64,000 nucleotides of DNA from an uncultured Acidimicrobiia bacterium (lineage in GTDB: Bacteria; Actinomycetota; Acidimicrobiia; UBA2766), in assembly GCA_964370965.1 (NCBI GenBank), contig CAYJLW010000001.1, positions 23,509 to 87,508 on the forward strand, written 5' to 3'. A program made the translations under genes and the position numbers. Below the pieces are notes generated by a model. It was given only the letters and a program-made list of their open reading frames with translations. It had not been told where the DNA came from and ran no database searches. Positions 1-64,000 of this stretch are shown piece after piece (the first letter of the stretch is position 1; each line of letters begins with the position of its first letter).

Positions 1-1871
1 AGCTCTGCCCGGCGCAGGGCCGCCTCGATGCGTTCCATCTGCGCGGCCGTGGCGTCGAGGGCGTAGACCTCGCGCACGAAGCGGGCGAGGTCGGCCCGGT
101 AGTCGTGGCCCTTCGCCTCGAAGTCGCCGGGTACGACGTTGGCGGAGTTCTTCATGTCCGCCAACGTGATCAGGAACGTCTCCGGGCTGGAGTAGCCCTC
201 GCTCCGGGGCACGGTGGCGGGGCGGAGGGTGGGGTCGCCCAGCCACTCGGGTGCCTGCACGAGGAGGTCGAGGCCGAACTTGGCGACAGCGTCGTTGTCG
301 TGCGTGATCATCACGTAGCGGAGGCGGGAGCGGGCCTCCGGGTCGAGGGCCTCGACCTGGCCGAAGTCGTTGAACACGCCTACGAGCGAGGGGTCGACGT
401 CGGCCCGGGCGGGGCCCAGCACCTCACGCTTCCAGCCGCTGGCATAGGGGGTGCCGATCCAGAGGGCGCGGTCCACGCCCGCCTCCTGCAGGCCCCGCGT
501 GCCCTCGTGCAGGAAGGCGTCCTGGCTCGTGTGGGCCCCCAGGCTCTCCCCGAAGAGGACGACGCGGGGCCGGCGTCCGGGGGCCGTCCTCTGCAGCCGG
601 TCGCCGATGGCGTCGAGGAGTGCGCGGTTCTGCCTGCGGCCCTCCCAGACCCGGTCCAGGGACATGACCGAGGGCCGTTCGGAGTACTGCAGCGTGACAG
701 AGGCGACGTCCCCGCGCGCCAGGTACTCGGCGGCCTCGACGGCGACGTAGTTCACGTAGCCCGTGCCGGTGGGGGAGACCACCATGAGCAGGGACCGCTC
801 GAAGGCGCCCGTGCGCTCGAGCTCCGCCACCGCCAGAGCTACGCGGGCGTCCTCGGTGGGGGCGCTGTCGAGGCTCACGAACACCCGGATCGGTTCGGAG
901 GCGGCCGGCTCACCGAGGACATGTTCGATCCAGTGCCTGCGTAACGCCGTGCAGACGTTGCGGCGCCCCTGCTTGCTCAGCGTCTCGAAGGCCACGACGC
1001 TGCCCGGCCCCCCGCTCACCAACGTGCTCGCGGGCGCCCTGTGGAAGGCGGGTTCCAGGCGGCGCTCCCCCGTCTCGACCCGTGTTGCCGCCCTGTGCAT
1101 TCCCACCTTGACGACGCCCCCGAGGGCGCCGAAGGCGACGAGGTGACCGATCCCCCGCCAGAGGTGCTCACCCCCGGGCAGACGGCGGGCGAGGAGGCGC
1201 CCCACCGTTCGGGCCAGGGTGCGTTCGGCGGCGGCGATCCCGCTCAGGGCGGCGCTCACGCCCACACCGAAGGCGAGGGAGCGTGCGGCCGACATGTGCC
1301 ATTCCTCGCCGTCGCCGTCGGCCTCCTCGCGACGGCGCCGGGTGTACTCCCCGATGCCGGCGAGGACCGCGCCCGCGGGCAGGGCGGCCGGGAACGAGCG
1401 GAGGTCGCGGTCTCCGTCGCTGCGGTCGAGGTCGTGCATGGCATCCTGCAGGCCACCCACGAGGCCGCCGGCGAACGCCCCCGTCGAGAGCCAGAAGCCC
1501 GCCGTGCGCACCGCGGCCCGCGCCAAGGGCTCTCCCTCGTGTTGGCGGAACGCCTCCTGGATGCCGAAGCCGGCGCACATGGCGGCGACGTCGAGGACGA
1601 GCGTCGCCCGCCGCCACTCCGTGTCGTCCACCTCCGCGAGGTGCGACGCCCCCAGGACCTCGCGGGTGAGGGCCTCCACGCCGTCCTGCACCAGGGCGGC
1701 GAGGACGTAGTCCAGCGCCATGGAGAGGCCGGTGACGATGCCCTGGTCGAGGCTGCTGCGGGGCATCAGGCTGCGCTGGTAGGTCTTCGGGACGTTCGCG
1801 GCGGCCACGAGGATGCCCGCCTGTTCGGCCCGACCCAGCATGCGGCGGAGTCGGGATCTCCGTACGGCCAT
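1..1871 (-). CDS. alpha/beta hydrolase (Abhydrolase_9-like, TM N-terminal region), C-terminus runs off the window
   Basis: Hand translation of the minus frame (codon first base at coordinates congruent to 2 mod 3) gives a continuous protein 'MAVRRSRLRRMLG...GFWLSTGAFAGGLVGG...VVLFGESLGAHTSQDAF...'. It has a GxSxG (GESLG) nucleophile elbow and an N-terminal hydrophobic region, with no stop to position 1. It is not in the ORF track because it has no in-window stop. The plus ORF 105..944 is its antisense. Confidence 0.5.
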   Translation of the reverse strand, partial: MAVRRSRLRRMLGRAEQAGILVAAANVPKTYQRSLMPRSSLDQGIVTGLSMALDYVLAALVQDGVEALTREVLGASHLAEVDDTEWRRATLVLDVAAMCAGFGIQEAFRQHEGEPLARAAVRTAGFWLSTGAFAGGLVGGLQDAMHDLDRSDGDRDLRSFPAALPAGAVLAGIGEYTRRRREEADGDGEEWHMSAARSLAFGVGVSAALSGIAAAERTLARTVGRLLARRLPGGEHLWRGIGHLVAFGALGGVVKVGMHRAATRVETGERRLEPAFHRAPASTLVSGGPGSVVAFETLSKQGRRNVCTALRRHWIEHVLGEPAASEPIRVFVSLDSAPTEDARVALAVAELERTGAFERSLLMVVSPTGTGYVNYVAVEAAEYLARGDVASVTLQYSERPSVMSLDRVWEGRRQNRALLDAIGDRLQRTAPGRRPRVVLFGESLGAHTSQDAFLHEGTRGLQEAGVDRALWIGTPYASGWKREVLGPARADVDPSLVGVFNDFGQVEALDPEARSRLRYVMITHDNDAVAKFGLDLLVQAPEWLGDPTLRPATVPRSEGYSSPETFLITLADMKNSANVVPGDFEAKGHDYRADLARFVREVYALDATAAQMERIEAALRRAE

Positions 1872-2033
1872 ACGTTCCCCCTGGGTTCGGCGGCCCCCGG
1901 GAGTTTGGCACGCCTCAGAGGGGTGTCTGTCCGGGGCGGCCAGGAAGGCGAACTGGGCGCGCTGGACCCCGTATCTGACGCGGGGCGCGCCCAGTTGCGT
2001 GGGGAGAGGCCCGGTCGTCTTGCGGTCCTGGTG

Positions 2034-4640
2034 TCAGCTACCCCCCGGGCGCACCAGAACCCCCCGGACCGCCTCGCCGGCAGTGAGGTGACGGGGCGGG
2101 GAGAGGTCCACGGCGCCGGCCCCGGTCAACGTGAGGCGGCGCAGGACGAGGTGTCCGTGACGCGCCGTGAGGGCCACGCGGATGCCGTCGGCTGTGGGCC
2201 TCTGTGTGACCGTGCCCCATGCGCTGCCGTTGCTCCAGAACCACCTCGTCGGCACCCGGGCGGCCCGGAAGGTCATCTCCCCTTCGACGCCGGACCAGCG
2301 GAAGCCCGTGAGGGCGAGGACGGCCGCCCACGCCGCCATTGCCCGCACATAGTGGTGGCCGCACTCCGCCTCGTCGAAGGGGTTGCGTCTCCGGCCGTCG
2401 TAGCGGGCCCGCACCGCTTCCATGCACCGGAGACCGGCCTGCGTCTGGCCCTCGTAGATCATCCCCGCCGCCGCCGTGTACTCGAAGCCGGTCATGACCT
2501 CGTCGGCGTAGGTGAACGGGCGGGCGGGGCGTCCCCGGGGGTAGCTCGCCATGAGGAGGCCGGCGTCCTCGGGCGCCACGTACGCCCGCTTGTCGTTCAC
2601 GTGGCCGCGGAAGTCGCGCCGGAAGTTGTGGCGGACGACGGATCGGAGGGCGGCGCGTACGTGGACCGGGTCGGCGAGATGGCCGAGGCCGCAGACATGG
2701 GCCATGTACTGGCCGGCGAGCTGGTCCACCAGACACCCGGGGCCGAGCTGGCTGCGGGGGTCGGCGTAGTCGACGGCCTCGCCGAACACCGGGATCGCCA
2801 GCCCCGGGGCGACGGCGGCGGCGGAACCGGGCGGGCGGACCTCGTGCTCGTAGTACTCCCCGTTGAACAGGTGTGCGTCCGTCCACGCGCTCCCCTGCTC
2901 GAACAGGGCCCGGCACTCACCGGCGAAGGCGTAGTCGCCCACGTGGCCGGCCATCTCCTCCGCGGCGCGCAGGGCCCCGAGGTACCAGAATCCCATGAGG
3001 GGGTTGGGGCCGAAGTACTCGCAGTCCATCGTGTTGTGCTGGCAGCCCTCCATGACGCCGTCGCGGTCCGCGTCCCAGCCGCCGGGAACCCAGGAGAACT
3101 CCAGGGCGGCGCGGGCCCGGGGCCAGAGGCGGTGCAGCCAGTCGTCGTCGCCCGAGAGCTGCCAGTCCCGGTAGAGGCGCATCAGGCAGCCCATCTGGCC
3201 GTCGGCGGCGGCCACGCCCCACTCGGTCGCTCTCTCGAGGGGGAGGCCGACCCGGAAGCTCATGTGGCCGTCGTCGCGGGTGGCGTGGAGGAACTCGACT
3301 TCCCGCTGGGAGCGGGCGAGGTCGGCGAAGAGGAAGGCGCTCGCCTGCTCGTAGTTCCAGACATGGGTGCAGGAGCCGGGGCAGCAGCCGAAGTCGTCAC
3401 CCGTGCCCTCCCAACCGTAGAGGCGGCCGTCCCCGGTGCGGAACGAGGTCTGGGACCGCAGGGCGGGCAGTGTGAAGAGCGCCGCCTCCTTCACGACCTC
3501 CGGGAGGTCCGAGCCGCAGAGGTCCCGGACGAACGCCACGGTGTCGTCCTCCAACGCTCCCAGGTCTCGGGCCGTGCGGCGGGCGACGTCCCAGGCGTCG
3601 GCGTAGACGGTGGCGTAGTGGTTGCCCACGCAGTCGGGATTGGTCTCGCCCGGGGGCCGGTCGTTGTCGCCCACCGGCGGAGCCGCCACCCACGGGGCCC
3701 CCTGAGCCGGTGTCCACGTCATGCGGTTGGGGAAGTGCCAGGCGAGCAGGAACGTGACCTCGCGTTCCTCTCCCGGGGCGAGTCGGCCGGACACGGCCAC
3801 GGACGCCAGGGGCTTGGGGACGTGGCCCTGCTCCCGATCCTCCAGGCGGCCGTCGGCGGCGAAGTCGTCCCAGAAGTCGGCCAGCGTGTCACCCCAGGCG
3901 ACGTCCGCCCAGGCGGTGCGGACTGTGACCCGCCGGGCCGGGGAGGTCGTGGCGAGGGCGAGGGTCCCGTAAGCCTCGGCGTCAGGGGAAACCCCCTCGG
4001 AGCGGCAGAACACCCCCGTCACCGGGGGTCTGCCGGGCGAGGACCGCTCGTCGTTCACGTTGGCGGTGGGGGGGGCGAGGTCGATCCCGACGAGCTCCAG
4101 CATCCCGGCTCGGGGCCGGGCCAGAGCCCCCACGAAGTTCTGCACGGAGCCGCACACGGCGACCTCGGCGGGAACCGGGGAGCTGTTGTGCAGCACCCAG
4201 CGCAGGACCGCCACCGGGATCCCGCTGCGGTCGGCGTCACCGGGGACGAGCGGGTTGAACGCCTCCAGGCGCACGCCGAGGGGCACGCCCGGGTCCGAGA
4301 GGCGGATCTGCGCGAGCGGGTAGGCGGAGGCGAAGGACGCCCGGGCGAAGCGGGGGAGGCCCGGGTTGGGCGCCCGGCTCCCGATCCAGCCGTCCTGCGG
4401 CGAAAGGACGGGCCCCTCGAGCACGCGCGTCACAGGGGAGGCGCCCCGAGGGCGTACCCGGAGGGCGAAGAAGCTGTGGCGGGGAGTGAAGCCCTTGGCG
4501 GGGCGGCTTCCGACCTCCCAGTCGCGCAGGTCGCCGCGGCCCCCCAGGGAGACGGTGCCCGTGCCGATCCCGCCCAGGGGCAAGGCCACGCAGCGGAGGT
4601 CCTCGCCCGAGTACCGCTTCAGGACCGGCCAGCGCGTCAC
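2034..4640 (-). CDS. GH116 family glycoside hydrolase (GBA2-type beta-glucosidase/glucosylceramidase-like)
   Basis: The motif 'LPLGGIGTGTVSLGGRGDLRDWEV' is typical of the GH116 N-terminal domain, within an ~870 aa protein. The first ~220 aa of the 1096-aa ORF are an Arg/Pro-rich read-through. The likely start is GTG at 4638-4640, overlapping the TetR stop as GTGA. Confidence 0.7.
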   Translation of the reverse strand: MTRWPVLKRYSGEDLRCVALPLGGIGTGTVSLGGRGDLRDWEVGSRPAKGFTPRHSFFALRVRPRGASPVTRVLEGPVLSPQDGWIGSRAPNPGLPRFARASFASAYPLAQIRLSDPGVPLGVRLEAFNPLVPGDADRSGIPVAVLRWVLHNSSPVPAEVAVCGSVQNFVGALARPRAGMLELVGIDLAPPTANVNDERSSPGRPPVTGVFCRSEGVSPDAEAYGTLALATTSPARRVTVRTAWADVAWGDTLADFWDDFAADGRLEDREQGHVPKPLASVAVSGRLAPGEEREVTFLLAWHFPNRMTWTPAQGAPWVAAPPVGDNDRPPGETNPDCVGNHYATVYADAWDVARRTARDLGALEDDTVAFVRDLCGSDLPEVVKEAALFTLPALRSQTSFRTGDGRLYGWEGTGDDFGCCPGSCTHVWNYEQASAFLFADLARSQREVEFLHATRDDGHMSFRVGLPLERATEWGVAAADGQMGCLMRLYRDWQLSGDDDWLHRLWPRARAALEFSWVPGGWDADRDGVMEGCQHNTMDCEYFGPNPLMGFWYLGALRAAEEMAGHVGDYAFAGECRALFEQGSAWTDAHLFNGEYYEHEVRPPGSAAAVAPGLAIPVFGEAVDYADPRSQLGPGCLVDQLAGQYMAHVCGLGHLADPVHVRAALRSVVRHNFRRDFRGHVNDKRAYVAPEDAGLLMASYPRGRPARPFTYADEVMTGFEYTAAAGMIYEGQTQAGLRCMEAVRARYDGRRRNPFDEAECGHHYVRAMAAWAAVLALTGFRWSGVEGEMTFRAARVPTRWFWSNGSAWGTVTQRPTADGIRVALTARHGHLVLRRLTLTGAGAVDLSPPRHLTAGEAVRGVLVRPGGS

Positions 4641-5293
4641 CGGCGCTCCCCCATGCCCTCGGGAGGGCGCAGGGCGTCCACGAGGATCCCCCCCAGCCTG
4701 TTCGCGAGGGTCCGCACCGACCGCCCCCCCGAGCGGCGGGTGAGCGCCCCCTGGGAGCTCAGCGTGGCGATTCCGTGTACGAGCGCCCATGCCAGGGGAG
4801 CGAGGTCCTCCGTGGACCAGGGCCCGCCCCAGCCCGCGGCCCGCGCCTCGTCCACGACGCTGACGAGCTCGGCGAAGGCGTCGCCGGCGGCGGCGAGGTA
4901 GTCGGTGTCGGCCGTGTCGAGCAGCTCCGGGCGGAACATGACCTCGAAGTGCGCACGATGGTCCAGGGCGAAGGCGATGTAGGCGTTCCCCAGGGCGTGG
5001 AGTCGCTCCGGCGCGGGAGCGCCGGCCTGGCGTCGCGCCGTCGCGCGGAGGGCTTCGCGCAGGAGGTGGAACCCCTCCGTCGCCACGGCCGTGAAGAGTC
5101 CGGCCTTGTCCCCGAAGTGGTGGGCAGGGGCGGCATGGGAGACCCCGGCGCGCCGGGCGACGCCCCGCATGGTGACGGCCCCGAGCCCGTCGTCGGCGAC
5201 CGCCCGAACCGTGGTGTCGACGAGGGTCTGGCGGAGGCCGCCGTTCCCCTCTGCGCTCGTTCCGGCCAACGACTTCACCTCCGGGCTGTCCAC
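4637..5293 (-). CDS. TetR/AcrR family transcriptional regulator
   Basis: N-terminal HTH 'TMRGVARRAGVSHAAPAHHFGDKAGLF' and a 218 aa size. Its stop overlaps the GTG start of the GH116 gene. It is divergent from the oxidoreductase at 5406. Confidence 0.75.
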   Translation of the reverse strand: MDSPEVKSLAGTSAEGNGGLRQTLVDTTVRAVADDGLGAVTMRGVARRAGVSHAAPAHHFGDKAGLFTAVATEGFHLLREALRATARRQAGAPAPERLHALGNAYIAFALDHRAHFEVMFRPELLDTADTDYLAAAGDAFAELVSVVDEARAAGWGGPWSTEDLAPLAWALVHGIATLSSQGALTRRSGGRSVRTLANRLGGILVDALRPPEGMGERR

Positions 5294-5329
5294 CCCGCTC
5301 TGTGGCTGCCGCGGGGCCGTCCACGGCCC

Positions 5330-5369
5330 TTGACGGTGTCTAGCACGCCTTCTAGGTTGACACTGTCAA
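5330..5369. promoter_or_regulatory. Candidate TetR operator: inverted repeat TTGACGGTGTC-N18-GACACTGTCAA
   Basis: 11-bp arms with one mismatch in the 112-bp divergent intergenic region between the TetR gene and the oxidoreductase. Confidence 0.35.
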
Positions 5370-5405
5370 GTAGCGAATCGTCGTGTGTGTTCGTAGGAGA
5401 CTGCC

Positions 5406-7118
5406 ATGGCGGCACCGGGGGCAACGGAGAAGTGGGACGCTGTGGTCGTGGGCTCGGGCCCTGGCGGTCTCTGCACGGCAGCGTATCTTGCCGCGGCCGC
5501 CGCCCGGCGCGTGCTGGTGCTCGAGCAACACGACCTCGCCGGGGGCAACTGCCAGGTCTTCCGTCGCCACCACGCCGGCAGCGACTTCGAGTTCGACGTG
5601 GGCATCCACTACCTGGGCGACTGCGAGCCGGGCGGGCTCATCCCCTCGATCCTGCGCGGTGTGGGCCTCGAGGGCCGCATCGAGTTCAACGAGCTCGACC
5701 CCGACGGCTTCGACACCCTCATCTTCCCCGACTTCACCTTCCGCGTGCCCCGTGGGTGGGCGGAGTACCGGGAGCGCCTCGCCGCCCGGTTCCCCGACGA
5801 GATCGAGGGCATCGACCGCTGCGTGGAGGTTCTCCGCCGTCTCGCCCACGAGGCCATGTCTGTGGGCCAAGAGGGCGTCGACCTCTCCACCCTCATGCAG
5901 TGGGGTCTCCGGCCCCTGGGGGACCTCTTCGAGGACTGCGGCCTCTCCCCGGAGGCGGTCGCCGTGCTCGACCACGTCAACGGCCTCTACGCCGGCCCGC
6001 CGTCGCAGTCGTCCACCATCATGCACGCCTTCATCCTCGACCACTACATGCGGGGCGCCTTCTACCCGAAAGGCGGCGGGCAGGTGATCTCGGCGGGTCT
6101 CGTCGACGTCGTCGAGTCCCACGGCGGGGAGGTGCGCACGAAGGCACGGGTCGGGGAGATCGTCGTCACCGAGGGCAGGACGGCCGGCGTCCGTCTCGTC
6201 GACGGCACCGTCATCGAGGCGCCCCTGGTGGTGTCCAACGCCGACTACAAGCGCACGATGCTGGAGATGCTCGGCCCGGAGCACGTGAGCGAGGAGACGC
6301 GCCGCCGCGCCGCCGACGCCGTCATGACGCTGCCGCTCGTGTGCGTGTACGTCGTGATCGACGAGGACCTCCGCGGCCGTCTCCCGAACTCGAACCTCTT
6401 CGTCTTCAACGGCTACGACGTGGAGGGGCACTACGCGGGACTCGAGCGGGGCGAGACCGACAACGTCGACTTCGCCTACCTCTCTCTGGCGTCCCTGAAG
6501 GACCCTGACCACCGGGAGCTCTGCCCTCCCGGGCACACCAACTTCCAGATCATGACCCTGGGGCCGCGTGGCTACGGCTCTTGGGGCGTAGACGGGGAGC
6601 CTGCCCAGGGCGGGCAGTACCGGCGGAACCCCGACTACCGGGCCAAGAAGGAGCACTACACCGAACGCCTCCTCGACCTCGCCGAGCAGGCGATCGGCCC
6701 GTTCCGCGACCACGTCGTCCACATCGAGACCGCCACGCCTCTCACGCAGGAGCGCTACACGCTGTCGAGCGGCGGGACGTCATACGGTCTGCTGCATTCG
6801 CCGGACCAGGTGGGCCCCATGCGGCCCAACTACCGCACCGAGATCCCGGGCCTCTTCCTCGTGGGCGCCAACACTGCGAGCGGCCACGGCGTCGCCGGGA
6901 CGCTGTCCGGAGGCGTCCAGTGCGCCGGGGAGATCCTCGGGCGCAACCTCTTCGCCGAGATCCGCGAAGGCGCCGTCCTCGGCGACCCCGGGGCGCTTCC
7001 CCCGCCGGACGCCGATCGCGACCCCGTCGAGGTGTGTCGCGGCCGGGCGCTGCGGGAGCGCCGGGCGGCCGGCCGGGCGGCTCGCGCCGCGGCGAAGGAA
7101 CACGCCGGGGTCTCCTGA
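5406..7118 (+). CDS. FAD/NAD(P)-dependent oxidoreductase, phytoene desaturase (CrtI)-like family
   Basis: N-terminal dinucleotide-binding 'AVVVGSGPGGLCTAAYLA' and CrtI/retinol-saturase-like architecture. The C-terminal end is uncertain. Confidence 0.7.
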   Translation: MAAPGATEKWDAVVVGSGPGGLCTAAYLAAAAARRVLVLEQHDLAGGNCQVFRRHHAGSDFEFDVGIHYLGDCEPGGLIPSILRGVGLEGRIEFNELDPDGFDTLIFPDFTFRVPRGWAEYRERLAARFPDEIEGIDRCVEVLRRLAHEAMSVGQEGVDLSTLMQWGLRPLGDLFEDCGLSPEAVAVLDHVNGLYAGPPSQSSTIMHAFILDHYMRGAFYPKGGGQVISAGLVDVVESHGGEVRTKARVGEIVVTEGRTAGVRLVDGTVIEAPLVVSNADYKRTMLEMLGPEHVSEETRRRAADAVMTLPLVCVYVVIDEDLRGRLPNSNLFVFNGYDVEGHYAGLERGETDNVDFAYLSLASLKDPDHRELCPPGHTNFQIMTLGPRGYGSWGVDGEPAQGGQYRRNPDYRAKKEHYTERLLDLAEQAIGPFRDHVVHIETATPLTQERYTLSSGGTSYGLLHSPDQVGPMRPNYRTEIPGLFLVGANTASGHGVAGTLSGGVQCAGEILGRNLFAEIREGAVLGDPGALPPPDADRDPVEVCRGRALRERRAAGRAARAAAKEHAGVS

Positions 7119-7257
7119 CCCCTGGCGAGGGGGCCACGCTCCTTCGGACCCGAAGCCCCCGACGGCGCCGATCGGCCCGGCAGTCCTCCGGAGGGGGCCT
7201 CGACACCCGGGACGGCGTCCCACGGCATCTGGTCGGGGCGGGTGTAGGCGGCCGTCG

Positions 7258-8513
7258 TCAGGGGGTCGGCGCCACGGCCTCGGTGAGGACGCGACCCTGG
7301 CTGTCCGCCGGGGGCGCCACTCTGAGGAGGGAGGCGATGGTGGGGGCGAGGTCGACCTGGCGGGCGACGTGGCGGACGTCGTCGCCGGCACGGAGTCGGG
7401 GGTGGCCGCCCGTGACCATCATCCAGTTCCGGCGGGCGGCGGGGTGGCCGTGCGTGCCGGGCGTGAGGTCGAAGAGCTCCGCGAAGGACCAACCCGGGGC
7501 GGCCACGACGACGACGTCGCCGACGCGGGGGTCGTCGAGATGCCAGCCGGGGCGTGCCCTGGCGAGTTGTCCGCCCGTGGCGTAGGCGGCGTCGACTCCC
7601 GGCGCGCAGGCCAGGAGGCGGCGGACGGATCTCGCCTCTCCCGGCGTGGCGCCGGGCTTCGCCGCCTGGGCGACGCTGCCGGCGGCGACCACCTGCCAGT
7701 CGAACACGCCGTGGAGCCAGAGCCAGACGGTGAGCGAGGTCTTCTGTGGCGTGAGCGCCATGCCGTGGTCGCTCACCACGAACAGGACGGTGTTCCCCCA
7801 CCGGCCCGCGGACCTGAGATGGGCGACGAGGCGGGCCACCTGGCGGTCGACCTCCGTCATGGCGACACGGGTGAGCTCGCCCGCGGGGCCGGAGAAATGA
7901 CCGAACGTGTCCACCATCTGTGTGTTCATGAACACGAAGTCGTCCCCGGCTTTGACGCGGGCGACGGCCTCGTTCACGACCTCGCCGTCGAGCGGGTAGT
8001 CGACGACCGGGAGCCGCAGCGGCGCCGTGAGTGGGTCCCACACCGTGTCGACGGGTTCGTGCGCCAGGATGGCGGCGACGTCGGGGTCTCCGGCCACGAG
8101 GCTCGTGCGCAACCCGGGGCGTTCGTCCTCGACGCGGTCGAAGAGGGTCTCGACGCGGACGTCGCCGGGTTCGGGGTCGACGAAGCGGCTGCCGTCCCAG
8201 ATCGTGTTGCCAGGGACGCCGCTCGTGTCGCCCCAGGCCCCCGTGGCCATCGTGACGTGGTTCGGGTAGGTCTCGGCGATCATGGCGGCCTGCGTGCGCC
8301 GCCAGACGTGCGTCGTGGCTGCCGGGTCGCTTGCGAGGCCAGTGAGCGCGGGCATCGTCGCAGCCGACACCACGGAGGGCTCGAGCCCGTCTATCACCCA
8401 GAGGACGACGAGCGGGTCGGGTGGATCCCCGAGGGCGGACGGCTGGGGTGCGCCGGCCACCCCGGTGAGAGCGACCACGGCGGCGACGATCCCGCGAGAC
8501 CCCAGCCTCTTCA
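7258..8513 (-). CDS. alkaline-phosphatase-superfamily type I phosphodiesterase / nucleotide pyrophosphatase, secreted
   Basis: Signal peptide 'MKRLGSRGIVAAVVALTGVAGA'; sequences 'ETYPNHVTMATGAWGDTSGV' and 'VVSDHGM' are typical of NPP/AP-superfamily enzymes. The ORF-track N-terminal 86 aa are spurious; the start is taken at the MKRL Met. Confidence 0.65.
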
Positions 8514-8570
8514 TGACGGCGAGGTTACCCGAGTCGCTCTCCGCCGAGGATGGGGCGGAGTCTCGAAGCC

Positions 8571-8810
8571 TCACTCCTTCCCGACGTCGGCCTCCTCGGG
8601 TGCCTCGGCGGTTTCCTTCCCGCGGAGTTCCTTGATGCGGGCGGCGACGTCGGCGACGCGCTGCTCGAAGTCCCTTTGGCGGGCCTCGAGGCGGGCGATC
8701 TCCTCGCCTGGGGTGAGCCTGTGGTGGCGGCGGTGGCGTCGGGCGCCGGGGAGGGGTCGTGCGTGGCCGCATGCGCCGCGGTGGCGGCGCCCGTTCTCAT
8801 CGTGTGTCAC
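8571..8810 (-). CDS. small hypothetical coiled-coil protein downstream of PadR
   Basis: The C-terminal 45 aa 'TPGEEIARLEARQRDFEQRVADVAARIKELRGKETAEAPEE' look protein-like. The start is uncertain and it overlaps the PadR 3' end by ~13 nt. Confidence 0.25.
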   Translation of the reverse strand: MTHDENGRRHRGACGHARPLPGARRHRRHHRLTPGEEIARLEARQRDFEQRVADVAARIKELRGKETAEAPEEADVGKE

Positions 8811-9140
8811 GGGGTGTTCCCTTCTCGTACTCGCGCAGGAAGCGCGTGATCGTCTCTTTCGTGGACTGCAGCGCTGTCGCCCAGGCGTCGAGGACGCTCT
8901 CGCCCGCCTCGGTCACCTCGTACGTGCGCTTCGCCTTGCCGGGAAGGTCGTCGCGCCAGCGGGAGACGACGAGGCCGTCGTGCTCCAGCGAACGCAGGAG
9001 GCGGTACAGGTTGCCCATGTCGACGCGCTCGCAGGGGGCGAGGGCGCCGAGGCCGTCCGCGAGGTCGTAGCCGTGGGCGGCGGTGTCCCGGAGGAGGAGC
9101 AGCAGCGCGGGCTCGACGAATCGTTCGACACGGGCATGCA
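8797..9140 (-). CDS. PadR family transcriptional regulator
   Basis: Winged-helix core 'FVEPALLLLLRDTAAHGYDLADGL...MGNLYRLLRSLEHDGLVVSRWRDDLPGKAKRTYEVTEAGE'. The ORF-track start at 9261 is an upstream extension; the true start is near a GTG around 9140. Confidence 0.7.
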
Positions 9141-9250
9141 CCTCCCACCCCCCGTCCTCCAAGGGCCGGCGGCAGCGTGCGCCCCTGGGGGCGTGGCGGC
9201 CGGCCGGGCCGAGACGACGTGGCGGAGGTCGGTGCTGACGGCGCTGAACC

Positions 9251-9263
9251 ATGTATAACACAT
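9251..9263. promoter_or_regulatory. PadR-like operator candidate ATGT-N5-ACAT in an AT-richer intergenic region
   Basis: 'ATGTATAACACAT' lies in the low-GC stretch between the divergent PadR and sulfatase genes. The canonical PadR site is ATGT-N8-ACAT, so this is only a partial match. Confidence 0.2.
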
Positions 9264-9384
9264 ACCTGCATCAGGCAGTGTTGTCAAGAGACAGTGTAAG
9301 ACACATTGTGGTCACGGGCGGGCCCGGTGGCCAGTGGGTCATCTCGCTCTGGCCAGGTCCGGGGGGAGCTGTTAGGCTTCTCGC

Positions 9385-10929
9385 ATGGCGCACGCAAATT
9401 CGTCTCGTACCACGCTCCGGGCCCTGGTGGCCGCCACCGTGGTCGCCGGCGCCCTCGTCCTCACCGGTGTCCCGGCGAGGGCGGTCGATCCCGCCCCCGC
9501 TCCCCGGCCCAACATCGTCCTCGTCCTCCTCGACGACCAGGACGCCACGACTTCGCCCTACTGGGACGCCCTGCCCCGCACCCGGGCGCTGCTGGCCGAC
9601 CGGGGCCTCACGTTCACCAACGCCTTCGCCCCCACGCCCATCTGTTGCCCGGCCCGGGGCACGCTCCTGACCGGCAAATACGGCCACAACACCGGAGTGC
9701 TCACCAACGGAGGTCCCCAGGGCGGCTTCGAGACGTTCCGCTCGAGGGGAAACGAGGAGCGGGCGCTCCCCGTGCGCCTCTCGGATGCGGGCTACCGGAC
9801 CATGCTCGTGGGCAAGTACATGAACGGCTACGAGTCCGACCCGACCCACGTCCCGCCGGGCTGGACGGAGTGGTACGGCGCCGCCGACAACCTCTTCTAC
9901 CTGGGGTACAACTACAAGCTGAACGAGAACGGCACGCTCGTGCAGTACGGCCAGGCCGAGGCCGACTACTCCACCGACGTCGTCGCCCGCAAGACCCTCG
10001 ACTTCATAGAGCGCAGCGAGACCGACGACGAGCGGCCCTTCTTCGCGTACGTCGCCTCGACCGCCCCCCACCTGCCGCTGGGCCCTGCACCCCGACACGC
10101 CTCCAACCCCTGGACGGCGGCGAGTGTGCCCCGGACACCGAACTTCTACGAGGCCGACCTCTCTGACAAGCCCTGCTGGCTCCGCCTCTCGGGTCCGGGC
10201 CGCAACGCCACGCAGGGCTGGAACGAGATGGACTACAGGAACCGGATGGGCTCGCTCCTCGCCGTCGACGACATGGTCGCCGGTATCGTCGACACGCTCG
10301 AGGCGAACGGGGAGCTCGACAACACCTACCTCGTGTTCACCTCCGACAACGGTTACAACCTCGGCTCCCACCGCCTCGTCCACAAGATGGTCCCGTACGA
10401 GGAGTCGCTGCGGGTGCCCCTCGTCGTGTCCGGTCCCGGCGTCCCCCACGGCGCCGAGACCCGGATGGCGCTCCACACCGACTTCTTCCCGACCGCGCTC
10501 GACCTCGCCGGCGTCGCGATTCCCGACGACGTCGACGGCCGCTCCCTGGCCCCCGTCCTGCGGGGTGAGGATCCCGGTCCGTGGCGGAGCGACTTCCTCG
10601 CCCAGTACGCCGGTGGCGGGGGAGGGAACGGGATCGGCTCCGAGCTCCCGTCGCCCGTCTACTACTGGATCTTCGTGATCATCCTCGGCCAGGACGTCCC
10701 GAGCTACCGTGCCGTGCGCACCGACCACTACACGTTCGTGGAGTGGTACGACAAGGAACGCTACGGCTTCCACGAGCTCGAGCTCTACGACCTCTCCACC
10801 GACCCGTACGAACTCCAGAACCTCCTCTCCACCGCGGCCGGTCGCCGGGCGAACAGGGCACTCGTCCAGCAGCTGCGCCGGCGCATGAACGCCCTCGGGT
10901 CCTGTAGCGGCCCCTCCTGCCGGGGCTGA
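9385..10929 (+). CDS. secreted sulfatase (formylglycine-dependent arylsulfatase/N-sulfoglucosamine sulfatase family)
   Basis: Signal peptide, 'CCPARGTLLTGKYGHNTG' (the C-x-P-x-R formylglycine motif), 'LVFTSDNGY' and 'DLSTDPYELQNL'. Confidence 0.85.
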   Translation: MAHANSSRTTLRALVAATVVAGALVLTGVPARAVDPAPAPRPNIVLVLLDDQDATTSPYWDALPRTRALLADRGLTFTNAFAPTPICCPARGTLLTGKYGHNTGVLTNGGPQGGFETFRSRGNEERALPVRLSDAGYRTMLVGKYMNGYESDPTHVPPGWTEWYGAADNLFYLGYNYKLNENGTLVQYGQAEADYSTDVVARKTLDFIERSETDDERPFFAYVASTAPHLPLGPAPRHASNPWTAASVPRTPNFYEADLSDKPCWLRLSGPGRNATQGWNEMDYRNRMGSLLAVDDMVAGIVDTLEANGELDNTYLVFTSDNGYNLGSHRLVHKMVPYEESLRVPLVVSGPGVPHGAETRMALHTDFFPTALDLAGVAIPDDVDGRSLAPVLRGEDPGPWRSDFLAQYAGGGGGNGIGSELPSPVYYWIFVIILGQDVPSYRAVRTDHYTFVEWYDKERYGFHELELYDLSTDPYELQNLLSTAAGRRANRALVQQLRRRMNALGSCSGPSCRG

Positions 10930-10953
10930 GCCCGACCCGCTTCCGGATCCCCC

Positions 10954-11748
10954 CTATGCGGGCGTCCAGTCCCTGCGCATGGCGCGGCGCGCCACGGCGT
11001 CGCGGACCCTGACGGGAAGCAGGGCGCCCAGGCGGATCTGGAGGTACGTCGAGCGGGGGAACACGAGCCGGGACCGGCGGGCGAGGGCGGCGGCGTGTAT
11101 GCGTGCGGCGGCGTCCGCCGGTGTGGCCTTCGCCCCGATCTTGTAGGCGTTTCCCCGCATCATCGTCGTGTCGATGAAACCGGGGAAGACCGTAGTGAAC
11201 GTGAGGCCGCGGGGCGCGAGCTCGGAGCGGACGCTGTCGACGAGAGTGGCGAGGGCCGCCTTGCTCGCGCAGTAGGCCGCCTCGTACGGGGTGCCGGCGA
11301 GGGCGGCGAGGCTGGCCACGGCCACGACGTGGCCCCCGCCCCGCTCCAGGAGTCGGGGGGCCATGACAGCGAGGAGCACGAGGTTCGCTTCGACGTTGAC
11401 GGAGAAATGCTCCCTTGCCCGCCGCCAGTCGAGGGCGTCTGCGCGCATGGGGTGGTCGATGCCGGCGTTCGCGACCAAGATGTCGAGGGGCTGCCCGCCG
11501 GCGATCTCGTGGAGGCGGGCCTCGAGCGCGTCGTGGTCCGCGAGGTCCACGGCGTGGGTCTCGACGTCGGGGCTGGTTGCGGCGAGCTCCGCAGCGAGGT
11601 CGTCCAGGCCGGCGCCATCGCGGTCGAGCAGGACGAGTCCGGTACCGTCGGCGGCGAACAGCCGGCAGAGCTCGCGCCCCAGGCCGCCTGCGGCACCGGT
11701 GACGAGCGCCCTCTTGAAGGGGCCGCGGGGTCTTCGGTCCATGCGCAC
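10954..11748 (-). CDS. SDR family oxidoreductase
   Basis: 'ALVTGAAGGLGREL' Rossmann motif, 'NAGI', and the YxxxK catalytic pair in 'AAYCASKAA'. Confidence 0.75.
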   Translation of the reverse strand: MRMDRRPRGPFKRALVTGAAGGLGRELCRLFAADGTGLVLLDRDGAGLDDLAAELAATSPDVETHAVDLADHDALEARLHEIAGGQPLDILVANAGIDHPMRADALDWRRAREHFSVNVEANLVLLAVMAPRLLERGGGHVVAVASLAALAGTPYEAAYCASKAALATLVDSVRSELAPRGLTFTTVFPGFIDTTMMRGNAYKIGAKATPADAAARIHAAALARRSRLVFPRSTYLQIRLGALLPVRVRDAVARRAMRRDWTPA

Positions 11749-11851
11749 CTCCTGAGACCGCCAAGGCTACGGGCAAGAACGGCTCCGGTGGGTGCATGTG
11801 CGCCCGGACGTCCGGCCGCACGCGCACCCCACCGCAGGCAGGAAAGGACAC

Positions 11852-11950
11852 GAGATGAGCGAGGGAGAGCGCCCGATCGGTGATGCCGTGCCGGAGCGCG
11901 TGTTCGTGACGGGGGCGAGCGGGTTCATCGGGGGAGCGCTCGTCGCACGC
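11852..11950 (+). pseudogene. 5' fragment (33 codons) of an NAD-dependent epimerase/dehydratase gene
   Basis: RBS GGAAAGGA, then ATG and 'MSEGERPIGDAVPERVFVTGASGFIGGALVAR' (GxxGxxG Rossmann start). The frame then degenerates into the antisense of the next gene. Confidence 0.4.
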
Positions 11951-11960
11951 GACCCCACGA

Positions 11961-12000
11961 CTGGTACTGAAAAGTCGAAATACCGTCATTTCAGTACCAG
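11961..12000. repeat. Perfect 12-bp inverted repeat CTGGTACTGAAA-N16-TTTCAGTACCAG, AT-rich
   Basis: Read directly from the sequence: 40 bp at ~40% GC in a ~70% GC background, immediately after the truncated epimerase fragment. Confidence 0.55.
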
Positions 12001-12060
12001 TCGCCTCGCCCGGCCACCCGGTGGGCCGGGGTCCGCCGACCGGGGCCGCCGCCCGCGGGC

Positions 12061-13119
12061 CTACGGAGTGACGGACCAGCGCAGGGGTCGCCGGCGACGT
12101 CTCGGACGGAATCCCATGCGGCCCTCGTACCACTTGCGCACGAAGAGCAGTTCCACGCTGAAGCCCTGCTCGTCGTTCACGTAGACCACGGCCCAGGCGC
12201 CCAGGTTGAGGGGCCGCCAGTTGCCCGTCGCCCCCGCCGCGAGGCAGCGCCGGTGGGCGGCGTCGAAGGCGTCCTTGTCGTGGAAGCCGAACGCCACGTT
12301 GAGGAGCCCCTGGTCGCTGATCCGGTGTCCGTGCGGCCACGGCTGTCCGGGTGGGTCGTCGTAGTGCACGAGTTCCACGAGGACGTCGTCGGCCCAGAGC
12401 AGGACGCTGCGCCGCCGGGCGCCCTCGAGACCCCACAGCGCCTCGTGCTCGGGGCCGTGCAGCGTGACGCCTACGGCTTCACTGAGGCCGAGCGCCTCGA
12501 CGAAGAAGCGCCGGGAGGCCTCGACGTCGGGCACCGAGAGCGTCACGGAGCGGGCGGCGACGGCGACGCCGGCTCGCGGCCGGGCCCGGGGCCGGGGGGC
12601 CCGGGGATCGTCCTCCATGACCTCGACGAGGACGCCCTCGGGGTCACGCACGCAGACCCGCCGGGCGCCGACCGGCCCCACGGGATCCGACAGAGGCGGT
12701 GTTCCGGCGGCGGTGAGACCGGCTGTGGCGGCGTCGAAGTCGGCGACGTGGAAGCCCACGGTTGTGTAGCCGACGTCGCACCGGCGGCGCTCCCGGGCGA
12801 ACGGTCGTGCCAGGGGGCGCCGGAACTGAAACATCTCGAGCTGGAAGAAGTCCTGCGCGTCGACCAGCCACCAGCAGGTGGAGGCGGCCCCGGGGAGGCC
12901 CTGCACGCGAGAGGCGAGGGGTCCCCGGAACGTCCGGGTGCCACCGGAAGGCAGGTAGCCGAGGACGTCCCGGTACCAGGCGTGCGTGCGCCGCAGGTCC
13001 GTCACGCTCCACGCGACTTGGCACAGCGGCGGGGGAGAGGGGGTTGTCTCACGGGGCGCGGGGGTCGGTTCTGAGCCTCCGACCTCGCTGTCGGGGTCAG
13101 GAGAGGCGGCGGGCGGCAT
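12061..13119 (-). CDS. VOC (glyoxalase/bleomycin-resistance/dioxygenase) family protein, tandem two-domain
   Basis: Two VOC-like modules ('VAWSVTDLRRTHAWYRDVLGY...' and 'VTLSVPDVEASRRFFVEALGL...'). The start is taken at the Met at 13119; the first 33 aa of the ORF-track call look spurious. Confidence 0.55.
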   Translation of the reverse strand: MPPAASPDPDSEVGGSEPTPAPRETTPSPPPLCQVAWSVTDLRRTHAWYRDVLGYLPSGGTRTFRGPLASRVQGLPGAASTCWWLVDAQDFFQLEMFQFRRPLARPFARERRRCDVGYTTVGFHVADFDAATAGLTAAGTPPLSDPVGPVGARRVCVRDPEGVLVEVMEDDPRAPRPRARPRAGVAVAARSVTLSVPDVEASRRFFVEALGLSEAVGVTLHGPEHEALWGLEGARRRSVLLWADDVLVELVHYDDPPGQPWPHGHRISDQGLLNVAFGFHDKDAFDAAHRRCLAAGATGNWRPLNLGAWAVVYVNDEQGFSVELLFVRKWYEGRMGFRPRRRRRPLRWSVTP

Positions 13120-14103
13120 CGACGATCCTCTCCACGTTCGGCAAGGCGGCATCCTCGAGGTGGCGGGCGTAGGGAATGGTGGCCTCCGTCGCCACGCGGG
13201 CGAAGCCGCAGGCGACACCGGCCTCGGCGAGGACGGCGGCGATCTCGCCGCTGAGGCCGCCGCGGATGTAGTCCTCGTCCACGACGACCACCCGTCCGGT
13301 CGCGCGGGCGGCGCCGACGACGGCGTCGCTGTCGAGGGGGGCGACGCTGCGGAGGTCCACGACAGTAGCGTCCATGCCGTCCGCGGCGAGCTGCGTGGCA
13401 GCGCTGAGACAGCGGTGCACCCCGACGCCGAGGCTCACGAGGGCGACGTCTCCGCCGTCGCGGAGGGTTGTGGAGCGTCCCAGCGGCACCGGCTCCGGCG
13501 GTTCGGCGACCTCGCCGACGGCCCCGGATCTCGGGACGTCGAAGGCGACCGTGTCCCGGCTGGCGCCGCCGAGGTAGTCCAGCCAGTAGTCCGAGAGGAG
13601 CTTGTGTTCCAGGTACACGACAGGGCCCTCGGCGGCGAGGGCGGAGAGCATGAGGCCGGCGGCGTCGGCGGGGTTGGACGGCACCACGACGCTGAGCCCT
13701 GGGATGCCGGCGAGCATCCCCCAGAGGCTCTGGCCGTGCTGGCCGCCGTCTCCGTAGCCCGCCCCGCAGGCCGAGCGCACCACGAGGGGAGCCTGCCACG
13801 TCCCGCCCGAGAACGCCGGGAGCGGCCCGGCGTGGTTGAGGAGGGCGTCGAGGGCGACACCCAGGAAGTCCACGAGCATGATCTCCACGACGGGACGCAG
13901 GCCCGCCATCGCCGCCCCTACGGCGGCGCCGAGGAACGCCGCCTCGCTGATCGGCGTGTCGAGAACGCGCTCGGTGCCGTAGCGGACGAGGAGGTTGCGC
14001 CGGAGGAGGCGGACGTCCTCGCCGAAGACGACGATGCGGTCGTCCGCGGACATGGCGGTGTCGAGGGCGCTCTCGATGGCGGCGGCGAAGGTCGTGGTCA
14101 CGA
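13097..14103 (-). CDS. 2-oxoacid dehydrogenase E1 component beta subunit (transketolase-like)
   Basis: 'TTTFAAAIESAL...RIVVFGEDV...VLDTPISEAAFLGAAVGAAMAGLRPVVEIM'. The GTG start overlaps the alpha-subunit stop as GTGA. The 851-aa ORF in the track is a read-through fusion. Confidence 0.8.
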
Positions 14104-15139
14104 GGGGACTCCAGCGCCGGCCCGGGCGGCGGCCGCTGCCCGGGAGACCTCGGCCCCGATCCGTTCGTCGATCCGGGCAGCGACGTCGGCACCGACGAGG
14201 CGCCGGGCCCGTTCCAGGGGGTCGCGGCGCGGCAGCGAGATCTCTGCTGCCACGGCCCCGAGACGCCGGGTGAGCTCGGCGACCCCTCCCGCGCGTGCGC
14301 GGGCGGGAGCGCCCCGTGGCCGGCGGAGGGCACCGAGCAGAGGGCCGCCGACCTCCTTCGCCTGACCGGCGGGCTGCTCCAACATGCGGTGGAGCGGGTC
14401 GCCCAGGAAGTGCCCCTGCGGCCTGTGGCAGCGGGCGAGGAGGAATCCGGGGCGGCCCTTCCGGGCGCGCCGGAGGAGGTGACGGGCGGCGTGCCACACG
14501 GAGTCCACGGCGGTGCCGCTCGCTGCCTGCGTCTCGAGGCCGAACGCCCGTGCGCGCCGCACGAGGTCGCCGCCGGTGACAGCCGCCGACTTCGTCGTGA
14601 TCGCCCAGCGGCTGTCCTTGCAGACGAAGACCACGGGCAGCTCCCAGACGACGGCGAGGTTGAACGCCTCGAGCAGCATGCCCTGGTTGGCGGCACCTTC
14701 GCCGAAGAAGGCGACGGCCACCGCTCCGGGGCGGAGCCGCCGGGCGGCGAGGGCGAAGCCGCACGCCAGCGGGCCGGCAGCGCCCACGATCCCAGAGGAC
14801 GCCGCCAGGTGGTCGGGTGAGAAGAGGTGCATGTGCCCGCCCCGGCCGCGGCAGATGCCCTCGACGGAGCCGAGCATCTCCAGGAACAGGCTCACGAGGT
14901 CGACGCCGCGGGCTACGAGGGGCGGTGTGGAGCGGTGGTCGAGTGCCATGGCGTCGTTGCCGCCGAGGTGGTCGACGACACCGGCGACGACGGCCTCTTC
15001 GCCGATCCCCTGGTGGAGTTCCCCGGAGACGAGCCCCTCGCGCCACATCGCTGCCTGCTCCTCTTCGAAGCGGCGGATGCGCACCATCGTCTCGTAGAGC
15101 CGGCCCGCGTCGAACGCCGTCTTGTCTCCCATGGGCACC
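14098..15139 (-). CDS. 2-oxoacid dehydrogenase E1 component alpha subunit (ThDP-dependent)
   Basis: 'LYETMVRIRRFEEEQAAMWREGLVSGELHQGIGEEAVVAGV' and the ThDP-binding 'GEGAANQGMLLEAFNLAVVWELPVVFVCKD'. The start is taken at MVPMGDK. Confidence 0.8.
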
Positions 15140-15202
15140 ATTCTTCCCCATCTCGCGCACGGTTGGAGGCCGGAGTCCCGACCCCCGCGGTACCTTGACG
15201 TC

Positions 15203-15844
15203 ATGCTCGCCCTCACCGACTTCTCCCGTGACGCCCTCTCGATCCTGCGCCACGCCGACCAGTTCAAGTGGTACACGGTGACGCTGTTGGCCTTTGTGAT
15301 CTACGTGTACGCCAACGAGGTGGAGCGCGAGAACTGGGACGCCGTCCTCGCCGGTGTCGCCCTCTGGCTCATGGACTGGGTCAACGAGATCGTGAACGCT
15401 CTCGTTCTCCACTTCACCGATCGGGCCGCGATCTGGACCACGACGGGGCAGACGAGCTACCTCGTCCTCGTCGGCCTCACGATCGAGATCTCCTTCATGT
15501 TCTCCGTAGCCGGCGTCGTCTTCGTGAAGACCTTGCCGAAGGATCCCACGAAGAGGATCCTGGGCGTGCCCAATCGGTGGCTCTGGGTGCTCACGTGGTC
15601 CTGCTTCTGCGTGTTCGTGGAGGTCCTCCTCCACGAGACGGGCTACTTCCACTGGGAGTACCCGTGGTGGAACGTCCCGAACGTCTTGCTCATCGTGATC
15701 TTCGGGTACGGGACGTTCTTCGCCGTGGCGGCCTGGGTCTACGACATGAAGGAGCGCCGCCGCCAGGCGGAGGTGGTGGGCACCCTGGGCGGGGTCGTCG
15801 TCGCCGGCCTCGTCGTCTTCGGCCCCGTGCTCGGCTGGATCTGA
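15203..15844 (+). CDS. polytopic membrane protein of unknown function
   Basis: Multiple hydrophobic helices ('VTLLAFVIYVYA', 'LVLVGLTIEISFMFSVAGVVFV', 'WLWVLTWSCFCVFVEVLL', 'LLIVIFGYGTFFAVAAWV'). The start is taken at MLALTDF; the alternative upstream Met is at 15122. Confidence 0.5.
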   Translation: MLALTDFSRDALSILRHADQFKWYTVTLLAFVIYVYANEVERENWDAVLAGVALWLMDWVNEIVNALVLHFTDRAAIWTTTGQTSYLVLVGLTIEISFMFSVAGVVFVKTLPKDPTKRILGVPNRWLWVLTWSCFCVFVEVLLHETGYFHWEYPWWNVPNVLLIVIFGYGTFFAVAAWVYDMKERRRQAEVVGTLGGVVVAGLVVFGPVLGWI

Positions 15845-16166
15845 TGCATGGGGCCGCCCCGCTATCCCGTCGACCGGGGATCACCGGCGCGGCGCCGAAC
15901 GAGCGGGGGAGTGACGTCCTCGACTGCGCACGATGCCGACGTGATCGTCGCCGGGCGGGTCGTACCTCGACCTCGTGGGCCCGGATCACCTGCCGGCCCG
16001 GCTGCTGCGCCGCATGCCCCGTTTCCGCATGGCGGCGCCCATCTTCGTGGAGTACCTCGTCCTCGACCGCGACCTCAGGGCCGAGGGGTACGCGAACTCC
16101 AACCTGAACGCGATCGTCCCACCTCGGGACGATCGGCCGTGGCGGCGCGGCGTCCGGTGGGTGAAC

Positions 16167-16451
16167 ATGGGGGGCGCGGACAGGAGGGCATCTGTGAAGC
16201 AGAAGGGCGCGAACAAGGTCTGGAGTGTCGAGATCCTCATAGGGGAGGGCAGCGAGGAGACCGAGGCGGAGGCTGTCGTCCACCTGGGGGAGCGGCGTTT
16301 CGCGGGCTGGGGCCGGGCCCGGCGCAACCCCGTCGATCCGCAGGTGCCCCGTGTGGGCGAGGAGCTCGCGTCGGCGCGGGCGCTCGCGGATCTCGCCCAC
16401 AAGCTCTTCGAAGCCGCCGTGGAGGAGATCGACAGCTTCGAGAGAAGCTAG
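16167..16451 (+). CDS. DUF1876 (Rv2632c/Rv1738-like) small protein
   Basis: 'KVWSVEILIGEGSEETEAEAVVHLGERRFAGWGRARRNPVDPQVPRVGEELASARALADLAHKL' matches the dormancy-associated Rv2632c-like family. The start is at the internal Met of the 158-aa ORF. Confidence 0.5.
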   Translation: MGGADRRASVKQKGANKVWSVEILIGEGSEETEAEAVVHLGERRFAGWGRARRNPVDPQVPRVGEELASARALADLAHKLFEAAVEEIDSFERS

Positions 16452-16519
16452 CGCCGGCGCGGCCCCAGGGGTCGGGGCCCTGGGCGGGCGGGGCGGCGGC
16501 AGTCTCCGGAGCGAAAAAC

Positions 16520-16565
16520 ATCGACAACTGTCGATAGGTCTGCTAACGTATCGAACGGCATCGAT
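16520..16565. promoter_or_regulatory. Two 16-bp palindromes ATCGA-N6-TCGAT (16520-16535, 16550-16565) directly upstream of the arsM RBS
   Basis: 'ATCGACAACTGTCGAT' and 'ATCGAACGGCATCGAT' lie 14 bp apart in an AT-richer stretch. The RBS AAGGAGGA is at 16569-16576 and the GTG start at 16580. Confidence 0.4.
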
Positions 16566-16579
16566 ACCAAGGAGGAACT

Positions 16580-17311
16580 GTGACGGAGACCAACGAGCTC
16601 AAGGAAGCGGTTCGCGAGCGCTACGCCGTCGCGGCCCAGGCCGTCACCTCGGGCTGCTGCGGGACGACGACGTCCACCGAGAGCAACCCCTTCGGCGCCG
16701 AGCGCTACGGGGACCTCGCCGGTGAGGGCGTCCCCGAGGAGGCTCGCCTCGCCTCGCTCGGTTGCGGGAACCCCATCGCCGTGGCGGAGTTGAACCCGGG
16801 CGAGGTCGTGCTCGATCTCGGATCCGGCGGCGGCCTCGACGTCATCCTGTCCGCCCGCCGTGTGGGGCCGACAGGCAAGGCCTACGGCCTCGACATGACC
16901 GACGAGATGCTCGACCTCGCCCGCGAGAACCAGCGCAAGGCCGGCGTCGAGAACGTCGAATTCCTCAGGGGCGACATAGAGGACGTCCCCCTGCCGGACG
17001 ACTCCGTCGACGTCATCATCTCGAACTGCGTGATCAACCTCTCGACGGACAAGCCGTCCGTGCTCAAGGAGGCCCACCGGGTGCTGCGTCCCGGCGGCCG
17101 CTTCGCAGTCAGCGACGTCGTCACACGGCGGCCCTTCGACGAGGAGGAGAAGGCCGACCTGGCGTCCTGGACGGGGTGCATCGCCGGTGCCCTGACCGAG
17201 GGCGAGTACCGCGACGGCCTCCTGGCGGCGGGCTTCAGGGACGTAGAGGTCGTCTCGACGGCCGACTTCGGCCCCGACGTCTTCACGGCCGTCATCCGGG
17301 CCACGGCTTGA
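16580..17311 (+). CDS. arsM: arsenite S-adenosylmethionine methyltransferase
   Basis: '[14 protein letters not shown]', 'SGCCG', 'ESNPF', 'ASLGCGNP', SAM motif '[13 protein letters not shown]', '[13 protein letters not shown]' and 'WTGCIAGAL': the conserved As(III)-binding cysteines on a class I methyltransferase fold. Confidence 0.85.
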
Positions 17312-17313
17312 AC

Positions 17314-17340
17314 CCGGAGGGGGGAGCGACCTCCCTCCGG
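17314..17340. terminator. GC-rich hairpin between convergent arsM and nosL (candidate bidirectional terminator)
   Basis: 'CCGGAGGGGGGAGCGACCTCCCTCCGG' forms an imperfect stem-loop; there is no U-tract. Confidence 0.25.
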
Positions 17341-17389
17341 AGCCCCCCCTCTCGGAGCGTGCGCCCCGATCCGGGGTTCCGGGGCGGAC

Positions 17390-17902
17390 CTAGCCGTGGT
17401 TGTGGCCCCCGTCGGGGACCGGGGTGGCGCCGGACTGCTCCGGGCGTTCGGGGCGGGCGAGGAGCCCGTTCCAGTCCAGGACAGTGCCTCGACGCTCCCG
17501 CGCGAAGTCCGCGGCGGCGGACCTCTTCGCGAAGGCGACGACGCCCCGGCCCATCGGCGTGTCGACGGCGTCGCCGGCGACGTACCAGGCCTTCCTGGCG
17601 TCGAGCCACCTCCGGGTGCGGTAGTCGTGGACCCACGCCTTCGCCTTGTCGAGGTCGCCGGTCTTTCTGCCGTAGACGACCATGTCGCCCACGTCGTCGA
17701 AGCGTCGCTCCTTGCCGCCCGCGAGACGGTAGGCGGCGGCGAAGCGGGCTTCGGAGATGATCATGCCGCACTCGACGCACACGTCCCGGCCGTAGTTGAG
17801 CTTCGGGGGAGCGTTCGGGTCGGTGCCCCCGCACGCGGTCGCGGAGAGGCCTGCCATGAGGACCGAGGCGAGGGCGGCGACTGCGGCCCGACGCCCTCTC
17901 AC
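17390..17902 (-). CDS. nosL: NosL copper chaperone lipoprotein
   Basis: Lipobox 'LMAGLSATAC' and 'CVECGMIISEARFAAAY' (CxxCGM copper site). The GTG start overlaps the nosY stop (GTGA). Confidence 0.7.
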   Translation of the reverse strand: MRGRRAAVAALASVLMAGLSATACGGTDPNAPPKLNYGRDVCVECGMIISEARFAAAYRLAGGKERRFDDVGDMVVYGRKTGDLDKAKAWVHDYRTRRWLDARKAWYVAGDAVDTPMGRGVVAFAKRSAAADFARERRGTVLDWNGLLARPERPEQSGATPVPDGGHNHG

Positions 17903-18813
17903 ACGTCGACCCTGCGCCGGAAGAGCTGCCAGGCGGCGACGGTGGGCAGGGCCGCCCACACCACGAGGGCGCCGGCCACGAGCCAGCCCAGGGAGTCGCC
18001 GAAGCGGTCGACCGCGTAGCTGCCGGCGGGACCGAGGACGTCGAGGGAGCCGTGCAGCACGATCATGGCGAGGAGGCGGAAGGCCTCCACGGGGTTGGCG
18101 AGTACGGAGAAGAACAGGACGTTGACCGGGAGTTGCGTGGCGACCGCTGTGCCCATGATCCCGAGGTCGCCCAGGAACGTGAAGATCAGCCACACGAACA
18201 GGGCGACACCCAGCGCCGTACCGACCCGCCGGGCGAGGACGCTCACGAGCATCCCGACGCCGAGCATGGAGACGGCGAGCACCCAGGAGAAGAAGGCGAT
18301 CTCGGCGAGGACGGCCGGGTTCCAGCTCGAGGAGCGGATCGCCCCCAGGACGCCGGCGATCCCGAAACCGGCCGCCACGGCGGCGGCGAGGGCCGCCGCG
18401 GAGCCGAGGTACATGCCGAGGAAGGCCTCGGTACGGCTGATCGGGTGGCTGAGGAGGAGGCGCAGCGTCCCCCGTTCGCGCTGGCCCGCCACGCCGCGGG
18501 CCCCCAGAGTGAGGCCCATGAGGGGGATGACGAGTTGGGCGAGGGCCACCAGGGACGCCGCCGCCCGGCCGAATCCCCCAAAGGCGGCGACCTCGTCGTC
18601 GGAGAGGGCGATGAGTGCCAGCGTGCTGGCGAGCAGGGCGAAGGCGCCGGCGTAGAGCCAGAACCAGCGGTCGCGCATGGCGTCGCGGAGCTCCTTGCGG
18701 GCGATCGTGAGGATCGTCCCCCACTCGGGTCGTTCGCTCCGTATCTGCGCCGGGGACCCGCCTTCGGCCGGTACGACCGTGGTCGCGCGTTCGGTCGTGA
18801 TCTCTGTCGTCAT
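17899..18813 (-). CDS. nosY: NosY ABC-2 type permease
   Basis: Six-TM permease with 'LTIARKELRDAMRDRWFWLYA'. The start at MTTEITTE overlaps the nosF stop (ATGA). Confidence 0.75.
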   Translation of the reverse strand: MTTEITTERATTVVPAEGGSPAQIRSERPEWGTILTIARKELRDAMRDRWFWLYAGAFALLASTLALIALSDDEVAAFGGFGRAAASLVALAQLVIPLMGLTLGARGVAGQRERGTLRLLLSHPISRTEAFLGMYLGSAAALAAAVAAGFGIAGVLGAIRSSSWNPAVLAEIAFFSWVLAVSMLGVGMLVSVLARRVGTALGVALFVWLIFTFLGDLGIMGTAVATQLPVNVLFFSVLANPVEAFRLLAMIVLHGSLDVLGPAGSYAVDRFGDSLGWLVAGALVVWAALPTVAAWQLFRRRVDV

Positions 18814-19664
18814 CTCCACACCTCGAAGTCCCGGAGCTCCACTCCGTGGTCGTGCAGCGCCGCGATCGCCTCGCCCTTGCCCTGGGCGGACACCTCCACC
18901 AGGACCCCGTGGCCGTTGTCGCGGGCGGCGAAACCGGCATCGACGAGAATGCGCAGGGCGTCGGGGACGCGGGACTCGTCCACCACGAGGTGGAGCCAGG
19001 ACTGCAGGCCCAGGCGTTCGGCGAGCTCGGAGGGCGGGCACTCGACCGTGACGCGACCCTCCTCCATGCCGAGCACACGGTCCACGAGCATGCCGACCTC
19101 CTCGAGGTGGTGGGACGTGAGGAGCAAGGAGCGGCCCTCGTCGCGGAGGCGGCCGAAGAGGTCCACGGCCTTCTCGCGGGCGGACACGTCGAGGTTCGAC
19201 GTGGGCTCGTCCAGCAGGAGGACGGGGGGGTCGGGGAGGAGGGCGACGGCGATGCCGAGGCGCTGACGCATCCCGCCGGAGAGAGCGCCCACCTCCTTGT
19301 CGAGCTCGTCGCCGAGGTCCACGGTGTCGATCACGTCGAGGGCGCGCCGGGGGGAGACGCGCCGGAGCTGGGCGGAGAACTCGACCATCTCGCCCACGGT
19401 GAGGTCCTCGTAGAAGGCGAGCTCCTGGGGTACGTGGCCGAGCAGGCTACGCACGGCCTTGCCCGCCCGAGCGGCGTCGAGGCCGGCGACCTCGACACGG
19501 CCCTCGTAGGCGGCGAGGCCGAGGATGCAGCGGACGACCGTCGTCTTTCCCGCTCCGTTCGGGCCCCACAGGGCGAGAGCTTCGCCGTCGGCGAGCTCGA
19601 AGGACACGTCGCGGACGACCTCCACCTCCCCGTAGCTCTTCACGAGGTTCTCGACACGGATCAT
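18810..19664 (-). CDS. nosF: NosF ABC transporter ATP-binding protein
   Basis: Walker A 'GPNGAGKTT', signature 'LSGGMRQRL' and Walker B 'LLLDEPTSNLD'. The start at MIRVENLVKSYG overlaps the nosD stop (ATGA). Confidence 0.8.
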   Translation of the reverse strand: MIRVENLVKSYGEVEVVRDVSFELADGEALALWGPNGAGKTTVVRCILGLAAYEGRVEVAGLDAARAGKAVRSLLGHVPQELAFYEDLTVGEMVEFSAQLRRVSPRRALDVIDTVDLGDELDKEVGALSGGMRQRLGIAVALLPDPPVLLLDEPTSNLDVSAREKAVDLFGRLRDEGRSLLLTSHHLEEVGMLVDRVLGMEEGRVTVECPPSELAERLGLQSWLHLVVDESRVPDALRILVDAGFAARDNGHGVLVEVSAQGKGEAIAALHDHGVELRDFEVWR

Positions 19665-21085
19665 GTGTTCGCCTTCCGGGTCGCGGTCGCGGTCGCGGCC
19701 TTGGGGCCGGGGCCTCGCCGGCGACCCCTGTGGACGCCGGATGCGGCGACGACGGCGGCGGCGACCGCGAGGAGGAGGACCGGCCACAGCAGGTTCGCCG
19801 CCCCGGAGCCGGGGACGGGGATCTTGCGCATCGGGGGCAGCGTGGGTGCCGACGTGAGCGGTCTGCGGTCGACGGCCTTGGGTTCCGGTTCCAGGACGGG
19901 GAAGGCTCGGGCGGCGAAGTCGATCGCCCGGGCAGCGGGTGTGTCGGCGTAGATGTTGAGCCCGGGGTTGTCGCCCGTGAGGACGGCGAAGGGTTCCTCG
20001 ACGCGTTCGGGGATGTCGCCGATGCCGTCGCCGTCGGCGTCGAAGCCGGCGTAGTCGCTCCAGAAGTTGCCTACGCCACCTGCGGACCAGCGGTTCTTGT
20101 CGAGCGTGCCGCCGCCGTCGACCTCGATCTGGGTGCCGTTGTCGACGAAGGCGTTGCGTGTGAACACGTTGTGGGCCACGGAGGCGAAGGCCTGCACGCC
20201 CACCTCGTTGTAGGCGACGAGGTTGCCCGCGAAGCGGTTCCGGGCGCTGAGCGTGCTGGGGGAGTTGTCGATGTAGATCCCCACGCGGTTCCCCACGATC
20301 CTGTTCCGGTTCGCCGTGAAGTCGTCGACGTCCTTGAGGCCGAGGCCGAGGCCGCTGGGGCCGTCGCCCTCGGCGAGGATGTTGCCCGTCATCGTGAGCC
20401 GGCGGCTGTACATGGCGTAGACGCCCACGGAGTTGTGGACGAAGCGGTTGTCGTCGATGGTGCTGTCCTCCACGTACATGAGGTGGAGGCCGTAGCGGCT
20501 GTCGCTGACTTCGTTGTCGCGGGTCGTGACGTCGCGCGAATACCAGATGACGGCGTCGCGGCCGTGACGGACGGTGTTGCGCTCGACGAGCGCCCCGTCA
20601 CTGCCCCAGATGCGGAGGCCGTCGCCGCGGCGGGCGACAGGCAGGCGCTTGGCGCCGATGACGTTGCCGGTCACCCGGGAGTCCGGCGAGTCGAGGAGGT
20701 GGATCCCGAAGAGGACGTCCTCGAAACGGTTGTCGACGACGCGAGCTCGGGGGGCGCCTGTGAGGACGATGCCGGCGTCGGTGTCCACGAGCGTGGTGCC
20801 ACTGTTGCGGGCGACCAGCCCGCGTACGGTGACGTCGGGGGCCTTCACCGTGATCACGGTGCCCCTGCCCGCGGCGTCGATCACCGGGCGGCCGTGCCCG
20901 ATCAGACGCAGGGGCTTGTCGATCACGACGGGGCCGCGGTAGGTGCCGGGCGAAACCGTGACTGTCTCCCCCGGTGCGGCCGCGTCGATGCGGGCCTGCA
21001 GGTCCGGGCGCGCCGCCCCCCCCGCCGGCCACAGCGCGAGAGCGCCCGAGCACGCGCCCAGGACGAGGGCGGTGAGGCGTCTCAT
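19661..21085 (-). CDS. nosD: NosD periplasmic copper-processing beta-helix protein
   Basis: Right-handed beta-helix repeats ('NVIGAKRLPVARRGDGLRIWGS', 'NRIVGNRVGIYIDNS', 'NLVAYNEVGVQAF'). The start overlaps the stop of the upstream membrane gene (ATGA). Confidence 0.85.
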   Translation of the reverse strand: MRRLTALVLGACSGALALWPAGGAARPDLQARIDAAAPGETVTVSPGTYRGPVVIDKPLRLIGHGRPVIDAAGRGTVITVKAPDVTVRGLVARNSGTTLVDTDAGIVLTGAPRARVVDNRFEDVLFGIHLLDSPDSRVTGNVIGAKRLPVARRGDGLRIWGSDGALVERNTVRHGRDAVIWYSRDVTTRDNEVSDSRYGLHLMYVEDSTIDDNRFVHNSVGVYAMYSRRLTMTGNILAEGDGPSGLGLGLKDVDDFTANRNRIVGNRVGIYIDNSPSTLSARNRFAGNLVAYNEVGVQAFASVAHNVFTRNAFVDNGTQIEVDGGGTLDKNRWSAGGVGNFWSDYAGFDADGDGIGDIPERVEEPFAVLTGDNPGLNIYADTPAARAIDFAARAFPVLEPEPKAVDRRPLTSAPTLPPMRKIPVPGSGAANLLWPVLLLAVAAAVVAASGVHRGRRRGPGPKAATATATRKANT

Positions 21086-21882
21086 GTCGTGTCGGCGGCC
21101 TCCGATGCGGCCGGCTCCCCGTCGACGGTGTCCGTGACGGCGTCGACCACGTCCTCGCCAGGTTTCGCGGCGTCCTTACCGCCGCTGGCCTCGACCAGGG
21201 GCTTGTAGGCCTTGCGGTGGTACCAGAGGCCGAACCCGATCACGACGGAGGCGGCGAGGGCGAGGAGGAGGCCCGGCCCCGGGAGGGCAAGGGTGTCGAA
21301 GTTGGCGATGGTGGCGGGCCCGAGCACAGGGGGGGTGAAGTCGCCCACGGCGCCGGCGAGGGGCGCTGTGGGGTCGAGGCTGTGGCCGTAGCGCCAGAGC
21401 CAGAACTGCAGGTCCCCCAGGAATATGAGCGGAAAGAACAGCGCCGGGAACGTGAGGAGCACGACGAAGCGGCTCCGCAGGGCCAGGGCGGCGAGCAGCA
21501 GGCAGGCGAAGGCGACGATGGCGATGACCGAGAGCGAGCGCTCCAGGACGGCCCCGGACTTGAACGAGGGCATGCCGATGTAGTGGTTGAGCTCCTCGAT
21601 CTCGTTGAGGGCGTTCACCTGCTCGCCCGCCTTGCGGACCCCCTCGAGGCGGTTCACGTAGGCCTTCACCTCGAGGCCGTCCGGGTACTGCGGGGCGGTG
21701 AGGCGCAGGATCCAGTACGGGAAGAGGATGGACACGACGAGGAGGACGCCGGCCGTCACGAAGAGCGTCTTGGGTGTGGCGTAGAGGCGCCAGTTCTTCT
21801 GGATCTCCTCGGGGGGGACCTTTGGTCCGATGATGGTCTCGCCGAGCCCCATGCTGCGTCCGTTTCTGCGCTGTGAGTTCAT
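21082..21882 (-). CDS. nos-cluster integral membrane protein (NosB-like, clade II clusters)
   Basis: Hydrophobic helices ('LFVTAGVLLVVSILFPYWIL', 'VIAIVAFACLLLAALAL', 'LLTFPALFFPLIFLG', 'LLLALAASVVIGFGLWY'). Its position immediately after nosZ matches clade II nos loci. The assignment is by position and topology only. Confidence 0.45.
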   Translation of the reverse strand: MNSQRRNGRSMGLGETIIGPKVPPEEIQKNWRLYATPKTLFVTAGVLLVVSILFPYWILRLTAPQYPDGLEVKAYVNRLEGVRKAGEQVNALNEIEELNHYIGMPSFKSGAVLERSLSVIAIVAFACLLLAALALRSRFVVLLTFPALFFPLIFLGDLQFWLWRYGHSLDPTAPLAGAVGDFTPPVLGPATIANFDTLALPGPGLLLALAASVVIGFGLWYHRKAYKPLVEASGGKDAAKPGEDVVDAVTDTVDGEPAASEAADTT

Positions 21883-21964
21883 GAAAGCACAGGTTTCCCC
21901 GGGATCACCCGGGGAAACCTGTGCTCTTGAGGTATCTGGTTATCGTACGGGTCCGGCCCGCTTC

Positions 21965-24016
21965 CTACTGAACCGTCATGTAGCCGGCCATCTCCAGGTG
22001 GAGTGCCGAGCAGAACTCGAGGCAGTAGAAGGGGAAGACCCCGGACCTGTCGGCCACGAACTGCACGGTGGCGGTTTCGCCCGGCTCCAGGCTCACGTTG
22101 ATGTTGTACCCGGGGATGTTGAACCCGTGGGTGGCGTCCTGGGCCTGCTCGAGGTTCGTGATCCTCCAGGTGACGTTGTCACCCGCCTTCAACTCCACAC
22201 GGTCGGGCGTGAAGTGGCTGCGGATGGCCGTCATGTCGATCGTGACGTTGTTGCCGTTGCGGGTGATCTTCTCCTGGCCCTGCTTGGGGGCGGTGGGGTC
22301 GATCGCCATGGTGCCCGGGTCGAAGCCCACGCCGGGGTAGACCTTGAACGGCTTCAACTTGTCCGCCTTGATGATCTGGGCGTAGTGGGGCTCACCGATG
22401 CCCATGGGCATGTCGTAGAGCACGGGCATGTCCTTGCCGCCTTTGGAGATGTCCAGGAGCTGGAAGTTCTGGGGCAGGAGGGGCCCGGTGGGGAAGAAGC
22501 GGTCGAGCGACCACTTGTTCAGCGCCACCAGCCAGTTGCCGTCAGGACTCACCGTGTCGCCTTCGGCGGTGGCGAGGTGGCCGATGTTGTACTGCACCTT
22601 GGTCTTCTGGATGAGCGCCCAGGGCTTGTCGTCCTTGGGGGCGTACTTGCCGCCGAAGCTCCAGCGGGCCACGGCGGAGTCCAGGAAGAGGCTGGTGTAG
22701 GCGTAGCCCTTGTTGTCGAACTGGGTGTGCAGCGGGCCGAGGCCGATCTCGACCTGGGCCTCCTTGGCGGAGTCGAAGTCGATGACCGGGACGCCGTACG
22801 GGCCGTACGGGTCCTCCTTGAACTTCTTGTCCTCGATCGCCTTCATGATCTTCTTGAAGGAGTAGATCGTGACGTGCGGGTCGAGTTTGCCCGCCACGAC
22901 GATGAACTCGCCGCTGGGGTGGACGTCGGAGCCGTGAGGGCTCTTGGGCTCGGGCACGAAGTAGAGGAGGCCCTCCTGGTTCGTGGTCTCGAGCGGGATG
23001 ACCGGGAAGCCGCCGATGTTGACGGTCTTGCCCGCGGCTGCCACCTCGGCGGCCTTCTTCAGGTTGATGACGTGGAGGTAGTCCATCTCGTGGACGGTCG
23101 TGCTCTTCTCGAAGGGTTCGCCGCCGGGGCCGCCCTGGGCCTTGGGGAGGTCGCCGCCGTTGGCGGTCTCGGTGTTGAAGGAGTTGCAGAAGATCCAGCC
23201 GTCGCTCACCTTCTTGCCGGAGTCACAGAGGTCCTGCCAGTAGGGCGGGAGCTCCATGGCGAAGGACTTGGAGGGGTCGATCCTGCCCGCCTGGCGGTCG
23301 AACTTCCACATCGTGATCATGCCCCGGTAGAGCTCGCGGTACTGCTCGACGGGGCCGTACTTGAAGCCCAGCGGGGTGGCGTACTGGCCGCCCTCGACGA
23401 CCCACTCGGTGTCGGGGGTCACGAAGCTGCCGCCGTGGTCGCTGAGTGTGAGGGGGTTCTTGATGATCTGCTTGGTCTCGAAGTCCTTCAGGTTGACGAC
23501 GGCCTCACGGGCGTTCGCCTTGTCGTTGATGAAGATGAACTCGCCGTCGTACTCGCCGTTCGTCTCCGATATCGAGGGGTGGTGGGTGTCGCCCCAGCGG
23601 ATCGGCTTGCCCTGCCAGTCGCCCTCGGCGAGGACTTCGTCGGTGACCTTGTTGCCGAAGCCCCAGCCCGCCCAGGCCTCGGGGGTGAACACGCCGATGG
23701 AGCGCAGGATCCGCATCGACGGGATGCCGACGACGAAGAGCTGGCCGGAGTGCCCCCCGGAGGCGAGCATGATGTAGGGGTCGTGCCTCCCGCTGGGGGT
23801 GTAGGTCATGAGCGCGGCGTCCTGGTCTGCCTGGCTGAGCTTGCGCTCCTTGGCGATGTCGGAGCCGGCGCCGCTGCCGCCGCCGCACGACACGGCGACG
23901 AGGGCGATCACCGCCGCCACGGCGACGAGGGGCAGCCAGAGGCGCTGGGCACCCCTCTTCGCGCTCCCGGTCGCCACCTGTTCTGCCTTCTGGCGCAACT
24001 CGGTCAGCTTTGACAT
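21965..24016 (-). CDS. nosZ: nitrous-oxide reductase, clade II (Sec/lipoprotein type)
   Basis: N-terminal TM plus lipobox 'LVAVSCGGGSG' with no Tat motif. Seven-bladed propeller region and C-terminal CuA cupredoxin 'HGFNIPGYNINVSLEPGE...FYCLEFCSALHLEMAGYMTV'. Confidence 0.9.
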   Translation of the reverse strand: MSKLTELRQKAEQVATGSAKRGAQRLWLPLVAVAAVIALVAVSCGGGSGAGSDIAKERKLSQADQDAALMTYTPSGRHDPYIMLASGGHSGQLFVVGIPSMRILRSIGVFTPEAWAGWGFGNKVTDEVLAEGDWQGKPIRWGDTHHPSISETNGEYDGEFIFINDKANAREAVVNLKDFETKQIIKNPLTLSDHGGSFVTPDTEWVVEGGQYATPLGFKYGPVEQYRELYRGMITMWKFDRQAGRIDPSKSFAMELPPYWQDLCDSGKKVSDGWIFCNSFNTETANGGDLPKAQGGPGGEPFEKSTTVHEMDYLHVINLKKAAEVAAAGKTVNIGGFPVIPLETTNQEGLLYFVPEPKSPHGSDVHPSGEFIVVAGKLDPHVTIYSFKKIMKAIEDKKFKEDPYGPYGVPVIDFDSAKEAQVEIGLGPLHTQFDNKGYAYTSLFLDSAVARWSFGGKYAPKDDKPWALIQKTKVQYNIGHLATAEGDTVSPDGNWLVALNKWSLDRFFPTGPLLPQNFQLLDISKGGKDMPVLYDMPMGIGEPHYAQIIKADKLKPFKVYPGVGFDPGTMAIDPTAPKQGQEKITRNGNNVTIDMTAIRSHFTPDRVELKAGDNVTWRITNLEQAQDATHGFNIPGYNINVSLEPGETATVQFVADRSGVFPFYCLEFCSALHLEMAGYMTVQ

Positions 24017-24133
24017 GTCGCTCCTCCCTTGGTGGGTGTCGGGTCCGCGCCCGGGTCGTCTGGTGTGTCGAGGGGGGGACGGAAGCGCGCCGGGCCCTCC
24101 ATGGCGCTGTCCGCGGGGTCGTCGAGAGGGATT

Positions 24134-24148
24134 GTGAAACTGTGGACA
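24134..24148. promoter_or_regulatory. weak CRP/FNR-type half-palindrome TGTGA-N5-GGACA in the nosZ / cytochrome c divergent region
   Basis: This is 3/5 of the second half-site only. A 5-bp IR TGGACaaaGTCCA lies adjacent (24143-24155). Confidence 0.15.
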
Positions 24149-24459
24149 AAGTCCATGCCGCCAGCCAACACCTGAACAGGATGTGCCGAAAGGGACCTAC
24201 GTCCCGGATCGGCGGGCCATCCGCCCTTGGCTGGGAACCAACTGGAACAACGCGCATGTCGTGTCGCGTCCACGGAGACGGCGGGGAAGGTGTCTCCGGG
24301 GTCTTCCGGCGGGCAAGCCGACGGTCGGCGCCGCGACGGTGTGGGCGCGTGAGTGGGATTCGCCGGGCGTGATCTCCTAGGCTCTCGCGCCGTCGGTTCG
24401 AGTTCACAGCCGGCACACAGGTTCTCGGACGGAGGCCCTGGATCGAGAAAGGTGACTCC

Positions 24460-24930
24460 ATGCAGAAGGTGCGCAGCACCCGGCGGATTTCCGGCCTGCT
24501 GAAGGCCCTCTGGGTCGTCACGCTGGCTTCCCTGCTCGTTCTCGGTGCCGCCTGCGGCGGCGGTGACAAGAAGTCCGACGACGACGACGGCGGCAGCGAC
24601 ACGACGGAGACGACCGAGTCGAAGCCCAAGGCCGACGGCGCCAAGGTGTACGTGGACGCGGGCTGCAACGGCTGCCACGGTGCCAACGGCGAGGGCGGCA
24701 CGGGCCCGGCGTTCAAGAACACCGCCACGGTCTTCCCCGACGAGGCGGACCAGATCGACTGGGTGAGCGAGAAGGCCGCGGCCACCTCCGGCCCGTATGG
24801 AGCCAACAACTCCGGCAACAACGGCCAAGGCTCCACGGTCGGTGCCATGCCGGCGTTCAAGGACACGCTGAGCAAGGACGAGATCGCCGCCGTCGTGCAG
24901 TACGAGCGCGACGTGCTGGCCAAGAAGTAG
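24460..24930 (+). CDS. lipoprotein c-type cytochrome (mono-haem)
   Basis: Lipobox 'LGAAC', haem-binding 'CNGCHG', and a Met ligand region 'GAMPAF'. It is divergent from nosZ. Confidence 0.8.
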   Translation: MQKVRSTRRISGLLKALWVVTLASLLVLGAACGGGDKKSDDDDGGSDTTETTESKPKADGAKVYVDAGCNGCHGANGEGGTGPAFKNTATVFPDEADQIDWVSEKAAATSGPYGANNSGNNGQGSTVGAMPAFKDTLSKDEIAAVVQYERDVLAKK

Positions 24931-24952
24931 GGGCCCCGGCCCCGAGCTCGCG

Positions 24953-24984
24953 AAAACGCCGCCCCCTCGGGGGCGGCGTTTTCG
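24953..24984. terminator. intrinsic bidirectional terminator after the cytochrome c gene
   Basis: 'AAAACGCCGCCCCCTCGGGGGCGGCGTTTTCG': a perfect 10-bp GC stem flanked by an A-tract and a T-tract. A second hairpin GGGGGACtggcGTCCCCC lies at ~24993-25011. Confidence 0.6.
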
Positions 24985-25264
24985 CGTTTCGAAGGGGGAC
25001 TGGCGTCCCCCCTCGGTCTCCCCCCTCCGGAGCGGGCCCCCGTCCGCGTCCCGACGGGCTAGTTCGCGAGTTGACACGGTTTGGATGCGGGCGCTATCAA
25101 TCTCGCAGTGACTTTGTGAAGGGCTTCACAAAGTCACTGCGCCTTCTGGGTCGTCGGACGTGGCACCGGATGGGAGGTTTGCGGACCACAACCCGTTCTG
25201 AAGTGGCTCTCCCTCCCTCGACGCCCCACGCCCGAGGGAACCCCGATGCCAGGAGGCGAACAGC

Positions 25265-28200
25265 ATGCGGCAGTCCCCGGACGCCAACCCCTTGAACGAC
25301 CGCCAGGACACCCACGAGCGCCGCCGCCGCGGCGGGCTCTCCAGAAGGGAGTTGCTCGCCGCCGCTCCCGCGGCCCTGGCCGGTGTCGTCGCCGGGACCC
25401 GCCCCGCCGCCGCCCTCGTGGGGGACCTCGCGCACCTCCAGGCCCTCCCGCCGGGTACGAACCCCTTCGTGAACTACCCGAACCGCGACTGGGAGAAGGT
25501 CTACCGCGACCTCTACCGGCCGGACTCCCAGTTCCACTACCTCTGCGCCCCGAACGACACCCACGGCTGCCTCCTGAAGGCGAACGTCAAGAACGGCATC
25601 GTCGTCTACGCCGACCCCAGCTACGGATACGGCAAGGCGGGCGACGTCTACGGGAACAAGGCCTCCTCGCGGTGGGACCCTCGGGCCTGCATCAGCGGTC
25701 TCTCCTACGTGCGGCGCATGTACTCCGACCGGCGCGTCAAGGGAACGTTCGTCCGCAAGGGTTTCAAGGCATGGGCGGACGCCGGCTTCCCCCGCGACCC
25801 CAAGTCGGGCAGGGTCCCGGTCCAGTACACCGAGGGCCGGGGCAAGGAGGAGTTCGTCAAGGTCGATTTCGACGACGCCTGCGAGATCTACGCCCGCGGC
25901 CTCATGGACGTCGCCGAGACCTACAGCGGCGAGGAGGGCGCCCGGCGCCTCCACCACCAGGGTTACGACGAGGCGATGATCGAGTCGATGCACGGGGCGG
26001 GCACCCGGACCCTCAAGAACCGCGGCGGCATGCCTTATGACGCCATGTACCGCGTCGGGGGCCTGTACCGATTCGCCAACATGCTCGCCCTTCTCGACGA
26101 CCACGTCCGCAAGGTCGGCCCAGAGGAGGCCCTGGGCGGGAAGCACTGGGACAACTACTGCTGGCACACCGACCTGCCGCCCGGGCACCCGATGGTGAGC
26201 GGTCAGCAGACCATCGACTTCGACCTCTACACAGCCGAGAACGCGAACCTCATCACGCTGTGGGGCATGAACTGGATCGCCACGAAGATGCCCGACGGCC
26301 ACTGGCTCACGGAGGCGAAGCTCAAAGGCACCAAGATCGTCACGATCGCCCCCGAGTACCAGTCCTCCACGTCCAAGGCCGACCGCGCCGTCGTGATCCG
26401 CCCGGGCTCCGACGGCGCCCTCGCCCTGGGCCTCGCCCACGTGATCGTGAAGGAGAAGCTCTACGACGAGGCCGCGGTCAAGACCCGCACCGACCTGCCG
26501 GTGCTCGTGCGCACCGACAACCTCAAGTACCTGCGGCCCTCCGACGTGATCCCGGGCTACCAGCTCGCGAACCTCACGAACAGCATGACGCTCGTGGACG
26601 ACGCCGCCTCTCTGAAGAAGAAGCCGCCCATGCCCCCGGCGCTCCAGTCGACGCAGTTCCTCTCCAAGGAGCTCCGTGCGGAATGGGGCGACTTCATGGT
26701 CTGGGACACGGCGTCGAACGCCGCCAAGCCCATCAGCCGGGACAACGTCGGCCAGTACTTCACCGACATGGGCATCGACCCGGCCCTCGAGGGCGAGTTC
26801 GAGGTCGCCCTCGCCGACGGCAAGAAGGTGAAGGTCCGCCCCGTCTTCGACGCCATCAAGCAGCACCTCATGGACTCCGCGAGCCCGAAGCAGATCTCCG
26901 CGGTCACATGGGCGCCTGAGAAGGCGATCGTGGAGCTCGCCCGCCAGATCGCCGCCAACAAGCGGAAGACCCTCTTCACGACGGGCATGGGCCCGAACCA
27001 CTTCTTCAACAACGACTGCAAGGACCGCACGATCATCCTTGTGGCGGCCCTCACCGACAACGTAGGCCACTTCGGCGGCACCGTCGGGAGCTACGCGGGC
27101 AACTACCGCCTCGCCATGGTCCCCGGCATCGCCCAGTACGCCTTCGAGGATCCCTTCAACCAGAACCTCGACCCGAACACGCTCGCGAAGATCCGCTGGT
27201 ACTACAAGGGCGAGTCCGCCCACTACTACAACTACGGCGACCGGCCCCTGCGCGAGGGCAACCACCTCTTCACCGGCGAGACGCACATGCCCGCCCCCAC
27301 GAAGACGGTCACCGTGGCGAACTCGAACTCGATCCTGGGCAACGCAAAGGGTGCCTACAAGGTGATCATGGAGACCCTGCCGAAGATCGAGATGTACACG
27401 GTCGCCGACTGGTTCTGGACGGCGACCTGCGAGTACGCAGACATCGTCTTCGGCGTGGACTCCTGGGTGGAGCGTAAGCGCCCCGACCTCTTCGGGTCCG
27501 TGACGAACCCGTTCATCCAGGCCTGGCCCCGATCGCCCCTGCCCCGGATCTTCGACACCCACGACGACGTCGAGGTGTGGGCGAACATCGCGAAGAAGCT
27601 CGGCGAGCTCACAGGCGACGTCCGCTTCGAGAACCACTGGCACTTCGTGCACACGAACCAGGACGAGGTGTACCTGCAGCGGGCATTCGACGCCGGCAAC
27701 ACGACCAAGGGCTACAAGTTCACCGACCTCGACAAGTCCTGCGAGGCGGGGACGCCCTTCTACATGATGATGCGCACGAGCCCCCGCATAGTGGGCTACG
27801 AGCAGACCTACGAGTCCAAGCCCTGGTACACCAAGACGGGCCGCCTCGAGTTCTACCGGGAGGAGGACGAGTTCGTCGCCAGCGGCGAGAACCTCCCCGT
27901 ACACCGCGAGCCCGTCGACGGCACCGTGTACGAGCCCAACGTCATCCTCGCCGCCGACCACCCCCTCATAAGACCCAAGACACCGGCGGACTACGACCTC
28001 GACCCGAAGGACATGAGCACAGACGTCCGCCAGGTGCGCAACGTCGTGCTCACCCCGGAGGAGATCGCGAAGTCCAAGCACCCCCTGCGCAAGGACGGCT
28101 TCACCCACATCCTGATCACGCCCAAGTACCGCCACGCCTGCCACTCCATGGGCGCCAGCGTGGACACGGACACGATCATCTGGGGTCCCTTCGGAGACTT

Positions 28201-28822
28201 CTACCGCCACGACAAGCGCAAGCCCTGGTCCGCCGAGGGCTACGTCGACATGAACCCGGCCGACGCCGAGGAGCTCGGCTTCCACGACGGCGACTACGTC
28301 TACGTCGACGCCGACCCCGAGGACCGGCCGTTCAAGGGCTGGCAGGAGAAACCGGACGACTACAAGGTGATGCGCTGGCTCGTGCGGGTGCGCTACAACC
28401 CGAGCCTCGCCCGCCAGGTGGGCCGGGCCTGGTTCCACTTCTACATCTCCACGCACGGATCCGTGGAGGGCCACGAGACGCGAGAGGACGGCCTCGCCAA
28501 GAACCCACGGACGAACTACCAGGCCGCCTACCGCTTCGGCAGCCACCAGTCTGTCACCCGGGCCTGGCTGCGGCCCACGCTCCAGACCGACTCGATGGCC
28601 CGCAAGGACACCATCGGCCAGGTCCTGAACAAGGGTTTCGCCCTCGACACGCACCAGGTCACGGGCGCGCCCAAGGAGTCCTTCGTGAAGTTCACCCCCG
28701 GCGAGCCCGGCGGCGAGGACGGCGAGGGCCTCTGGTACCCGGCGAAGGAAGGCTTCCGGCCCGGCCGGGAGAACGACGCCATGAAGCAGTACCTCCAGGG
28801 CAAGTTCATCACGGAGAGGTAG
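25265..28822 (+). CDS. Tat-exported molybdopterin oxidoreductase alpha subunit, type II DMSO-reductase family (Nxr/periplasmic-Nar-like)
   Basis: Twin-arginine signal 'RRGGLSRRELLAAAPAALAGVVAG', an N-terminal His/Cys FS0-type cluster 'FHYLCAPNDTHGC', and a 1185 aa size in the NarG/NxrA range. It is followed by the Fe-S beta, haem gamma and TorD genes. The AGGAGG RBS lies 8 nt upstream. Confidence 0.85.
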   Translation: MRQSPDANPLNDRQDTHERRRRGGLSRRELLAAAPAALAGVVAGTRPAAALVGDLAHLQALPPGTNPFVNYPNRDWEKVYRDLYRPDSQFHYLCAPNDTHGCLLKANVKNGIVVYADPSYGYGKAGDVYGNKASSRWDPRACISGLSYVRRMYSDRRVKGTFVRKGFKAWADAGFPRDPKSGRVPVQYTEGRGKEEFVKVDFDDACEIYARGLMDVAETYSGEEGARRLHHQGYDEAMIESMHGAGTRTLKNRGGMPYDAMYRVGGLYRFANMLALLDDHVRKVGPEEALGGKHWDNYCWHTDLPPGHPMVSGQQTIDFDLYTAENANLITLWGMNWIATKMPDGHWLTEAKLKGTKIVTIAPEYQSSTSKADRAVVIRPGSDGALALGLAHVIVKEKLYDEAAVKTRTDLPVLVRTDNLKYLRPSDVIPGYQLANLTNSMTLVDDAASLKKKPPMPPALQSTQFLSKELRAEWGDFMVWDTASNAAKPISRDNVGQYFTDMGIDPALEGEFEVALADGKKVKVRPVFDAIKQHLMDSASPKQISAVTWAPEKAIVELARQIAANKRKTLFTTGMGPNHFFNNDCKDRTIILVAALTDNVGHFGGTVGSYAGNYRLAMVPGIAQYAFEDPFNQNLDPNTLAKIRWYYKGESAHYYNYGDRPLREGNHLFTGETHMPAPTKTVTVANSNSILGNAKGAYKVIMETLPKIEMYTVADWFWTATCEYADIVFGVDSWVERKRPDLFGSVTNPFIQAWPRSPLPRIFDTHDDVEVWANIAKKLGELTGDVRFENHWHFVHTNQDEVYLQRAFDAGNTTKGYKFTDLDKSCEAGTPFYMMMRTSPRIVGYEQTYESKPWYTKTGRLEFYREEDEFVASGENLPVHREPVDGTVYEPNVILAADHPLIRPKTPADYDLDPKDMSTDVRQVRNVVLTPEEIAKSKHPLRKDGFTHILITPKYRHACHSMGASVDTDTIIWGPFGDFYRHDKRKPWSAEGYVDMNPADAEELGFHDGDYVYVDADPEDRPFKGWQEKPDDYKVMRWLVRVRYNPSLARQVGRAWFHFYISTHGSVEGHETREDGLAKNPRTNYQAAYRFGSHQSVTRAWLRPTLQTDSMARKDTIGQVLNKGFALDTHQVTGAPKESFVKFTPGEPGGEDGEGLWYPAKEGFRPGRENDAMKQYLQGKFITER

Positions 28823-28831
28823 GTCACCCAA

Positions 28832-29971
<1,140 letters not shown>

Positions 29972-29981
29972 GGAGGCCGAG

Positions 29982-31046
29982 ATGACACCCGACGGGACCC
30001 CCACAGAAACGGCCGGGACCGAGGAGAACGGCGCCGAGGCGAGCGAAGCCGGCACCGAGGCTGTCCGGACCGAGTTGGAGCCCACGGACGAGAAGCCCAC
30101 GGCCGTCGTCGCCGAGGCGGTGGCGAAGCCCGTGGACAGGCGCAAGTTCATCGCCGGCGGCGTCGCGGGAGCCGCCGTCGTCGGGGGTGCCGCCTACGGC
30201 CTCACCCGCCTGGCGGCGGAGGCCCCCCTCACGACCCACGTCACGTCCGCGCGCATCACGAAGTCCGTGCCGGTGCACGACCCGAGCTCGCCCCTGTGGG
30301 ACGCCGGCGAGCAGGCCCGCATCGAGATGGACGGCCAGGTGTTCTCGATGCCGATGCGCCAGAAGCCGTTCGTGGACTCCGTCAAGGTCCGCTCCGTCAA
30401 CGACGGCGACGTCATCGGGTTTCTCCTCGAGTGGGCGGTGCCGGTGTCGCGCAACTCCACGGTGCTCTGCGACCGTTTCCGCGACGGCTGCGCCGTCCTC
30501 CTCGCCCCGCCCGACGCCCCCGAAGGCGTGCGGATGATGGGTGCCCCCAACATGGCCGTCACGATCATGCAATGGAAGTCGGACTGGCAGCGCGACGTCG
30601 ACAAGGGGTATCAGGGCGTGGAGTCAGCGTTCCCGAACCTCGCCTTCGACTACTACCCGCCGCTCACCCCGGGGGAGTCCAACGTGAAGGGCGCCGACGG
30701 CTACTTCGCCAAGGGCGTCACGCAGTGGCTGCCCGGCTTCGCCGCCGGCAACCCGCTTGTGAAGATGGAGCGCCTCAGCCCCGTGGAGAAGCTCCACGCC
30801 AAAGGCTTCGGCACCGCCCAGACTCTCCCCACCCAGGACGGCGACGGTCGTGGGGTGTGGGCCGACGGCGTGTGGAAGGTCGTGATCGCCCGGCCCCTCG
30901 ACTCCGTGAACGAGGACGAGGTGAAGGTCGAACCGGGCGAGACGCACGGCATGGCCGTCGCCGTCTGGGCGGGCATGGCCAAGGACCGGGGCGGACAGAA
31001 GTCGCCCTCCAAGAAGCTCCTCCGCCTCCACGTCGAGAAGGGCTGA
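29982..31046 (+). CDS. gamma subunit with EB_dh-type haem-b domain (NxrC/ClrC/EbdC-like)
   Basis: N-terminal signal/anchor 'RRKFIAGGVAGAAVVGGAAYGL', then an ethylbenzene-dehydrogenase-gamma-like fold ('VHDPSSPLWDAGEQARIEM', 'WKVVIARPLD', 'MAVAVWAG'). Confidence 0.7.
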   Translation: MTPDGTPTETAGTEENGAEASEAGTEAVRTELEPTDEKPTAVVAEAVAKPVDRRKFIAGGVAGAAVVGGAAYGLTRLAAEAPLTTHVTSARITKSVPVHDPSSPLWDAGEQARIEMDGQVFSMPMRQKPFVDSVKVRSVNDGDVIGFLLEWAVPVSRNSTVLCDRFRDGCAVLLAPPDAPEGVRMMGAPNMAVTIMQWKSDWQRDVDKGYQGVESAFPNLAFDYYPPLTPGESNVKGADGYFAKGVTQWLPGFAAGNPLVKMERLSPVEKLHAKGFGTAQTLPTQDGDGRGVWADGVWKVVIARPLDSVNEDEVKVEPGETHGMAVAVWAGMAKDRGGQKSPSKKLLRLHVEKG

Positions 31047-31049
31047 GCC

Positions 31050-31808
31050 GTGGCCGCCTCCGCCCCCACAACGCAAGAGCCGAACACCACCGTGGTGCGG
31101 GCGGCGGCCTACAGCCGCCTCGCCCGCCTCCTCGGCGAGGACGTCACCCCGCTCACCGACGGATCGGGGATCGAGGAGCTGCAGTGGTGCCTCGACGTCC
31201 TCGAAGTCGACCCCGGCGGCGCCCTCGACGAGGTCGCCGGGCACGCCTGGGACCCTGACACGCTCTCTCTCGACCGCACGACCCTCTTCGAGCAGGGCAG
31301 GGTGGCCCCCTACGAGATGTCGTACCTGCCCGCGGGCCCCGCCGGGCACGTGGGCCAGCTCGCCGACGTCTCGGGCTTCTACCGCGCCTTCGGCTTCCGG
31401 GTCGAGGGTGAGCGCCCCGACCATGTGGCCGCCGAGCTCGAGTTCGCCGCCGTCCTCGCCCTGGCGACGGCCCACGCGACGGAGGACGGCAACGACGACG
31501 CCGCCGCCGTGTGCGAGGACGCCTACCGCAAGTTCCTCCGCGACCACCTCGGCTGTTGGCTCGACCGCTACGCCCGCAGGCTCCACGCGGAGGCCGCCGG
31601 CACGCCCTATCCCGCCCTCGTCGAGACGGCGGCGCTCTTCGTGGCCGGGGAGGCCCGCCGCCTCGGCGTCGAGCCCTACCAGCCCGTGGGCCTCCTCGCC
31701 GGTGACACGGAGACGGAGGAGGATTTCGCGCTCGAATGCGGCTCCTGCCCGGAGGCCGCACGCCTCGCCGGGGAGGCGCCCGGCGCCCCGAACGTCCGCG
31801 AGGGCTGA
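31050..31808 (+). CDS. TorD/NarJ/DmsD-family redox-enzyme maturation chaperone
   Basis: 'AAAYSRLARLLGEDVTPLTD', 'GFYRAFGF' and 'DHVAAELEFAAVLA' are TorD-family motifs. It is the last gene of the molybdoenzyme operon. Confidence 0.75.
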   Translation: MAASAPTTQEPNTTVVRAAAYSRLARLLGEDVTPLTDGSGIEELQWCLDVLEVDPGGALDEVAGHAWDPDTLSLDRTTLFEQGRVAPYEMSYLPAGPAGHVGQLADVSGFYRAFGFRVEGERPDHVAAELEFAAVLALATAHATEDGNDDAAAVCEDAYRKFLRDHLGCWLDRYARRLHAEAAGTPYPALVETAALFVAGEARRLGVEPYQPVGLLAGDTETEEDFALECGSCPEAARLAGEAPGAPNVREG

Positions 31809-31981
31809 GCAGGCCCCGAGGTCCGTCGCCCTCGTCTTGGGTCGCCGCGGCTTCCTGCACCTCCCCTGGCGCGGACCGAGGGGGGGACTCCGGTCCTCCC
31901 CGCGGCTCCCGCGGGCGAGGTGACCGGGGGCGGGGGGGCACGTAAACCCGGGCCCGCGCCCCCCGGAACGGGGCTTCGTCC

Positions 31982-34216
31982 TCAGCTTCCCACCGGGACG
32001 GCGGGTTCCGCCTCGCGGGTGGGGGCCGACTGCGAGGGGGAGGCGGGCGATCCCGGCGGCGGGGGTTGCGCGCCCTCGACGTTCAGGTGGGGCAGGACAC
32101 GGTCCAGCCAGCGGGGGAGCCACCAGTTCGCCTCCCCCAGCAGGGCCATGGTGGCGGGGACGAGCACGAGGCGCACGATCGTGGCGTCCACGATCACGGC
32201 GACGGCGAGGCCGACCCCCATCATCTTCACGAACACGTTGTCCACGAGGACGAAGCCGGCGAACACCGAGACCATGATGAGGGCGGCGGAGCTGATCACC
32301 TTCGCCGTGGCCGTGAGGCCGGACGCGACGGCGCTGCGGTTGTTCTCGCCCGCGAGGTGGTGTTCCCGTATGCGGCTGAGTAGGAACACCTCGTAGTCCA
32401 TCGAGAGGCCGAAGAGGATCGCGAACATCATCATCGGGGCGAAGGACACGATGGGGACCGCCCGTTCGAGGTCCAGCAGGGTGCCTCCCCACCCCCATTG
32501 GAAGAGCGCCACGACGACGCCGTACGCCGCCCCGATCGAGAGAAGGTTCATCACCGCCGCCTTCAGGGGCACGAGCAGGGACCGGAACACCGCCATGAGG
32601 AGGAGGAAGGAGAGGCCCACGACGCCGAGGATGAACCAGGGGAGGCTGCCGCTCACCCGGTCCGTGAGGTCGATGAGCGCCGGTGTCAGTCCGGTCACGT
32701 ACACCCTGGTGCGACCCGCGCCCAGGGCGCCGGGCAGGACTTCGTCTCGGAGGCGGCGCACGAGTCGCGCCGTCGCCGGGGCATGCGGTGCCGTCGACGG
32801 GATCACCGTGACCACGGTCACGTCGGAGCGCGAGGACGCCAGCGGCGGCGTGACGGATGCCACACCGTACGCGTCTCGCAGCGAGTCCGCGATGCGGACG
32901 AGTTGCGCCTGGCCGGTGGGTCGGTCGACGACGACCAGGAACGGTCCGTTGAAGCCGGGGCCGAAGCCGGCGGCGAGGAGGTCGTAGGCGCGCCTAGTGG
33001 AGCTCCGCGGCGGGTCGCTGCTGGAGTCGAGGAGGCCGAAGCGCATCGACAGGACCGGCAGGGCGAGCAGAGTGAGCAGGGCCAACGACAAGATGACGAA
33101 GGGCCACGGATGGTCGCTCACGCGGTGGGACCACCGCGCCCAGCCGTGGAGGTGACCGTCGGCCTCCGCCACCGCCTCCGCGCTTGTCCCGATGCCGGGG
33201 ATCCGCCACCGGTCGACGGAGTGTCCGAGGGCACCCAGGAGCGCGGGGAGAAGGGTCGTGGCGCCCAGGACGGCGGCGACCACGGCGAGGGCGGCGCACC
33301 AGCCCAGTGTCGTGACGAACGGGACGCCGGCGAAGGCGAGGCCCAGGGTCGCGATGGCCACGGTGCCTCCGGCGACGACGACGGCGCTTCCGGCCGTCGA
33401 CAGCGCCGCCGCCACCGATTCCAGGACGTCGCTACCGGCGGCAAGCTCCCGCCGGTAGCGGGTGACGACGAAGAGGGAGTAGTCGATCCCGACGCCGAGT
33501 CCGATCATGACGGCGAGGATGGACGCCTCGGACCCCACGTCCGTCACCGCTGCCAGGAAGGTGATCACCGAGGTACCCAGCGCCACCCCGAGGAGGGCGG
33601 TCAGAAGCGGGAGACCGGCGGCGAGGACGGAGCCGAAGGCGAGGAGGAGGATGACCACGGCGGCGAGGAGGCCCACACGCTCGGAGAACTCCGTGTCCGG
33701 GGTCTCGGCCTGGGTTGCCGGGCTCCCGGCGAAGGCCGTGACGATCCCGTAGCGCCGCAGCGGCGCCGTGGCCCGTTCCAGAGCGCGGAGGTCGCGCTCG
33801 CCGAGTTCGACCGCACCCACGCCGTACGTCACGGTGCTCACGGCGGTGCGTTCGTTCCGGGAGACCTCCGGGGACAGCGGCGCAAACGGGTCGGTGGCCG
33901 AGCTGACGTGGGGAAGCCGCCGGATGCGGGCCAGGGCATCGTGGATCTGCTCCACGGCCTCCGGGCCCGCGAACGAACCCCGCCGGGCGTGGAAGACGGC
34001 TTGGCCGGAGGCGTTCTGCGTCCCCGGGAACGCCCGCGCGTACACGTCCGCACCCGTCTGCGACTCCGTGCCCGGAACCGTGTAGTCCGCGCTCGGTGCC
34101 CCACCGGCGAGGCGGCCGGCCGTGCCCACCCCGGCGAGGACGACCACCCAGACCGCGATCACGATCCACTTGTGCCTCGCGCAGGTGCGCCCCAGCCGTC
34201 CCAGGAACGCTGACAT
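31982..34216 (-). CDS. MMPL family (RND superfamily) transporter
   Basis: 12 TM helices and two periplasmic loops, with an MMPL-type 'GIDYSLFVVTRYREEL'-like motif ('GVGIDYSLFVVTRYRRELA'). The start is at MSAFLGRL. Confidence 0.8.
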   Translation of the reverse strand: MSAFLGRLGRTCARHKWIVIAVWVVVLAGVGTAGRLAGGAPSADYTVPGTESQTGADVYARAFPGTQNASGQAVFHARRGSFAGPEAVEQIHDALARIRRLPHVSSATDPFAPLSPEVSRNERTAVSTVTYGVGAVELGERDLRALERATAPLRRYGIVTAFAGSPATQAETPDTEFSERVGLLAAVVILLLAFGSVLAAGLPLLTALLGVALGTSVITFLAAVTDVGSEASILAVMIGLGVGIDYSLFVVTRYRRELAAGSDVLESVAAALSTAGSAVVVAGGTVAIATLGLAFAGVPFVTTLGWCAALAVVAAVLGATTLLPALLGALGHSVDRWRIPGIGTSAEAVAEADGHLHGWARWSHRVSDHPWPFVILSLALLTLLALPVLSMRFGLLDSSSDPPRSSTRRAYDLLAAGFGPGFNGPFLVVVDRPTGQAQLVRIADSLRDAYGVASVTPPLASSRSDVTVVTVIPSTAPHAPATARLVRRLRDEVLPGALGAGRTRVYVTGLTPALIDLTDRVSGSLPWFILGVVGLSFLLLMAVFRSLLVPLKAAVMNLLSIGAAYGVVVALFQWGWGGTLLDLERAVPIVSFAPMMMFAILFGLSMDYEVFLLSRIREHHLAGENNRSAVASGLTATAKVISSAALIMVSVFAGFVLVDNVFVKMMGVGLAVAVIVDATIVRLVLVPATMALLGEANWWLPRWLDRVLPHLNVEGAQPPPPGSPASPSQSAPTREAEPAVPVGS

Positions 34217-34399
34217 GTTCTCTCCGCAGTCGCCGACGCGTCTCGGTGAGAGTCTCGGCACGGCCGGTTCGGGACCGAAGCCCGAAAGGCGCCGGCGGTT
34301 CGGCCGGGCGTGGGTCCTGTCACGCCGTCTCCCCCCAATGTGATGCCGAATCCACGGAATTCCGGGACAACAGCTTCACTTCAGCCTCCTGGCATCACT

Positions 34400-34572
34400 T
34401 CGGCGCCCGGGTCCGAGGGGGGACGAAGTCCCCCTTCGAGGGCGTGCGGTGAGGGTGGTCTGTTCGCTAGGCCGGGCTTTGCCCGGCCGGAACGGCGTGT
34501 GGCCCGGGTGGCGGGCGCGTCGGGGGGGGTGTTCGAGGGGGGACGAAGTCCCCCTTCGAGGGCGTGCGGTGG
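34400..34572. repeat. REP-like composite hairpin repeats: a partial copy plus a full ~115-bp unit (hairpin A GGCCGGGCtttGCCCGGCC + spacer + hairpin B GAAGGGGGACgaaGTCCCCCTTC)
   Basis: The core 'GTTCGAGGGGGGACGAAGTCCCCCTTCGAGGGCGTGCGGTG' occurs at 34411-34447 and 34533-34569, the second time within the full unit. A ~90%-identical unit recurs at 37540-37662 and a reverse-oriented copy at 54947-55030. Confidence 0.6.
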
Positions 34573-34622
34573 GGATGTGTGCGCTGACAGACCCATGCCA
34601 GGGCAACGCCCCTGGCAGCGCT

Positions 34623-34937
34623 TCAGTCGGCGGGCTTGCGCGGGCGACCGGCGTGCTGCATGGACTTCGTGGTGTCGGCACCGCGGGTCATCTCCTGCAA
34701 CCGGCCGACCGACAGGCCGGTGAGCTTCGCGAGCGAGCGCAGACCGAGGCCGGCTTCGCGTAGTTGCGTGAGCGCGGCGGCGCGGATGTCGCCGAGTTCG
34801 ACTACGAGCGCCTGGGCGGCTTCGACGGCCGTGGTGGCGACGGTGTAGCGCTCGAAGGGGTCTTCGACCTTGCGGATCTGTTCGGGCTTCACGACCGCCT
34901 CCAGGTGCCGTAGGCTGGTGGCCTCTTGCGAAGCCAA
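34623..34937 (-). CDS. hypothetical HTH-containing small protein (islet-borne)
   Basis: 'LTQLREAGLGLRSLAKLTGLSVGRLQEMTRG' is a plausible helix-turn-helix. The gene starts 66 bp from the tRNA and its function is unknown. Confidence 0.35.
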   Translation of the reverse strand: MASQEATSLRHLEAVVKPEQIRKVEDPFERYTVATTAVEAAQALVVELGDIRAAALTQLREAGLGLRSLAKLTGLSVGRLQEMTRGADTTKSMQHAGRPRKPAD

Positions 34938-35003
34938 CCGGATCCGTCCGGTGTTGGAGGCGGGGCGTTCCGACGCTCCGCCTCCTCCGCGTCCCGGCGG
35001 GGT

Positions 35004-35095
35004 GGACGGAGGGTGAGGGATTCGAACCCTCGTGGCTCTTGCGAAGCCAACCTCGGAGTATCAATCCGGTGCCTTACCACTCGGCCAACCCTCCG
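35004..35095 (-). tRNA. class II (long variable arm) tRNA, Ser-like by its G73 discriminator; anticodon unresolved
   Basis: The reverse complement is GGAGGGTtgGCCgagtggtaaGGCa CCGGA TTGATAC TCCGA ggTTGGCTTcgcaaGAGCCAc GAGGGTTCGAATCCCTC ACCCTCC G. It has a 7-bp acceptor, T-loop TTCGAAT, a 6-bp variable-arm stem and no encoded CCA. A hand fold gives the anticodon loop UUGAUAC. Confidence 0.65.
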
Positions 35096-35129
35096 CACAC
35101 CAAGAGAATAGCACACCCACCCTATAACG

Positions 35130-35276
35130 TCAAGGGGTAGGGATAACGTTCTCGGTGGCAGGAGGGTTTTCTTCGTCCTCGTCGGCCGCTGGGGCGTCGG
35201 GGTCCACGGCGAGTAGCGCTCGCAGGGCCTCCTCGGGGTCGAGGGGGATCAACGTGCGCTCCTCCGGGTCCTTCAT
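35130..35276 (-). CDS. small acidic hypothetical protein (48 aa)
   Basis: 'MKDPEERTLIPLDPEEALRALLAVDPDAPAADEDEENPPATENVIPTP'. It is translationally coupled to the upstream 70-aa gene. Confidence 0.25.
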   Translation of the reverse strand: MKDPEERTLIPLDPEEALRALLAVDPDAPAADEDEENPPATENVIPTP

Positions 35277-35485
35277 GCTGGCGTGGGCACGCTGACAGCA
35301 TCGAGCGGCCACGGGATCCCGTCGGGCTCGTCACCCTTAGCTTGCGAACGGGCGTACTCCTCCTCGGTGCAAACCCACACGACGGGGAAATCGCGACCTC
35401 GCTTCGGTGCGCCGATGGCGCGCATTCGGATGGTGTCGCCGGATGCTGTGGTGACGTCAAGAACGCTGCCCGGTTCGATGTTCAT
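35273..35485 (-). CDS. small hypothetical protein (70 aa)
   Basis: 'MNIEPGSVLDVTTASGDTIRMRAIGAPKRGRDFPVVWVCTEEEYARSQAKGDEPDGIPWPLDAV' is non-repetitive and protein-like. Its stop overlaps the next small gene's ATG (ATGA). Confidence 0.3.
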   Translation of the reverse strand: MNIEPGSVLDVTTASGDTIRMRAIGAPKRGRDFPVVWVCTEEEYARSQAKGDEPDGIPWPLDAVSVPTPA

Positions 35486-35615
35486 GGTCCGATTATGAGG
35501 ACTGCCAAACCGGCCGCCAAGGGTTATCTGCGCCTCCTTGCGTATGGCAGGACCCTGTGGCAGACTTCTGGCAGCCATCCGGCAGTTGCCGGATGCCGTG
35601 CCACAAGGAGACGAT

Positions 35616-36338
35616 GCCATGGAGACCAAAGACGAGTCGGGATTTCGCCCTCCCTACATGTCCTTCCAGACGTTCTGGTCATTCGTGGGTGAACTGGCGA
35701 GCAAGCCGCTTCCGCCGCAGATCGACCGCTCGATGATGGACACGAAGTCCGGTGGTGACCAGGCGAACATCTTGGGGGCGCTCAAGGGATTCCGCCTCAT
35801 CGCTGACAACAACGCCGTGACGGCCGGGTTGGAACGACTCGTCGTGTTGGACGCCGGAGCCCGCAAGGACGCCCTGGCGTCGACGTTGCGCGAGTACTAC
35901 CCGAACCAGATTGCAGTATCCGAGCAGAACGGCACCGAGAAGTTGTTGCTCGACTCGTTCGAGACCGATTTCGGATACGCGGGCGACACGCGGCGCAAAG
36001 CGATGACGTTCTTCTTGCACGCGGCGCGACACGCTGGCATCCAACTCAGTCCCCATTTCCCCCAGACGCGCAGCGGTTCCGGATCCGGACCGCGACCGAA
36101 GCGGACCACTTCCAAGCGTAAGAACGGCGGCGGCGGCGAGGACATGAAGAAGGTCGTTCCGCACGAAGGCGACACCTACACCGTGACGCTCCCGGAATCG
36201 GGCACGGTCCTGACGCTCACCGTGAAGTCCAACGCCTTCGCCTTGAGCAAGTCCAAGAGCGACCGCGACTTCGTGTTCGGGATCGTCGACACGCTCACCG
36301 GCTGGGCGCTGAGCGGTGACGAGGAGGACGAGCCGTGA
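35616..36338 (+). CDS. hypothetical two-domain protein of unknown function (islet cargo)
   Basis: A helical N-terminal domain ('FQTFWSFVGELASKPLPPQIDRSMMDTKSGGDQANILGALKGFRLIADNNAVTAGLERLVVLDAG...RRKAMTFFLHAARHAGIQL'), a Gly/Ser/Lys-rich linker ('RSGSGSGPRPKRTTSKRKNGGGGED'), and a ~60-aa beta-rich C-terminal domain. No family is recognised. It lies in a lower-GC (~58%) region. Confidence 0.45.
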   Translation, partial: AMETKDESGFRPPYMSFQTFWSFVGELASKPLPPQIDRSMMDTKSGGDQANILGALKGFRLIADNNAVTAGLERLVVLDAGARKDALASTLREYYPNQIAVSEQNGTEKLLLDSFETDFGYAGDTRRKAMTFFLHAARHAGIQLSPHFPQTRSGSGSGPRPKRTTSKRKNGGGGEDMKKVVPHEGDTYTVTLPESGTVLTLTVKSNAFALSKSKSDRDFVFGIVDTLTGWALSGDEEDEP

Positions 36339-36521
36339 GGAGGGACCGGCCTCCGTCGTCTCTAGAAGCTTGCTAGCCCAAGTGACGACGGGGCCGAACC
36401 TCATCCGTTCGGTGTCCGCTGGTTAGAGCGGCACCAGCCCAACCGGGCCGGGGCGACGGTCGCCAGGAGTCCCCTTGGAAGTTCTCCCTAGCGGGTTCGA
36501 TGCCCGTCCGGTCCACAAATC

Positions 36522-37487
36522 CTATCGCCCCCGCAATGGCCGATACGACAGACGCCGCCCGCCGACCTGGCCTACAAGACGTTCCATCCGCTCGGAGTCA
36601 GATTGCTTGCGGGTCGAGTGCCGGAAGTCGAACTCGGTCAGGTAGCGGTCCAGGTGCTCGACGGAGACATGGTGATGCGTGCCATCGAGCGAGCGCTTCA
36701 ACTGCGAGAAGTACGACTCCAGGTCGTTCGTGCTCACGTCACCGCGGACGTACTCGCCGGCCCCGTGATCGACGGTGTGATGTTCGTCGAACTGGCGACC
36801 GATTGGCTTGTACGCCGCCCACTTGTCGGTGTGCAGGACCGACCCGAAGGGCGCAACGTGTTCCTCGATGGCCTTGCCGAGCGTCGCCCCGGTGACGCTA
36901 AAGACCACGCGTGAGCGGACTTCGCCGGTCTCCTTGGACGTGAGCGAGAACACCGGGGTCTTGCTTGTCCCGCGGCCGCTGGTGCTGCAGCGCTTCGACG
37001 CGTGGCGGTTCTTCTCGTTCCCGCCGACGTAGGTCTCGTCCGCGACGATCGTGCCCTTCAGCATCCCGGCGAGTGGGTCGCGGCGCATGGCTTCGCGGAT
37101 GCGGTGGGTCATGAACCACGCGCTCTTCGGGGTCAGGCCGTACTTGCGCTCGATCTCTCGGGCCGACACGCCGTTCTTGCTGGCGCACATCTCGAACACG
37201 ACGAGCACCCAGGTTCGCACCGGGATCTTGCTGCCGTGGAAGATCGTCCCGGTGAGAACCGAGAACTGCTTGCGGCACGTGCCGCACTTCCACACTCGGC
37301 GCTGGCTCATGCTGCCGGTGCGGGTAGCGCGCGACGAGCCGTTGCGGGGCTTCAGGAAGTAGCAGCGCTCGGTGTTGCCGCAATGGGGGCAGATCGGCGT
37401 GCCGCCCCAGCGCAGTTCCTCAAGGAACTCGTAGGCGCTGGCCTCGTCGGGGATCCGCTCGATGATCATGAGCATGGAGATGTCCAT
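36522..37487 (-). mobile_element. IS1595-family (ISXO2-like) transposase gene, apparently intact
   Basis: N-terminal zinc ribbon 'CPHCGNTERCYF...WKCGTCRKQFSVLTGTIF', then the DDE domain ('IVADETYVGGNEKN', 'VLHTDKWAAYKP', 'STNDLESYFSQLKRSL'). IS boundaries were not determined. Confidence 0.75.
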
Positions 37488-37539
37488 GCGGCAATGCTGA
37501 CAGCTAGCGTTGGGTTTGTCAAGTCACACATCGCCCGTG

Positions 37540-37662
37540 CGGTAACGGTGGCCGTTTCGCAAGGCCGGGCTCTGCCCGGCCGGAACGGTGTGTGACTCGG
37601 GTGGCGGCCGCGTCGGGGGGGGTGTTCGAAGGGGGACGAAGTCCCCCTTCGAGGGCTCAACA
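37540..37662. repeat. second full copy of the ~115-bp REP-like composite unit (direct orientation relative to 34458-34572)
   Basis: 'GGTGGCCGTTTCGCAAGGCCGGGCTCTGCCCGGCCGGAACGGTGTGTGACTCGGGTGGCGGCCGCGTCGGGGGGGGTGTTCGAAGGGGGACGAAGTCCCCCTTCGAGGGC' is ~90% identical to the 34458-34572 unit. Confidence 0.6.
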
Positions 37663-38964
37663 GGCGAGAGCCGCCTGGAGGGAGCCGGGGAGGCTCTGGC
37701 CCGTGGGGGGCCGGGGGATTCCCGTGAGGACCTGACCGGCGGCCCGGAGGGGCTCGCCCGCGTACTTTGTGTAGCCGGAGTTCACCCTCGACGTGAGCGA
37801 CGCGTACTTGCCCACGTGGAGCTTGTCGTTCGCGCTCCAGTTCTTGTTCCCCGGGTAGGCCTCGGGGCTGGCGAGGGCGCCGAAGAAGTCCGCCGCCGTC
37901 GAGGACGGGTTCACGAGCACGGAGCCGAGACGGGACTGGGTCTTCGCCGTGATGGCGCGGGCGCTCGCTTCCACACCGGCGTCGAAGGTGGGCCAGTCGT
38001 CCGTGCCCATGCCAGAGGCGCGGCCGCCGAGCTCGGGGAAGAGGCGCCACCAGCCGTTGGTGTTCAACGGGTTGTACTGGCCGCGGTGGCCCTGTATGGC
38101 GCCTCCCTCGCCCCACGCGAAGGCTACGAGGGCCACGATGTGCTCGCGGGTCACCGTGTCCTGGGGTTGGCGGCCGGTCCTCATGGCGAGGCTCTTCAGG
38201 GTCCACACGGCCCAGTCCTCGAGGTTCTGGGGGTCGGGGACGCCGGTGCGGGGCGCCTCGGCGCAGTTGGCGATCGTTCCCCATGGCAGCGTGTTCGTGG
38301 CCTTCGCCTGGGCGAGCCTGCGTTCGAGGTCGGCGACAAGGAGCTGCTGCTGCTGCACGGATCCGTCGAGGATGCGCTGCCACTTGTCGCGGCGGCGCTT
38401 CACGTCTTCGAGGGCGCGGCGCTTGTCGACGAGCTCGCCCTGGAGGCGGTTCTGTTCGGCGCGGGCGGCCTCGTAGTCGTCGAGGGCACCGGCGTCGCGG
38501 CGCACCGCGCGCTCGAGGTACTGCTGGGCGACGACGTACTCGTTCAGGGACTTCGCCGAGAGCACGGTCAGGAGCCCGGTGAGGGGCCGGGCGTAAAGCT
38601 CCTTCACGAGGCCGGTGATGCGTTCGCGCCGGACGCGCACGGCGGACTCGGCCTCGGCGACCGCGACCCGCGTGCGGGTGATGTCGGCATTGGCGTCCTG
38701 GATCTGGGCGGCGATGCGGTCGAGGTCCGAGCGGGCCTGGGACTGGCGGGCCTCGGCGGCGTCGAGGTTGGACTTCAGGTCGAGGAGATCCTGCTCCTGG
38801 GAGGCTCGGGGACCCGCTGCGGGGAGGCCGGCTGCCGCGGCGTGGTTGGTGAAGAGGCTGAGGGCGGCCAGGAACGCACACACGTGTCGGGCCCGGGAGA
38901 CGGGCCCTCTCGGCCTCGGGTGTGGACGTCTCGGGGTCCGGACGTGACGGGCGGTGTCGGGCAC
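37657..38964 (-). CDS. secreted coiled-coil protein with an uncharacterised C-terminal domain
   Basis: A signal-like segment 'VCAFLAALSLFTNHAAAAG', a long heptad region ('DLLDLKSNLDAAEARQSQARSDLDRIAAQIQDAN...'), then a Trp-rich globular C-terminal domain. The start is probably internal (a GTG near 38890). Confidence 0.45.
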   Translation of the reverse strand: MPDTARHVRTPRRPHPRPRGPVSRARHVCAFLAALSLFTNHAAAAGLPAAGPRASQEQDLLDLKSNLDAAEARQSQARSDLDRIAAQIQDANADITRTRVAVAEAESAVRVRRERITGLVKELYARPLTGLLTVLSAKSLNEYVVAQQYLERAVRRDAGALDDYEAARAEQNRLQGELVDKRRALEDVKRRRDKWQRILDGSVQQQQLLVADLERRLAQAKATNTLPWGTIANCAEAPRTGVPDPQNLEDWAVWTLKSLAMRTGRQPQDTVTREHIVALVAFAWGEGGAIQGHRGQYNPLNTNGWWRLFPELGGRASGMGTDDWPTFDAGVEASARAITAKTQSRLGSVLVNPSSTAADFFGALASPEAYPGNKNWSANDKLHVGKYASLTSRVNSGYTKYAGEPLRAAGQVLTGIPRPPTGQSLPGSLQAALAC

Positions 38965-39022
38965 GCTGCAATCGTAGATGCCCCCCGAACGGGCATTCCG
39001 AGCCGGAGGTTCCCCCGGACGG

Positions 39023-40558
39023 CTACGCAGGCTTTCCGTTGGCGCCGGGGCATGTCATGGGGACGGGCGCCGGGGCCGCCGTGGTCGCCGGCGCCGGCGT
39101 TGCCGGGACCGCGGCGGTGGCCGCGGGGGCGGGTGCCGGGGCGGGTGCGGGGGGAGGCGCGGTGGGGTTGTACAGGATGATGCGGTTCTCCGGCTTGTAC
39201 ACGGTCACGAATTCCTGGCGGGTCTCCTTGGCGTCGGGCTCCTTGATCGTCCGGGTGACCTTGATCGTGAAGCCCACGGCGGCTCCCTGCTTCGTCTTCT
39301 CCTTGCCGGGCGGGAGAGAGGAGTCCACCTGGCACTTCACGACGGGCTCGGTGACGGACTCGCGCGACCCGGTGACGCTGGTCACCTCGCGGCCGTCCTT
39401 GGTGCCGAAGAGGGTCACGGTCACGGATGACGACCCCACGGACGCCTTGAGGAGCACGGAGGACTTCAGGTTGTTGGTGAAGACCAGGTCGGGGTGGGGG
39501 TACGACAGGGTGGCCTCGCGCCCCACCGGGTAGCGCGAGATGTAGAACGTGTGGGCCTTGTGTTCCTTGATCGGGAAGCCGGCGAAGTAGGCGGCGTTGA
39601 ACAGCGTGGTGGCGAACTGGCTGACGCCGCCGCCGACGTCCTCGTCGAACTCGCTCCCGTAGATCACCGGAGCCTTCACGAACCCCTTCGCCTCCGTGCG
39701 GGGGCCGACCGCCTTGTTCGCCGAGAACGTCTCGCCGGGACCGATGACGGTGCCGTCGAGCATCTTCGCTATGAGGGCGATGTTCTTCACCCGGGGCTGG
39801 CCGGACGGGAACTTGGTGGTGAAGCTCGACACGGGCTCCTTGACACCCATCGCCTCGGCCTTCTCCGTGGTGACCTTGGGGTGGATCGTCGTGAGGCCGA
39901 CGCGCACGCTCCGCCGGCGGCCCGAGGCGAGAACGGCCCGCCGCAGGGCCGCCGTGGCGCTGCCCACGTCGAGGCCCCGGCCGTCCTTCGACGGGACGAC
40001 CTCCACCTTGTTCCCGGTCACCTTGAAGGACGCATCGACAGGCGGTGTCTCGGAGCCCTGGAGCAGGGGGCGCAGCACGGCCTCTGCCTTCGCCGCGGGC
40101 ACGTCGACGCCGCGGAAGGGGGCCTCTTGCGTCACGAACCAGGACAGCGTCCACGTGACCGGGTTCCACGTGTTGCGGGCCGCGGCGGCGCCACGGGCGG
40201 CGGCGGCCGTGTCCACGCGAACACCGAGTTGCGCCGGCTCCAGCTTCACCTGCTCCCCCTCGGCCTGCACCGTGATCGGGGCTCGCAGCAGATCCCGGGC
40301 ACGGCGCTGCAGGCGGCCGGCGGCTTCGTCGCGGCCGAGGCCCCCGACGGCGACACCGGAGACCTCCACGTTGCGGGCGATCTCCCCGCCCCCGAACAGG
40401 TTGTCGACGAACCAGGCCAAGAGGAACAGCACGCCGAAGACACCGGCGCCCACCAGGGCGCGACGACGGCCGTAGTGCGGCCGGGGCCGGTCGGACGCGG
40501 ACGGCGACGACCCGCGAGGCCGGTTGGTGGTGCGGCGCGTGCGCGTGGTGGTGGTCAC
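39023..40558 (-). CDS. VanW family protein, membrane-anchored
   Basis: N-terminal TM 'ALVGAGVFGVLFLLAWFV' and a VanW core ('FTTKFPSGQPRVKNIALIAKMLDGTVIGPGETFSANKAVGPRTEAKGF...GGGVSQFATTLFNAAYFAG'). The C-terminus is Pro/Ala-rich. Confidence 0.7.
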   Translation of the reverse strand: MTTTTRTRRTTNRPRGSSPSASDRPRPHYGRRRALVGAGVFGVLFLLAWFVDNLFGGGEIARNVEVSGVAVGGLGRDEAAGRLQRRARDLLRAPITVQAEGEQVKLEPAQLGVRVDTAAAARGAAAARNTWNPVTWTLSWFVTQEAPFRGVDVPAAKAEAVLRPLLQGSETPPVDASFKVTGNKVEVVPSKDGRGLDVGSATAALRRAVLASGRRRSVRVGLTTIHPKVTTEKAEAMGVKEPVSSFTTKFPSGQPRVKNIALIAKMLDGTVIGPGETFSANKAVGPRTEAKGFVKAPVIYGSEFDEDVGGGVSQFATTLFNAAYFAGFPIKEHKAHTFYISRYPVGREATLSYPHPDLVFTNNLKSSVLLKASVGSSSVTVTLFGTKDGREVTSVTGSRESVTEPVVKCQVDSSLPPGKEKTKQGAAVGFTIKVTRTIKEPDAKETRQEFVTVYKPENRIILYNPTAPPPAPAPAPAPAATAAVPATPAPATTAAPAPVPMTCPGANGKPA

Positions 40559-40665
40559 AGGAATCGAGCGTAGAACTGCGCGGGAGCCGGGAGGCGGCGC
40601 GGGATGGGAAGATTCTACTCCTGGCGACGGGGCCGGAGCCGAGCGCCCGGCACCGGGTCAGAGCT

Positions 40666-41520
40666 TCACTTGATCCCGAGCATGCGGGCCTGGACGGCGT
40701 CCACGAGCTTCGCCGGCAGGACCTTCGTGACCTGGGGTCCGACCTTCGCCGGCAGGGTCACGGTGTAGCGGGCCCGGGGGGAGGGTGACTCGATCGCCTT
40801 GCAGATCGCCTCGGCGACGGCGTCGGGGGGGCGCTCGAAGCGCGTGGCCGTGCGTCCCCCGGCGAGGGCCGTGCCCATGAAGGCGGCGTAGGGGTTCGAA
40901 TCGTCGTGCAGCCACCGGTCCTCGACCGGGCCGAGAGCCTTCCCCCCGAACTCCGTCCGGATGGGTCCGGGCTCCACGATCGCGACCTGGACGCCGAAGG
41001 GCCGGAGCTCCATGCGCAGGGAGTCCGAGAGCGCCTCGATGGCGAACTTCGACGCGCAGTAGGCCCCCATGAACGGGGTGGAGATGCGTCCGCCGATCGA
41101 GGACACGTTCACGATTGTTCCCCGTCGGGCAGCCCGCATCGCCGGCAGCACCGCCCTGATCACCCGCAGCGGCCCGTACACGTTGGCGTCGAACTGGGCC
41201 CTGACGTCTTCGTCGGGAAGGAGCTCGATCGGCCCCACGACGCCGTAGCCGGCGTTGTTCACCAGCGCCGTCACCTCGCCGAACTCCTTGCGGGCGGCAT
41301 CGACCGCGACCCGGATCGAGTCGGCATCGGTGACGTCGAGGCGCGCCCTGAAGACCCCGGCGGGCAGGTCCTCCAGTGTTTCGGGTCTCCGGGCGGTGGC
41401 GACCACCCTGTGGCCGTGCTCGGCGGCGAGGGCCACCGTGGCCCGGCCGATACCCGACGAGCACCCGGTGATGAGGACGACCTCGCTGCGACGGGCCACA
41501 CCCGCTCCTTCCGACGACAT
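40666..41520 (-). CDS. SDR family oxidoreductase
   Basis: 'VVLITGCSSGIGRATV', 'NNAG', and YxxxK in 'GAYCASKFAIEAL'. The start is at MSSEGAG; the upstream 61 aa of the ORF look spurious. Confidence 0.75.
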   Translation of the reverse strand: MSSEGAGVARRSEVVLITGCSSGIGRATVALAAEHGHRVVATARRPETLEDLPAGVFRARLDVTDADSIRVAVDAARKEFGEVTALVNNAGYGVVGPIELLPDEDVRAQFDANVYGPLRVIRAVLPAMRAARRGTIVNVSSIGGRISTPFMGAYCASKFAIEALSDSLRMELRPFGVQVAIVEPGPIRTEFGGKALGPVEDRWLHDDSNPYAAFMGTALAGGRTATRFERPPDAVAEAICKAIESPSPRARYTVTLPAKVGPQVTKVLPAKLVDAVQARMLGIK

Positions 41521-41644
41521 GCGCTCAACGTAGTCTCTAGGACGTCGGCGACCGCATGGAACTGCGGAGCGGGAGCGTCCGTCCAAGTCGTCGGACGAGT
41601 AGGAGAGCCCGGCACGGCCCGGGACCGACAACGATCGGAGTGTC

Positions 41645-42307
41645 ATGGGGAAGGCGTCGAAGGCGAAGGCGGAACGCAGAGCGCAGAGCGTGGCCGACGC
41701 CAAGAAGAAGGCGACGGGCCGGTCATGGCTCTACCCCGCCGTCATCGTGGGCATCGTCGTTGTCGCCGTCGTCGTCGTTCTCGTGACCAGCGGCGACGAC
41801 ACCAAGGGCAAGGCGTCGTCCAAGGACAAGGAGACGAGCTCGGCGGCGGAGAACCCGGGCAAGCCCCAGGAGCTCGTGGGCAAGGATGCGCCGCCGCTCA
41901 GCGGCAAGGACGTGACCGGATCCGGCGACGTGAACCTGGCAGACATGGCAGGTAAGCCCACCCTCGTCGTCTTCTGGGCGCACTGGTGCCCCCACTGCCA
42001 GAAGGAGCTCCCCATCATCCAGAAGCTCTCCAAGGACATGAAGGGACAGGTGAACTTCCTCACCGTGTCCACCAGCGCGCAGCCCGGCCAGGGCGGCGAG
42101 CAGTACTCGACGCCGGAGAAGTTCATCAAGACCGTGGGGATCACGATGCCCACGATCATGGACACGAGCGGGAAGGATGCCCGCGCCTACGCCCTGGAGG
42201 GCTTCCCGCAGCTCTACTTCCTCGACTCCTCGCTGACGGTGAAGAACCAGATGTCGGGTGAGAAGCCCGAGGAGCTCCTGAAGGCCGAGCTCAACAAGCT
42301 CACCTGA
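41645..42307 (+). CDS. membrane-anchored thioredoxin-like thiol:disulfide oxidoreductase (TlpA/ResA family)
   Basis: TM 'WLYPAVIVGIVVVAVVVVLV' and active site 'FWAHWCPHCQKELP'. Confidence 0.75.
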   Translation: MGKASKAKAERRAQSVADAKKKATGRSWLYPAVIVGIVVVAVVVVLVTSGDDTKGKASSKDKETSSAAENPGKPQELVGKDAPPLSGKDVTGSGDVNLADMAGKPTLVVFWAHWCPHCQKELPIIQKLSKDMKGQVNFLTVSTSAQPGQGGEQYSTPEKFIKTVGITMPTIMDTSGKDARAYALEGFPQLYFLDSSLTVKNQMSGEKPEELLKAELNKLT

Positions 42308-42310
42308 GCC

Positions 42311-43045
42311 GTGCCCGGACCCGTGCCCGGCCTCGAGGACGTCCGGCGGGTGCTGGCCGTCGCCGCGCATCCCGACGACCTCGACTTCGGCTGCGCCGGC
42401 ACGCTCGCCCGGCTCGCAGACGCCGGTGCCGAGGTCACCGAGCTCATCGCCACGCGGGGGGACTCGGGGTCCTCCGACCCCGACATGACGCGGGAGCGCC
42501 TCGCCCGGCTCCGCACCGCGGAGGCCGAGGCCGCCGCCGCCGTGCTCGGCGTCGACCTCGTCATGCTCGACTACGAGGACGGCTACGTCGGATCGACGAT
42601 CGAGCTCCGGCGCGACATCAGCCGCCATGTGCGGAGCACGCGCCCGGACCTCGTCATGATCATGGACCCGGCGCCGCTCATCACCGGGCCCGACGCATCG
42701 TTCACCTTCGTGAACCATCCCGACCATCGGGCCGTCGCCCAGGCGGCGCTCGACTCACTCCTCACCGGCGGTCCCACGCGTCTCGTCTTCCCCGAGCTCG
42801 CCGCCGACGGCCTGGAGCCCCACAAGCCGGGGCGCGTGGCACTCTACGGCCCCGGCGGCGCCAAGGACTTCTCCGTCGACGTGACCGCCACGATCGAGCG
42901 CAAGGTCGCCGCTCTCCGGTGCCACGCCAGCCAGGTGAGCGGGAGCGACGTGGAGGCCCTCGTGCGCGAGTGGGCCCGGCGGGCGGGGGCGGCGGCGGGC
43001 TGCGAGTACGCCGAGGTCTTCCACCTCTTCGACGTCGTCCCCTAG
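42311..43045 (+). CDS. PIG-L/LmbE family N-acetylglucosaminyl deacetylase (MshB/Mca-like)
   Basis: 'VLAVAAHPDDLDFGCAGTLARL' (the AHPDDE zinc-binding motif) and a ~244 aa size. Confidence 0.75.
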   Translation: MPGPVPGLEDVRRVLAVAAHPDDLDFGCAGTLARLADAGAEVTELIATRGDSGSSDPDMTRERLARLRTAEAEAAAAVLGVDLVMLDYEDGYVGSTIELRRDISRHVRSTRPDLVMIMDPAPLITGPDASFTFVNHPDHRAVAQAALDSLLTGGPTRLVFPELAADGLEPHKPGRVALYGPGGAKDFSVDVTATIERKVAALRCHASQVSGSDVEALVREWARRAGAAAGCEYAEVFHLFDVVP

Positions 43046-43059
43046 GGAGGGAGGGGTTC

Positions 43060-46000
43060 TTGTCCGCCGTTTCCGGGCGAAGGGGGCCGGGTTCTCCGGG
43101 GGACCCCGGCGACCCGCTGTCGCAGTTCCTCCCCGCGGTGTCGGGGTGGTTCCGGGACACCCTGGGGGTGCCCACAGCGGCTCAGGAGCGGGCCTGGCCG
43201 CTGATCGCCGCCGGCCGCCACCTCCTCGTGTCCGCCCCGACCGGCTCCGGCAAGACGCTGGCGGCCTTCCTCTGGGCTCTCGACCGTCTGTTCCGCGACG
43301 GAGGCTCCGGCGACGACCGGGCCGGTGTGGACGTCCTCTACGTGTCGCCCCTCAAGGCCCTGAACTACGACATCGAGCGCAACCTCGCCCTGCCTCTGGA
43401 GGGGATCCGGGAGCGGGAGCCCGGGCTGGACGACGTCGACGTGGGCGTCCGTACGGGCGACACGCCCCAGGCGGAGCGCCGCCGCCTCGTGCGCAGACCG
43501 CCCCGGATCCTGATCACCACGCCGGAGTCGCTGTACCTCCTGCTCACGTCGCGGTCGTCGCGACCCACGCTCGCCGGCGTGCGCACGGTGATCGTGGACG
43601 AGATCCACGCTGTCTGCGCCACGAAACGCGGGACGCATCTCGCACTCAGCCTGGAACGCCTCGCGGACCTGTGCGGTGGCGCCGACCCCCAACGCATCGG
43701 GCTCTCGGCGACGGTACGGCCCCTGGGACGCGTGGCGGCGTTCCTCGGAGGTGTGGGCCGGGACGTCGAGGTCGTGGACGAGGGCTCGCGACGTCCGATG
43801 CAGATCACCGTGGCGGGGACGGCCGCCGCGGAGGACGGGTCGGTCTGGCCCCGGCTCACGGAGTCCCTGCTCGCGGACGTCGCCGGGCACCGCACGACCC
43901 TCATGTTCGTGAACAGCCGCCGGGCGGCGGAGCGTCTCGTCGGCAGGCTGAACGACGCTGCCGCGGGCACGGAGCCAACGGAGCGCCTCGCTGCGGACGT
44001 CTCCACCGACGTGGCCGAGGGCGAGGGGGGCAGGGTCCTCCCGGCGGCCGGAGCGGCCCCGCAGAGCGGGGAGCCGGCGGCCCGAGCGGCCCCGCAGAGC
44101 GGGGAGTACCGTGCCCATCACGGGAGCGTGGCCCACCCCGTGCGCACCGAGCTCGAGGAAGCCCTCGCTGGGGGACGCCTGCGCACGCTCGTGGCCACCG
44201 GCACCCTCGAGCTGGGGATCGACATCGGGAGCGTCGACCTCGTCTGCCAGGTGGAGTCACCCAAGACCGTGGCCCGCGGGATCCAGCGTGTGGGCCGCAG
44301 CGGGCACCGGGTGGAGGCCACGAGCGTGGGCCGTCTCTATCCCGTACACCGGGGTGACCTCGTCGAGTCGGCGGCGCTCGCCCGCGGCATGGTCGACGGG
44401 GATATCGAGGAGGTACGGATCCCCTCCAACTGCCTCGACGTCCTCGCCCAGCAGATCGTGGCCGAGGTGGCGGCCCGGGACGTGACCGGCGACGCCCTCT
44501 TCGACCTCTGCCGCCGGGCGGACCCGTTCCGGGGCCTGCAGCGGGCGGCGTTCGACGCCGTCGTCGGCCTCCTCGCCGGGGAGACCGTTGATCCGGATCT
44601 GCCTGGGGTGACCCCCCGAGTGGTGGCCGACCGAGCCACCGGCATGCTGCGTGCACGGCCCGGGGCGGCCCGCGTGGCGGTGACGTCCGGGGGCACGATC
44701 CCGGACCGGGGCCTCTACCCGGTGCGTCTGGCGGGCAGCGGCGTCCGCCTCGGGGAGCTCGACGAGGAGTTCGTGTTCGAGTCCAAGCCTGGCGACGTGT
44801 TCGTGCTCGGCTCCTCGGCCTGGCGCATCACCGACATCGGCCGGGACCGCGTCGAGGTCGTGGAGGCGCCGGGGACGTTGGCGCGGATGCCGTTCTGGCA
44901 CGGGGAGGGCCTGGGTCGGCCCGCCTCGGTGGGACGGCGCGTGGGCGCCCTCCTCCGGGAGGCGGAGGCCGCGCTCGACGACGACGCCGGCCTTGCGTCC
45001 CTGGCTTCGGCCTGCCGCCTCGACGCGGTCGCCGGGGACGAGCTCACGGACCACCTCCGCCGCCAGCGCGGCGCCGCCGCGGTGCCCACCGACCGCCGGA
45101 TCGTGGTCGAGAGCTATGCCGACGAGGTGGGGGACTGGCGGGTGGTCCTGCACTCCGTCGCCGGGGGGCGGGTGAACTTCGCCTGGGGCCTCGTTCTCGC
45201 CGCCCGTCTCCGAGACGAGCTCGGCTTCGGGGTGGAGTGGGTCCACGGGGACGACGGTGTCATGATCCGCCTCCCGGGGGACGTGACGCCGCCCGCCGAC
45301 GTGGCCTCCCTGGTCGCCGCCGGGGACGTCGAGGAGGCCGTCTTGGACGAGCTCGCGGGTTCGACCCTGTTCGCCGCGCACTTCCGGGAGAACGCCGCCC
45401 GGGCGCTCCTTCTGCCCCGGAACCGGCCGGGGCGGCGGACGCCGCTGTGGCTGCAGCGCCTCCGGGCGGCAGACCTCCTCGCATGGGCGGGGCGGGACCC
45501 GGACTTCCCCATCGTGGTCGAGACGTTCCGGGAGTGCCTCGACGACGTCCTGGAGGTTCCCGCGCTCCGCCGGCTCCTGGAGGGCATCGAGGCCGGCGAG
45601 GTCGAGGTCGTCCCGGTGGCGACGGCGGGGCCTTCCCCCTTCGCGCAGTCCTTCCTCTACTCCTTCACCGAAGCTTTCCTGTACTCCGGCGACGTCGCCC
45701 GGGCCGAGGCCCGGGCCACGGCGCTGGGTGTGAACCGGGAGCTGCTCGCGGGTCTCGTGGGCGACGGCACGCTGCGGGACCTCCTGGAGCGCAGCGCCGT
45801 GGAGGAGGTGGTGGGCCAGGTGACGCGCACCGCCCGGGGCTGGCGGGCCCGCGACGAGGAGGAGGTGCTCGACCTCCTGCACCGGTTCGGTGACCTCGCC
45901 CTGGTCGAGGTCGATGCCCGTTCGGACGTGGACGCGGCCGAGGCTCTCGCCAGGCTCGGCGAGCGCGTGAGGGAGGTCGGGGACCGCTGGGTGGCGGCAG

Positions 46001-47436
46001 AGGAGGCGGCGGACTTCGAGGCGGTGCTGGCGGGGGCCGCGGACCCGGGGCCGTGGCTGCGGCGTGCCGCGCTGGGTCGGGGACCCTTCACGGCCGCGGA
46101 CCTCGCCGCTCGCTACGGCCGCGACGTCGGTGACGTCACCCGGGCTCTCGAGGATCTCGCCGGCGGCGGGCTCCTGGAAAGGGGCGGGTTCCTGCCCGGA
46201 GGCGAGGGCGAGGAGTGGGTGGCGAGCGCCGTCCTCACGCGCATGCACCGCCGGTCCCTCGCCCTTCTCCGCCGGCAGGCCTCCGCGGTCGACGGCGCCG
46301 CCTATGCCCGGTTCCTCGTGGGCCGGCACACGGGCCGGGTGTCCTCGGGCCGGGCCGGGCTCGAGCGCGCCCTCGCCCTCTTGGAGGGCTGTCCCCTGCA
46401 CGCGGGTCTCGTCGAGAGCGACGTCCTTCCGCGCCGCGTCGACGGATACGACCCGTTCCTCCTCGACGGTGTCCTGGCGGCGGGCGAGTGGTCATGGCTC
46501 GGACTGGGGGGCGCCCGGGTGGCATTCGTGCGTCCGGAGCGCGCCGGCCTCGTGTCCACAGCCGCCGACTCGGCGCTCTCGGAGACGGCCGCGGGCGTGA
46601 ACGCGTTCCTCGCCCGCGGGGGCGGCTGGCGCAGTGACGATCTCGCCGTCGCGCTCGACATGGACCTCGCCGGTGTCGAGGCCGCCCTCGCAGAACTGCT
46701 GTGGGCGGGGCTCGCCACCAACGACTCCTTCGGTCCGGCGCGGCACCGACCCCGGGGGCAGGCGGCGTCCGCCACGCCGAAGCGGCGACGGGGTCGCCCG
46801 GAGCCGCCGTCTGCGCCCGGGCCGCCGGCGCGCTGGAGCGCCGTCCGGCGTGTGGACGTGGTGGGGACACCGGGGGCCGGGCACGTCGTCGCCGGGATCC
46901 TCCTGGAGCGCCACGGCGTCGTCGCCTACGAGTCCTGGGCGGCGGAATCCTGGGCACCGTCCTGGGCGGACGTCCGTGGCGCCCTTGGCGCCATGGAGGC
47001 GCGGGGCGACGTGCGCCGGGGCTATTTCGTCGAGGGCCTCTCCGGTGTGCAGTACGCCCGGGCGACCACGGTCGAGACGCTCCGCCGGGCGGGCGAGCGC
47101 GCCGGGGACCCCACGCCGGAGGTCCTCGCGGCGGCCGATCCGGCAAACCCGTGGGGGCTCGTGTTCCCTGGCGCGGGGGTGCGGCGCAGCGCCGGAGCAC
47201 TCGTCGTCCTGGAGGCGGGGGTGGCGGTGCTCACCTGTGAGGGCTCCCGGGTGACGCCGCTGTCGGAGCGGCCCTTGGAGGCTTTCGCTCCCGCCCTCGC
47301 CGCCCTCGGCGCCGCGAGGGGCCGCCGACGCCTCATCATGGAGAGGTGGGCGAGGCGGCCCGCCGTCCTCGCCGCGGCGGCGTTCACGGCCGCGGGCTGG
47401 CGGCGCACCCCGAAGGGATTCCGGCCCCCGGCCTGA
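43060..47436 (+). CDS. lhr: Lhr-family ATP-dependent DEAD/DEAH-box helicase (large helicase-related protein)
   Basis: 'WFRDTLGVPTAAQERAWPLIAAGRHLLVSAPTGSGKTLAAFL' (Q-motif plus Walker A), 'VIVDEIHAV' (DExH), and a C-terminal Lhr-specific extension, 1459 aa in total. The TTG start at 43060 lies 8 nt after the RBS GGAGGGAGGGG. Confidence 0.8.
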   Translation: MSAVSGRRGPGSPGDPGDPLSQFLPAVSGWFRDTLGVPTAAQERAWPLIAAGRHLLVSAPTGSGKTLAAFLWALDRLFRDGGSGDDRAGVDVLYVSPLKALNYDIERNLALPLEGIREREPGLDDVDVGVRTGDTPQAERRRLVRRPPRILITTPESLYLLLTSRSSRPTLAGVRTVIVDEIHAVCATKRGTHLALSLERLADLCGGADPQRIGLSATVRPLGRVAAFLGGVGRDVEVVDEGSRRPMQITVAGTAAAEDGSVWPRLTESLLADVAGHRTTLMFVNSRRAAERLVGRLNDAAAGTEPTERLAADVSTDVAEGEGGRVLPAAGAAPQSGEPAARAAPQSGEYRAHHGSVAHPVRTELEEALAGGRLRTLVATGTLELGIDIGSVDLVCQVESPKTVARGIQRVGRSGHRVEATSVGRLYPVHRGDLVESAALARGMVDGDIEEVRIPSNCLDVLAQQIVAEVAARDVTGDALFDLCRRADPFRGLQRAAFDAVVGLLAGETVDPDLPGVTPRVVADRATGMLRARPGAARVAVTSGGTIPDRGLYPVRLAGSGVRLGELDEEFVFESKPGDVFVLGSSAWRITDIGRDRVEVVEAPGTLARMPFWHGEGLGRPASVGRRVGALLREAEAALDDDAGLASLASACRLDAVAGDELTDHLRRQRGAAAVPTDRRIVVESYADEVGDWRVVLHSVAGGRVNFAWGLVLAARLRDELGFGVEWVHGDDGVMIRLPGDVTPPADVASLVAAGDVEEAVLDELAGSTLFAAHFRENAARALLLPRNRPGRRTPLWLQRLRAADLLAWAGRDPDFPIVVETFRECLDDVLEVPALRRLLEGIEAGEVEVVPVATAGPSPFAQSFLYSFTEAFLYSGDVARAEARATALGVNRELLAGLVGDGTLRDLLERSAVEEVVGQVTRTARGWRARDEEEVLDLLHRFGDLALVEVDARSDVDAAEALARLGERVREVGDRWVAAEEAADFEAVLAGAADPGPWLRRAALGRGPFTAADLAARYGRDVGDVTRALEDLAGGGLLERGGFLPGGEGEEWVASAVLTRMHRRSLALLRRQASAVDGAAYARFLVGRHTGRVSSGRAGLERALALLEGCPLHAGLVESDVLPRRVDGYDPFLLDGVLAAGEWSWLGLGGARVAFVRPERAGLVSTAADSALSETAAGVNAFLARGGGWRSDDLAVALDMDLAGVEAALAELLWAGLATNDSFGPARHRPRGQAASATPKRRRGRPEPPSAPGPPARWSAVRRVDVVGTPGAGHVVAGILLERHGVVAYESWAAESWAPSWADVRGALGAMEARGDVRRGYFVEGLSGVQYARATTVETLRRAGERAGDPTPEVLAAADPANPWGLVFPGAGVRRSAGALVVLEAGVAVLTCEGSRVTPLSERPLEAFAPALAALGAARGRRRLIMERWARRPAVLAAAAFTAAGWRRTPKGFRPPA

Positions 47437-47505
47437 CGGTGCCGGACACAGGCGGGGCGACGTTGTAGCCTCCGCGCTGGCTCGATCCGCGGGTCCCCCA
47501 GGAGG

Positions 47506-49446
47506 TTGGTGCGCGTGAGACGTAAGACCCTGCTCGTCCGATGCCTGGCCGCTCTGGCCGCGGTCTCTCTCCTGGGGGCGGGCTGCACGTCCAAGGGGGG
47601 CGGCGAGAAGAAGACCAAGACCGGGGCCGGCGGCGGGGTCGCCACCGAGGTCAAGAAGCGCTCCGTGACGCTGGCCGCCCTGTACTACGCCCAGGGGCCC
47701 GACGGTCCCAGGGGCGGGTTCAGCGAGATCACGATCGCAGTCGAGCCCACCGACCAGCCCAAGATCAAGGTCGGCTTCCTTGAGGACGAGGTCGGGGGTT
47801 CGGGCCCGCAGTGGCGGGCGTCGGGCTGGGAGGCCACCGCCGTGGCTCTCATGCTCACGGGCATCGACCCGTCCAAGAAGGAGATCACCTTCGAGATCAC
47901 CGGCCAGGCAGACGGCCCCAGCGCGGGCTGCCTCACCACGGTCGGGGTGCTGGCGGCGCTGCGCGGTGACACCGTGAAGAAGAACGTCACGATGACGGGC
48001 ACCATCAACCCTGACGGCACGGTGGGGCCGGTGGGCGGCATCCCCTACAAGGTGCAGGGTGCCAAGGAGGCCAAGAAGACCCTCATGCTCATCCCAGCCG
48101 GCCAGATGCAGTCCGCCGACGAGACCGGAGCGATGGTCGACGTCGCCGACATCGGAGACAAAGAAGGCATCAGGGTCAGAGAGGTCAAGGACGTCTACCA
48201 GGCCTACAAGGAGTTCACGGGCAAGACCCTCCCCCGGCCCGAAGGAGGCGAGGGCGTCGAGGTCCCCAAGAAGGTCGCGGACCGCCTCGAGAAGATCGTG
48301 GGCAAGTGGCTGGGCACCTACGAGAAGTCCAAGAACGAGTTCGGGACGCTCAGCCCCCAGATCCAGGAGCTGCTCGCCGGCCAGATGCAGGAGGCCGACG
48401 CCAGCGCCGAGGCGGCCGGGGCGCTCCTCGAGCAGGGCCTCCCCGCCGGGGCCTACAGGGAGGCTGCCCAGGCGGCCGTCTTCGTCACCGGTGCGTTCCA
48501 GGCGGGTCGGGCCCTGGAGGTCTACTTCACCCAGGGCGCCGAGGCTCTGAAGGCCCAGCTCGAGGCCAACGCCGGAGCCGAGAAGACCGTGGACGCCCTC
48601 ATCGACAAGCTCAAGGACACGAAACCGAAGAACCTCACCGACGTCTCGGCCCTCATGGACGCCTATGGCGTGGCCACCGACGCCGTGAGCGCCCTCCTCT
48701 ATGCCGAGGAGGCGCTCAACAAGGACGTCACGAGCCAGGAGGACGTGATCGCGGCGCTCGTGCTGTCGTCGTTCTTCTACTCCTTCGCCGAGCTCGCCAC
48801 CGAGGCGTCCCAGGACTCACTCGACGTCCTCGACGGCCTCGGGGGGCGCAAGCCCGCCAAAGGCGTCGACCTCTCCGTGATCGCAGACTTCTTCCGCAAG
48901 GCGGCCGAGGCGAACATGAACCTCTTCACGACCGTGGTCGTCGAGGAGATCGCCAAGTCCGAGGGTGTCGCCACGGAGGGGGTGCAGGCCGTCCTCGCTG
49001 ACAAGGACTTCGACTACGGCCTCGCCCTCAAGTCCCAGCAGGTGCAGCAGGGCCTCAAGGAGTACTTCGGGGAGGGCGACGCCCTCGACTACGCGACTCT
49101 CGGGAGCGCCGTGAGCCTGTTCAGCCGCTCCAGCACCCTGCTGGCGAAGTACTACTCTCTCGACGCCCAACTCGACGACAACTTCGACGTCACCGACGTG
49201 GGCAGGCCCAAGGCGTTCACGGTCATGCTCGACTTCGCCGACGACCAGTTGCAGCGCGCGATCGGCGTGCTGGAGGCCGGCGGCGTGGAGGCGTCCCTGC
49301 CCGTCTTCTACTACGAGACCGCCAAGATCGACCGCGAGGGCACTCCCGACGACAAGTTCAGCGCTCTCGGGGACTTCTGGCTCGGCTTCGTGCAGGCCCG
49401 CGTGCTCACCTTCCTGGGTGGGTTCTCCGGCGCCGGCCTGGGCTGA
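47506..49446 (+). CDS. lipoprotein with Lon-type S16 peptidase domain and a long alpha-helical C-terminal domain
   Basis: Lipobox 'LLGAGCTS', the S16 catalytic serine motif 'DGPSAGCLTTVGVLAALRGD', and the lysine region 'GGIPYKVQGAKEAKKTLMLIP'. It is followed by ~400 aa that are predicted helical. Confidence 0.6.
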   Translation: MVRVRRKTLLVRCLAALAAVSLLGAGCTSKGGGEKKTKTGAGGGVATEVKKRSVTLAALYYAQGPDGPRGGFSEITIAVEPTDQPKIKVGFLEDEVGGSGPQWRASGWEATAVALMLTGIDPSKKEITFEITGQADGPSAGCLTTVGVLAALRGDTVKKNVTMTGTINPDGTVGPVGGIPYKVQGAKEAKKTLMLIPAGQMQSADETGAMVDVADIGDKEGIRVREVKDVYQAYKEFTGKTLPRPEGGEGVEVPKKVADRLEKIVGKWLGTYEKSKNEFGTLSPQIQELLAGQMQEADASAEAAGALLEQGLPAGAYREAAQAAVFVTGAFQAGRALEVYFTQGAEALKAQLEANAGAEKTVDALIDKLKDTKPKNLTDVSALMDAYGVATDAVSALLYAEEALNKDVTSQEDVIAALVLSSFFYSFAELATEASQDSLDVLDGLGGRKPAKGVDLSVIADFFRKAAEANMNLFTTVVVEEIAKSEGVATEGVQAVLADKDFDYGLALKSQQVQQGLKEYFGEGDALDYATLGSAVSLFSRSSTLLAKYYSLDAQLDDNFDVTDVGRPKAFTVMLDFADDQLQRAIGVLEAGGVEASLPVFYYETAKIDREGTPDDKFSALGDFWLGFVQARVLTFLGGFSGAGLG

Positions 49447-49476
49447 GGCCTGGAGGGGAGCTTGCTCCCCGCTCTC

Positions 49477-50598
49477 TCAGTACACGATCAGGCTGCGGGC
49501 AACCTCGCCGGTCTTGATCGCGTCGAAGGCGTCGTTGACCTCGGCGAGGTCGATCGTGCGCGACACGAGCTCGTCCAGCATGAGGATGCCGTTCTGGTAC
49601 ATCTCGACGAGCATCGGGACGTCACGGAAGACGTCGGCGCCGCCGTACATGCAGCCTTTGAGCGTGCGTTCGAAGGCGAAAAGGTGGATCGAGATCGGCA
49701 GGGTGACGACGACGTCCATCCGGGGCACGCCCACGAGGATCGCCTCGCCGCCCCGGCGGGTCATGTCGACGGCCTGCATGAACGTCTCGCCGTGGCCGAT
49801 CACCTCGAAGGCGTAGTCGACCCCCCGCATGTCGCCGTAGAGGGTCGTGGCCGTGAGGGCACGGACCTGCGCCACGGCGTCGCCTCCGGACGCGTTCACG
49901 GTGTGGGTGGCCCCGAAGGTCCGGGCGAGCTCGAGTTTGGAGTCCAGCATGTCCACGGCGACGATCTGGGCGGCGCCGGCGATGCGGGCGCCCTGGATCA
50001 CGTTGAGGCCGACGCCGCCGCAGCCGATCACGGCCACGTGCGAGCCCGGCTTCACCTTCGCCGTGTTCAGGGCGGCGCCCACACCCGTGAGGACGCCGCA
50101 GCCGATCAGGGCCGCCTTGTCGAGAGGCATGGCGGGGTCGATCTTCACTGCGCTCGTCGCCGGGACGACCGTGGCTTCGGCGAACGTGCCTGCCGCCGAC
50201 ATGTGGAACACGGGGGCACCCCCGCGGCTGAAGCGGGGTGTGCCGTCCAGGAGTCCACCCGACGCCATCGACGGGAAGGCCTGCTCGCAGATCTCGGGCT
50301 GGCCGTGCAGGCACGGATAGCACTGGCCGCACTGGGAGACCCAGGAGATCACCACGTGGTCGCCCACCTGCAGCGAGGTCACCCCGGGGCCCACCTCTTC
50401 GACGACGCCGGCGCCTTCGTGGCCGAGTACGACGGGCATCGGGAACGGCAGGGTGCCGTTCTGGATCGAGAGGTCGGAGTGGCAGACCCCGGAGGCCGCC
50501 ATCTTCACCCTGACCTCGCCCGCCTTCGGTGCCGCGAGCTCGACCTCTTCGGTGATCTCGACCGGCTCGTTCAGGGAGTTCTGGACGGCCGTTCTCAT
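49477..50598 (-). CDS. Zn-dependent alcohol dehydrogenase, class III (mycothiol/glutathione-independent formaldehyde dehydrogenase-like)
   Basis: 'GVCHSDL', 'GHEGAGVVEEVG', structural zinc 'CGQCYPCLHGQPEIC', and Rossmann 'VAVIGCGGVGLNVIQGA'. The start is taken at MRTAVQ. Confidence 0.8.
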   Translation of the reverse strand: MRTAVQNSLNEPVEITEEVELAAPKAGEVRVKMAASGVCHSDLSIQNGTLPFPMPVVLGHEGAGVVEEVGPGVTSLQVGDHVVISWVSQCGQCYPCLHGQPEICEQAFPSMASGGLLDGTPRFSRGGAPVFHMSAAGTFAEATVVPATSAVKIDPAMPLDKAALIGCGVLTGVGAALNTAKVKPGSHVAVIGCGGVGLNVIQGARIAGAAQIVAVDMLDSKLELARTFGATHTVNASGGDAVAQVRALTATTLYGDMRGVDYAFEVIGHGETFMQAVDMTRRGGEAILVGVPRMDVVVTLPISIHLFAFERTLKGCMYGGADVFRDVPMLVEMYQNGILMLDELVSRTIDLAEVNDAFDAIKTGEVARSLIVY

Positions 50599-50665
50599 GG
50601 TTCCCCCTCTGGTCCCCGCGGTGATGTGGTTGCCTACCGCCGCCATGGCGCCGGGCGGGGCGAGG

Positions 50666-51783
50666 CTAGCCCGTCCGCCCCTCAGAGGACAGGTCCGCGA
50701 GGAGGCCGGCGAGGGCCCTGCGCAGTCCGGACGGCGAGAACCGCTCCGCCAGGAGGGCGTGGTTGGCGTCCAGGACGGCGCCCCATCGGGTCTCGAGGAG
50801 CGAGCGGGCGCAGGTTCCCGGGTCGGCGGGGTCCAAGAGGGCGAAGCGGAACCCCAAGTCCAGGAACTCGCCGAGAACCGGGTACGCCGACACGGCCAGC
50901 GGCCGCCGGTGCGCCACGGATTCCATGACCGGGTTGCCGAAGCCCTCCCACTCGCTGGGCAGGGTCACGGCGAAGCAGGCAGCGTAGCCGTCGGCGATCG
51001 TGAAGCCGCCCCCGGGACCGAGGAGGTCGGGGCGCTGCATGACCTCGATCCCGGCGGCCTCCACGGCGGCGGCGAGGTCGGCCTCGTAGCCGTCCTCGGT
51101 GGCACCGGCGACGAGCAGGACGCTGCGCCGGCCCGTCTCCGCGGCCAGGGCCTCGCCGAGGGCGAGAGCGACAGGGATGCGCTTGCGCCGAATGGCGCGC
51201 GTGGGCTGGAAGAGGAGGACGTCGTCGCAGGCGACGCCGAGCTCCCTCCGCAGGGTGTCGGGACGCGTCCCCGGTGGCGGGTCCGGGTCGAAGCTGTTGG
51301 GGACCACGGTGGCCGCGATCCCGCGGCGGGCGAGGGTGTCCGCCGAGAGCCGGTTGACGGTGACGTGGTGCAGGTAGGGGAGGCGGGGGGGGAACGGGCC
51401 CTGTGTCCCCGTGCCGAGTCCGGCGAACTGCGCTCGCTGGTCGGGGAGGTCGTGGTGGTGGCCGATGGCGGGCCGGTCAACGAGGAGACGGACCAGAACC
51501 GCTGCCAGGTCCGGGTGGAGGGGGAGGCCGAAGACGTTCTCGACGACGACCACGTCGGCGGGAGCCAGGGCGTCGCGGAGACGGGCGGCGGGAACGGGGC
51601 GGGGCTCGGGCCGGTAGTGCAACTCCGGGATGACGACGTCGCCGACCTCCCGGCGGGCGCCGGGGATGAGACCCGCCACCCGGTAGGTGGTGTGCCCCAG
51701 ATCGGCGCACGCCGCCCGCCACTTCTCGGCTTCGACGGAGACTCCGTCGCCGTCCCCGAGCCGGAAGCTCACGAAGGCGACAC
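50666..51783 (-). CDS. GT4 family glycosyltransferase
   Basis: 'VAFVSFRLGDGDGVSVEAEKW' N-terminal GT-B start and C-terminal 'SEWEGFGNPVMESVAHRRPLAVS' (E-x7-E motif). The GTG start is internal to the 561-aa ORF. Confidence 0.7.
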
Positions 51784-51974
51784 GCAGGGACACCCGCGCA
51801 GCGTAGCCCCGAGCGGCTCCAGGGCCGCGCTCCTGGCGGGGCGCGGCGTTCCGGGCGGTCGCCGGAATGAGCCGATCGACCCATTCTCCCGAGGTCGACG
51901 AGTGCCGTTCTCTTCTCCATGTGCCGAATTCCGACGCGCCGGTCGATTCGGACACGAGTATCCGGAGGAACGAC

Positions 51975-52175
51975 ATGGCAACCATCCAGGACGAAGATGT
52001 CGAGTACCTGAGAGCGGCGGAGGCGGCGGCCCTGCTGCACGTCTCCCCGAAGACGGTGAGCCGGTGGGCGAAGGAGGGCAAGATCCCCTGCTTCGTCACC
52101 CTGGGTGGGCATCGTCGCTTCCCGCGGGGCGCCATCGAGAAGCTCGCGGGAGAGCGCCGCCACACCGGCGGCTGA
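51975..52175 (+). CDS. bldC: BldC-like MerR/excisionase-type small DNA-binding protein
   Basis: 'AAEAAALLHVSPKTVSRWAKEGKIPCFVTLGGHRRFPRGAIEKL' closely matches the actinobacterial BldC HTH. The start is at MATIQDED (66 aa). Confidence 0.6.
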   Translation: MATIQDEDVEYLRAAEAAALLHVSPKTVSRWAKEGKIPCFVTLGGHRRFPRGAIEKLAGERRHTGG

Positions 52176-52319
52176 ACACGACCGGGGCGTGCCATCCGGC
52201 CCTCGGGCGGCCCCCGGCACTCGCGTCTTCCGGAGGCGCCCCGCCCGCACGCCTCCCCCCCGAATGGGGGCGCGTCCGCCCCGCGTGGCAGCATCGGGGC
52301 CGGCTGACGGAGGATCGCG

Positions 52320-52526
52320 GTGAGCGAGACGGAAATCAAGGTTGCGCGCAACGGGCCCTACCGCGTGGGAGGCACGTTCCGGCTACTGGACGCCGCCGGC
52401 CAAGAGATCCCTTGCGACGAGGAGATCTCGCTCTGCCGCTGCGGGCACTCGTCCGACAAGCCGTTCTGTGACGGCTCCCACCGGGAGTTCCACTTCGAGA
52501 GCGTCGTCCTCATGGAGGAGGAGTGA
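52320..52526 (+). CDS. CDGSH iron-sulfur domain protein
   Basis: 'CRCGHSSDKPFCDGSH' (C-x-C-x2-S-x3-P-x-CDGSH). Confidence 0.7.
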   Translation: MSETEIKVARNGPYRVGGTFRLLDAAGQEIPCDEEISLCRCGHSSDKPFCDGSHREFHFESVVLMEEE

Positions 52527-53320
52527 TGGGCGGCTACGAGAGCCTCCTGTACCGCGTCGACGGCCGCGTCGCCACGATCACCATCAACCGGGAGGAGCGG
52601 CGCAACGCCCTTTCCCCCCAGGTCATGTTCGAGCTCCGTGAGGCGTTCGCCGCAGCGAAGGCCGACCGGGACGTGCGGGTGGTCGTGCTCACGGGGGCGG
52701 GCGAGAGGGCTTTCTGCGCCGGCGCCGATCTCGGGGGCACCTTCCAGGGCGACGACCTCCCCGGCCCCCTCGACATGCACCACGACCGCGGACACCTTGC
52801 CGATCTGTTCCGGGACATGTGGCGCCTCGGCAAGCCGATCATCGCCCGGGTGCGGGGCTATGCCCTCGCCGGTGGCTGCGGTCTCGCCCTCGCCTGCGAC
52901 TTCGTGATCGCCGCCGAGGACGCCGTCTTCGGCACGCCTGAGATCGACCGCGGTCTCTGGCCGATGATGATCTCCGCCGTGCTCATGCGATCCATGCCGC
53001 CGAAGGTGGCCCTCGATCTCATGATGACCGGCCGGCGCGTCCCCGCCGCCGAAGCCCGGGAGATCGGTTTCGTGCGCAGCGTCGTGCCCGTCGCCGACCT
53101 CGACGCCGAGGTGGCCGACTTCGCCGGCGCGCTGGCGGCGAAGTCCCCGGCGATTCTCCGACTGGGGAGGGACGCGTTCTACGCCACGCTCGACATGAGT
53201 CGCGAGGAGGCCCTCTCCTACCTGCAGGCGATGCTCACCGTGAACACGCTCGCCGAGGACGTCGCCGAGGGCTTGGCGGCGTTCTTCGAGAAGCGCGACC
53301 CCGTCTGGAAAGGTCGGTAG
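52523..53320 (+). CDS. enoyl-CoA hydratase/isomerase (crotonase) family protein
   Basis: 'ATITINREERRNALS', 'VVVLTGAGERAFCAGADLGG', and 'ARVRGYALAGGCGLALACDFVIAAEDAVFGTPEIDRGLWP'. The start overlaps the CDGSH stop. Confidence 0.8.
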   Translation: MMGGYESLLYRVDGRVATITINREERRNALSPQVMFELREAFAAAKADRDVRVVVLTGAGERAFCAGADLGGTFQGDDLPGPLDMHHDRGHLADLFRDMWRLGKPIIARVRGYALAGGCGLALACDFVIAAEDAVFGTPEIDRGLWPMMISAVLMRSMPPKVALDLMMTGRRVPAAEAREIGFVRSVVPVADLDAEVADFAGALAAKSPAILRLGRDAFYATLDMSREEALSYLQAMLTVNTLAEDVAEGLAAFFEKRDPVWKGR

Positions 53321-53351
53321 GCGCCGAGCGCTGCCGTGGAGGGAGACAACC

Positions 53352-54947
53352 GTGAGTGACGACACGAAGGCGACGCCCGCCGCCCCGCATCTGGAGGCGG
53401 GCTGGGACGACCAGATCGCCGACCTGCACGCCCGCCGGGAACGGAACCTGGGCGGCGGCGGTCCGGAGAAGGTCGCCCGCCAGCACGAGCTCAACAAGGA
53501 GACCGTGCGCTGGCGCCTGGAGCGCCTTCTCGACCCGGGCAGCTTCGTCGAGTACGGCCTCCTCGGCGACCACATGGATCCGAGCCTCGGGGATCGCCAT
53601 GCTCCCGCCGACGGCGCTGTCTGCGGCATCGGCGAGATCGACGGCCGACGCGTGGCGATCGTCGCCTACGACTTCACCGTTATGGCGGGCTCGATGGGCG
53701 CCGTCGGGGAACGCAAGGTCGCCCGCATGCGCGACATGGCCCTCACGCAGCGGATCCCGATCGTCTGGCTGCTCGATTCCGCCGGGGCCCGCATCCAGCA
53801 GGCCACGGGCTCCACCTTCGCCATGGCGGGGGACCTCTTCCGGGAGCAGGTCGCCATGAGCGGGGTTGTCCCGCAGGTGGCGGCCATGCTCGGGCACTGC
53901 GCCGCCGGCACGGCGTACATCCCTGGCCTGGCGGACTTCGTGCCCATGGTCAAGGGCACGTCCTCGATGGCTCTCGGCGGCCGCCACCTCGTGAAGGCAG
54001 CGGTGGGCGAGGACGTCACCGAGGAGGAGATGGGCGGTTCCGCCGTGCACAACAAGATCTCCGGTTGTGCTGACCTCGAGGTCGCCGACGACGGGGAGTG
54101 CCTCGACGTCGTGCGCCGCTACCTGGGCTACTTCCCGTCGAACAACACCGAGGAACCACCTGTGGGAGCGGGCGACGACCCCGCCGACCGGCTCTGCCCG
54201 GAGCTGCGCGACATCGTCCCCACGGCGCCTCGGCGCGCCTACGACATGCGCAAGGTCATCGGGGTGATCGCCGACCGGGACTCGTGGTTCCCCATGAAGC
54301 CGGATTGGGCGAAGAACATCCTCACGGGCTTCGCCCGCTTCGGCGGCCGGCCCGTGGGCATCGTGGCCAACCAGCCGATGATGCTCGGCGGAGCCCTCGA
54401 CGTGAACTCCGCCGACAAGGCGGCCCGTTTCGTCTGGCTCTGCGACGCCTTCAACATCCCTCTCGTGTTCCTCATGGACGTCCCCGGCTTCATCGTGGGT
54501 TCCGGCGTGGAGAAGCAGGGCATCATCCGCCACGGCGCCAAGATGCTCTTCGCCGTCTCGGAGGCCACCGTGCCCAAGGTGACCGTCATCATGCGCAAGG
54601 CCTACGGTGCCGGCTACTTCGTGATGAACGGCCGGGCGTACGAGGCGGACTACATCGTGGCCTGGCCCACCGCCGAGATCTCGGTCATGGGCCCGGACGG
54701 GGCCGTGAACATAATCTTCCGCAAGCAGATCGAGGCGGCGCCCGAGGAGGAGCGCGACGCAGTCCGCCTCCAACTCGCCGAGGAGATCCGCAAGACGATC
54801 GACCCCTACATCGCCGCCGGCCACGGTCACATCGACGACGTCATCGATCCCGCCGAGACCCGCCAGGCGATCGTCAAGGGTCTCCGCCTCAGCCGCACGA
54901 AGCACGTCGACCGCCCCTGGCGCAAGCACGGCGTCCTCCCCGTGTGA
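53352..54947 (+). CDS. acyl-CoA carboxylase carboxyltransferase (beta) subunit
   Basis: Carboxyl-transferase N and C domains ('GSMGAVGERKVARMRDMALTQRIPIVWLLDSAGARIQQ' and 'GRAYEADYIVAWPTAEISVMGPDGAVNIIFRKQI'). Confidence 0.85.
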   Translation: MSDDTKATPAAPHLEAGWDDQIADLHARRERNLGGGGPEKVARQHELNKETVRWRLERLLDPGSFVEYGLLGDHMDPSLGDRHAPADGAVCGIGEIDGRRVAIVAYDFTVMAGSMGAVGERKVARMRDMALTQRIPIVWLLDSAGARIQQATGSTFAMAGDLFREQVAMSGVVPQVAAMLGHCAAGTAYIPGLADFVPMVKGTSSMALGGRHLVKAAVGEDVTEEEMGGSAVHNKISGCADLEVADDGECLDVVRRYLGYFPSNNTEEPPVGAGDDPADRLCPELRDIVPTAPRRAYDMRKVIGVIADRDSWFPMKPDWAKNILTGFARFGGRPVGIVANQPMMLGGALDVNSADKAARFVWLCDAFNIPLVFLMDVPGFIVGSGVEKQGIIRHGAKMLFAVSEATVPKVTVIMRKAYGAGYFVMNGRAYEADYIVAWPTAEISVMGPDGAVNIIFRKQIEAAPEEERDAVRLQLAEEIRKTIDPYIAAGHGHIDDVIDPAETRQAIVKGLRLSRTKHVDRPWRKHGVLPV

Positions 54948-55030
54948 CTCGAAGGGGGACTTCGTCCCCCCTCGAACTCCCCCCTGGAGAGCCGGGCCGT
55001 TTGCCGCCGGGGCGCCGTTCCGGGCCGGCG
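54947..55030. repeat. reverse-oriented copy of the REP-like hairpin unit at the accD / phage-remnant junction
   Basis: 'CTCGAAGGGGGACTTCGTCCCCCCTCGAAC' is the reverse complement of the 34.4/37.6 kb core. It is followed by a degenerate match to hairpin A ('CGCCGTTCCGGGCCGG'). Confidence 0.5.
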
Positions 55031-55493
55031 GAGCCGTCCCTCCGGCCCCGCTCTGGGAAGGACCACGGCGAGAGGACTGGGCGCTGGCGGGGTGGGGGGT
55101 CCCCGCCGGCACGCGGAGCGCGGCGACGGTGTCGGCGTCGGCGGCTCCGGCCCGGACGGCGGCCTCGGCGAGGGCGGCCCGTATCAGCCGTTGGTTGGCG
55201 GCGGTGAGGGCCTGGTCGCGGGCCGTCTCGGCGGCCCGGCGGGCCTCCTGTTCCTTCTCGAGCTCGGTCTTGGTGGCCGCCTCGTACTCGTCGGCCTTGG
55301 CCGCTTTCGCTTTGAGCTGGTCGTAGTCGGCGTAGCGGTCCCGTTCCCGGCGGAGGCGGTCCTGGACGACACGGTCCACGTCGGCCTGGGTGAAAGCGCG
55401 CCCCCCGTCGTCGGGGGTGGGTGCCGGCGGGCCGCCCGGCCCCTCAGGGTCGGGGGCGGGTGGGGCCGTGGGGGTGGGTGTCGGGTCGGCCAT
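54980..55493 (-). CDS. phage scaffolding-protein-like gene (DUF4355-like), prophage remnant
   Basis: 'AFTQADVDRVVQDRLRRERDRYADYDQLKAKAAKADEYEAATKTELEKEQEARRAAETARDQALTAANQRLIRAALAEA' is a typical actinophage head-scaffold sequence. The 3' end is undefined: the ORF continues as the antisense of accD. Confidence 0.45.
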
Positions 55494-55589
55494 GGGCTGT
55501 TCCTCCGGTGTGGAGTGGCCACCCCTTGTTCGGGCGGGGGTGTGGCGCCTCTTCCCGCCCAGGGGCGGGAGACCTTACGATGGGGGGCG

Positions 55590-55835
55590 ATGGAGGACTT
55601 CGAGCGGGGCGACCTCTTCGAGCAGCTCGTCTGCGCCGTGTGCGGCAAGAAGGCGACGTGGTCGCTCGCTGTGGGCTGGGTGCGCCTCTACCAGGTCGGC
55701 CCCGAGGTCGTGGCGGCCCTACGGCCGGTCGACACGATGGACGTGTGTTCTGAGGAGTGCGGCCAGGTGTGGTTCGGGGTGTCGCCGGTCAGGCGTTGGG
55801 ACGAGTACCACTGGGCGGCGCGACGGGGCCGATGA
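55590..55835 (+). CDS. small Cys-rich (zinc-ribbon-like) hypothetical protein
   Basis: 'MEDFERGDLFEQLVCAVCGKKATW...DVCSEECGQVWF' carries C-x2-C ... C-x3-C. It overlaps the 3' end of the opposite-strand small ORF by 47 bp, so one of the two may be spurious. Confidence 0.3.
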   Translation: MEDFERGDLFEQLVCAVCGKKATWSLAVGWVRLYQVGPEVVAALRPVDTMDVCSEECGQVWFGVSPVRRWDEYHWAARRGR

Positions 55836-56058
55836 GACGCCCATCGAAAGGTCGCCTGAGTGCAATGGCGATTCGTAACGCCTCGGCCTCGTCCACTTCG
55901 TCGACGCCAGGCTCGCCCTGAAAGAGGTATCCGGCAAGACCGGGAGCCGGTGTCCAGCCGCCTGGAGTGAGCGTTTCTAGATTCGCTCCGTCCCTCGTCC
56001 GATAGAGCGCCTCGGCAGGATCGGTCTTCTTGAGTCGACGTGCCAGATACGTGATCAT
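55789..56058 (-). CDS. small hypothetical protein immediately downstream of the MuF-RelA/SpoT gene (candidate immunity/antitoxin)
   Basis: Its ATG lies 19 nt after the toxin stop. The product is 89 aa: 'MITYLARRLKKTDPAEALYRTRDGANLETLTPGGWTPAPGLAGYLFQGEPGVDEVDEAEALRIAIAL...'. The role is assigned by position only. Confidence 0.3.
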   Translation of the reverse strand: MITYLARRLKKTDPAEALYRTRDGANLETLTPGGWTPAPGLAGYLFQGEPGVDEVDEAEALRIAIALRRPFDGRLIGPVAPPSGTRPNA

Positions 56059-56076
56059 CCCTTGTCACACTACTCC

Positions 56077-57618
56077 TCAGGGAAGATCTACGGCTCCGAG
56101 AGGAGTCGGGACGCTTCGATCAGCCATGCCCGTCATCTCCTGAGCGATCTGCCGCTTCCGTTCCGGCAGGGTTTCGATGGGGCGGGCTTCCTCGTAGAGG
56201 TCGTGGGTGCTCTGCTTGTGCTGGTAGCTGCGCTCGGTGTGGAACTGCACCTCGAACCTCTGACCGTCCTTCGATTCGAAGACGACGTTCAAGCCCCGGT
56301 ACGGCCCACCACCCCACGTGTTGCGTGCAGTGAGGATCTTGTGGCCTTGGCGATCGAGGTCTGCCAAGAGAGCCCGCACACTGCCCACGTAGGCGTGCTC
56401 GTCGAACACCGCCGTGAAACGAACGGAGTCTCCGATGGCGGCGACAGCGTCGTCGAGAGACGCGCCGTCCGCCATCTGGCGCTCGATCTTCTCGGCGATC
56501 GAAGTGGGCGTCTTGAGACGGTGGCCAAGACCGACTATCCGGCCGCCAGCCGTGGCCGCTGCAGCACTGACACCCGCTGTGACGCGAGGCTCGGCAGCCT
56601 TCGCTATGCGGGCGACGACCTCAGCGGCATCACGGACTTCGTTGGGTCCGGTGGTGGCGGCGGCCTCCCGGAGGGCCTTTTGGCGGGCCGCAGCGGCCTT
56701 CCGGAACCCCTTGGCGTCCTCGGCCCCCACAATGTCCCGGAGGGGCCGGGCGGAGCGTGTCGAACCCCACTCGGCGGACAGCTTCCGGCCGACGACCCCG
56801 GTGCCCGGGTGCTCGTCGAGGGTCAGGCGGCCCGCCTTGTAGGCCTCGTAGCGGGACGGCCCCAGGATCTCGCGCTGCTGGCTCTCGGGGAGGCGGGCGA
56901 AACGGGCGGCGCCCGACTCGACGTCGGCACGGGTCTCGGGGACGCCGGTGAGGTCGACGCCGAACCGGTCGCCGATCTCCGCCCAGGGTTTCGTGACCGG
57001 CACCATGGCACACCGGCAGGCGGGGTGGCCGTCGAGGCGTTCGTCGAGGCGGTGGCGGGTGCCGTGCATCGCCCAGCACGCCGGGCAGGTCCGCCGGTCC
57101 GTCGCCGAGTGCCACACCCAGCCGTCCACCACATCCGAGTTCGCCGTGTACGAGCGGCGGCTGGCCTCCCGGTAGGCCCGCAGTGTTTCGGTACGGGCGA
57201 TGGTCAACGCCCGGGTGAGGCTCGTGCCGAGCGTGTCCCTGAGCGCCCGGGCCGTCACCCGGGGGGACTGGCCGAGGATCAGGCCGGTGACGAGGGTGTC
57301 GGCGGCGGACCGGGCGGCCTGCGCCCCGAACGGTGCGAAGAGCCGGGCGAGGGGTGAGCCGGGGGAGGTGAACCCGGCGAGGTCGTCCAGAGCGCCGGTC
57401 GGCAGCGTCGCCCAGGTGTTGGTGACCGCCGGGCGGACCTTGCGGGGCACCTGGGCGGTGACGGTCTCGCGGGCGTGGGTTTCGGCGGCGGCGACGACGT
57501 CGGCGTGCGCCCGGCGGGTCTGTTCGTCGGCTGCGGCGGCGGCCTTCGCTGTCTCCGTCTCGACTTGGGCGAGGAGCGTCCGGTAGCGGTCCTGTTGGAA
57601 CAGCCACGCGGGCGACAC
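56077..57618 (-). CDS. MuF (Phage_Mu_F/SPP1 gp7-like) head-morphogenesis protein fused to a C-terminal RelA/SpoT-like small alarmone synthetase (toxSAS) domain
   Basis: The MuF domain carries 'LTIARTETLRAYREASRRSYTANSDVVDGWVWHSATDRRTCPACWAMHGTRHRLDERLDGHPACRCAMVPV'. The C-terminal ~130 aa match the RelA/SpoT nucleotidyltransferase signature blocks: 'RLKTPTSIAEKIERQ' (RxKxxxSxxEKxxR), 'IGDSVRFTAVFD' (D-x-x-G-x-R), 'GPYRGLNVVF' (GYRSxH-like) and 'RFEVQFHTERSYQHKQSTHDLYEE' (the EVQIRT block). Confidence 0.7.
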   Translation of the reverse strand: MSPAWLFQQDRYRTLLAQVETETAKAAAAADEQTRRAHADVVAAAETHARETVTAQVPRKVRPAVTNTWATLPTGALDDLAGFTSPGSPLARLFAPFGAQAARSAADTLVTGLILGQSPRVTARALRDTLGTSLTRALTIARTETLRAYREASRRSYTANSDVVDGWVWHSATDRRTCPACWAMHGTRHRLDERLDGHPACRCAMVPVTKPWAEIGDRFGVDLTGVPETRADVESGAARFARLPESQQREILGPSRYEAYKAGRLTLDEHPGTGVVGRKLSAEWGSTRSARPLRDIVGAEDAKGFRKAAAARQKALREAAATTGPNEVRDAAEVVARIAKAAEPRVTAGVSAAAATAGGRIVGLGHRLKTPTSIAEKIERQMADGASLDDAVAAIGDSVRFTAVFDEHAYVGSVRALLADLDRQGHKILTARNTWGGGPYRGLNVVFESKDGQRFEVQFHTERSYQHKQSTHDLYEEARPIETLPERKRQIAQEMTGMADRSVPTPLGAVDLP

Positions 57619-57842
57619 GGTCTCCCCGGCGGCCTGGGCTGTGGCGATACGGTCGGCGAGCCGGTCAGACCTTTTGCGGATCTCCCGCCACGCGCGCCCG
57701 TAGGCCTCGACGACGCGGTTGGCGGTCGGAGCCCGGCCTTGCGAGTGGCCCCCTGGGCTTCACTACCTCCGTCGGCGGGGGCGCGTCTAGCTTTCCCCCG
57801 ACCTTGACGTCTCCGACGACAAAGAGTGAGAAGGGGGCCGGC

Positions 57843-58055
57843 GTGGCCGAGGTGTGTTCCGAGATGGTGGCGAACGTGTGGCAGGTCGTCGTGTCCGTAG
57901 GCGACACGGTGGCAGAGGACGACACCCTCGTCATCCTGGAGTCCATGAAGATGGAGATCCCCGTCGTCTCCCCGGTCGACGGCGAGGTGAAGGAGATCCG
58001 CGTCAAGCCCGAGGACGTCGTCCAGGAGGGCGACGTGATCGTGGTCGTCGAGTGA
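57843..58055 (+). CDS. biotin/lipoyl-attachment domain protein (biotin carboxyl carrier-like)
   Basis: 'VVVSVGDTVAEDDTLVILESMKMEIPVVSPVDGEVKEIRVKPEDVVQEGDVIVVVE' has the biotinyl-lysine in the E(A/S)MKM motif. The start is ambiguous (GTG 57843 or ATG 57864). Confidence 0.7.
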   Translation: MAEVCSEMVANVWQVVVSVGDTVAEDDTLVILESMKMEIPVVSPVDGEVKEIRVKPEDVVQEGDVIVVVE

Positions 58056-58849
58056 GCGAGGCCCCTCCCGAAGGCGACGCACCCCTCGAGATCGACGGCG
58101 GCGTCGCCACCGTCACGCTGCGGCGACCGGCACGGCGCAACGCCCTGTCCACGCCCATGGCCGATCGCATTGTCGCCGCGCTCGAGGCCGCCGACGCCGA
58201 TCCGGAGGTGCGCGTCGTCCTGCTGACCGGTGAGCCCCCGGCTTTCTGCGCGGGCGCGGACCTCACTGACTTCGACGAGAGCCCGGGCCGGGGCGGGTTC
58301 CTCCATGCCTACCACCGTCTCGTGGACACCATCTCGGCGGTCCGGGCGCCCGTCGTGGCCTTCGCGAACGGCCCCGCTCTGGGCGCCGGCTGCCAACTCG
58401 TCTGCCAGTGCGACCTCCGGGTCGCCGCCGCTTCCGCGCCCCTCGGGATCCCGGCCGCCCGCATCGGCCTCATGCTCGACCCCGTGAACCTCAACCGCCT
58501 CGTCACCGAGATCGGCCCGTCCGCGGCCCGGCTCCTCCTCCTCACGGGCAAGCCGGTGAGCGGTGAGGACGCCGTCCGCCTCGGTGTCGTCCACCGCGTC
58601 GTGGCCGACGCCGACGCGGCGTCAGCGGCCCGGGCCTGGGCCGAGGAGATCGCCGCCCAGGCCCCGCTGTCGGTGCAGGGTCACAAGGCCGCTGTACGCG
58701 CTGTCGTGGAGTCGTGGTGGCTCCCTGAGTCCGCGCCCGCCTATGCCCGCGTGATCGAGCATTGGCAGTCGGCGCTGGGCTCCGAGGACATCCAGGAGGG
58801 TGTGCGGGCTTTCGCGGAACGCCGCGACCCGCGGTTCTCCGGCCGTTGA
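58052..58849 (+). CDS. enoyl-CoA hydratase/isomerase family protein
   Basis: 'VATVTLRRPARRNALS', 'VVLLTGEPPAFCAGADL' and 'ANGPALGAGCQLVCQCDLRVAA'. The GTG start overlaps the biotin-domain gene's stop (GTGA). Confidence 0.8.
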   Translation: MSEAPPEGDAPLEIDGGVATVTLRRPARRNALSTPMADRIVAALEAADADPEVRVVLLTGEPPAFCAGADLTDFDESPGRGGFLHAYHRLVDTISAVRAPVVAFANGPALGAGCQLVCQCDLRVAAASAPLGIPAARIGLMLDPVNLNRLVTEIGPSAARLLLLTGKPVSGEDAVRLGVVHRVVADADAASAARAWAEEIAAQAPLSVQGHKAAVRAVVESWWLPESAPAYARVIEHWQSALGSEDIQEGVRAFAERRDPRFSGR

Positions 58850-58898
58850 GGGCGACGGCGCCGGCAGTAGGTTTCCGGGATGGCGGTAGGTTTCCGGG

Positions 58899-59348
58899 AT
58901 GAGCGACGTCGCGCCGCCACACGGGGAGTTGGCGCTCCCCCACCACTCCGGTCCCGTCGAGGACCCCATGGCGTGGGAGCTCCCGTTCTCCTGGACGGGC
59001 CTCGCCTCCCGGCTCTTCCGGGCCCTCGACACCCGTGACGAGGCCGCCCTGCGCTGGCTGCTCCGCACGGACGTCTCGGGGGAGTGGGTGGGCCGCTATC
59101 CCTACCAGCGGGGGGAGGCGGGGGTCGTCGAGATGCTCACCAAGGTGCTCTGGGACGCCGTTCCCGCCGCCTTCCGCCACGACTGGCGTTTCGCCGCCCT
59201 TGCGGGCGACGAGGCTGTGGTCGCCTGGGTGCGCAGCGACCTCGGCGGGGACTCCCCGGGGCGCCGTGTCGAGGGCGTGTCCTTCCTCCGGGTACGCACG
59301 AGCATGCTCGAGCTGATGCGGGTGTACGAGCTGCCCGCGCCGGACTGA
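58899..59348 (+). CDS. SnoaL/NTF2-like fold hypothetical protein
   Basis: ~150 aa with an NTF2-like pattern ('LFRALDTRDEAALRWLLRTDVSGEWVG...VEGVSFLRVRTSMLELMRVYE'). Confidence 0.45.
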   Translation: MSDVAPPHGELALPHHSGPVEDPMAWELPFSWTGLASRLFRALDTRDEAALRWLLRTDVSGEWVGRYPYQRGEAGVVEMLTKVLWDAVPAAFRHDWRFAALAGDEAVVAWVRSDLGGDSPGRRVEGVSFLRVRTSMLELMRVYELPAPD

Positions 59349-59355
59349 CGCCGTC

Positions 59356-60084
59356 GTGGCCGGCCGGTTCCTGAGCGCGTTCGCCGGGGGCATGCTGTCG
59401 TTCCTGTCCCCGTGCGTGCTGCCACTCGTCCCGGCCTACCTCTCGATAGTGGCGGGCGTTTCCGTGGAGGAGGTGCAGTCGGGCACGAAGCGGCTCGCGG
59501 TCGTGCGCGGGACCGCCCTCTTCATGTCCGGTTTCACGATCGTCTTCGTGGCCCTCGGTGCTACGGCCTCGGCGGTCGGGGCGTTCCTGCTTTCGCACCG
59601 GCGGCCCTTCGAGGTGGCCTCGGGCGTTCTCGTGATCGTCTTCGGCGTGTTCCTCGCCGGCGCCGTGCGGCCCTCGTGGTTGGAGCAGGAGCGCCGTTTC
59701 CACCTCGACCGCTCCCTCGGGACCTGGGGGGCGCCGCTCCTCGGCGGGGCCTTCGCCTTCGGCTGGACCCCGTGCATCGGCCCCATCCTCGGCACCGTCC
59801 TCACGCTCGCCGCCAGGGAGGCGAGCGTCGCCCAGGGCGTCCTCCTCCTGTTCGGCTACTCCCTCGGCCTCGGGATCCCGTTCCTCCTCTCGGGCCTCGC
59901 CCTCTCCGAGCTGTCCGGTCTCTTCGGCTGGGTGAAGCGCCACTTCCGTGCCCTCAACCTCGCCGCGGGCGCCATCCTCGTCGTCTTCGGTGTCCTCCTC
60001 CTCACCAACCAGGTCACGAGGATCTCCGGCTGGATCCAGACCTTCTTCGAATGGATCGGCCTCGACCGCCTCACCAACATCTGA
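59356..60084 (+). CDS. ccdA: cytochrome c biogenesis thiol:disulfide transporter CcdA (DsbD-beta-like)
   Basis: 'FLSPCVLPLVPAYLS' and a second Cys in 'FGWTPCIGPILG', with six TM helices. Confidence 0.8.
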   Translation: MAGRFLSAFAGGMLSFLSPCVLPLVPAYLSIVAGVSVEEVQSGTKRLAVVRGTALFMSGFTIVFVALGATASAVGAFLLSHRRPFEVASGVLVIVFGVFLAGAVRPSWLEQERRFHLDRSLGTWGAPLLGGAFAFGWTPCIGPILGTVLTLAAREASVAQGVLLLFGYSLGLGIPFLLSGLALSELSGLFGWVKRHFRALNLAAGAILVVFGVLLLTNQVTRISGWIQTFFEWIGLDRLTNI

Positions 60085-60136
60085 GCCTGATCGAGGGGGG
60101 ACTCGTCCTCCGTCGAGAACCCCCGTTCGGCCCCTG

Positions 60137-60817
60137 TTACCTCTCCCGGGTGGCCTTCGGGAAGAGCTCGCGGAGCTTCCGGTTGAGTTCCGCCTCGCTC
60201 ATCTCGCCCGCCCGGGAGTCGACGACGACCCCGTCGGCGTCCACGAAGTAGGTCGAGGGAAGGCCGAAGAGCGAATAGGAGGCGGAGACGGAGTCGTCCC
60301 GGTCGAGGGCGAGGGGATACGTGATGTCCCGTTCGGTGGCGAACGCCCGGGCCGCCGCCTCAGTGTCCCCGGAGGCGATCCCGAGGAATTGCACCCGGCC
60401 CCCGTACGTCCTGTAGAGCCGCTCGAAGGCAGGCATCTCCGCCTTGCAGGGCACGCACCACGACGCCCAGAAGTTGAGGACGAGGGGCCGGCCGCGGAAG
60501 GACTCCAGGGTGCGCTGCTTCCCCTTGAAGTCCACGACGCTGAAGGGCGGTGCCGGCTGGGGGTCGTCCCGCCCGGGGAGGATGATCGTGGGGTCGGGCC
60601 GTCCGGACGGCGTGGTTCTCGGGTCGGCGGCGCGGTCGCTCCCGGATTCCGCGGGGCCGAAGAGGACGAGGCCCACGACGACGCAGGCGACGAGCACCAC
60701 CACGGCGGCGAGGAGGCCCGGGGAGCGTCGTGGCCGGCGGGGAGGCGCCAGCGCGCCGGGGTCGTCGGGCACGACGGGCGGTTCGGTGCCCGGGTCGGGA
60801 GGTGGCGTGTCGGTCAT
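60137..60817 (-). CDS. membrane-anchored TlpA/ResA-like thioredoxin (cytochrome c maturation)
   Basis: TM 'LLAAVVVLVACVVVGLVLF' and 'LNFWASWCVPCKAEMP'. Confidence 0.75.
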   Translation of the reverse strand: MTDTPPPDPGTEPPVVPDDPGALAPPRRPRRSPGLLAAVVVLVACVVVGLVLFGPAESGSDRAADPRTTPSGRPDPTIILPGRDDPQPAPPFSVVDFKGKQRTLESFRGRPLVLNFWASWCVPCKAEMPAFERLYRTYGGRVQFLGIASGDTEAAARAFATERDITYPLALDRDDSVSASYSLFGLPSTYFVDADGVVVDSRAGEMSEAELNRKLRELFPKATRER

Positions 60818-60832
60818 GGTGTCTCCCTCACG

Positions 60833-62413
60833 CTACGACACGAACTCGCGCAGGAAGTACCCCGGGTCGAGCGGTTCCCCCGTGGCCCGTTGGATCATCG
60901 TGTTCCAGTGCCAGCGGGCGCCCACCGAGAACACGCGTTCGCGGAGCCAGGGTCCGGCGGCGGCGTTGGCGGCGAGACCGGCGCCGGTGCCCGCCCGGAG
61001 GCCGGCGGCCACCTGGGAAGCCATGAGCTCCCCGAGCAGGTAGTTCTGGTAGTACACGGGGGTGGTTCCGACGTGGATCTTCGCGGCCCAGTCAGGCGCG
61101 GAGCGTCCCTCCGGGCGGGTGACGCCCTGGTAGCGCTCCACGAGGTCCCACCAGACCGAGTCGAGGTCCCCCCGGTCCGGGTCGGCGTACAGGGCCTGCT
61201 CGAAGCGGACGACCACGTTCGCCCATCGGGTGAGCAGCAGCATCCCGCCCCTCTGTGACGCGACGGCGGCCCTGTGGATGCGTGCGGCCTCGGCCGTGTC
61301 CATGCCGGCGACGTCCCGCAGCCACGAGGCGTCCCGGGTGAGGCGACCGAAGAGCATCGCCACGGCCTCGGTGGTGAACATGTGGGCGGGCCGCCGCAGC
61401 AGGAACGGGAGGGTGGGCTCGGCGTGCAGGTCGTAGGCGGCGTGGCCGAACTCGTGCAGGAGCGTCTCCATCTCCCGCTCGTTCGCCTCGATGTTGGCCA
61501 GCACGCGGACGTCGCGCGAGCGGTCCATGTCGATGCAGAAGGCGTGCTGGTTCTTGCCGTCACGGCTGTACAGGTCGCTGCGCTCCAGCACGGGGCGGAT
61601 GTCGAGGCCGTTGTAGTCGTAGCTGCGGGTGGTGAGGGCGACGACGTCCTTGCCGGCGAAGAAGGTGTCGAGGTCGAGGGCGGCTGTCGCCGGGAGCTCC
61701 TGGAAGAAGGGGTCGGCATAGTGCCAAGGTCGGATCTCGCCCGTGCCGATCCCGAAGCGGGCGGCGACCTCGGTGTCGAGGCCCGCCTTCCATGCGGCGA
61801 AGGGGACGTCGGTGGCGGCGAGGAGGCGGTCGAAGGTGGCGAGCAGCCAGTCAGGGTCGAGTTCGGAGAGGCGCAGGGCCATCTCGAAGTGGCCCCGGTA
61901 GCCAAGGGCGACGGCAGCCCGGTTGCGGAGGCGGGCGGCCCGGCGGATCCGCTCCGCCACGGCGGCGCCGACCTGCTTGGAGGCCTCCCAGGCGGCGCGG
62001 CGTTCGGCGGTGTCGTCGGAGGCGATGAGGACCTGGGTGATCTCGTTGTCGCTCACGCGTCGGCCGGCGAGCTCGCCCCGGAAAGCGGCGTAGGCGGCGT
62101 CGATCGACGCTTCGAGCTCGACGAGCTCGCGCCGCAGGTCCGGGTCGATCTGCTCGGAGGACATCTCGAGCTCGAGGAGGTCCAGTATGCGCCTCTCGGG
62201 CGAGCCTTCCGCTGTCTCGGCGCGGGCTGCTCTCACGGCGTCGAAGCGGTCGCGGTCGGCGAGGATCCCGCGGAGGTCGAGCTCTGCCGCCACCCGTTCC
62301 TGTTCGTGCTCGGGCGTGGCCGCGGTGTTCACGTCCCACCAGGCCCGGCACACGCGCGCCTCGGCGGGGGCGATCTTGGCGGTGAGGTCGCCTATGAGCT
62401 CGTCGGCGGTCAT
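60833..62413 (-). CDS. M3-like zinc metallopeptidase (HEFGH)
   Basis: 'LLHEFGHAAYDLHAE' zinc-binding HExxH in an oligopeptidase-sized (~527 aa) protein. The start at MTADELIG overlaps the upstream stop (ATGA). Confidence 0.6.
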   Translation of the reverse strand: MTADELIGDLTAKIAPAEARVCRAWWDVNTAATPEHEQERVAAELDLRGILADRDRFDAVRAARAETAEGSPERRILDLLELEMSSEQIDPDLRRELVELEASIDAAYAAFRGELAGRRVSDNEITQVLIASDDTAERRAAWEASKQVGAAVAERIRRAARLRNRAAVALGYRGHFEMALRLSELDPDWLLATFDRLLAATDVPFAAWKAGLDTEVAARFGIGTGEIRPWHYADPFFQELPATAALDLDTFFAGKDVVALTTRSYDYNGLDIRPVLERSDLYSRDGKNQHAFCIDMDRSRDVRVLANIEANEREMETLLHEFGHAAYDLHAEPTLPFLLRRPAHMFTTEAVAMLFGRLTRDASWLRDVAGMDTAEAARIHRAAVASQRGGMLLLTRWANVVVRFEQALYADPDRGDLDSVWWDLVERYQGVTRPEGRSAPDWAAKIHVGTTPVYYQNYLLGELMASQVAAGLRAGTGAGLAANAAAGPWLRERVFSVGARWHWNTMIQRATGEPLDPGYFLREFVS

Positions 62414-63510
62414 CGGGGCGAAACTAATCGCCGGAGGCCGCCGACTATCCCGGGGAGGGCGTCGAGGACGGCGTGGACGTCGTCGCTTGTGGACGGCCAG
62501 CCGAGCGAGAAGCGCAAGGTGGCGTCGGCCTCGGCGCCCATGGCCCGGATGACGTGGCTGGGTTCGAGGCGCTCGGCGGAACACGACGACCCGGAGTTGG
62601 CGGCGATGCCCGCCGAGTCGAGGCCGAGGAGCATCGCCTCGCCGCTGAGCCCGGGGACGGCCACGGCGACGATGTGGGGGGATCGTTCCGCTCCGGCGCC
62701 CAGGACGTCGACCCCGGTGATGGCAGTGAGGCCGGCGACGAGGTCGTCGGCCAGCCCCCCGAGGTGCGGCGCGGGAGCGGCGCAGGCCGCCCCGAAGCCG
62801 ACGGCGCCGGCGACGTTCTCACCACCGGCCCGGCGGGCGAGCTCCTGCTCGCCACCCACGAACAGCGGAGGGATGCGCACCCGGCGCCCGAGTGCCAGAG
62901 CGGCGATGCCTGCCGGGCCGCCGAGCTTGTGGGAGGACACCACGAGGAAGTCGGCTGTGGGCGGGTCGAGCCACATGCCCTGGCAGCCGTCGACGAGGAG
63001 GCGGACCCCGGCGGCGGCGGCGCGTTCGGAAACCTCGGCCACCGGTTGTACGACACCGGTCTCGTGGTTCACGTGTTGGACGGCGACAAGAGCGGTGTCA
63101 GGGGGGACGTTGAAGTGCGCGATCCGTCCGGTCGTGTCGACCGGGACTTCGACGAGGTCGAGGCCGGCACGGGCGGCGGCGTCGCGGGCGGCGTCGAGAA
63201 CGGCGGTGTGCTCGACCGCGGACACCACGAGGCGGCGCCCCCATGGGCCTTGGGAACGGGGGAGGAGGCCGGCGGCGGCGTACACGACCCAGTTCAGCGC
63301 TTCCGTGCCCGAACCGGTGAAGACGACTTCGCGGGGGCGGACGCCGACCCGCTGGGCGACCTGCTCGCGGGCGTCCTCGACGGCGACCCGGGCCGCGAGC
63401 CCGGGGGCGTGCACGCGGGCGGGGTCGGCGGTCCGTTCCAGCCAGGGGGCCATGGCCGCCCGGGCGTCCGGGCGCAGGGGTGTCGTGGAGGCGTGGTCGA
63501 GGTAGGTCAC
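62410..63510 (-). CDS. cysteine desulfurase (class V aminotransferase, NifS/IscS/SufS-like)
   Basis: PLP lysine in 'LVVSSHKLGGPAG' and the catalytic Cys loop 'ANSGSSCSAE'. Confidence 0.8.
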   Translation of the reverse strand: MTYLDHASTTPLRPDARAAMAPWLERTADPARVHAPGLAARVAVEDAREQVAQRVGVRPREVVFTGSGTEALNWVVYAAAGLLPRSQGPWGRRLVVSAVEHTAVLDAARDAAARAGLDLVEVPVDTTGRIAHFNVPPDTALVAVQHVNHETGVVQPVAEVSERAAAAGVRLLVDGCQGMWLDPPTADFLVVSSHKLGGPAGIAALALGRRVRIPPLFVGGEQELARRAGGENVAGAVGFGAACAAPAPHLGGLADDLVAGLTAITGVDVLGAGAERSPHIVAVAVPGLSGEAMLLGLDSAGIAANSGSSCSAERLEPSHVIRAMGAEADATLRFSLGWPSTSDDVHAVLDALPGIVGGLRRLVSPR

Positions 63511-63535
63511 GTGGCCAAGGTAGCGAGACGTCCCG

Positions 63536-63604
63536 TTGACAGGTCACGGGCCCGGCGCTAGAAGTGTAGTCAGGCGACTACATCAGGCGACCGCCTCAGG
63601 CGAC
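63536..63604 (+). promoter_or_regulatory. candidate promoter (TTGACA-N17-TAGAAG) followed by three direct repeats TCAGGCGAC at 13-bp spacing, plus palindrome GTAGTCaggcGACTAC
   Basis: Read from the sequence in the divergent region between the cysteine desulfurase and the MBL-fold gene. The repeats begin at 63570, 63583 and 63596. Confidence 0.3.
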
Positions 63605-63628
63605 CGAACCAGGGACGAGGGACGAACG

Positions 63629-64000
63629 ATGGTGGACAACCCGAGCGCACGGATCTTCCAGTACCGGGACGCCGACCCGGACGAAGCCTCCTTCTTCTGG
63701 ACGGGAGGCCCCGTGGAGGTGGGCGAGCGCACGTGGTTCCAGTCCGTGATGAGCGGCGTCACCGGCTTCGAGACCGACGACGGCCTCGTCCTCGTCGACA
63801 CCGGGACGCAGGCCTTCTCTCCGTCGATCGCCGGTCTCCTCCGCCAGGAGACCGCCGCCCCGGTGCACACGGCGGTCTACACCCACGGCCATCTCGACCA
63901 CGCCTTCGGCCTCACGTCCTTCCTCGCCCCCGGCCAGGCGGCACCCCGGGTCGTGGCCCACCGGGCGCTCCCGGGGCGTCTGGAGCGCTACCAGGCCACG
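63629..64000 (+). CDS. MBL-fold metallo-hydrolase (alkyl/aryl-sulfatase-like), N-terminal part; runs off the window
   Basis: 'LVLVDTGTQAFSPSIAGLL...VYTHGHLDHAFG' (HxHxDH zinc motif). It has no in-window stop, so it is absent from the ORF track. Confidence 0.65.
   Translation, partial: MVDNPSARIFQYRDADPDEASFFWTGGPVEVGERTWFQSVMSGVTGFETDDGLVLVDTGTQAFSPSIAGLLRQETAAPVHTAVYTHGHLDHAFGLTSFLAPGQAAPRVVAHRALPGRLERYQAT

Follow-up and report, generated by a model that had tools for sequence, protein, structure and literature searches.

The Apk2/IapK toxin-immunity family was described only between 2023 and 2025, mainly from Streptococcus and Pasteurellaceae prophages. Apk2 consists of MuF joined to a (p)ppApp synthetase (adenosine 3'-pyrophosphokinase), and its gene is followed by iapK and aph1 (PMC12226406). 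Sets of Apk2, IapK, and Aph1 occur in temperate phages, with examples from the SPNA45 prophage of S. pneumoniae and from M. haemolytica and P. multocida (Paulet et al. 2025, PMC12226406), and Apk2 with IapK is an experimentally characterised family (PMC12226406; PMC12691689). MuF is also named among the delivery domains of the synthetase clade that contains SaEAS (PMC12691689), the alarmone synthetase that Streptomyces albidoflavus exports (PDB 8VX3; Ahmad et al. 2025, PMC12691689). Here, we report a locus of this type in a 64-kb stretch of DNA (the window, which is the whole stretch analysed) from an uncultured Acidimicrobiia bacterium. With a probability of about 0.8, we read it as an orphaned temperate-phage head-module fragment that carries the genes of a polymorphic toxin of the Apk2 type and of its immunity protein, likely a recent and largely neutral remnant.

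Results

A 2,895-bp insert (54948..57842, unstranded), bounded by the carboxyltransferase stop at 54947 and a BCCP-like start (GTG) at 57843, separates a carboxyltransferase gene from a biotin-carrier gene. Within it, homology to phage DNA begins at about 54950-55037 and ends at about 57750. The flanking genes form part of an acyl-CoA carboxylase/enoyl-CoA hydratase operon of the host. The carboxyltransferase and biotin-carrier genes lie <150 bp apart in 23 of the 58 related Acidimicrobiia loci that have both, and were evidently adjacent in the ancestral operon; the MuF, SYNTH, orf89, orf81, and scaffold sequences were found in none of 80 related Acidimicrobiia loci. The insert contains a 5'-cut MuF gene ending in the SYNTH domain, followed by iapK, and a scaffold gene that lacks a stop codon; an ORFan is encoded on the opposite strand. 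The fragment is thus cut at both ends, and its three phage-derived genes keep the native head-module order (MuF, immunity gene, scaffold).

At the insert junctions, no att sites or clear target duplication were found; the only flanking repeat that a search returned was the 8-nt GAAGGGGG, a match between the two junctions that chance could produce, and the spacers of relatives are too diverged for the ancestral junction to be rebuilt. A GC-rich hairpin (CGAAGGGGGAC-TTCG-TCCCCCCTCG; 54949..54975, unstranded), read from the sequence, lies at the left junction directly 3' of the carboxyltransferase stop; lacking a T-run, it was not called by the terminator scan. Promoter and terminator scans, which are unreliable in high-GC actinobacteria, detected neither a sigma-70-like promoter nor a terminator at the locus, and an Rfam scan of the locus gave no match. 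About 23 contigs from several samples carry the locus in near-identical form, which we count toward a recent origin; population variation therefore yields no selection signal. Elsewhere in the window, a 511-aa ORF (39023-40558) had no database record on look-up.

The 513-aa ORF on the minus strand (56077-57618), for which the original prediction had claimed a Phage_Mu_F domain, comprises a MuF half (SPP1 gp7/Mu F; residues 1-299, 56722..57618, minus strand) and a C-terminal SYNTH domain. The claim was borne out by the search proposed with it: Pfam PF04233 (Phage_Mu_F) matched the core at residues 107-205 (57004-57300) with E=2.5e-15 (57.6 bits; cutoff 29.6). Matches were also obtained to TIGR01641 (phageSPP1_gp7; E=7e-16, 58.6 bits; cutoff 39.65) and, for the MuF half, to PHROG 241 (E=4e-26). 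There were 333 MuF homologs, with identity of at most 55%, and a word-indexed homolog search with the full protein returned MuF relatives only. None of the 120 closest MuF relatives has the SYNTH C-domain, which we count toward a cassette mosaic. GC3 is 0.93 in the MuF half, 0.76 in SYNTH, and 0.62 in iapK; the lower values in SYNTH-iapK suggest a swap of the toxin/immunity cassette into the MuF gene of the phage, before capture of the fragment.

Upstream of the ORF, an untranslatable 5' MuF remnant of about 35-44 in-frame codons (57619..57750, minus strand) retains homology to the MuF N-terminus, has no start codon, and is preceded by stop codons. The in-frame translation across its edge reads ...APTANRVVEAYGRAWREIRKRSDRLADRIATAQAAGET followed directly by V (GTG 57618). 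The remnant codons are stop-free, coding-type GC3 continues to about 57740, and 92% of 120 MuF homologs align from the remnant, beginning at their own residue ~24. As judged by homology, the MuF gene is missing its native start and first ~24 codons, a loss overlooked by the original prediction. GTG 57618 would be an internal start, from which translation is uncertain, with a poor Shine-Dalgarno context.

The SYNTH (RelA/SpoT-type pyrophosphokinase) toxin domain covers residues 323-511 (56086..56652, minus strand), about 190 residues as opposed to the ~130 first proposed. In a phmmer search of the PDB, residues 300-513 matched 8VX3 (SaEAS) at E=1.2e-28, and the C-terminus matched that of XopAD in NCBIfam at E=3e-36. 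The AF2 model of the C-terminal domain (pLDDT 88.8) superposed on 8VX3 with a TM of 0.77-0.80 (Foldseek). All 48 significant Foldseek matches in the PDB were RelA/SpoT-type synthetases, and those at E<=1e-3 were SaEAS, Tas1, RelQ, RelP, CapRel, SpoT, Rel, and FaRel2, with nothing besides. Sequence and model together confirm the C-terminal region as a genuine RSH SYNTH domain, as predicted, and the structural comparison suggested for it, which named RelQ and Tas1, gave the expected matches. Translated searches (tblastn) linked the C-domain to phage MuF proteins from S. pneumoniae, Aggregatibacter, and Pasteurella; against the C-domains of those from S. pneumoniae and Pasteurella, E was 1e-17 to 1e-19.

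Conserved residues include K369, D397, R400, Y440, G442, N444, E456, Q458, H460, T461, S464, and R479. SaEAS residues D121/R124/N169/E182/Q184 correspond to D397/R400/N444/E456/Q458, all of which are kept, as are the invariant columns of 35- and 51-sequence alignments. Among the predicted signature blocks, RLKTPTSIAEKIER (367-380), YRGLN (440-444), and EVQFHT (456-461) are present; a literal D-x-x-G-x-R is absent from the 513-aa protein, its counterpart being D397-S-V-R400. The Pfam RelA_SpoT model (PF04607), also put forward as a check, matched residues 366-469 with E=0.013 and 16.2 bits, below the curated cutoff of 27. Only 2 of 51 proteins carrying a SYNTH domain of this type reached E<=1e-3, and because the other 49 miss the threshold, the model is insensitive to the SYNTH clade and its miss here is not refuting.

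Both small ORFs proposed as immunity candidates were located as predicted. The 89-aa orf89 (55789..56058, minus strand) starts 18 nt past the MuF stop codon; its conserved core is residues 1-63 (55870-56058), and its 26-residue tail overlaps the end of orf81. An IapK HMM was built from 41 small ORFs following viral SYNTH genes, with orf89 left out. Against this HMM, orf89 scored 29.0 bits (E=6e-11; best of 1,000 shuffles, 2.9) and was the sole match in the six-frame window, while IapK-position proteins of IPP46 and Pmp13, Apk2-type phages of S. pneumoniae and Pasteurella, scored 34.1 and 24.6 bits, respectively. An ORF of 64-92 aa lies within about -30 to +50 nt at nearly all of 82 viral SYNTH loci. 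Profile and position support orf89 as a putative IapK-family immunity protein.

With a GC3 of only 0.62, orf89 lacks the codon-position bias of the host, and its ATG has a poor Shine-Dalgarno context, so that its translation is uncertain. Gene callers predicted it on only 4 contigs and usually prefer the overlapping orf81. Searches of Pfam, NCBIfam, and PHROG placed orf89 in no family, and a PADLOC scan of MuF-SYNTH plus orf89 found nothing relevant. The IapK-family profile recovered no solved immunity protein among PDB sequences; its only matches were spurious ones to Kelch repeats, produced by an 'ERYDxxxxxW' motif. An Aph1 HMM had no match in the six-frame translation of the 64-kb window; since just 13 of the ORFs downstream of SYNTH in the 82 viral loci matched it, aph1 looks optional beside viral SYNTH genes.

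The second candidate, orf81 (55590..55835, plus strand), is an 81-aa Cys-rich ORFan with CxxC...CxxxC that overlaps the 3' end of orf89 by 47 nt. Its GC1/2/3 of 0.70/0.49/0.90 is a sense-strand coding pattern, and it is probably a real gene. Database searches matched orf81 only to itself, on 25 contigs, with no homolog in 5.8 billion proteins, 82 SYNTH loci, or 9 related MuF backbones and no family in Pfam, NCBIfam, or PHROG; it is absent from related host loci. It scored -1.9 bits against the IapK HMM, to which by sequence it is unrelated, and its single-sequence AF2 model (pLDDT 48) was uninformative. Its position inside the insert beside the toxin gene, its strong coding signature, and its choice by gene callers would agree with a role as the immunity/antitoxin gene, or as a second one. 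We nevertheless consider this very unlikely and rejected it, given the opposite strand, the HMM score, the lack of homologs, and an IapK slot already filled by orf89; only the latter of the two predicted candidates stood.

A head scaffolding-protein gene remnant (54950..55493, minus strand) starts at ATG 55493, and its homology extends to about 55037. Lacking a stop codon, it reads into the carboxyltransferase gene in antisense, and its ORF continues to 53235. Residues 4-152 matched PHROG 1793 (head scaffolding) at E=2.5e-16 over profile positions 14-164 of 193. The closest MuF backbone (L173) encodes a scaffold protein of 215 aa, and the remnant aligns with its residues ~55-191. The homology is based on PHROG HMMs and one viral contig; a tblastn search of the remnant against the phage collection gave no match.

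Set beside the known systems, the 513-aa protein and orf89 have, by sequence, the architecture of Apk2 and IapK and are a real but ordinary new example, in agreement with the predicted MuF toxin with an adjacent immunity gene (PMC12226406; PMC12691689). Shared with Apk2 are the N-terminal MuF fused to a C-terminal SYNTH-type 3'-pyrophosphokinase domain, the IapK-family gene (~70-90 aa) directly downstream, a head-module position with the portal side before it and the scaffold gene after it, and the conserved catalytic residues. Full-length identity to Apk2 is only 25-27%, against 34-37% for the toxin domain, and there is no aph1 hydrolase here (an HD-domain (p)ppApp hydrolase and second immunity gene). 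Whereas Apk2 is encoded by a full-length gene after the portal gene, the gene reported here is 5'-truncated, stranded in a bacterial operon without the remaining phage, and found in a high-GC Acidimicrobiia host.

Among solved structures, SaEAS is the closest both in fold (TM 0.8) and in sequence (about 36% identity, E=1e-28) and has equivalents of the active-site residues, but it carries a Sec signal peptide in place of MuF and has no immunity gene. Apk1/Tas1-Tis1, a (p)ppApp synthetase effector of P. aeruginosa type VI secretion (PDB 6OX6), shares the fold as second-best structural match and likewise combines a delivery domain, a SYNTH toxin, and an adjoining immunity protein; it differs in its PAAR/T6SS delivery and in an identity of about 20%, and the IapK-family profile had no match in the PDB, where the toxin-immunity complex 6OX6 is deposited. 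The XopAD/skwp type III effectors belong to the same synthetase clade through their C-terminal ~200 residues, but these are >2,000-aa SKWP-repeat effectors of plant pathogens with the terminal domain alone in common. The toxSAS group (FaRel, FaRel2, PhRel, PhRel2, CapRel) also has a toxic RSH SYNTH domain neutralised by the product of a neighbouring gene; unlike the MuF-fused toxin here, its members are small, either stand-alone or joined to a pseudo-ZFD, and are paired with unrelated antitoxins, and several target tRNA. Their structural similarity to the domain here is weak (TM 0.36-0.53), and the locus has no PADLOC match.

Discussion

By analogy with characterised relatives, the MuF N-terminal domain would, in the parent phage, package the protein into the capsid. 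The SYNTH domain would then move pyrophosphate from ATP to the 3'-OH of ATP or ADP, yielding (p)ppApp, and might also modify GTP/GDP. In such relatives, (p)ppApp synthesis depletes ATP and poisons the cell, and the small IapK encoded just downstream would bind the toxin domain and block its acceptor-nucleotide site. The predicted product is (p)ppApp, with or without (p)ppGpp; sequence gives no choice between A and G and is not predictive of acceptor specificity because a syn-motif swap in Apk2 left specificity as it was (PMC12226406), and the original caution about reading the product from sequence stands (PMC12226406; PMC12691689). We think it unlikely that the domain makes (p)ppGpp alone, as VpEAS and AaEAS do. 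That reading draws on the preference of SaEAS, the closest solved relative, for guanine-nucleotide acceptors, on two other exported-clade members that yield only (p)ppGpp (PMC12691689), and on a domain slightly nearer SaEAS (104 bits) than the S. pneumoniae phage MuF domain (95 bits); however, the tested MuF-fused members (S. pneumoniae, M. haemolytica) yield only (p)ppApp (PMC12226406), the IapK family of orf89 is the companion of such (p)ppApp-making enzymes, and the unchanged specificity after the motif swap also counts against it. A tRNA 3'-pyrophosphokinase of the CapRel/PhRel/FaRel2 type, instead of a nucleotide alarmone synthetase, is highly improbable, although the original prediction had named tRNA among the possible targets: CapRel and FaRel2 are among the structural matches, but at 16-20% identity and far lower TM than the 0.8 and 36% of SaEAS, they were not found by the PDB sequence search, and the partner is IapK-like and not a toxSAS antitoxin. 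A tRNA-targeting toxSAS was rejected on these points.

In its present setting, the MuF part has no job because there is no virion machinery, and the toxin-immunity pair could act only in the cytoplasm, if transcribed and translated from the internal GTG 57618. Neither the 1.65-kb toxin reading frame nor the iapK core is disrupted at any point, which could reflect selection instead of recency, and toxin-immunity addiction perhaps holds the remnant in place; no close homolog exists that would allow dN/dS. A domesticated module, with MuF-SYNTH and IapK kept as a toxin-antitoxin/abortive-infection pair or IapK kept as immunity against phages delivering cognate Apk2-type toxins, would account for the intact 513-codon frame and iapK core with all catalytic residues and for a block fixed in the sampled population, and the related SYNTH toxins CapRel and PhRel act in phage defence (PMC12691689). 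We hold it improbable, since recency alone explains the intact frames: the adjacent untranslatable MuF codons and the stop-less scaffold gene are as undecayed as the toxin. Moreover, the useless MuF domain is still untrimmed, no promoter was found, ribosome-binding sites are poor, and the block occurs in no second lineage. A more specific scenario, given a small chance, is one-step capture of the both-ends-cut head-module piece at a flexible operon junction, followed by co-option as a chromosomal toxin-immunity (addiction/anti-phage) pair, possibly with orf81 as a new regulator. The original prediction had placed the toxin in a decayed prophage inside a metabolic operon. The operon setting holds; the prophage was overstated for a fragment of ~2.9 kb. 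The native head-module order would suit a complete or merely decayed prophage with its remaining genes nearby, but the genes at both ends are truncated, the flanks consist of conserved genes of the host operon that adjoin each other in relatives, no integrase, replication, terminase, portal, capsid, tail, or other additional phage gene lies in the annotated parts of the 64-kb window, and the sole tRNA of the window (35003-35095) is 20 kb off, beside IS1595. An intact prophage was rejected accordingly, and we give the prophage reading hardly any credence. The locus is thus best read as an orphaned head-module fragment, probably a recent remnant.

The finding opens no new mechanism and leaves unanswered why phages carry such toxins. 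The stranded, both-ends-cut state is a small curiosity on how phage DNA fragments reach bacterial operons, and co-option, if true, would be a route from a virion-delivered toxin to a host defence module. The locus adds an uncultured, high-GC lineage of Acidimicrobiia to the known range of the Apk2/IapK toxin-immunity family. Both family genes are recognisable where standard tools miss them: RelA_SpoT is sub-threshold, and IapK has no Pfam, NCBIfam, PHROG, or PADLOC match and is usually displaced by gene callers. In our survey, 363 viral contigs carry the SYNTH clade, and nearly all 82 inspected loci have an IapK-like ORF directly behind it; the SYNTH-IapK pairing thus reaches well beyond the 39 MuF sequences of earlier published counts.

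The minus-strand open reading frame at 56077-57618 (window G+C content, ~72%) encodes 513 aa, a MuF half followed by a C-terminal RelA/SpoT-type synthetase (SYNTH) domain, hereafter MuF-SYNTH. Residues 107-205 matched both Phage_Mu_F (Pfam, E = 2.5e-15) and the SPP1 gp7 minor-capsid domain (NCBIfam), and several PHROG matches to the protein were "head morphogenesis" families. The C-terminal part formally failed the originally suggested check against Pfam RelA_SpoT (16.2 bits, E = 0.013, under the cutoff of 27). Other comparisons were decisive. The XopAD/skwp effector model aligned through its C terminus with residues 312-510 (E = 3e-36), and residues 300-513 matched SaEAS, an exported alarmone synthetase of Streptomyces albidoflavus with a solved structure (PDB 8VX3; E = 1.2e-28). 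An AlphaFold2 model of the SYNTH domain (nine input sequences; pLDDT, 88.8; pTM, 0.80) superposed on 8VX3 with a TM score of 0.77-0.80, followed by Tas1/Apk1, RelQ, RelP, CapRel, SpoT, Rel, and FaRel2, and all 48 structural matches at E ≤ 1e-3 were RelA/SpoT-type synthetases.

The original prediction, a MuF protein fused to an alarmone synthetase beside candidate immunity genes, was essentially right in its overall interpretation, and the locus matches the already described Apk2/IapK system. Most of the predicted synthetase motifs were literally present (RLKTPTSIAEKIER, residues 367-380; YRGLN, 440-444; EVQFHT, 456-461); D-x-x-G-x-R was not, its counterpart being D397-S-V-R400, and the domain, put at ~130 residues, spans ~190.

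An exhaustive HMMER search returned 3,581 cluster representatives of the SYNTH domain. MuF-SYNTH retained all columns found to be invariant in two alignments (35 and 51 members), including K369, D397, R400, E456, Q458, H460, T461, S464, and R479. SaEAS is inactivated by D121A, and its ATP-binding residues R124, K154, N169, E182, and Q184 are common to Apk1 (PMC12691689). By motif register, D121/R124/N169/E182/Q184 correspond to D397/R400/N444/E456/Q458, with K154 not among the placed positions. The sequence gives no hint of an inactive enzyme. The strongest database matches to the domain were giant proteins of 900-3,000 aa, presumably XopAD-like effectors, each matching in two to six distinct segments, so SYNTH-like domains do occur as tandem repeats.

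Apk2 is a characterized MuF subfamily with a (p)ppApp-synthetase domain, and two immunity genes lie downstream of apk2: iapK, whose product binds the toxin and covers its acceptor site, and aph1, for an HD-domain enzyme that hydrolyzes (p)ppApp (PMC12226406). MuF is also counted among the delivery domains of the synthetase clade of SaEAS (PMC12691689). In phage genomes searched with tblastn, the C-terminal domain was 33 to 37% identical to MuF proteins of Streptococcus pneumoniae, S. pyogenes/dysgalactiae, Aggregatibacter, and Pasteurella phages. Two phages, IPP46 of S. pneumoniae and Pmp13 of Pasteurella, are annotated with the gene order portal, MuF-SYNTH, a 69- to 72-aa hypothetical protein, and an HD phosphohydrolase, with a scaffold gene further downstream in IPP46. 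The locus studied here is a divergent, truncated further member of this system.

A set of 82 viral loci with a SYNTH domain was collected from 363 IMG/VR contigs encoding it. An open reading frame of 64 to 92 aa came after almost every SYNTH gene, at a spacing of about −30 to +50 nt, and 41 of these, with the window sequence left out, were used to build an IapK-type HMM. The 89-aa open reading frame orf89 (55789-56058, minus strand), the first of two predicted immunity candidates, scored 29.0 bits (E = 6e-11, residues 1-63) versus 2.9 bits for the best of 1,000 shuffles, and was the sole match in a six-frame scan of all 64 kb; the open reading frames at the IapK position of IPP46 and Pmp13 scored 34.1 and 24.6 bits. 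Judged by these sequence matches, orf89 is an IapK-family protein, a name taken from gene position in close relatives of the characterized phages and not from the published sequences. Common to the IapK-like small proteins are an ERYDxxxxxW motif at their center and a single Trp that hardly varies (W35 in orf89). Family models of Pfam, NCBIfam, PHROGs, and PADLOC gave no match to orf89, and a PDB profile search found no solved structure matching the IapK-like family by sequence; Kelch-repeat proteins pulled in by the family profile were spurious. An Aph1 HMM had no match in the window and matched only 13 downstream open reading frames of the viral loci, so Aph1 appears to be optional.

The second candidate, the Cys-rich 81-aa orf81 (55590-55835, plus strand), was rejected as an immunity gene (−1.9 bits on the IapK-type HMM), and nothing ties it to immunity. 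It is probably a real gene, with a clean sense-strand coding signature (GC1/2/3, 0.70/0.49/0.90). Among 5.8 billion proteins, the only homolog found was orf81 itself, none occurred in related host loci, SYNTH loci, or related MuF backbones, and a single-sequence structure model was uninformative. The 3′ ends of orf89 and orf81 overlap by 47 nt (55789-55835). Public gene predictions list orf81 on 25 contigs and almost always omit orf89 (4 contigs, all short), and the immunity gene is therefore invisible in existing annotation.

Composition divides the locus. GC3 is 0.93 in the MuF half (host genes, about 0.92), drops sharply to 0.76 where that open reading frame passes into its SYNTH half (boundary near 56650-56720), falls to 0.62 in iapK (55860-56058), and is high again in the scaffold remnant (0.88) and orf81 (0.90). 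The SYNTH domain was found in none of the 120 closest MuF relatives, which are at most 55% identical and, where named, come from Chloroflexota and similar metagenome-assembled genomes. Recombination of toxin and immunity cassettes onto a resident gene is typical of polymorphic toxins. The GC3 drop and the lack of the domain in these relatives suggest that a lower-GC cassette of toxin and immunity gene was recombined onto the resident MuF gene of a high-GC phage backbone.

The exact MuF-SYNTH protein occurs on ~23 metagenome contigs of one ENA project, in constant context and nearly identical sequence. The source samples correspond to ENA analyses ERZ13692934-ERZ13693045. One contig (L003; ENA ERZ13692949) carries six clustered substitutions around the scaffold-remnant start (window 55457-55507), with loss of its ATG; the remaining differences are T-to-G runs near contig ends at 6 to 8× coverage and look like assembly errors. 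Counterparts of the flanking carboxyltransferase in metagenome-assembled genomes of uncultured Acidimicrobiia are no more than 78% identical to it. In those relatives, an enoyl-CoA hydratase gene comes before the carboxyltransferase gene, and a small biotinyl-protein gene and then another enoyl-CoA hydratase gene come after it. In 23 of 58 loci holding both, <150 bp separates the carboxyltransferase gene from the biotinyl-protein gene, and the five features of the insert are absent from all 80 related loci, which delimits the insert to 2,895 bp (54948-57842). In 33 of the 58 (from related Acidimicrobiia loci L007-L086), the same spacer measures 0.35 to 2.8 kb and holds unrelated genes, including a minus-strand short-chain dehydrogenase (8 loci) and a plus-strand open reading frame of ~145 aa (7 loci; acetyltransferase-like by eye). 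The phage fragment sits at a junction that repeatedly gains and loses genes.

The right end of the insert lies inside the MuF gene: upstream of GTG 57618 are ~35 in-frame codons, with no start codon and stops before them, which align with the N termini of 92% of 120 MuF homologs from homolog residue ~24, so the gene has lost its native start together with about 24 initial codons. The left end is the 3′ end of a scaffold gene (PHROG 1793, E = 2.5e-16), aligning to residues ~55-191 of the 215-aa scaffold protein of the closest MuF backbone, in which the major capsid gene comes next; the remnant has no stop codon, and its frame continues into the carboxyltransferase antisense. A short repeat, TGA(ctc)GAAGGGGG after the carboxyltransferase stop (54945-54958), recurs as TGAGAAGGGGG before the biotin-carrier (BCCP) start (57827-57837), where it looks like the Shine-Dalgarno site of that gene. 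It could be a junction duplication or microhomology, but a match of 8 nt lies within chance, and the relatives' spacers are too diverged to discriminate.

The rest of the window holds ordinary chromosomal genes (Lhr helicase, Lon, nos cluster, molybdopterin oxidoreductase cluster, MMPL, VanW). Its annotated parts lack genes for an integrase, terminase, portal, capsid, or tail. A decayed prophage, as originally proposed, was rejected, because both insert ends are cut within genes and no other phage genes were found in these parts. Elsewhere, a tRNA-Ile (GAT; 35003-35095) adjoins a low-GC stretch (0.63-0.65) with two open reading frames without a Pfam family and lies beside an IS1595-type transposase (36522-37487); this region (35003-37487) has no connection with the MuF block and represents a small scar left by a mobile element. 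At 17900-31800, a nitrous-oxide reductase cluster (NosZ-like propeller/cupredoxin, NosD, ABC ATPase and permease, NosL, cytochrome c) adjoins the molybdopterin oxidoreductase cluster, which includes an EB_dh heme subunit and a NarJ-like chaperone, and the two give a hint of how this Acidimicrobiia lineage respires. A small HTH_17/MerR-type regulator (51867-52175) directly precedes the operon and has a zf-CDGSH protein (52320-52526) beside it; none of the 80 relatives has the latter within ±8 kb of its carboxyltransferase, so the upstream end of the operon likewise looks lineage specific.

By analogy with characterized relatives, the SYNTH domain would transfer pyrophosphate from ATP to ATP/ADP, yielding (p)ppApp, and guanine nucleotides may be additional acceptors; its overproduction would be bactericidal, and IapK would block the acceptor site. 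MuF-fused enzymes assayed so far made only (p)ppApp, and the specificity of Apk2 was unchanged by motif swaps (PMC12226406); SaEAS, the nearest relative with a solved structure, forms both (p)ppApp and (p)ppGpp, with a preference for guanine acceptors (PMC12691689).

Without a virion, the MuF domain would have no role, and for any activity the gene would have to be transcribed antisense to the host operon and translated from GTG 57618, whose Shine-Dalgarno context is poor. Domestication of MuF-SYNTH and iapK as a toxin-antitoxin or defense module seems improbable. Decay is no further advanced in the untranslatable 5′ codons and the stop-less scaffold gene than in the toxin frame, and the simplest reading is therefore that the insert is a recent capture that has had no time yet to decay; the toxin-immunity pair may also be hard to lose piece by piece.
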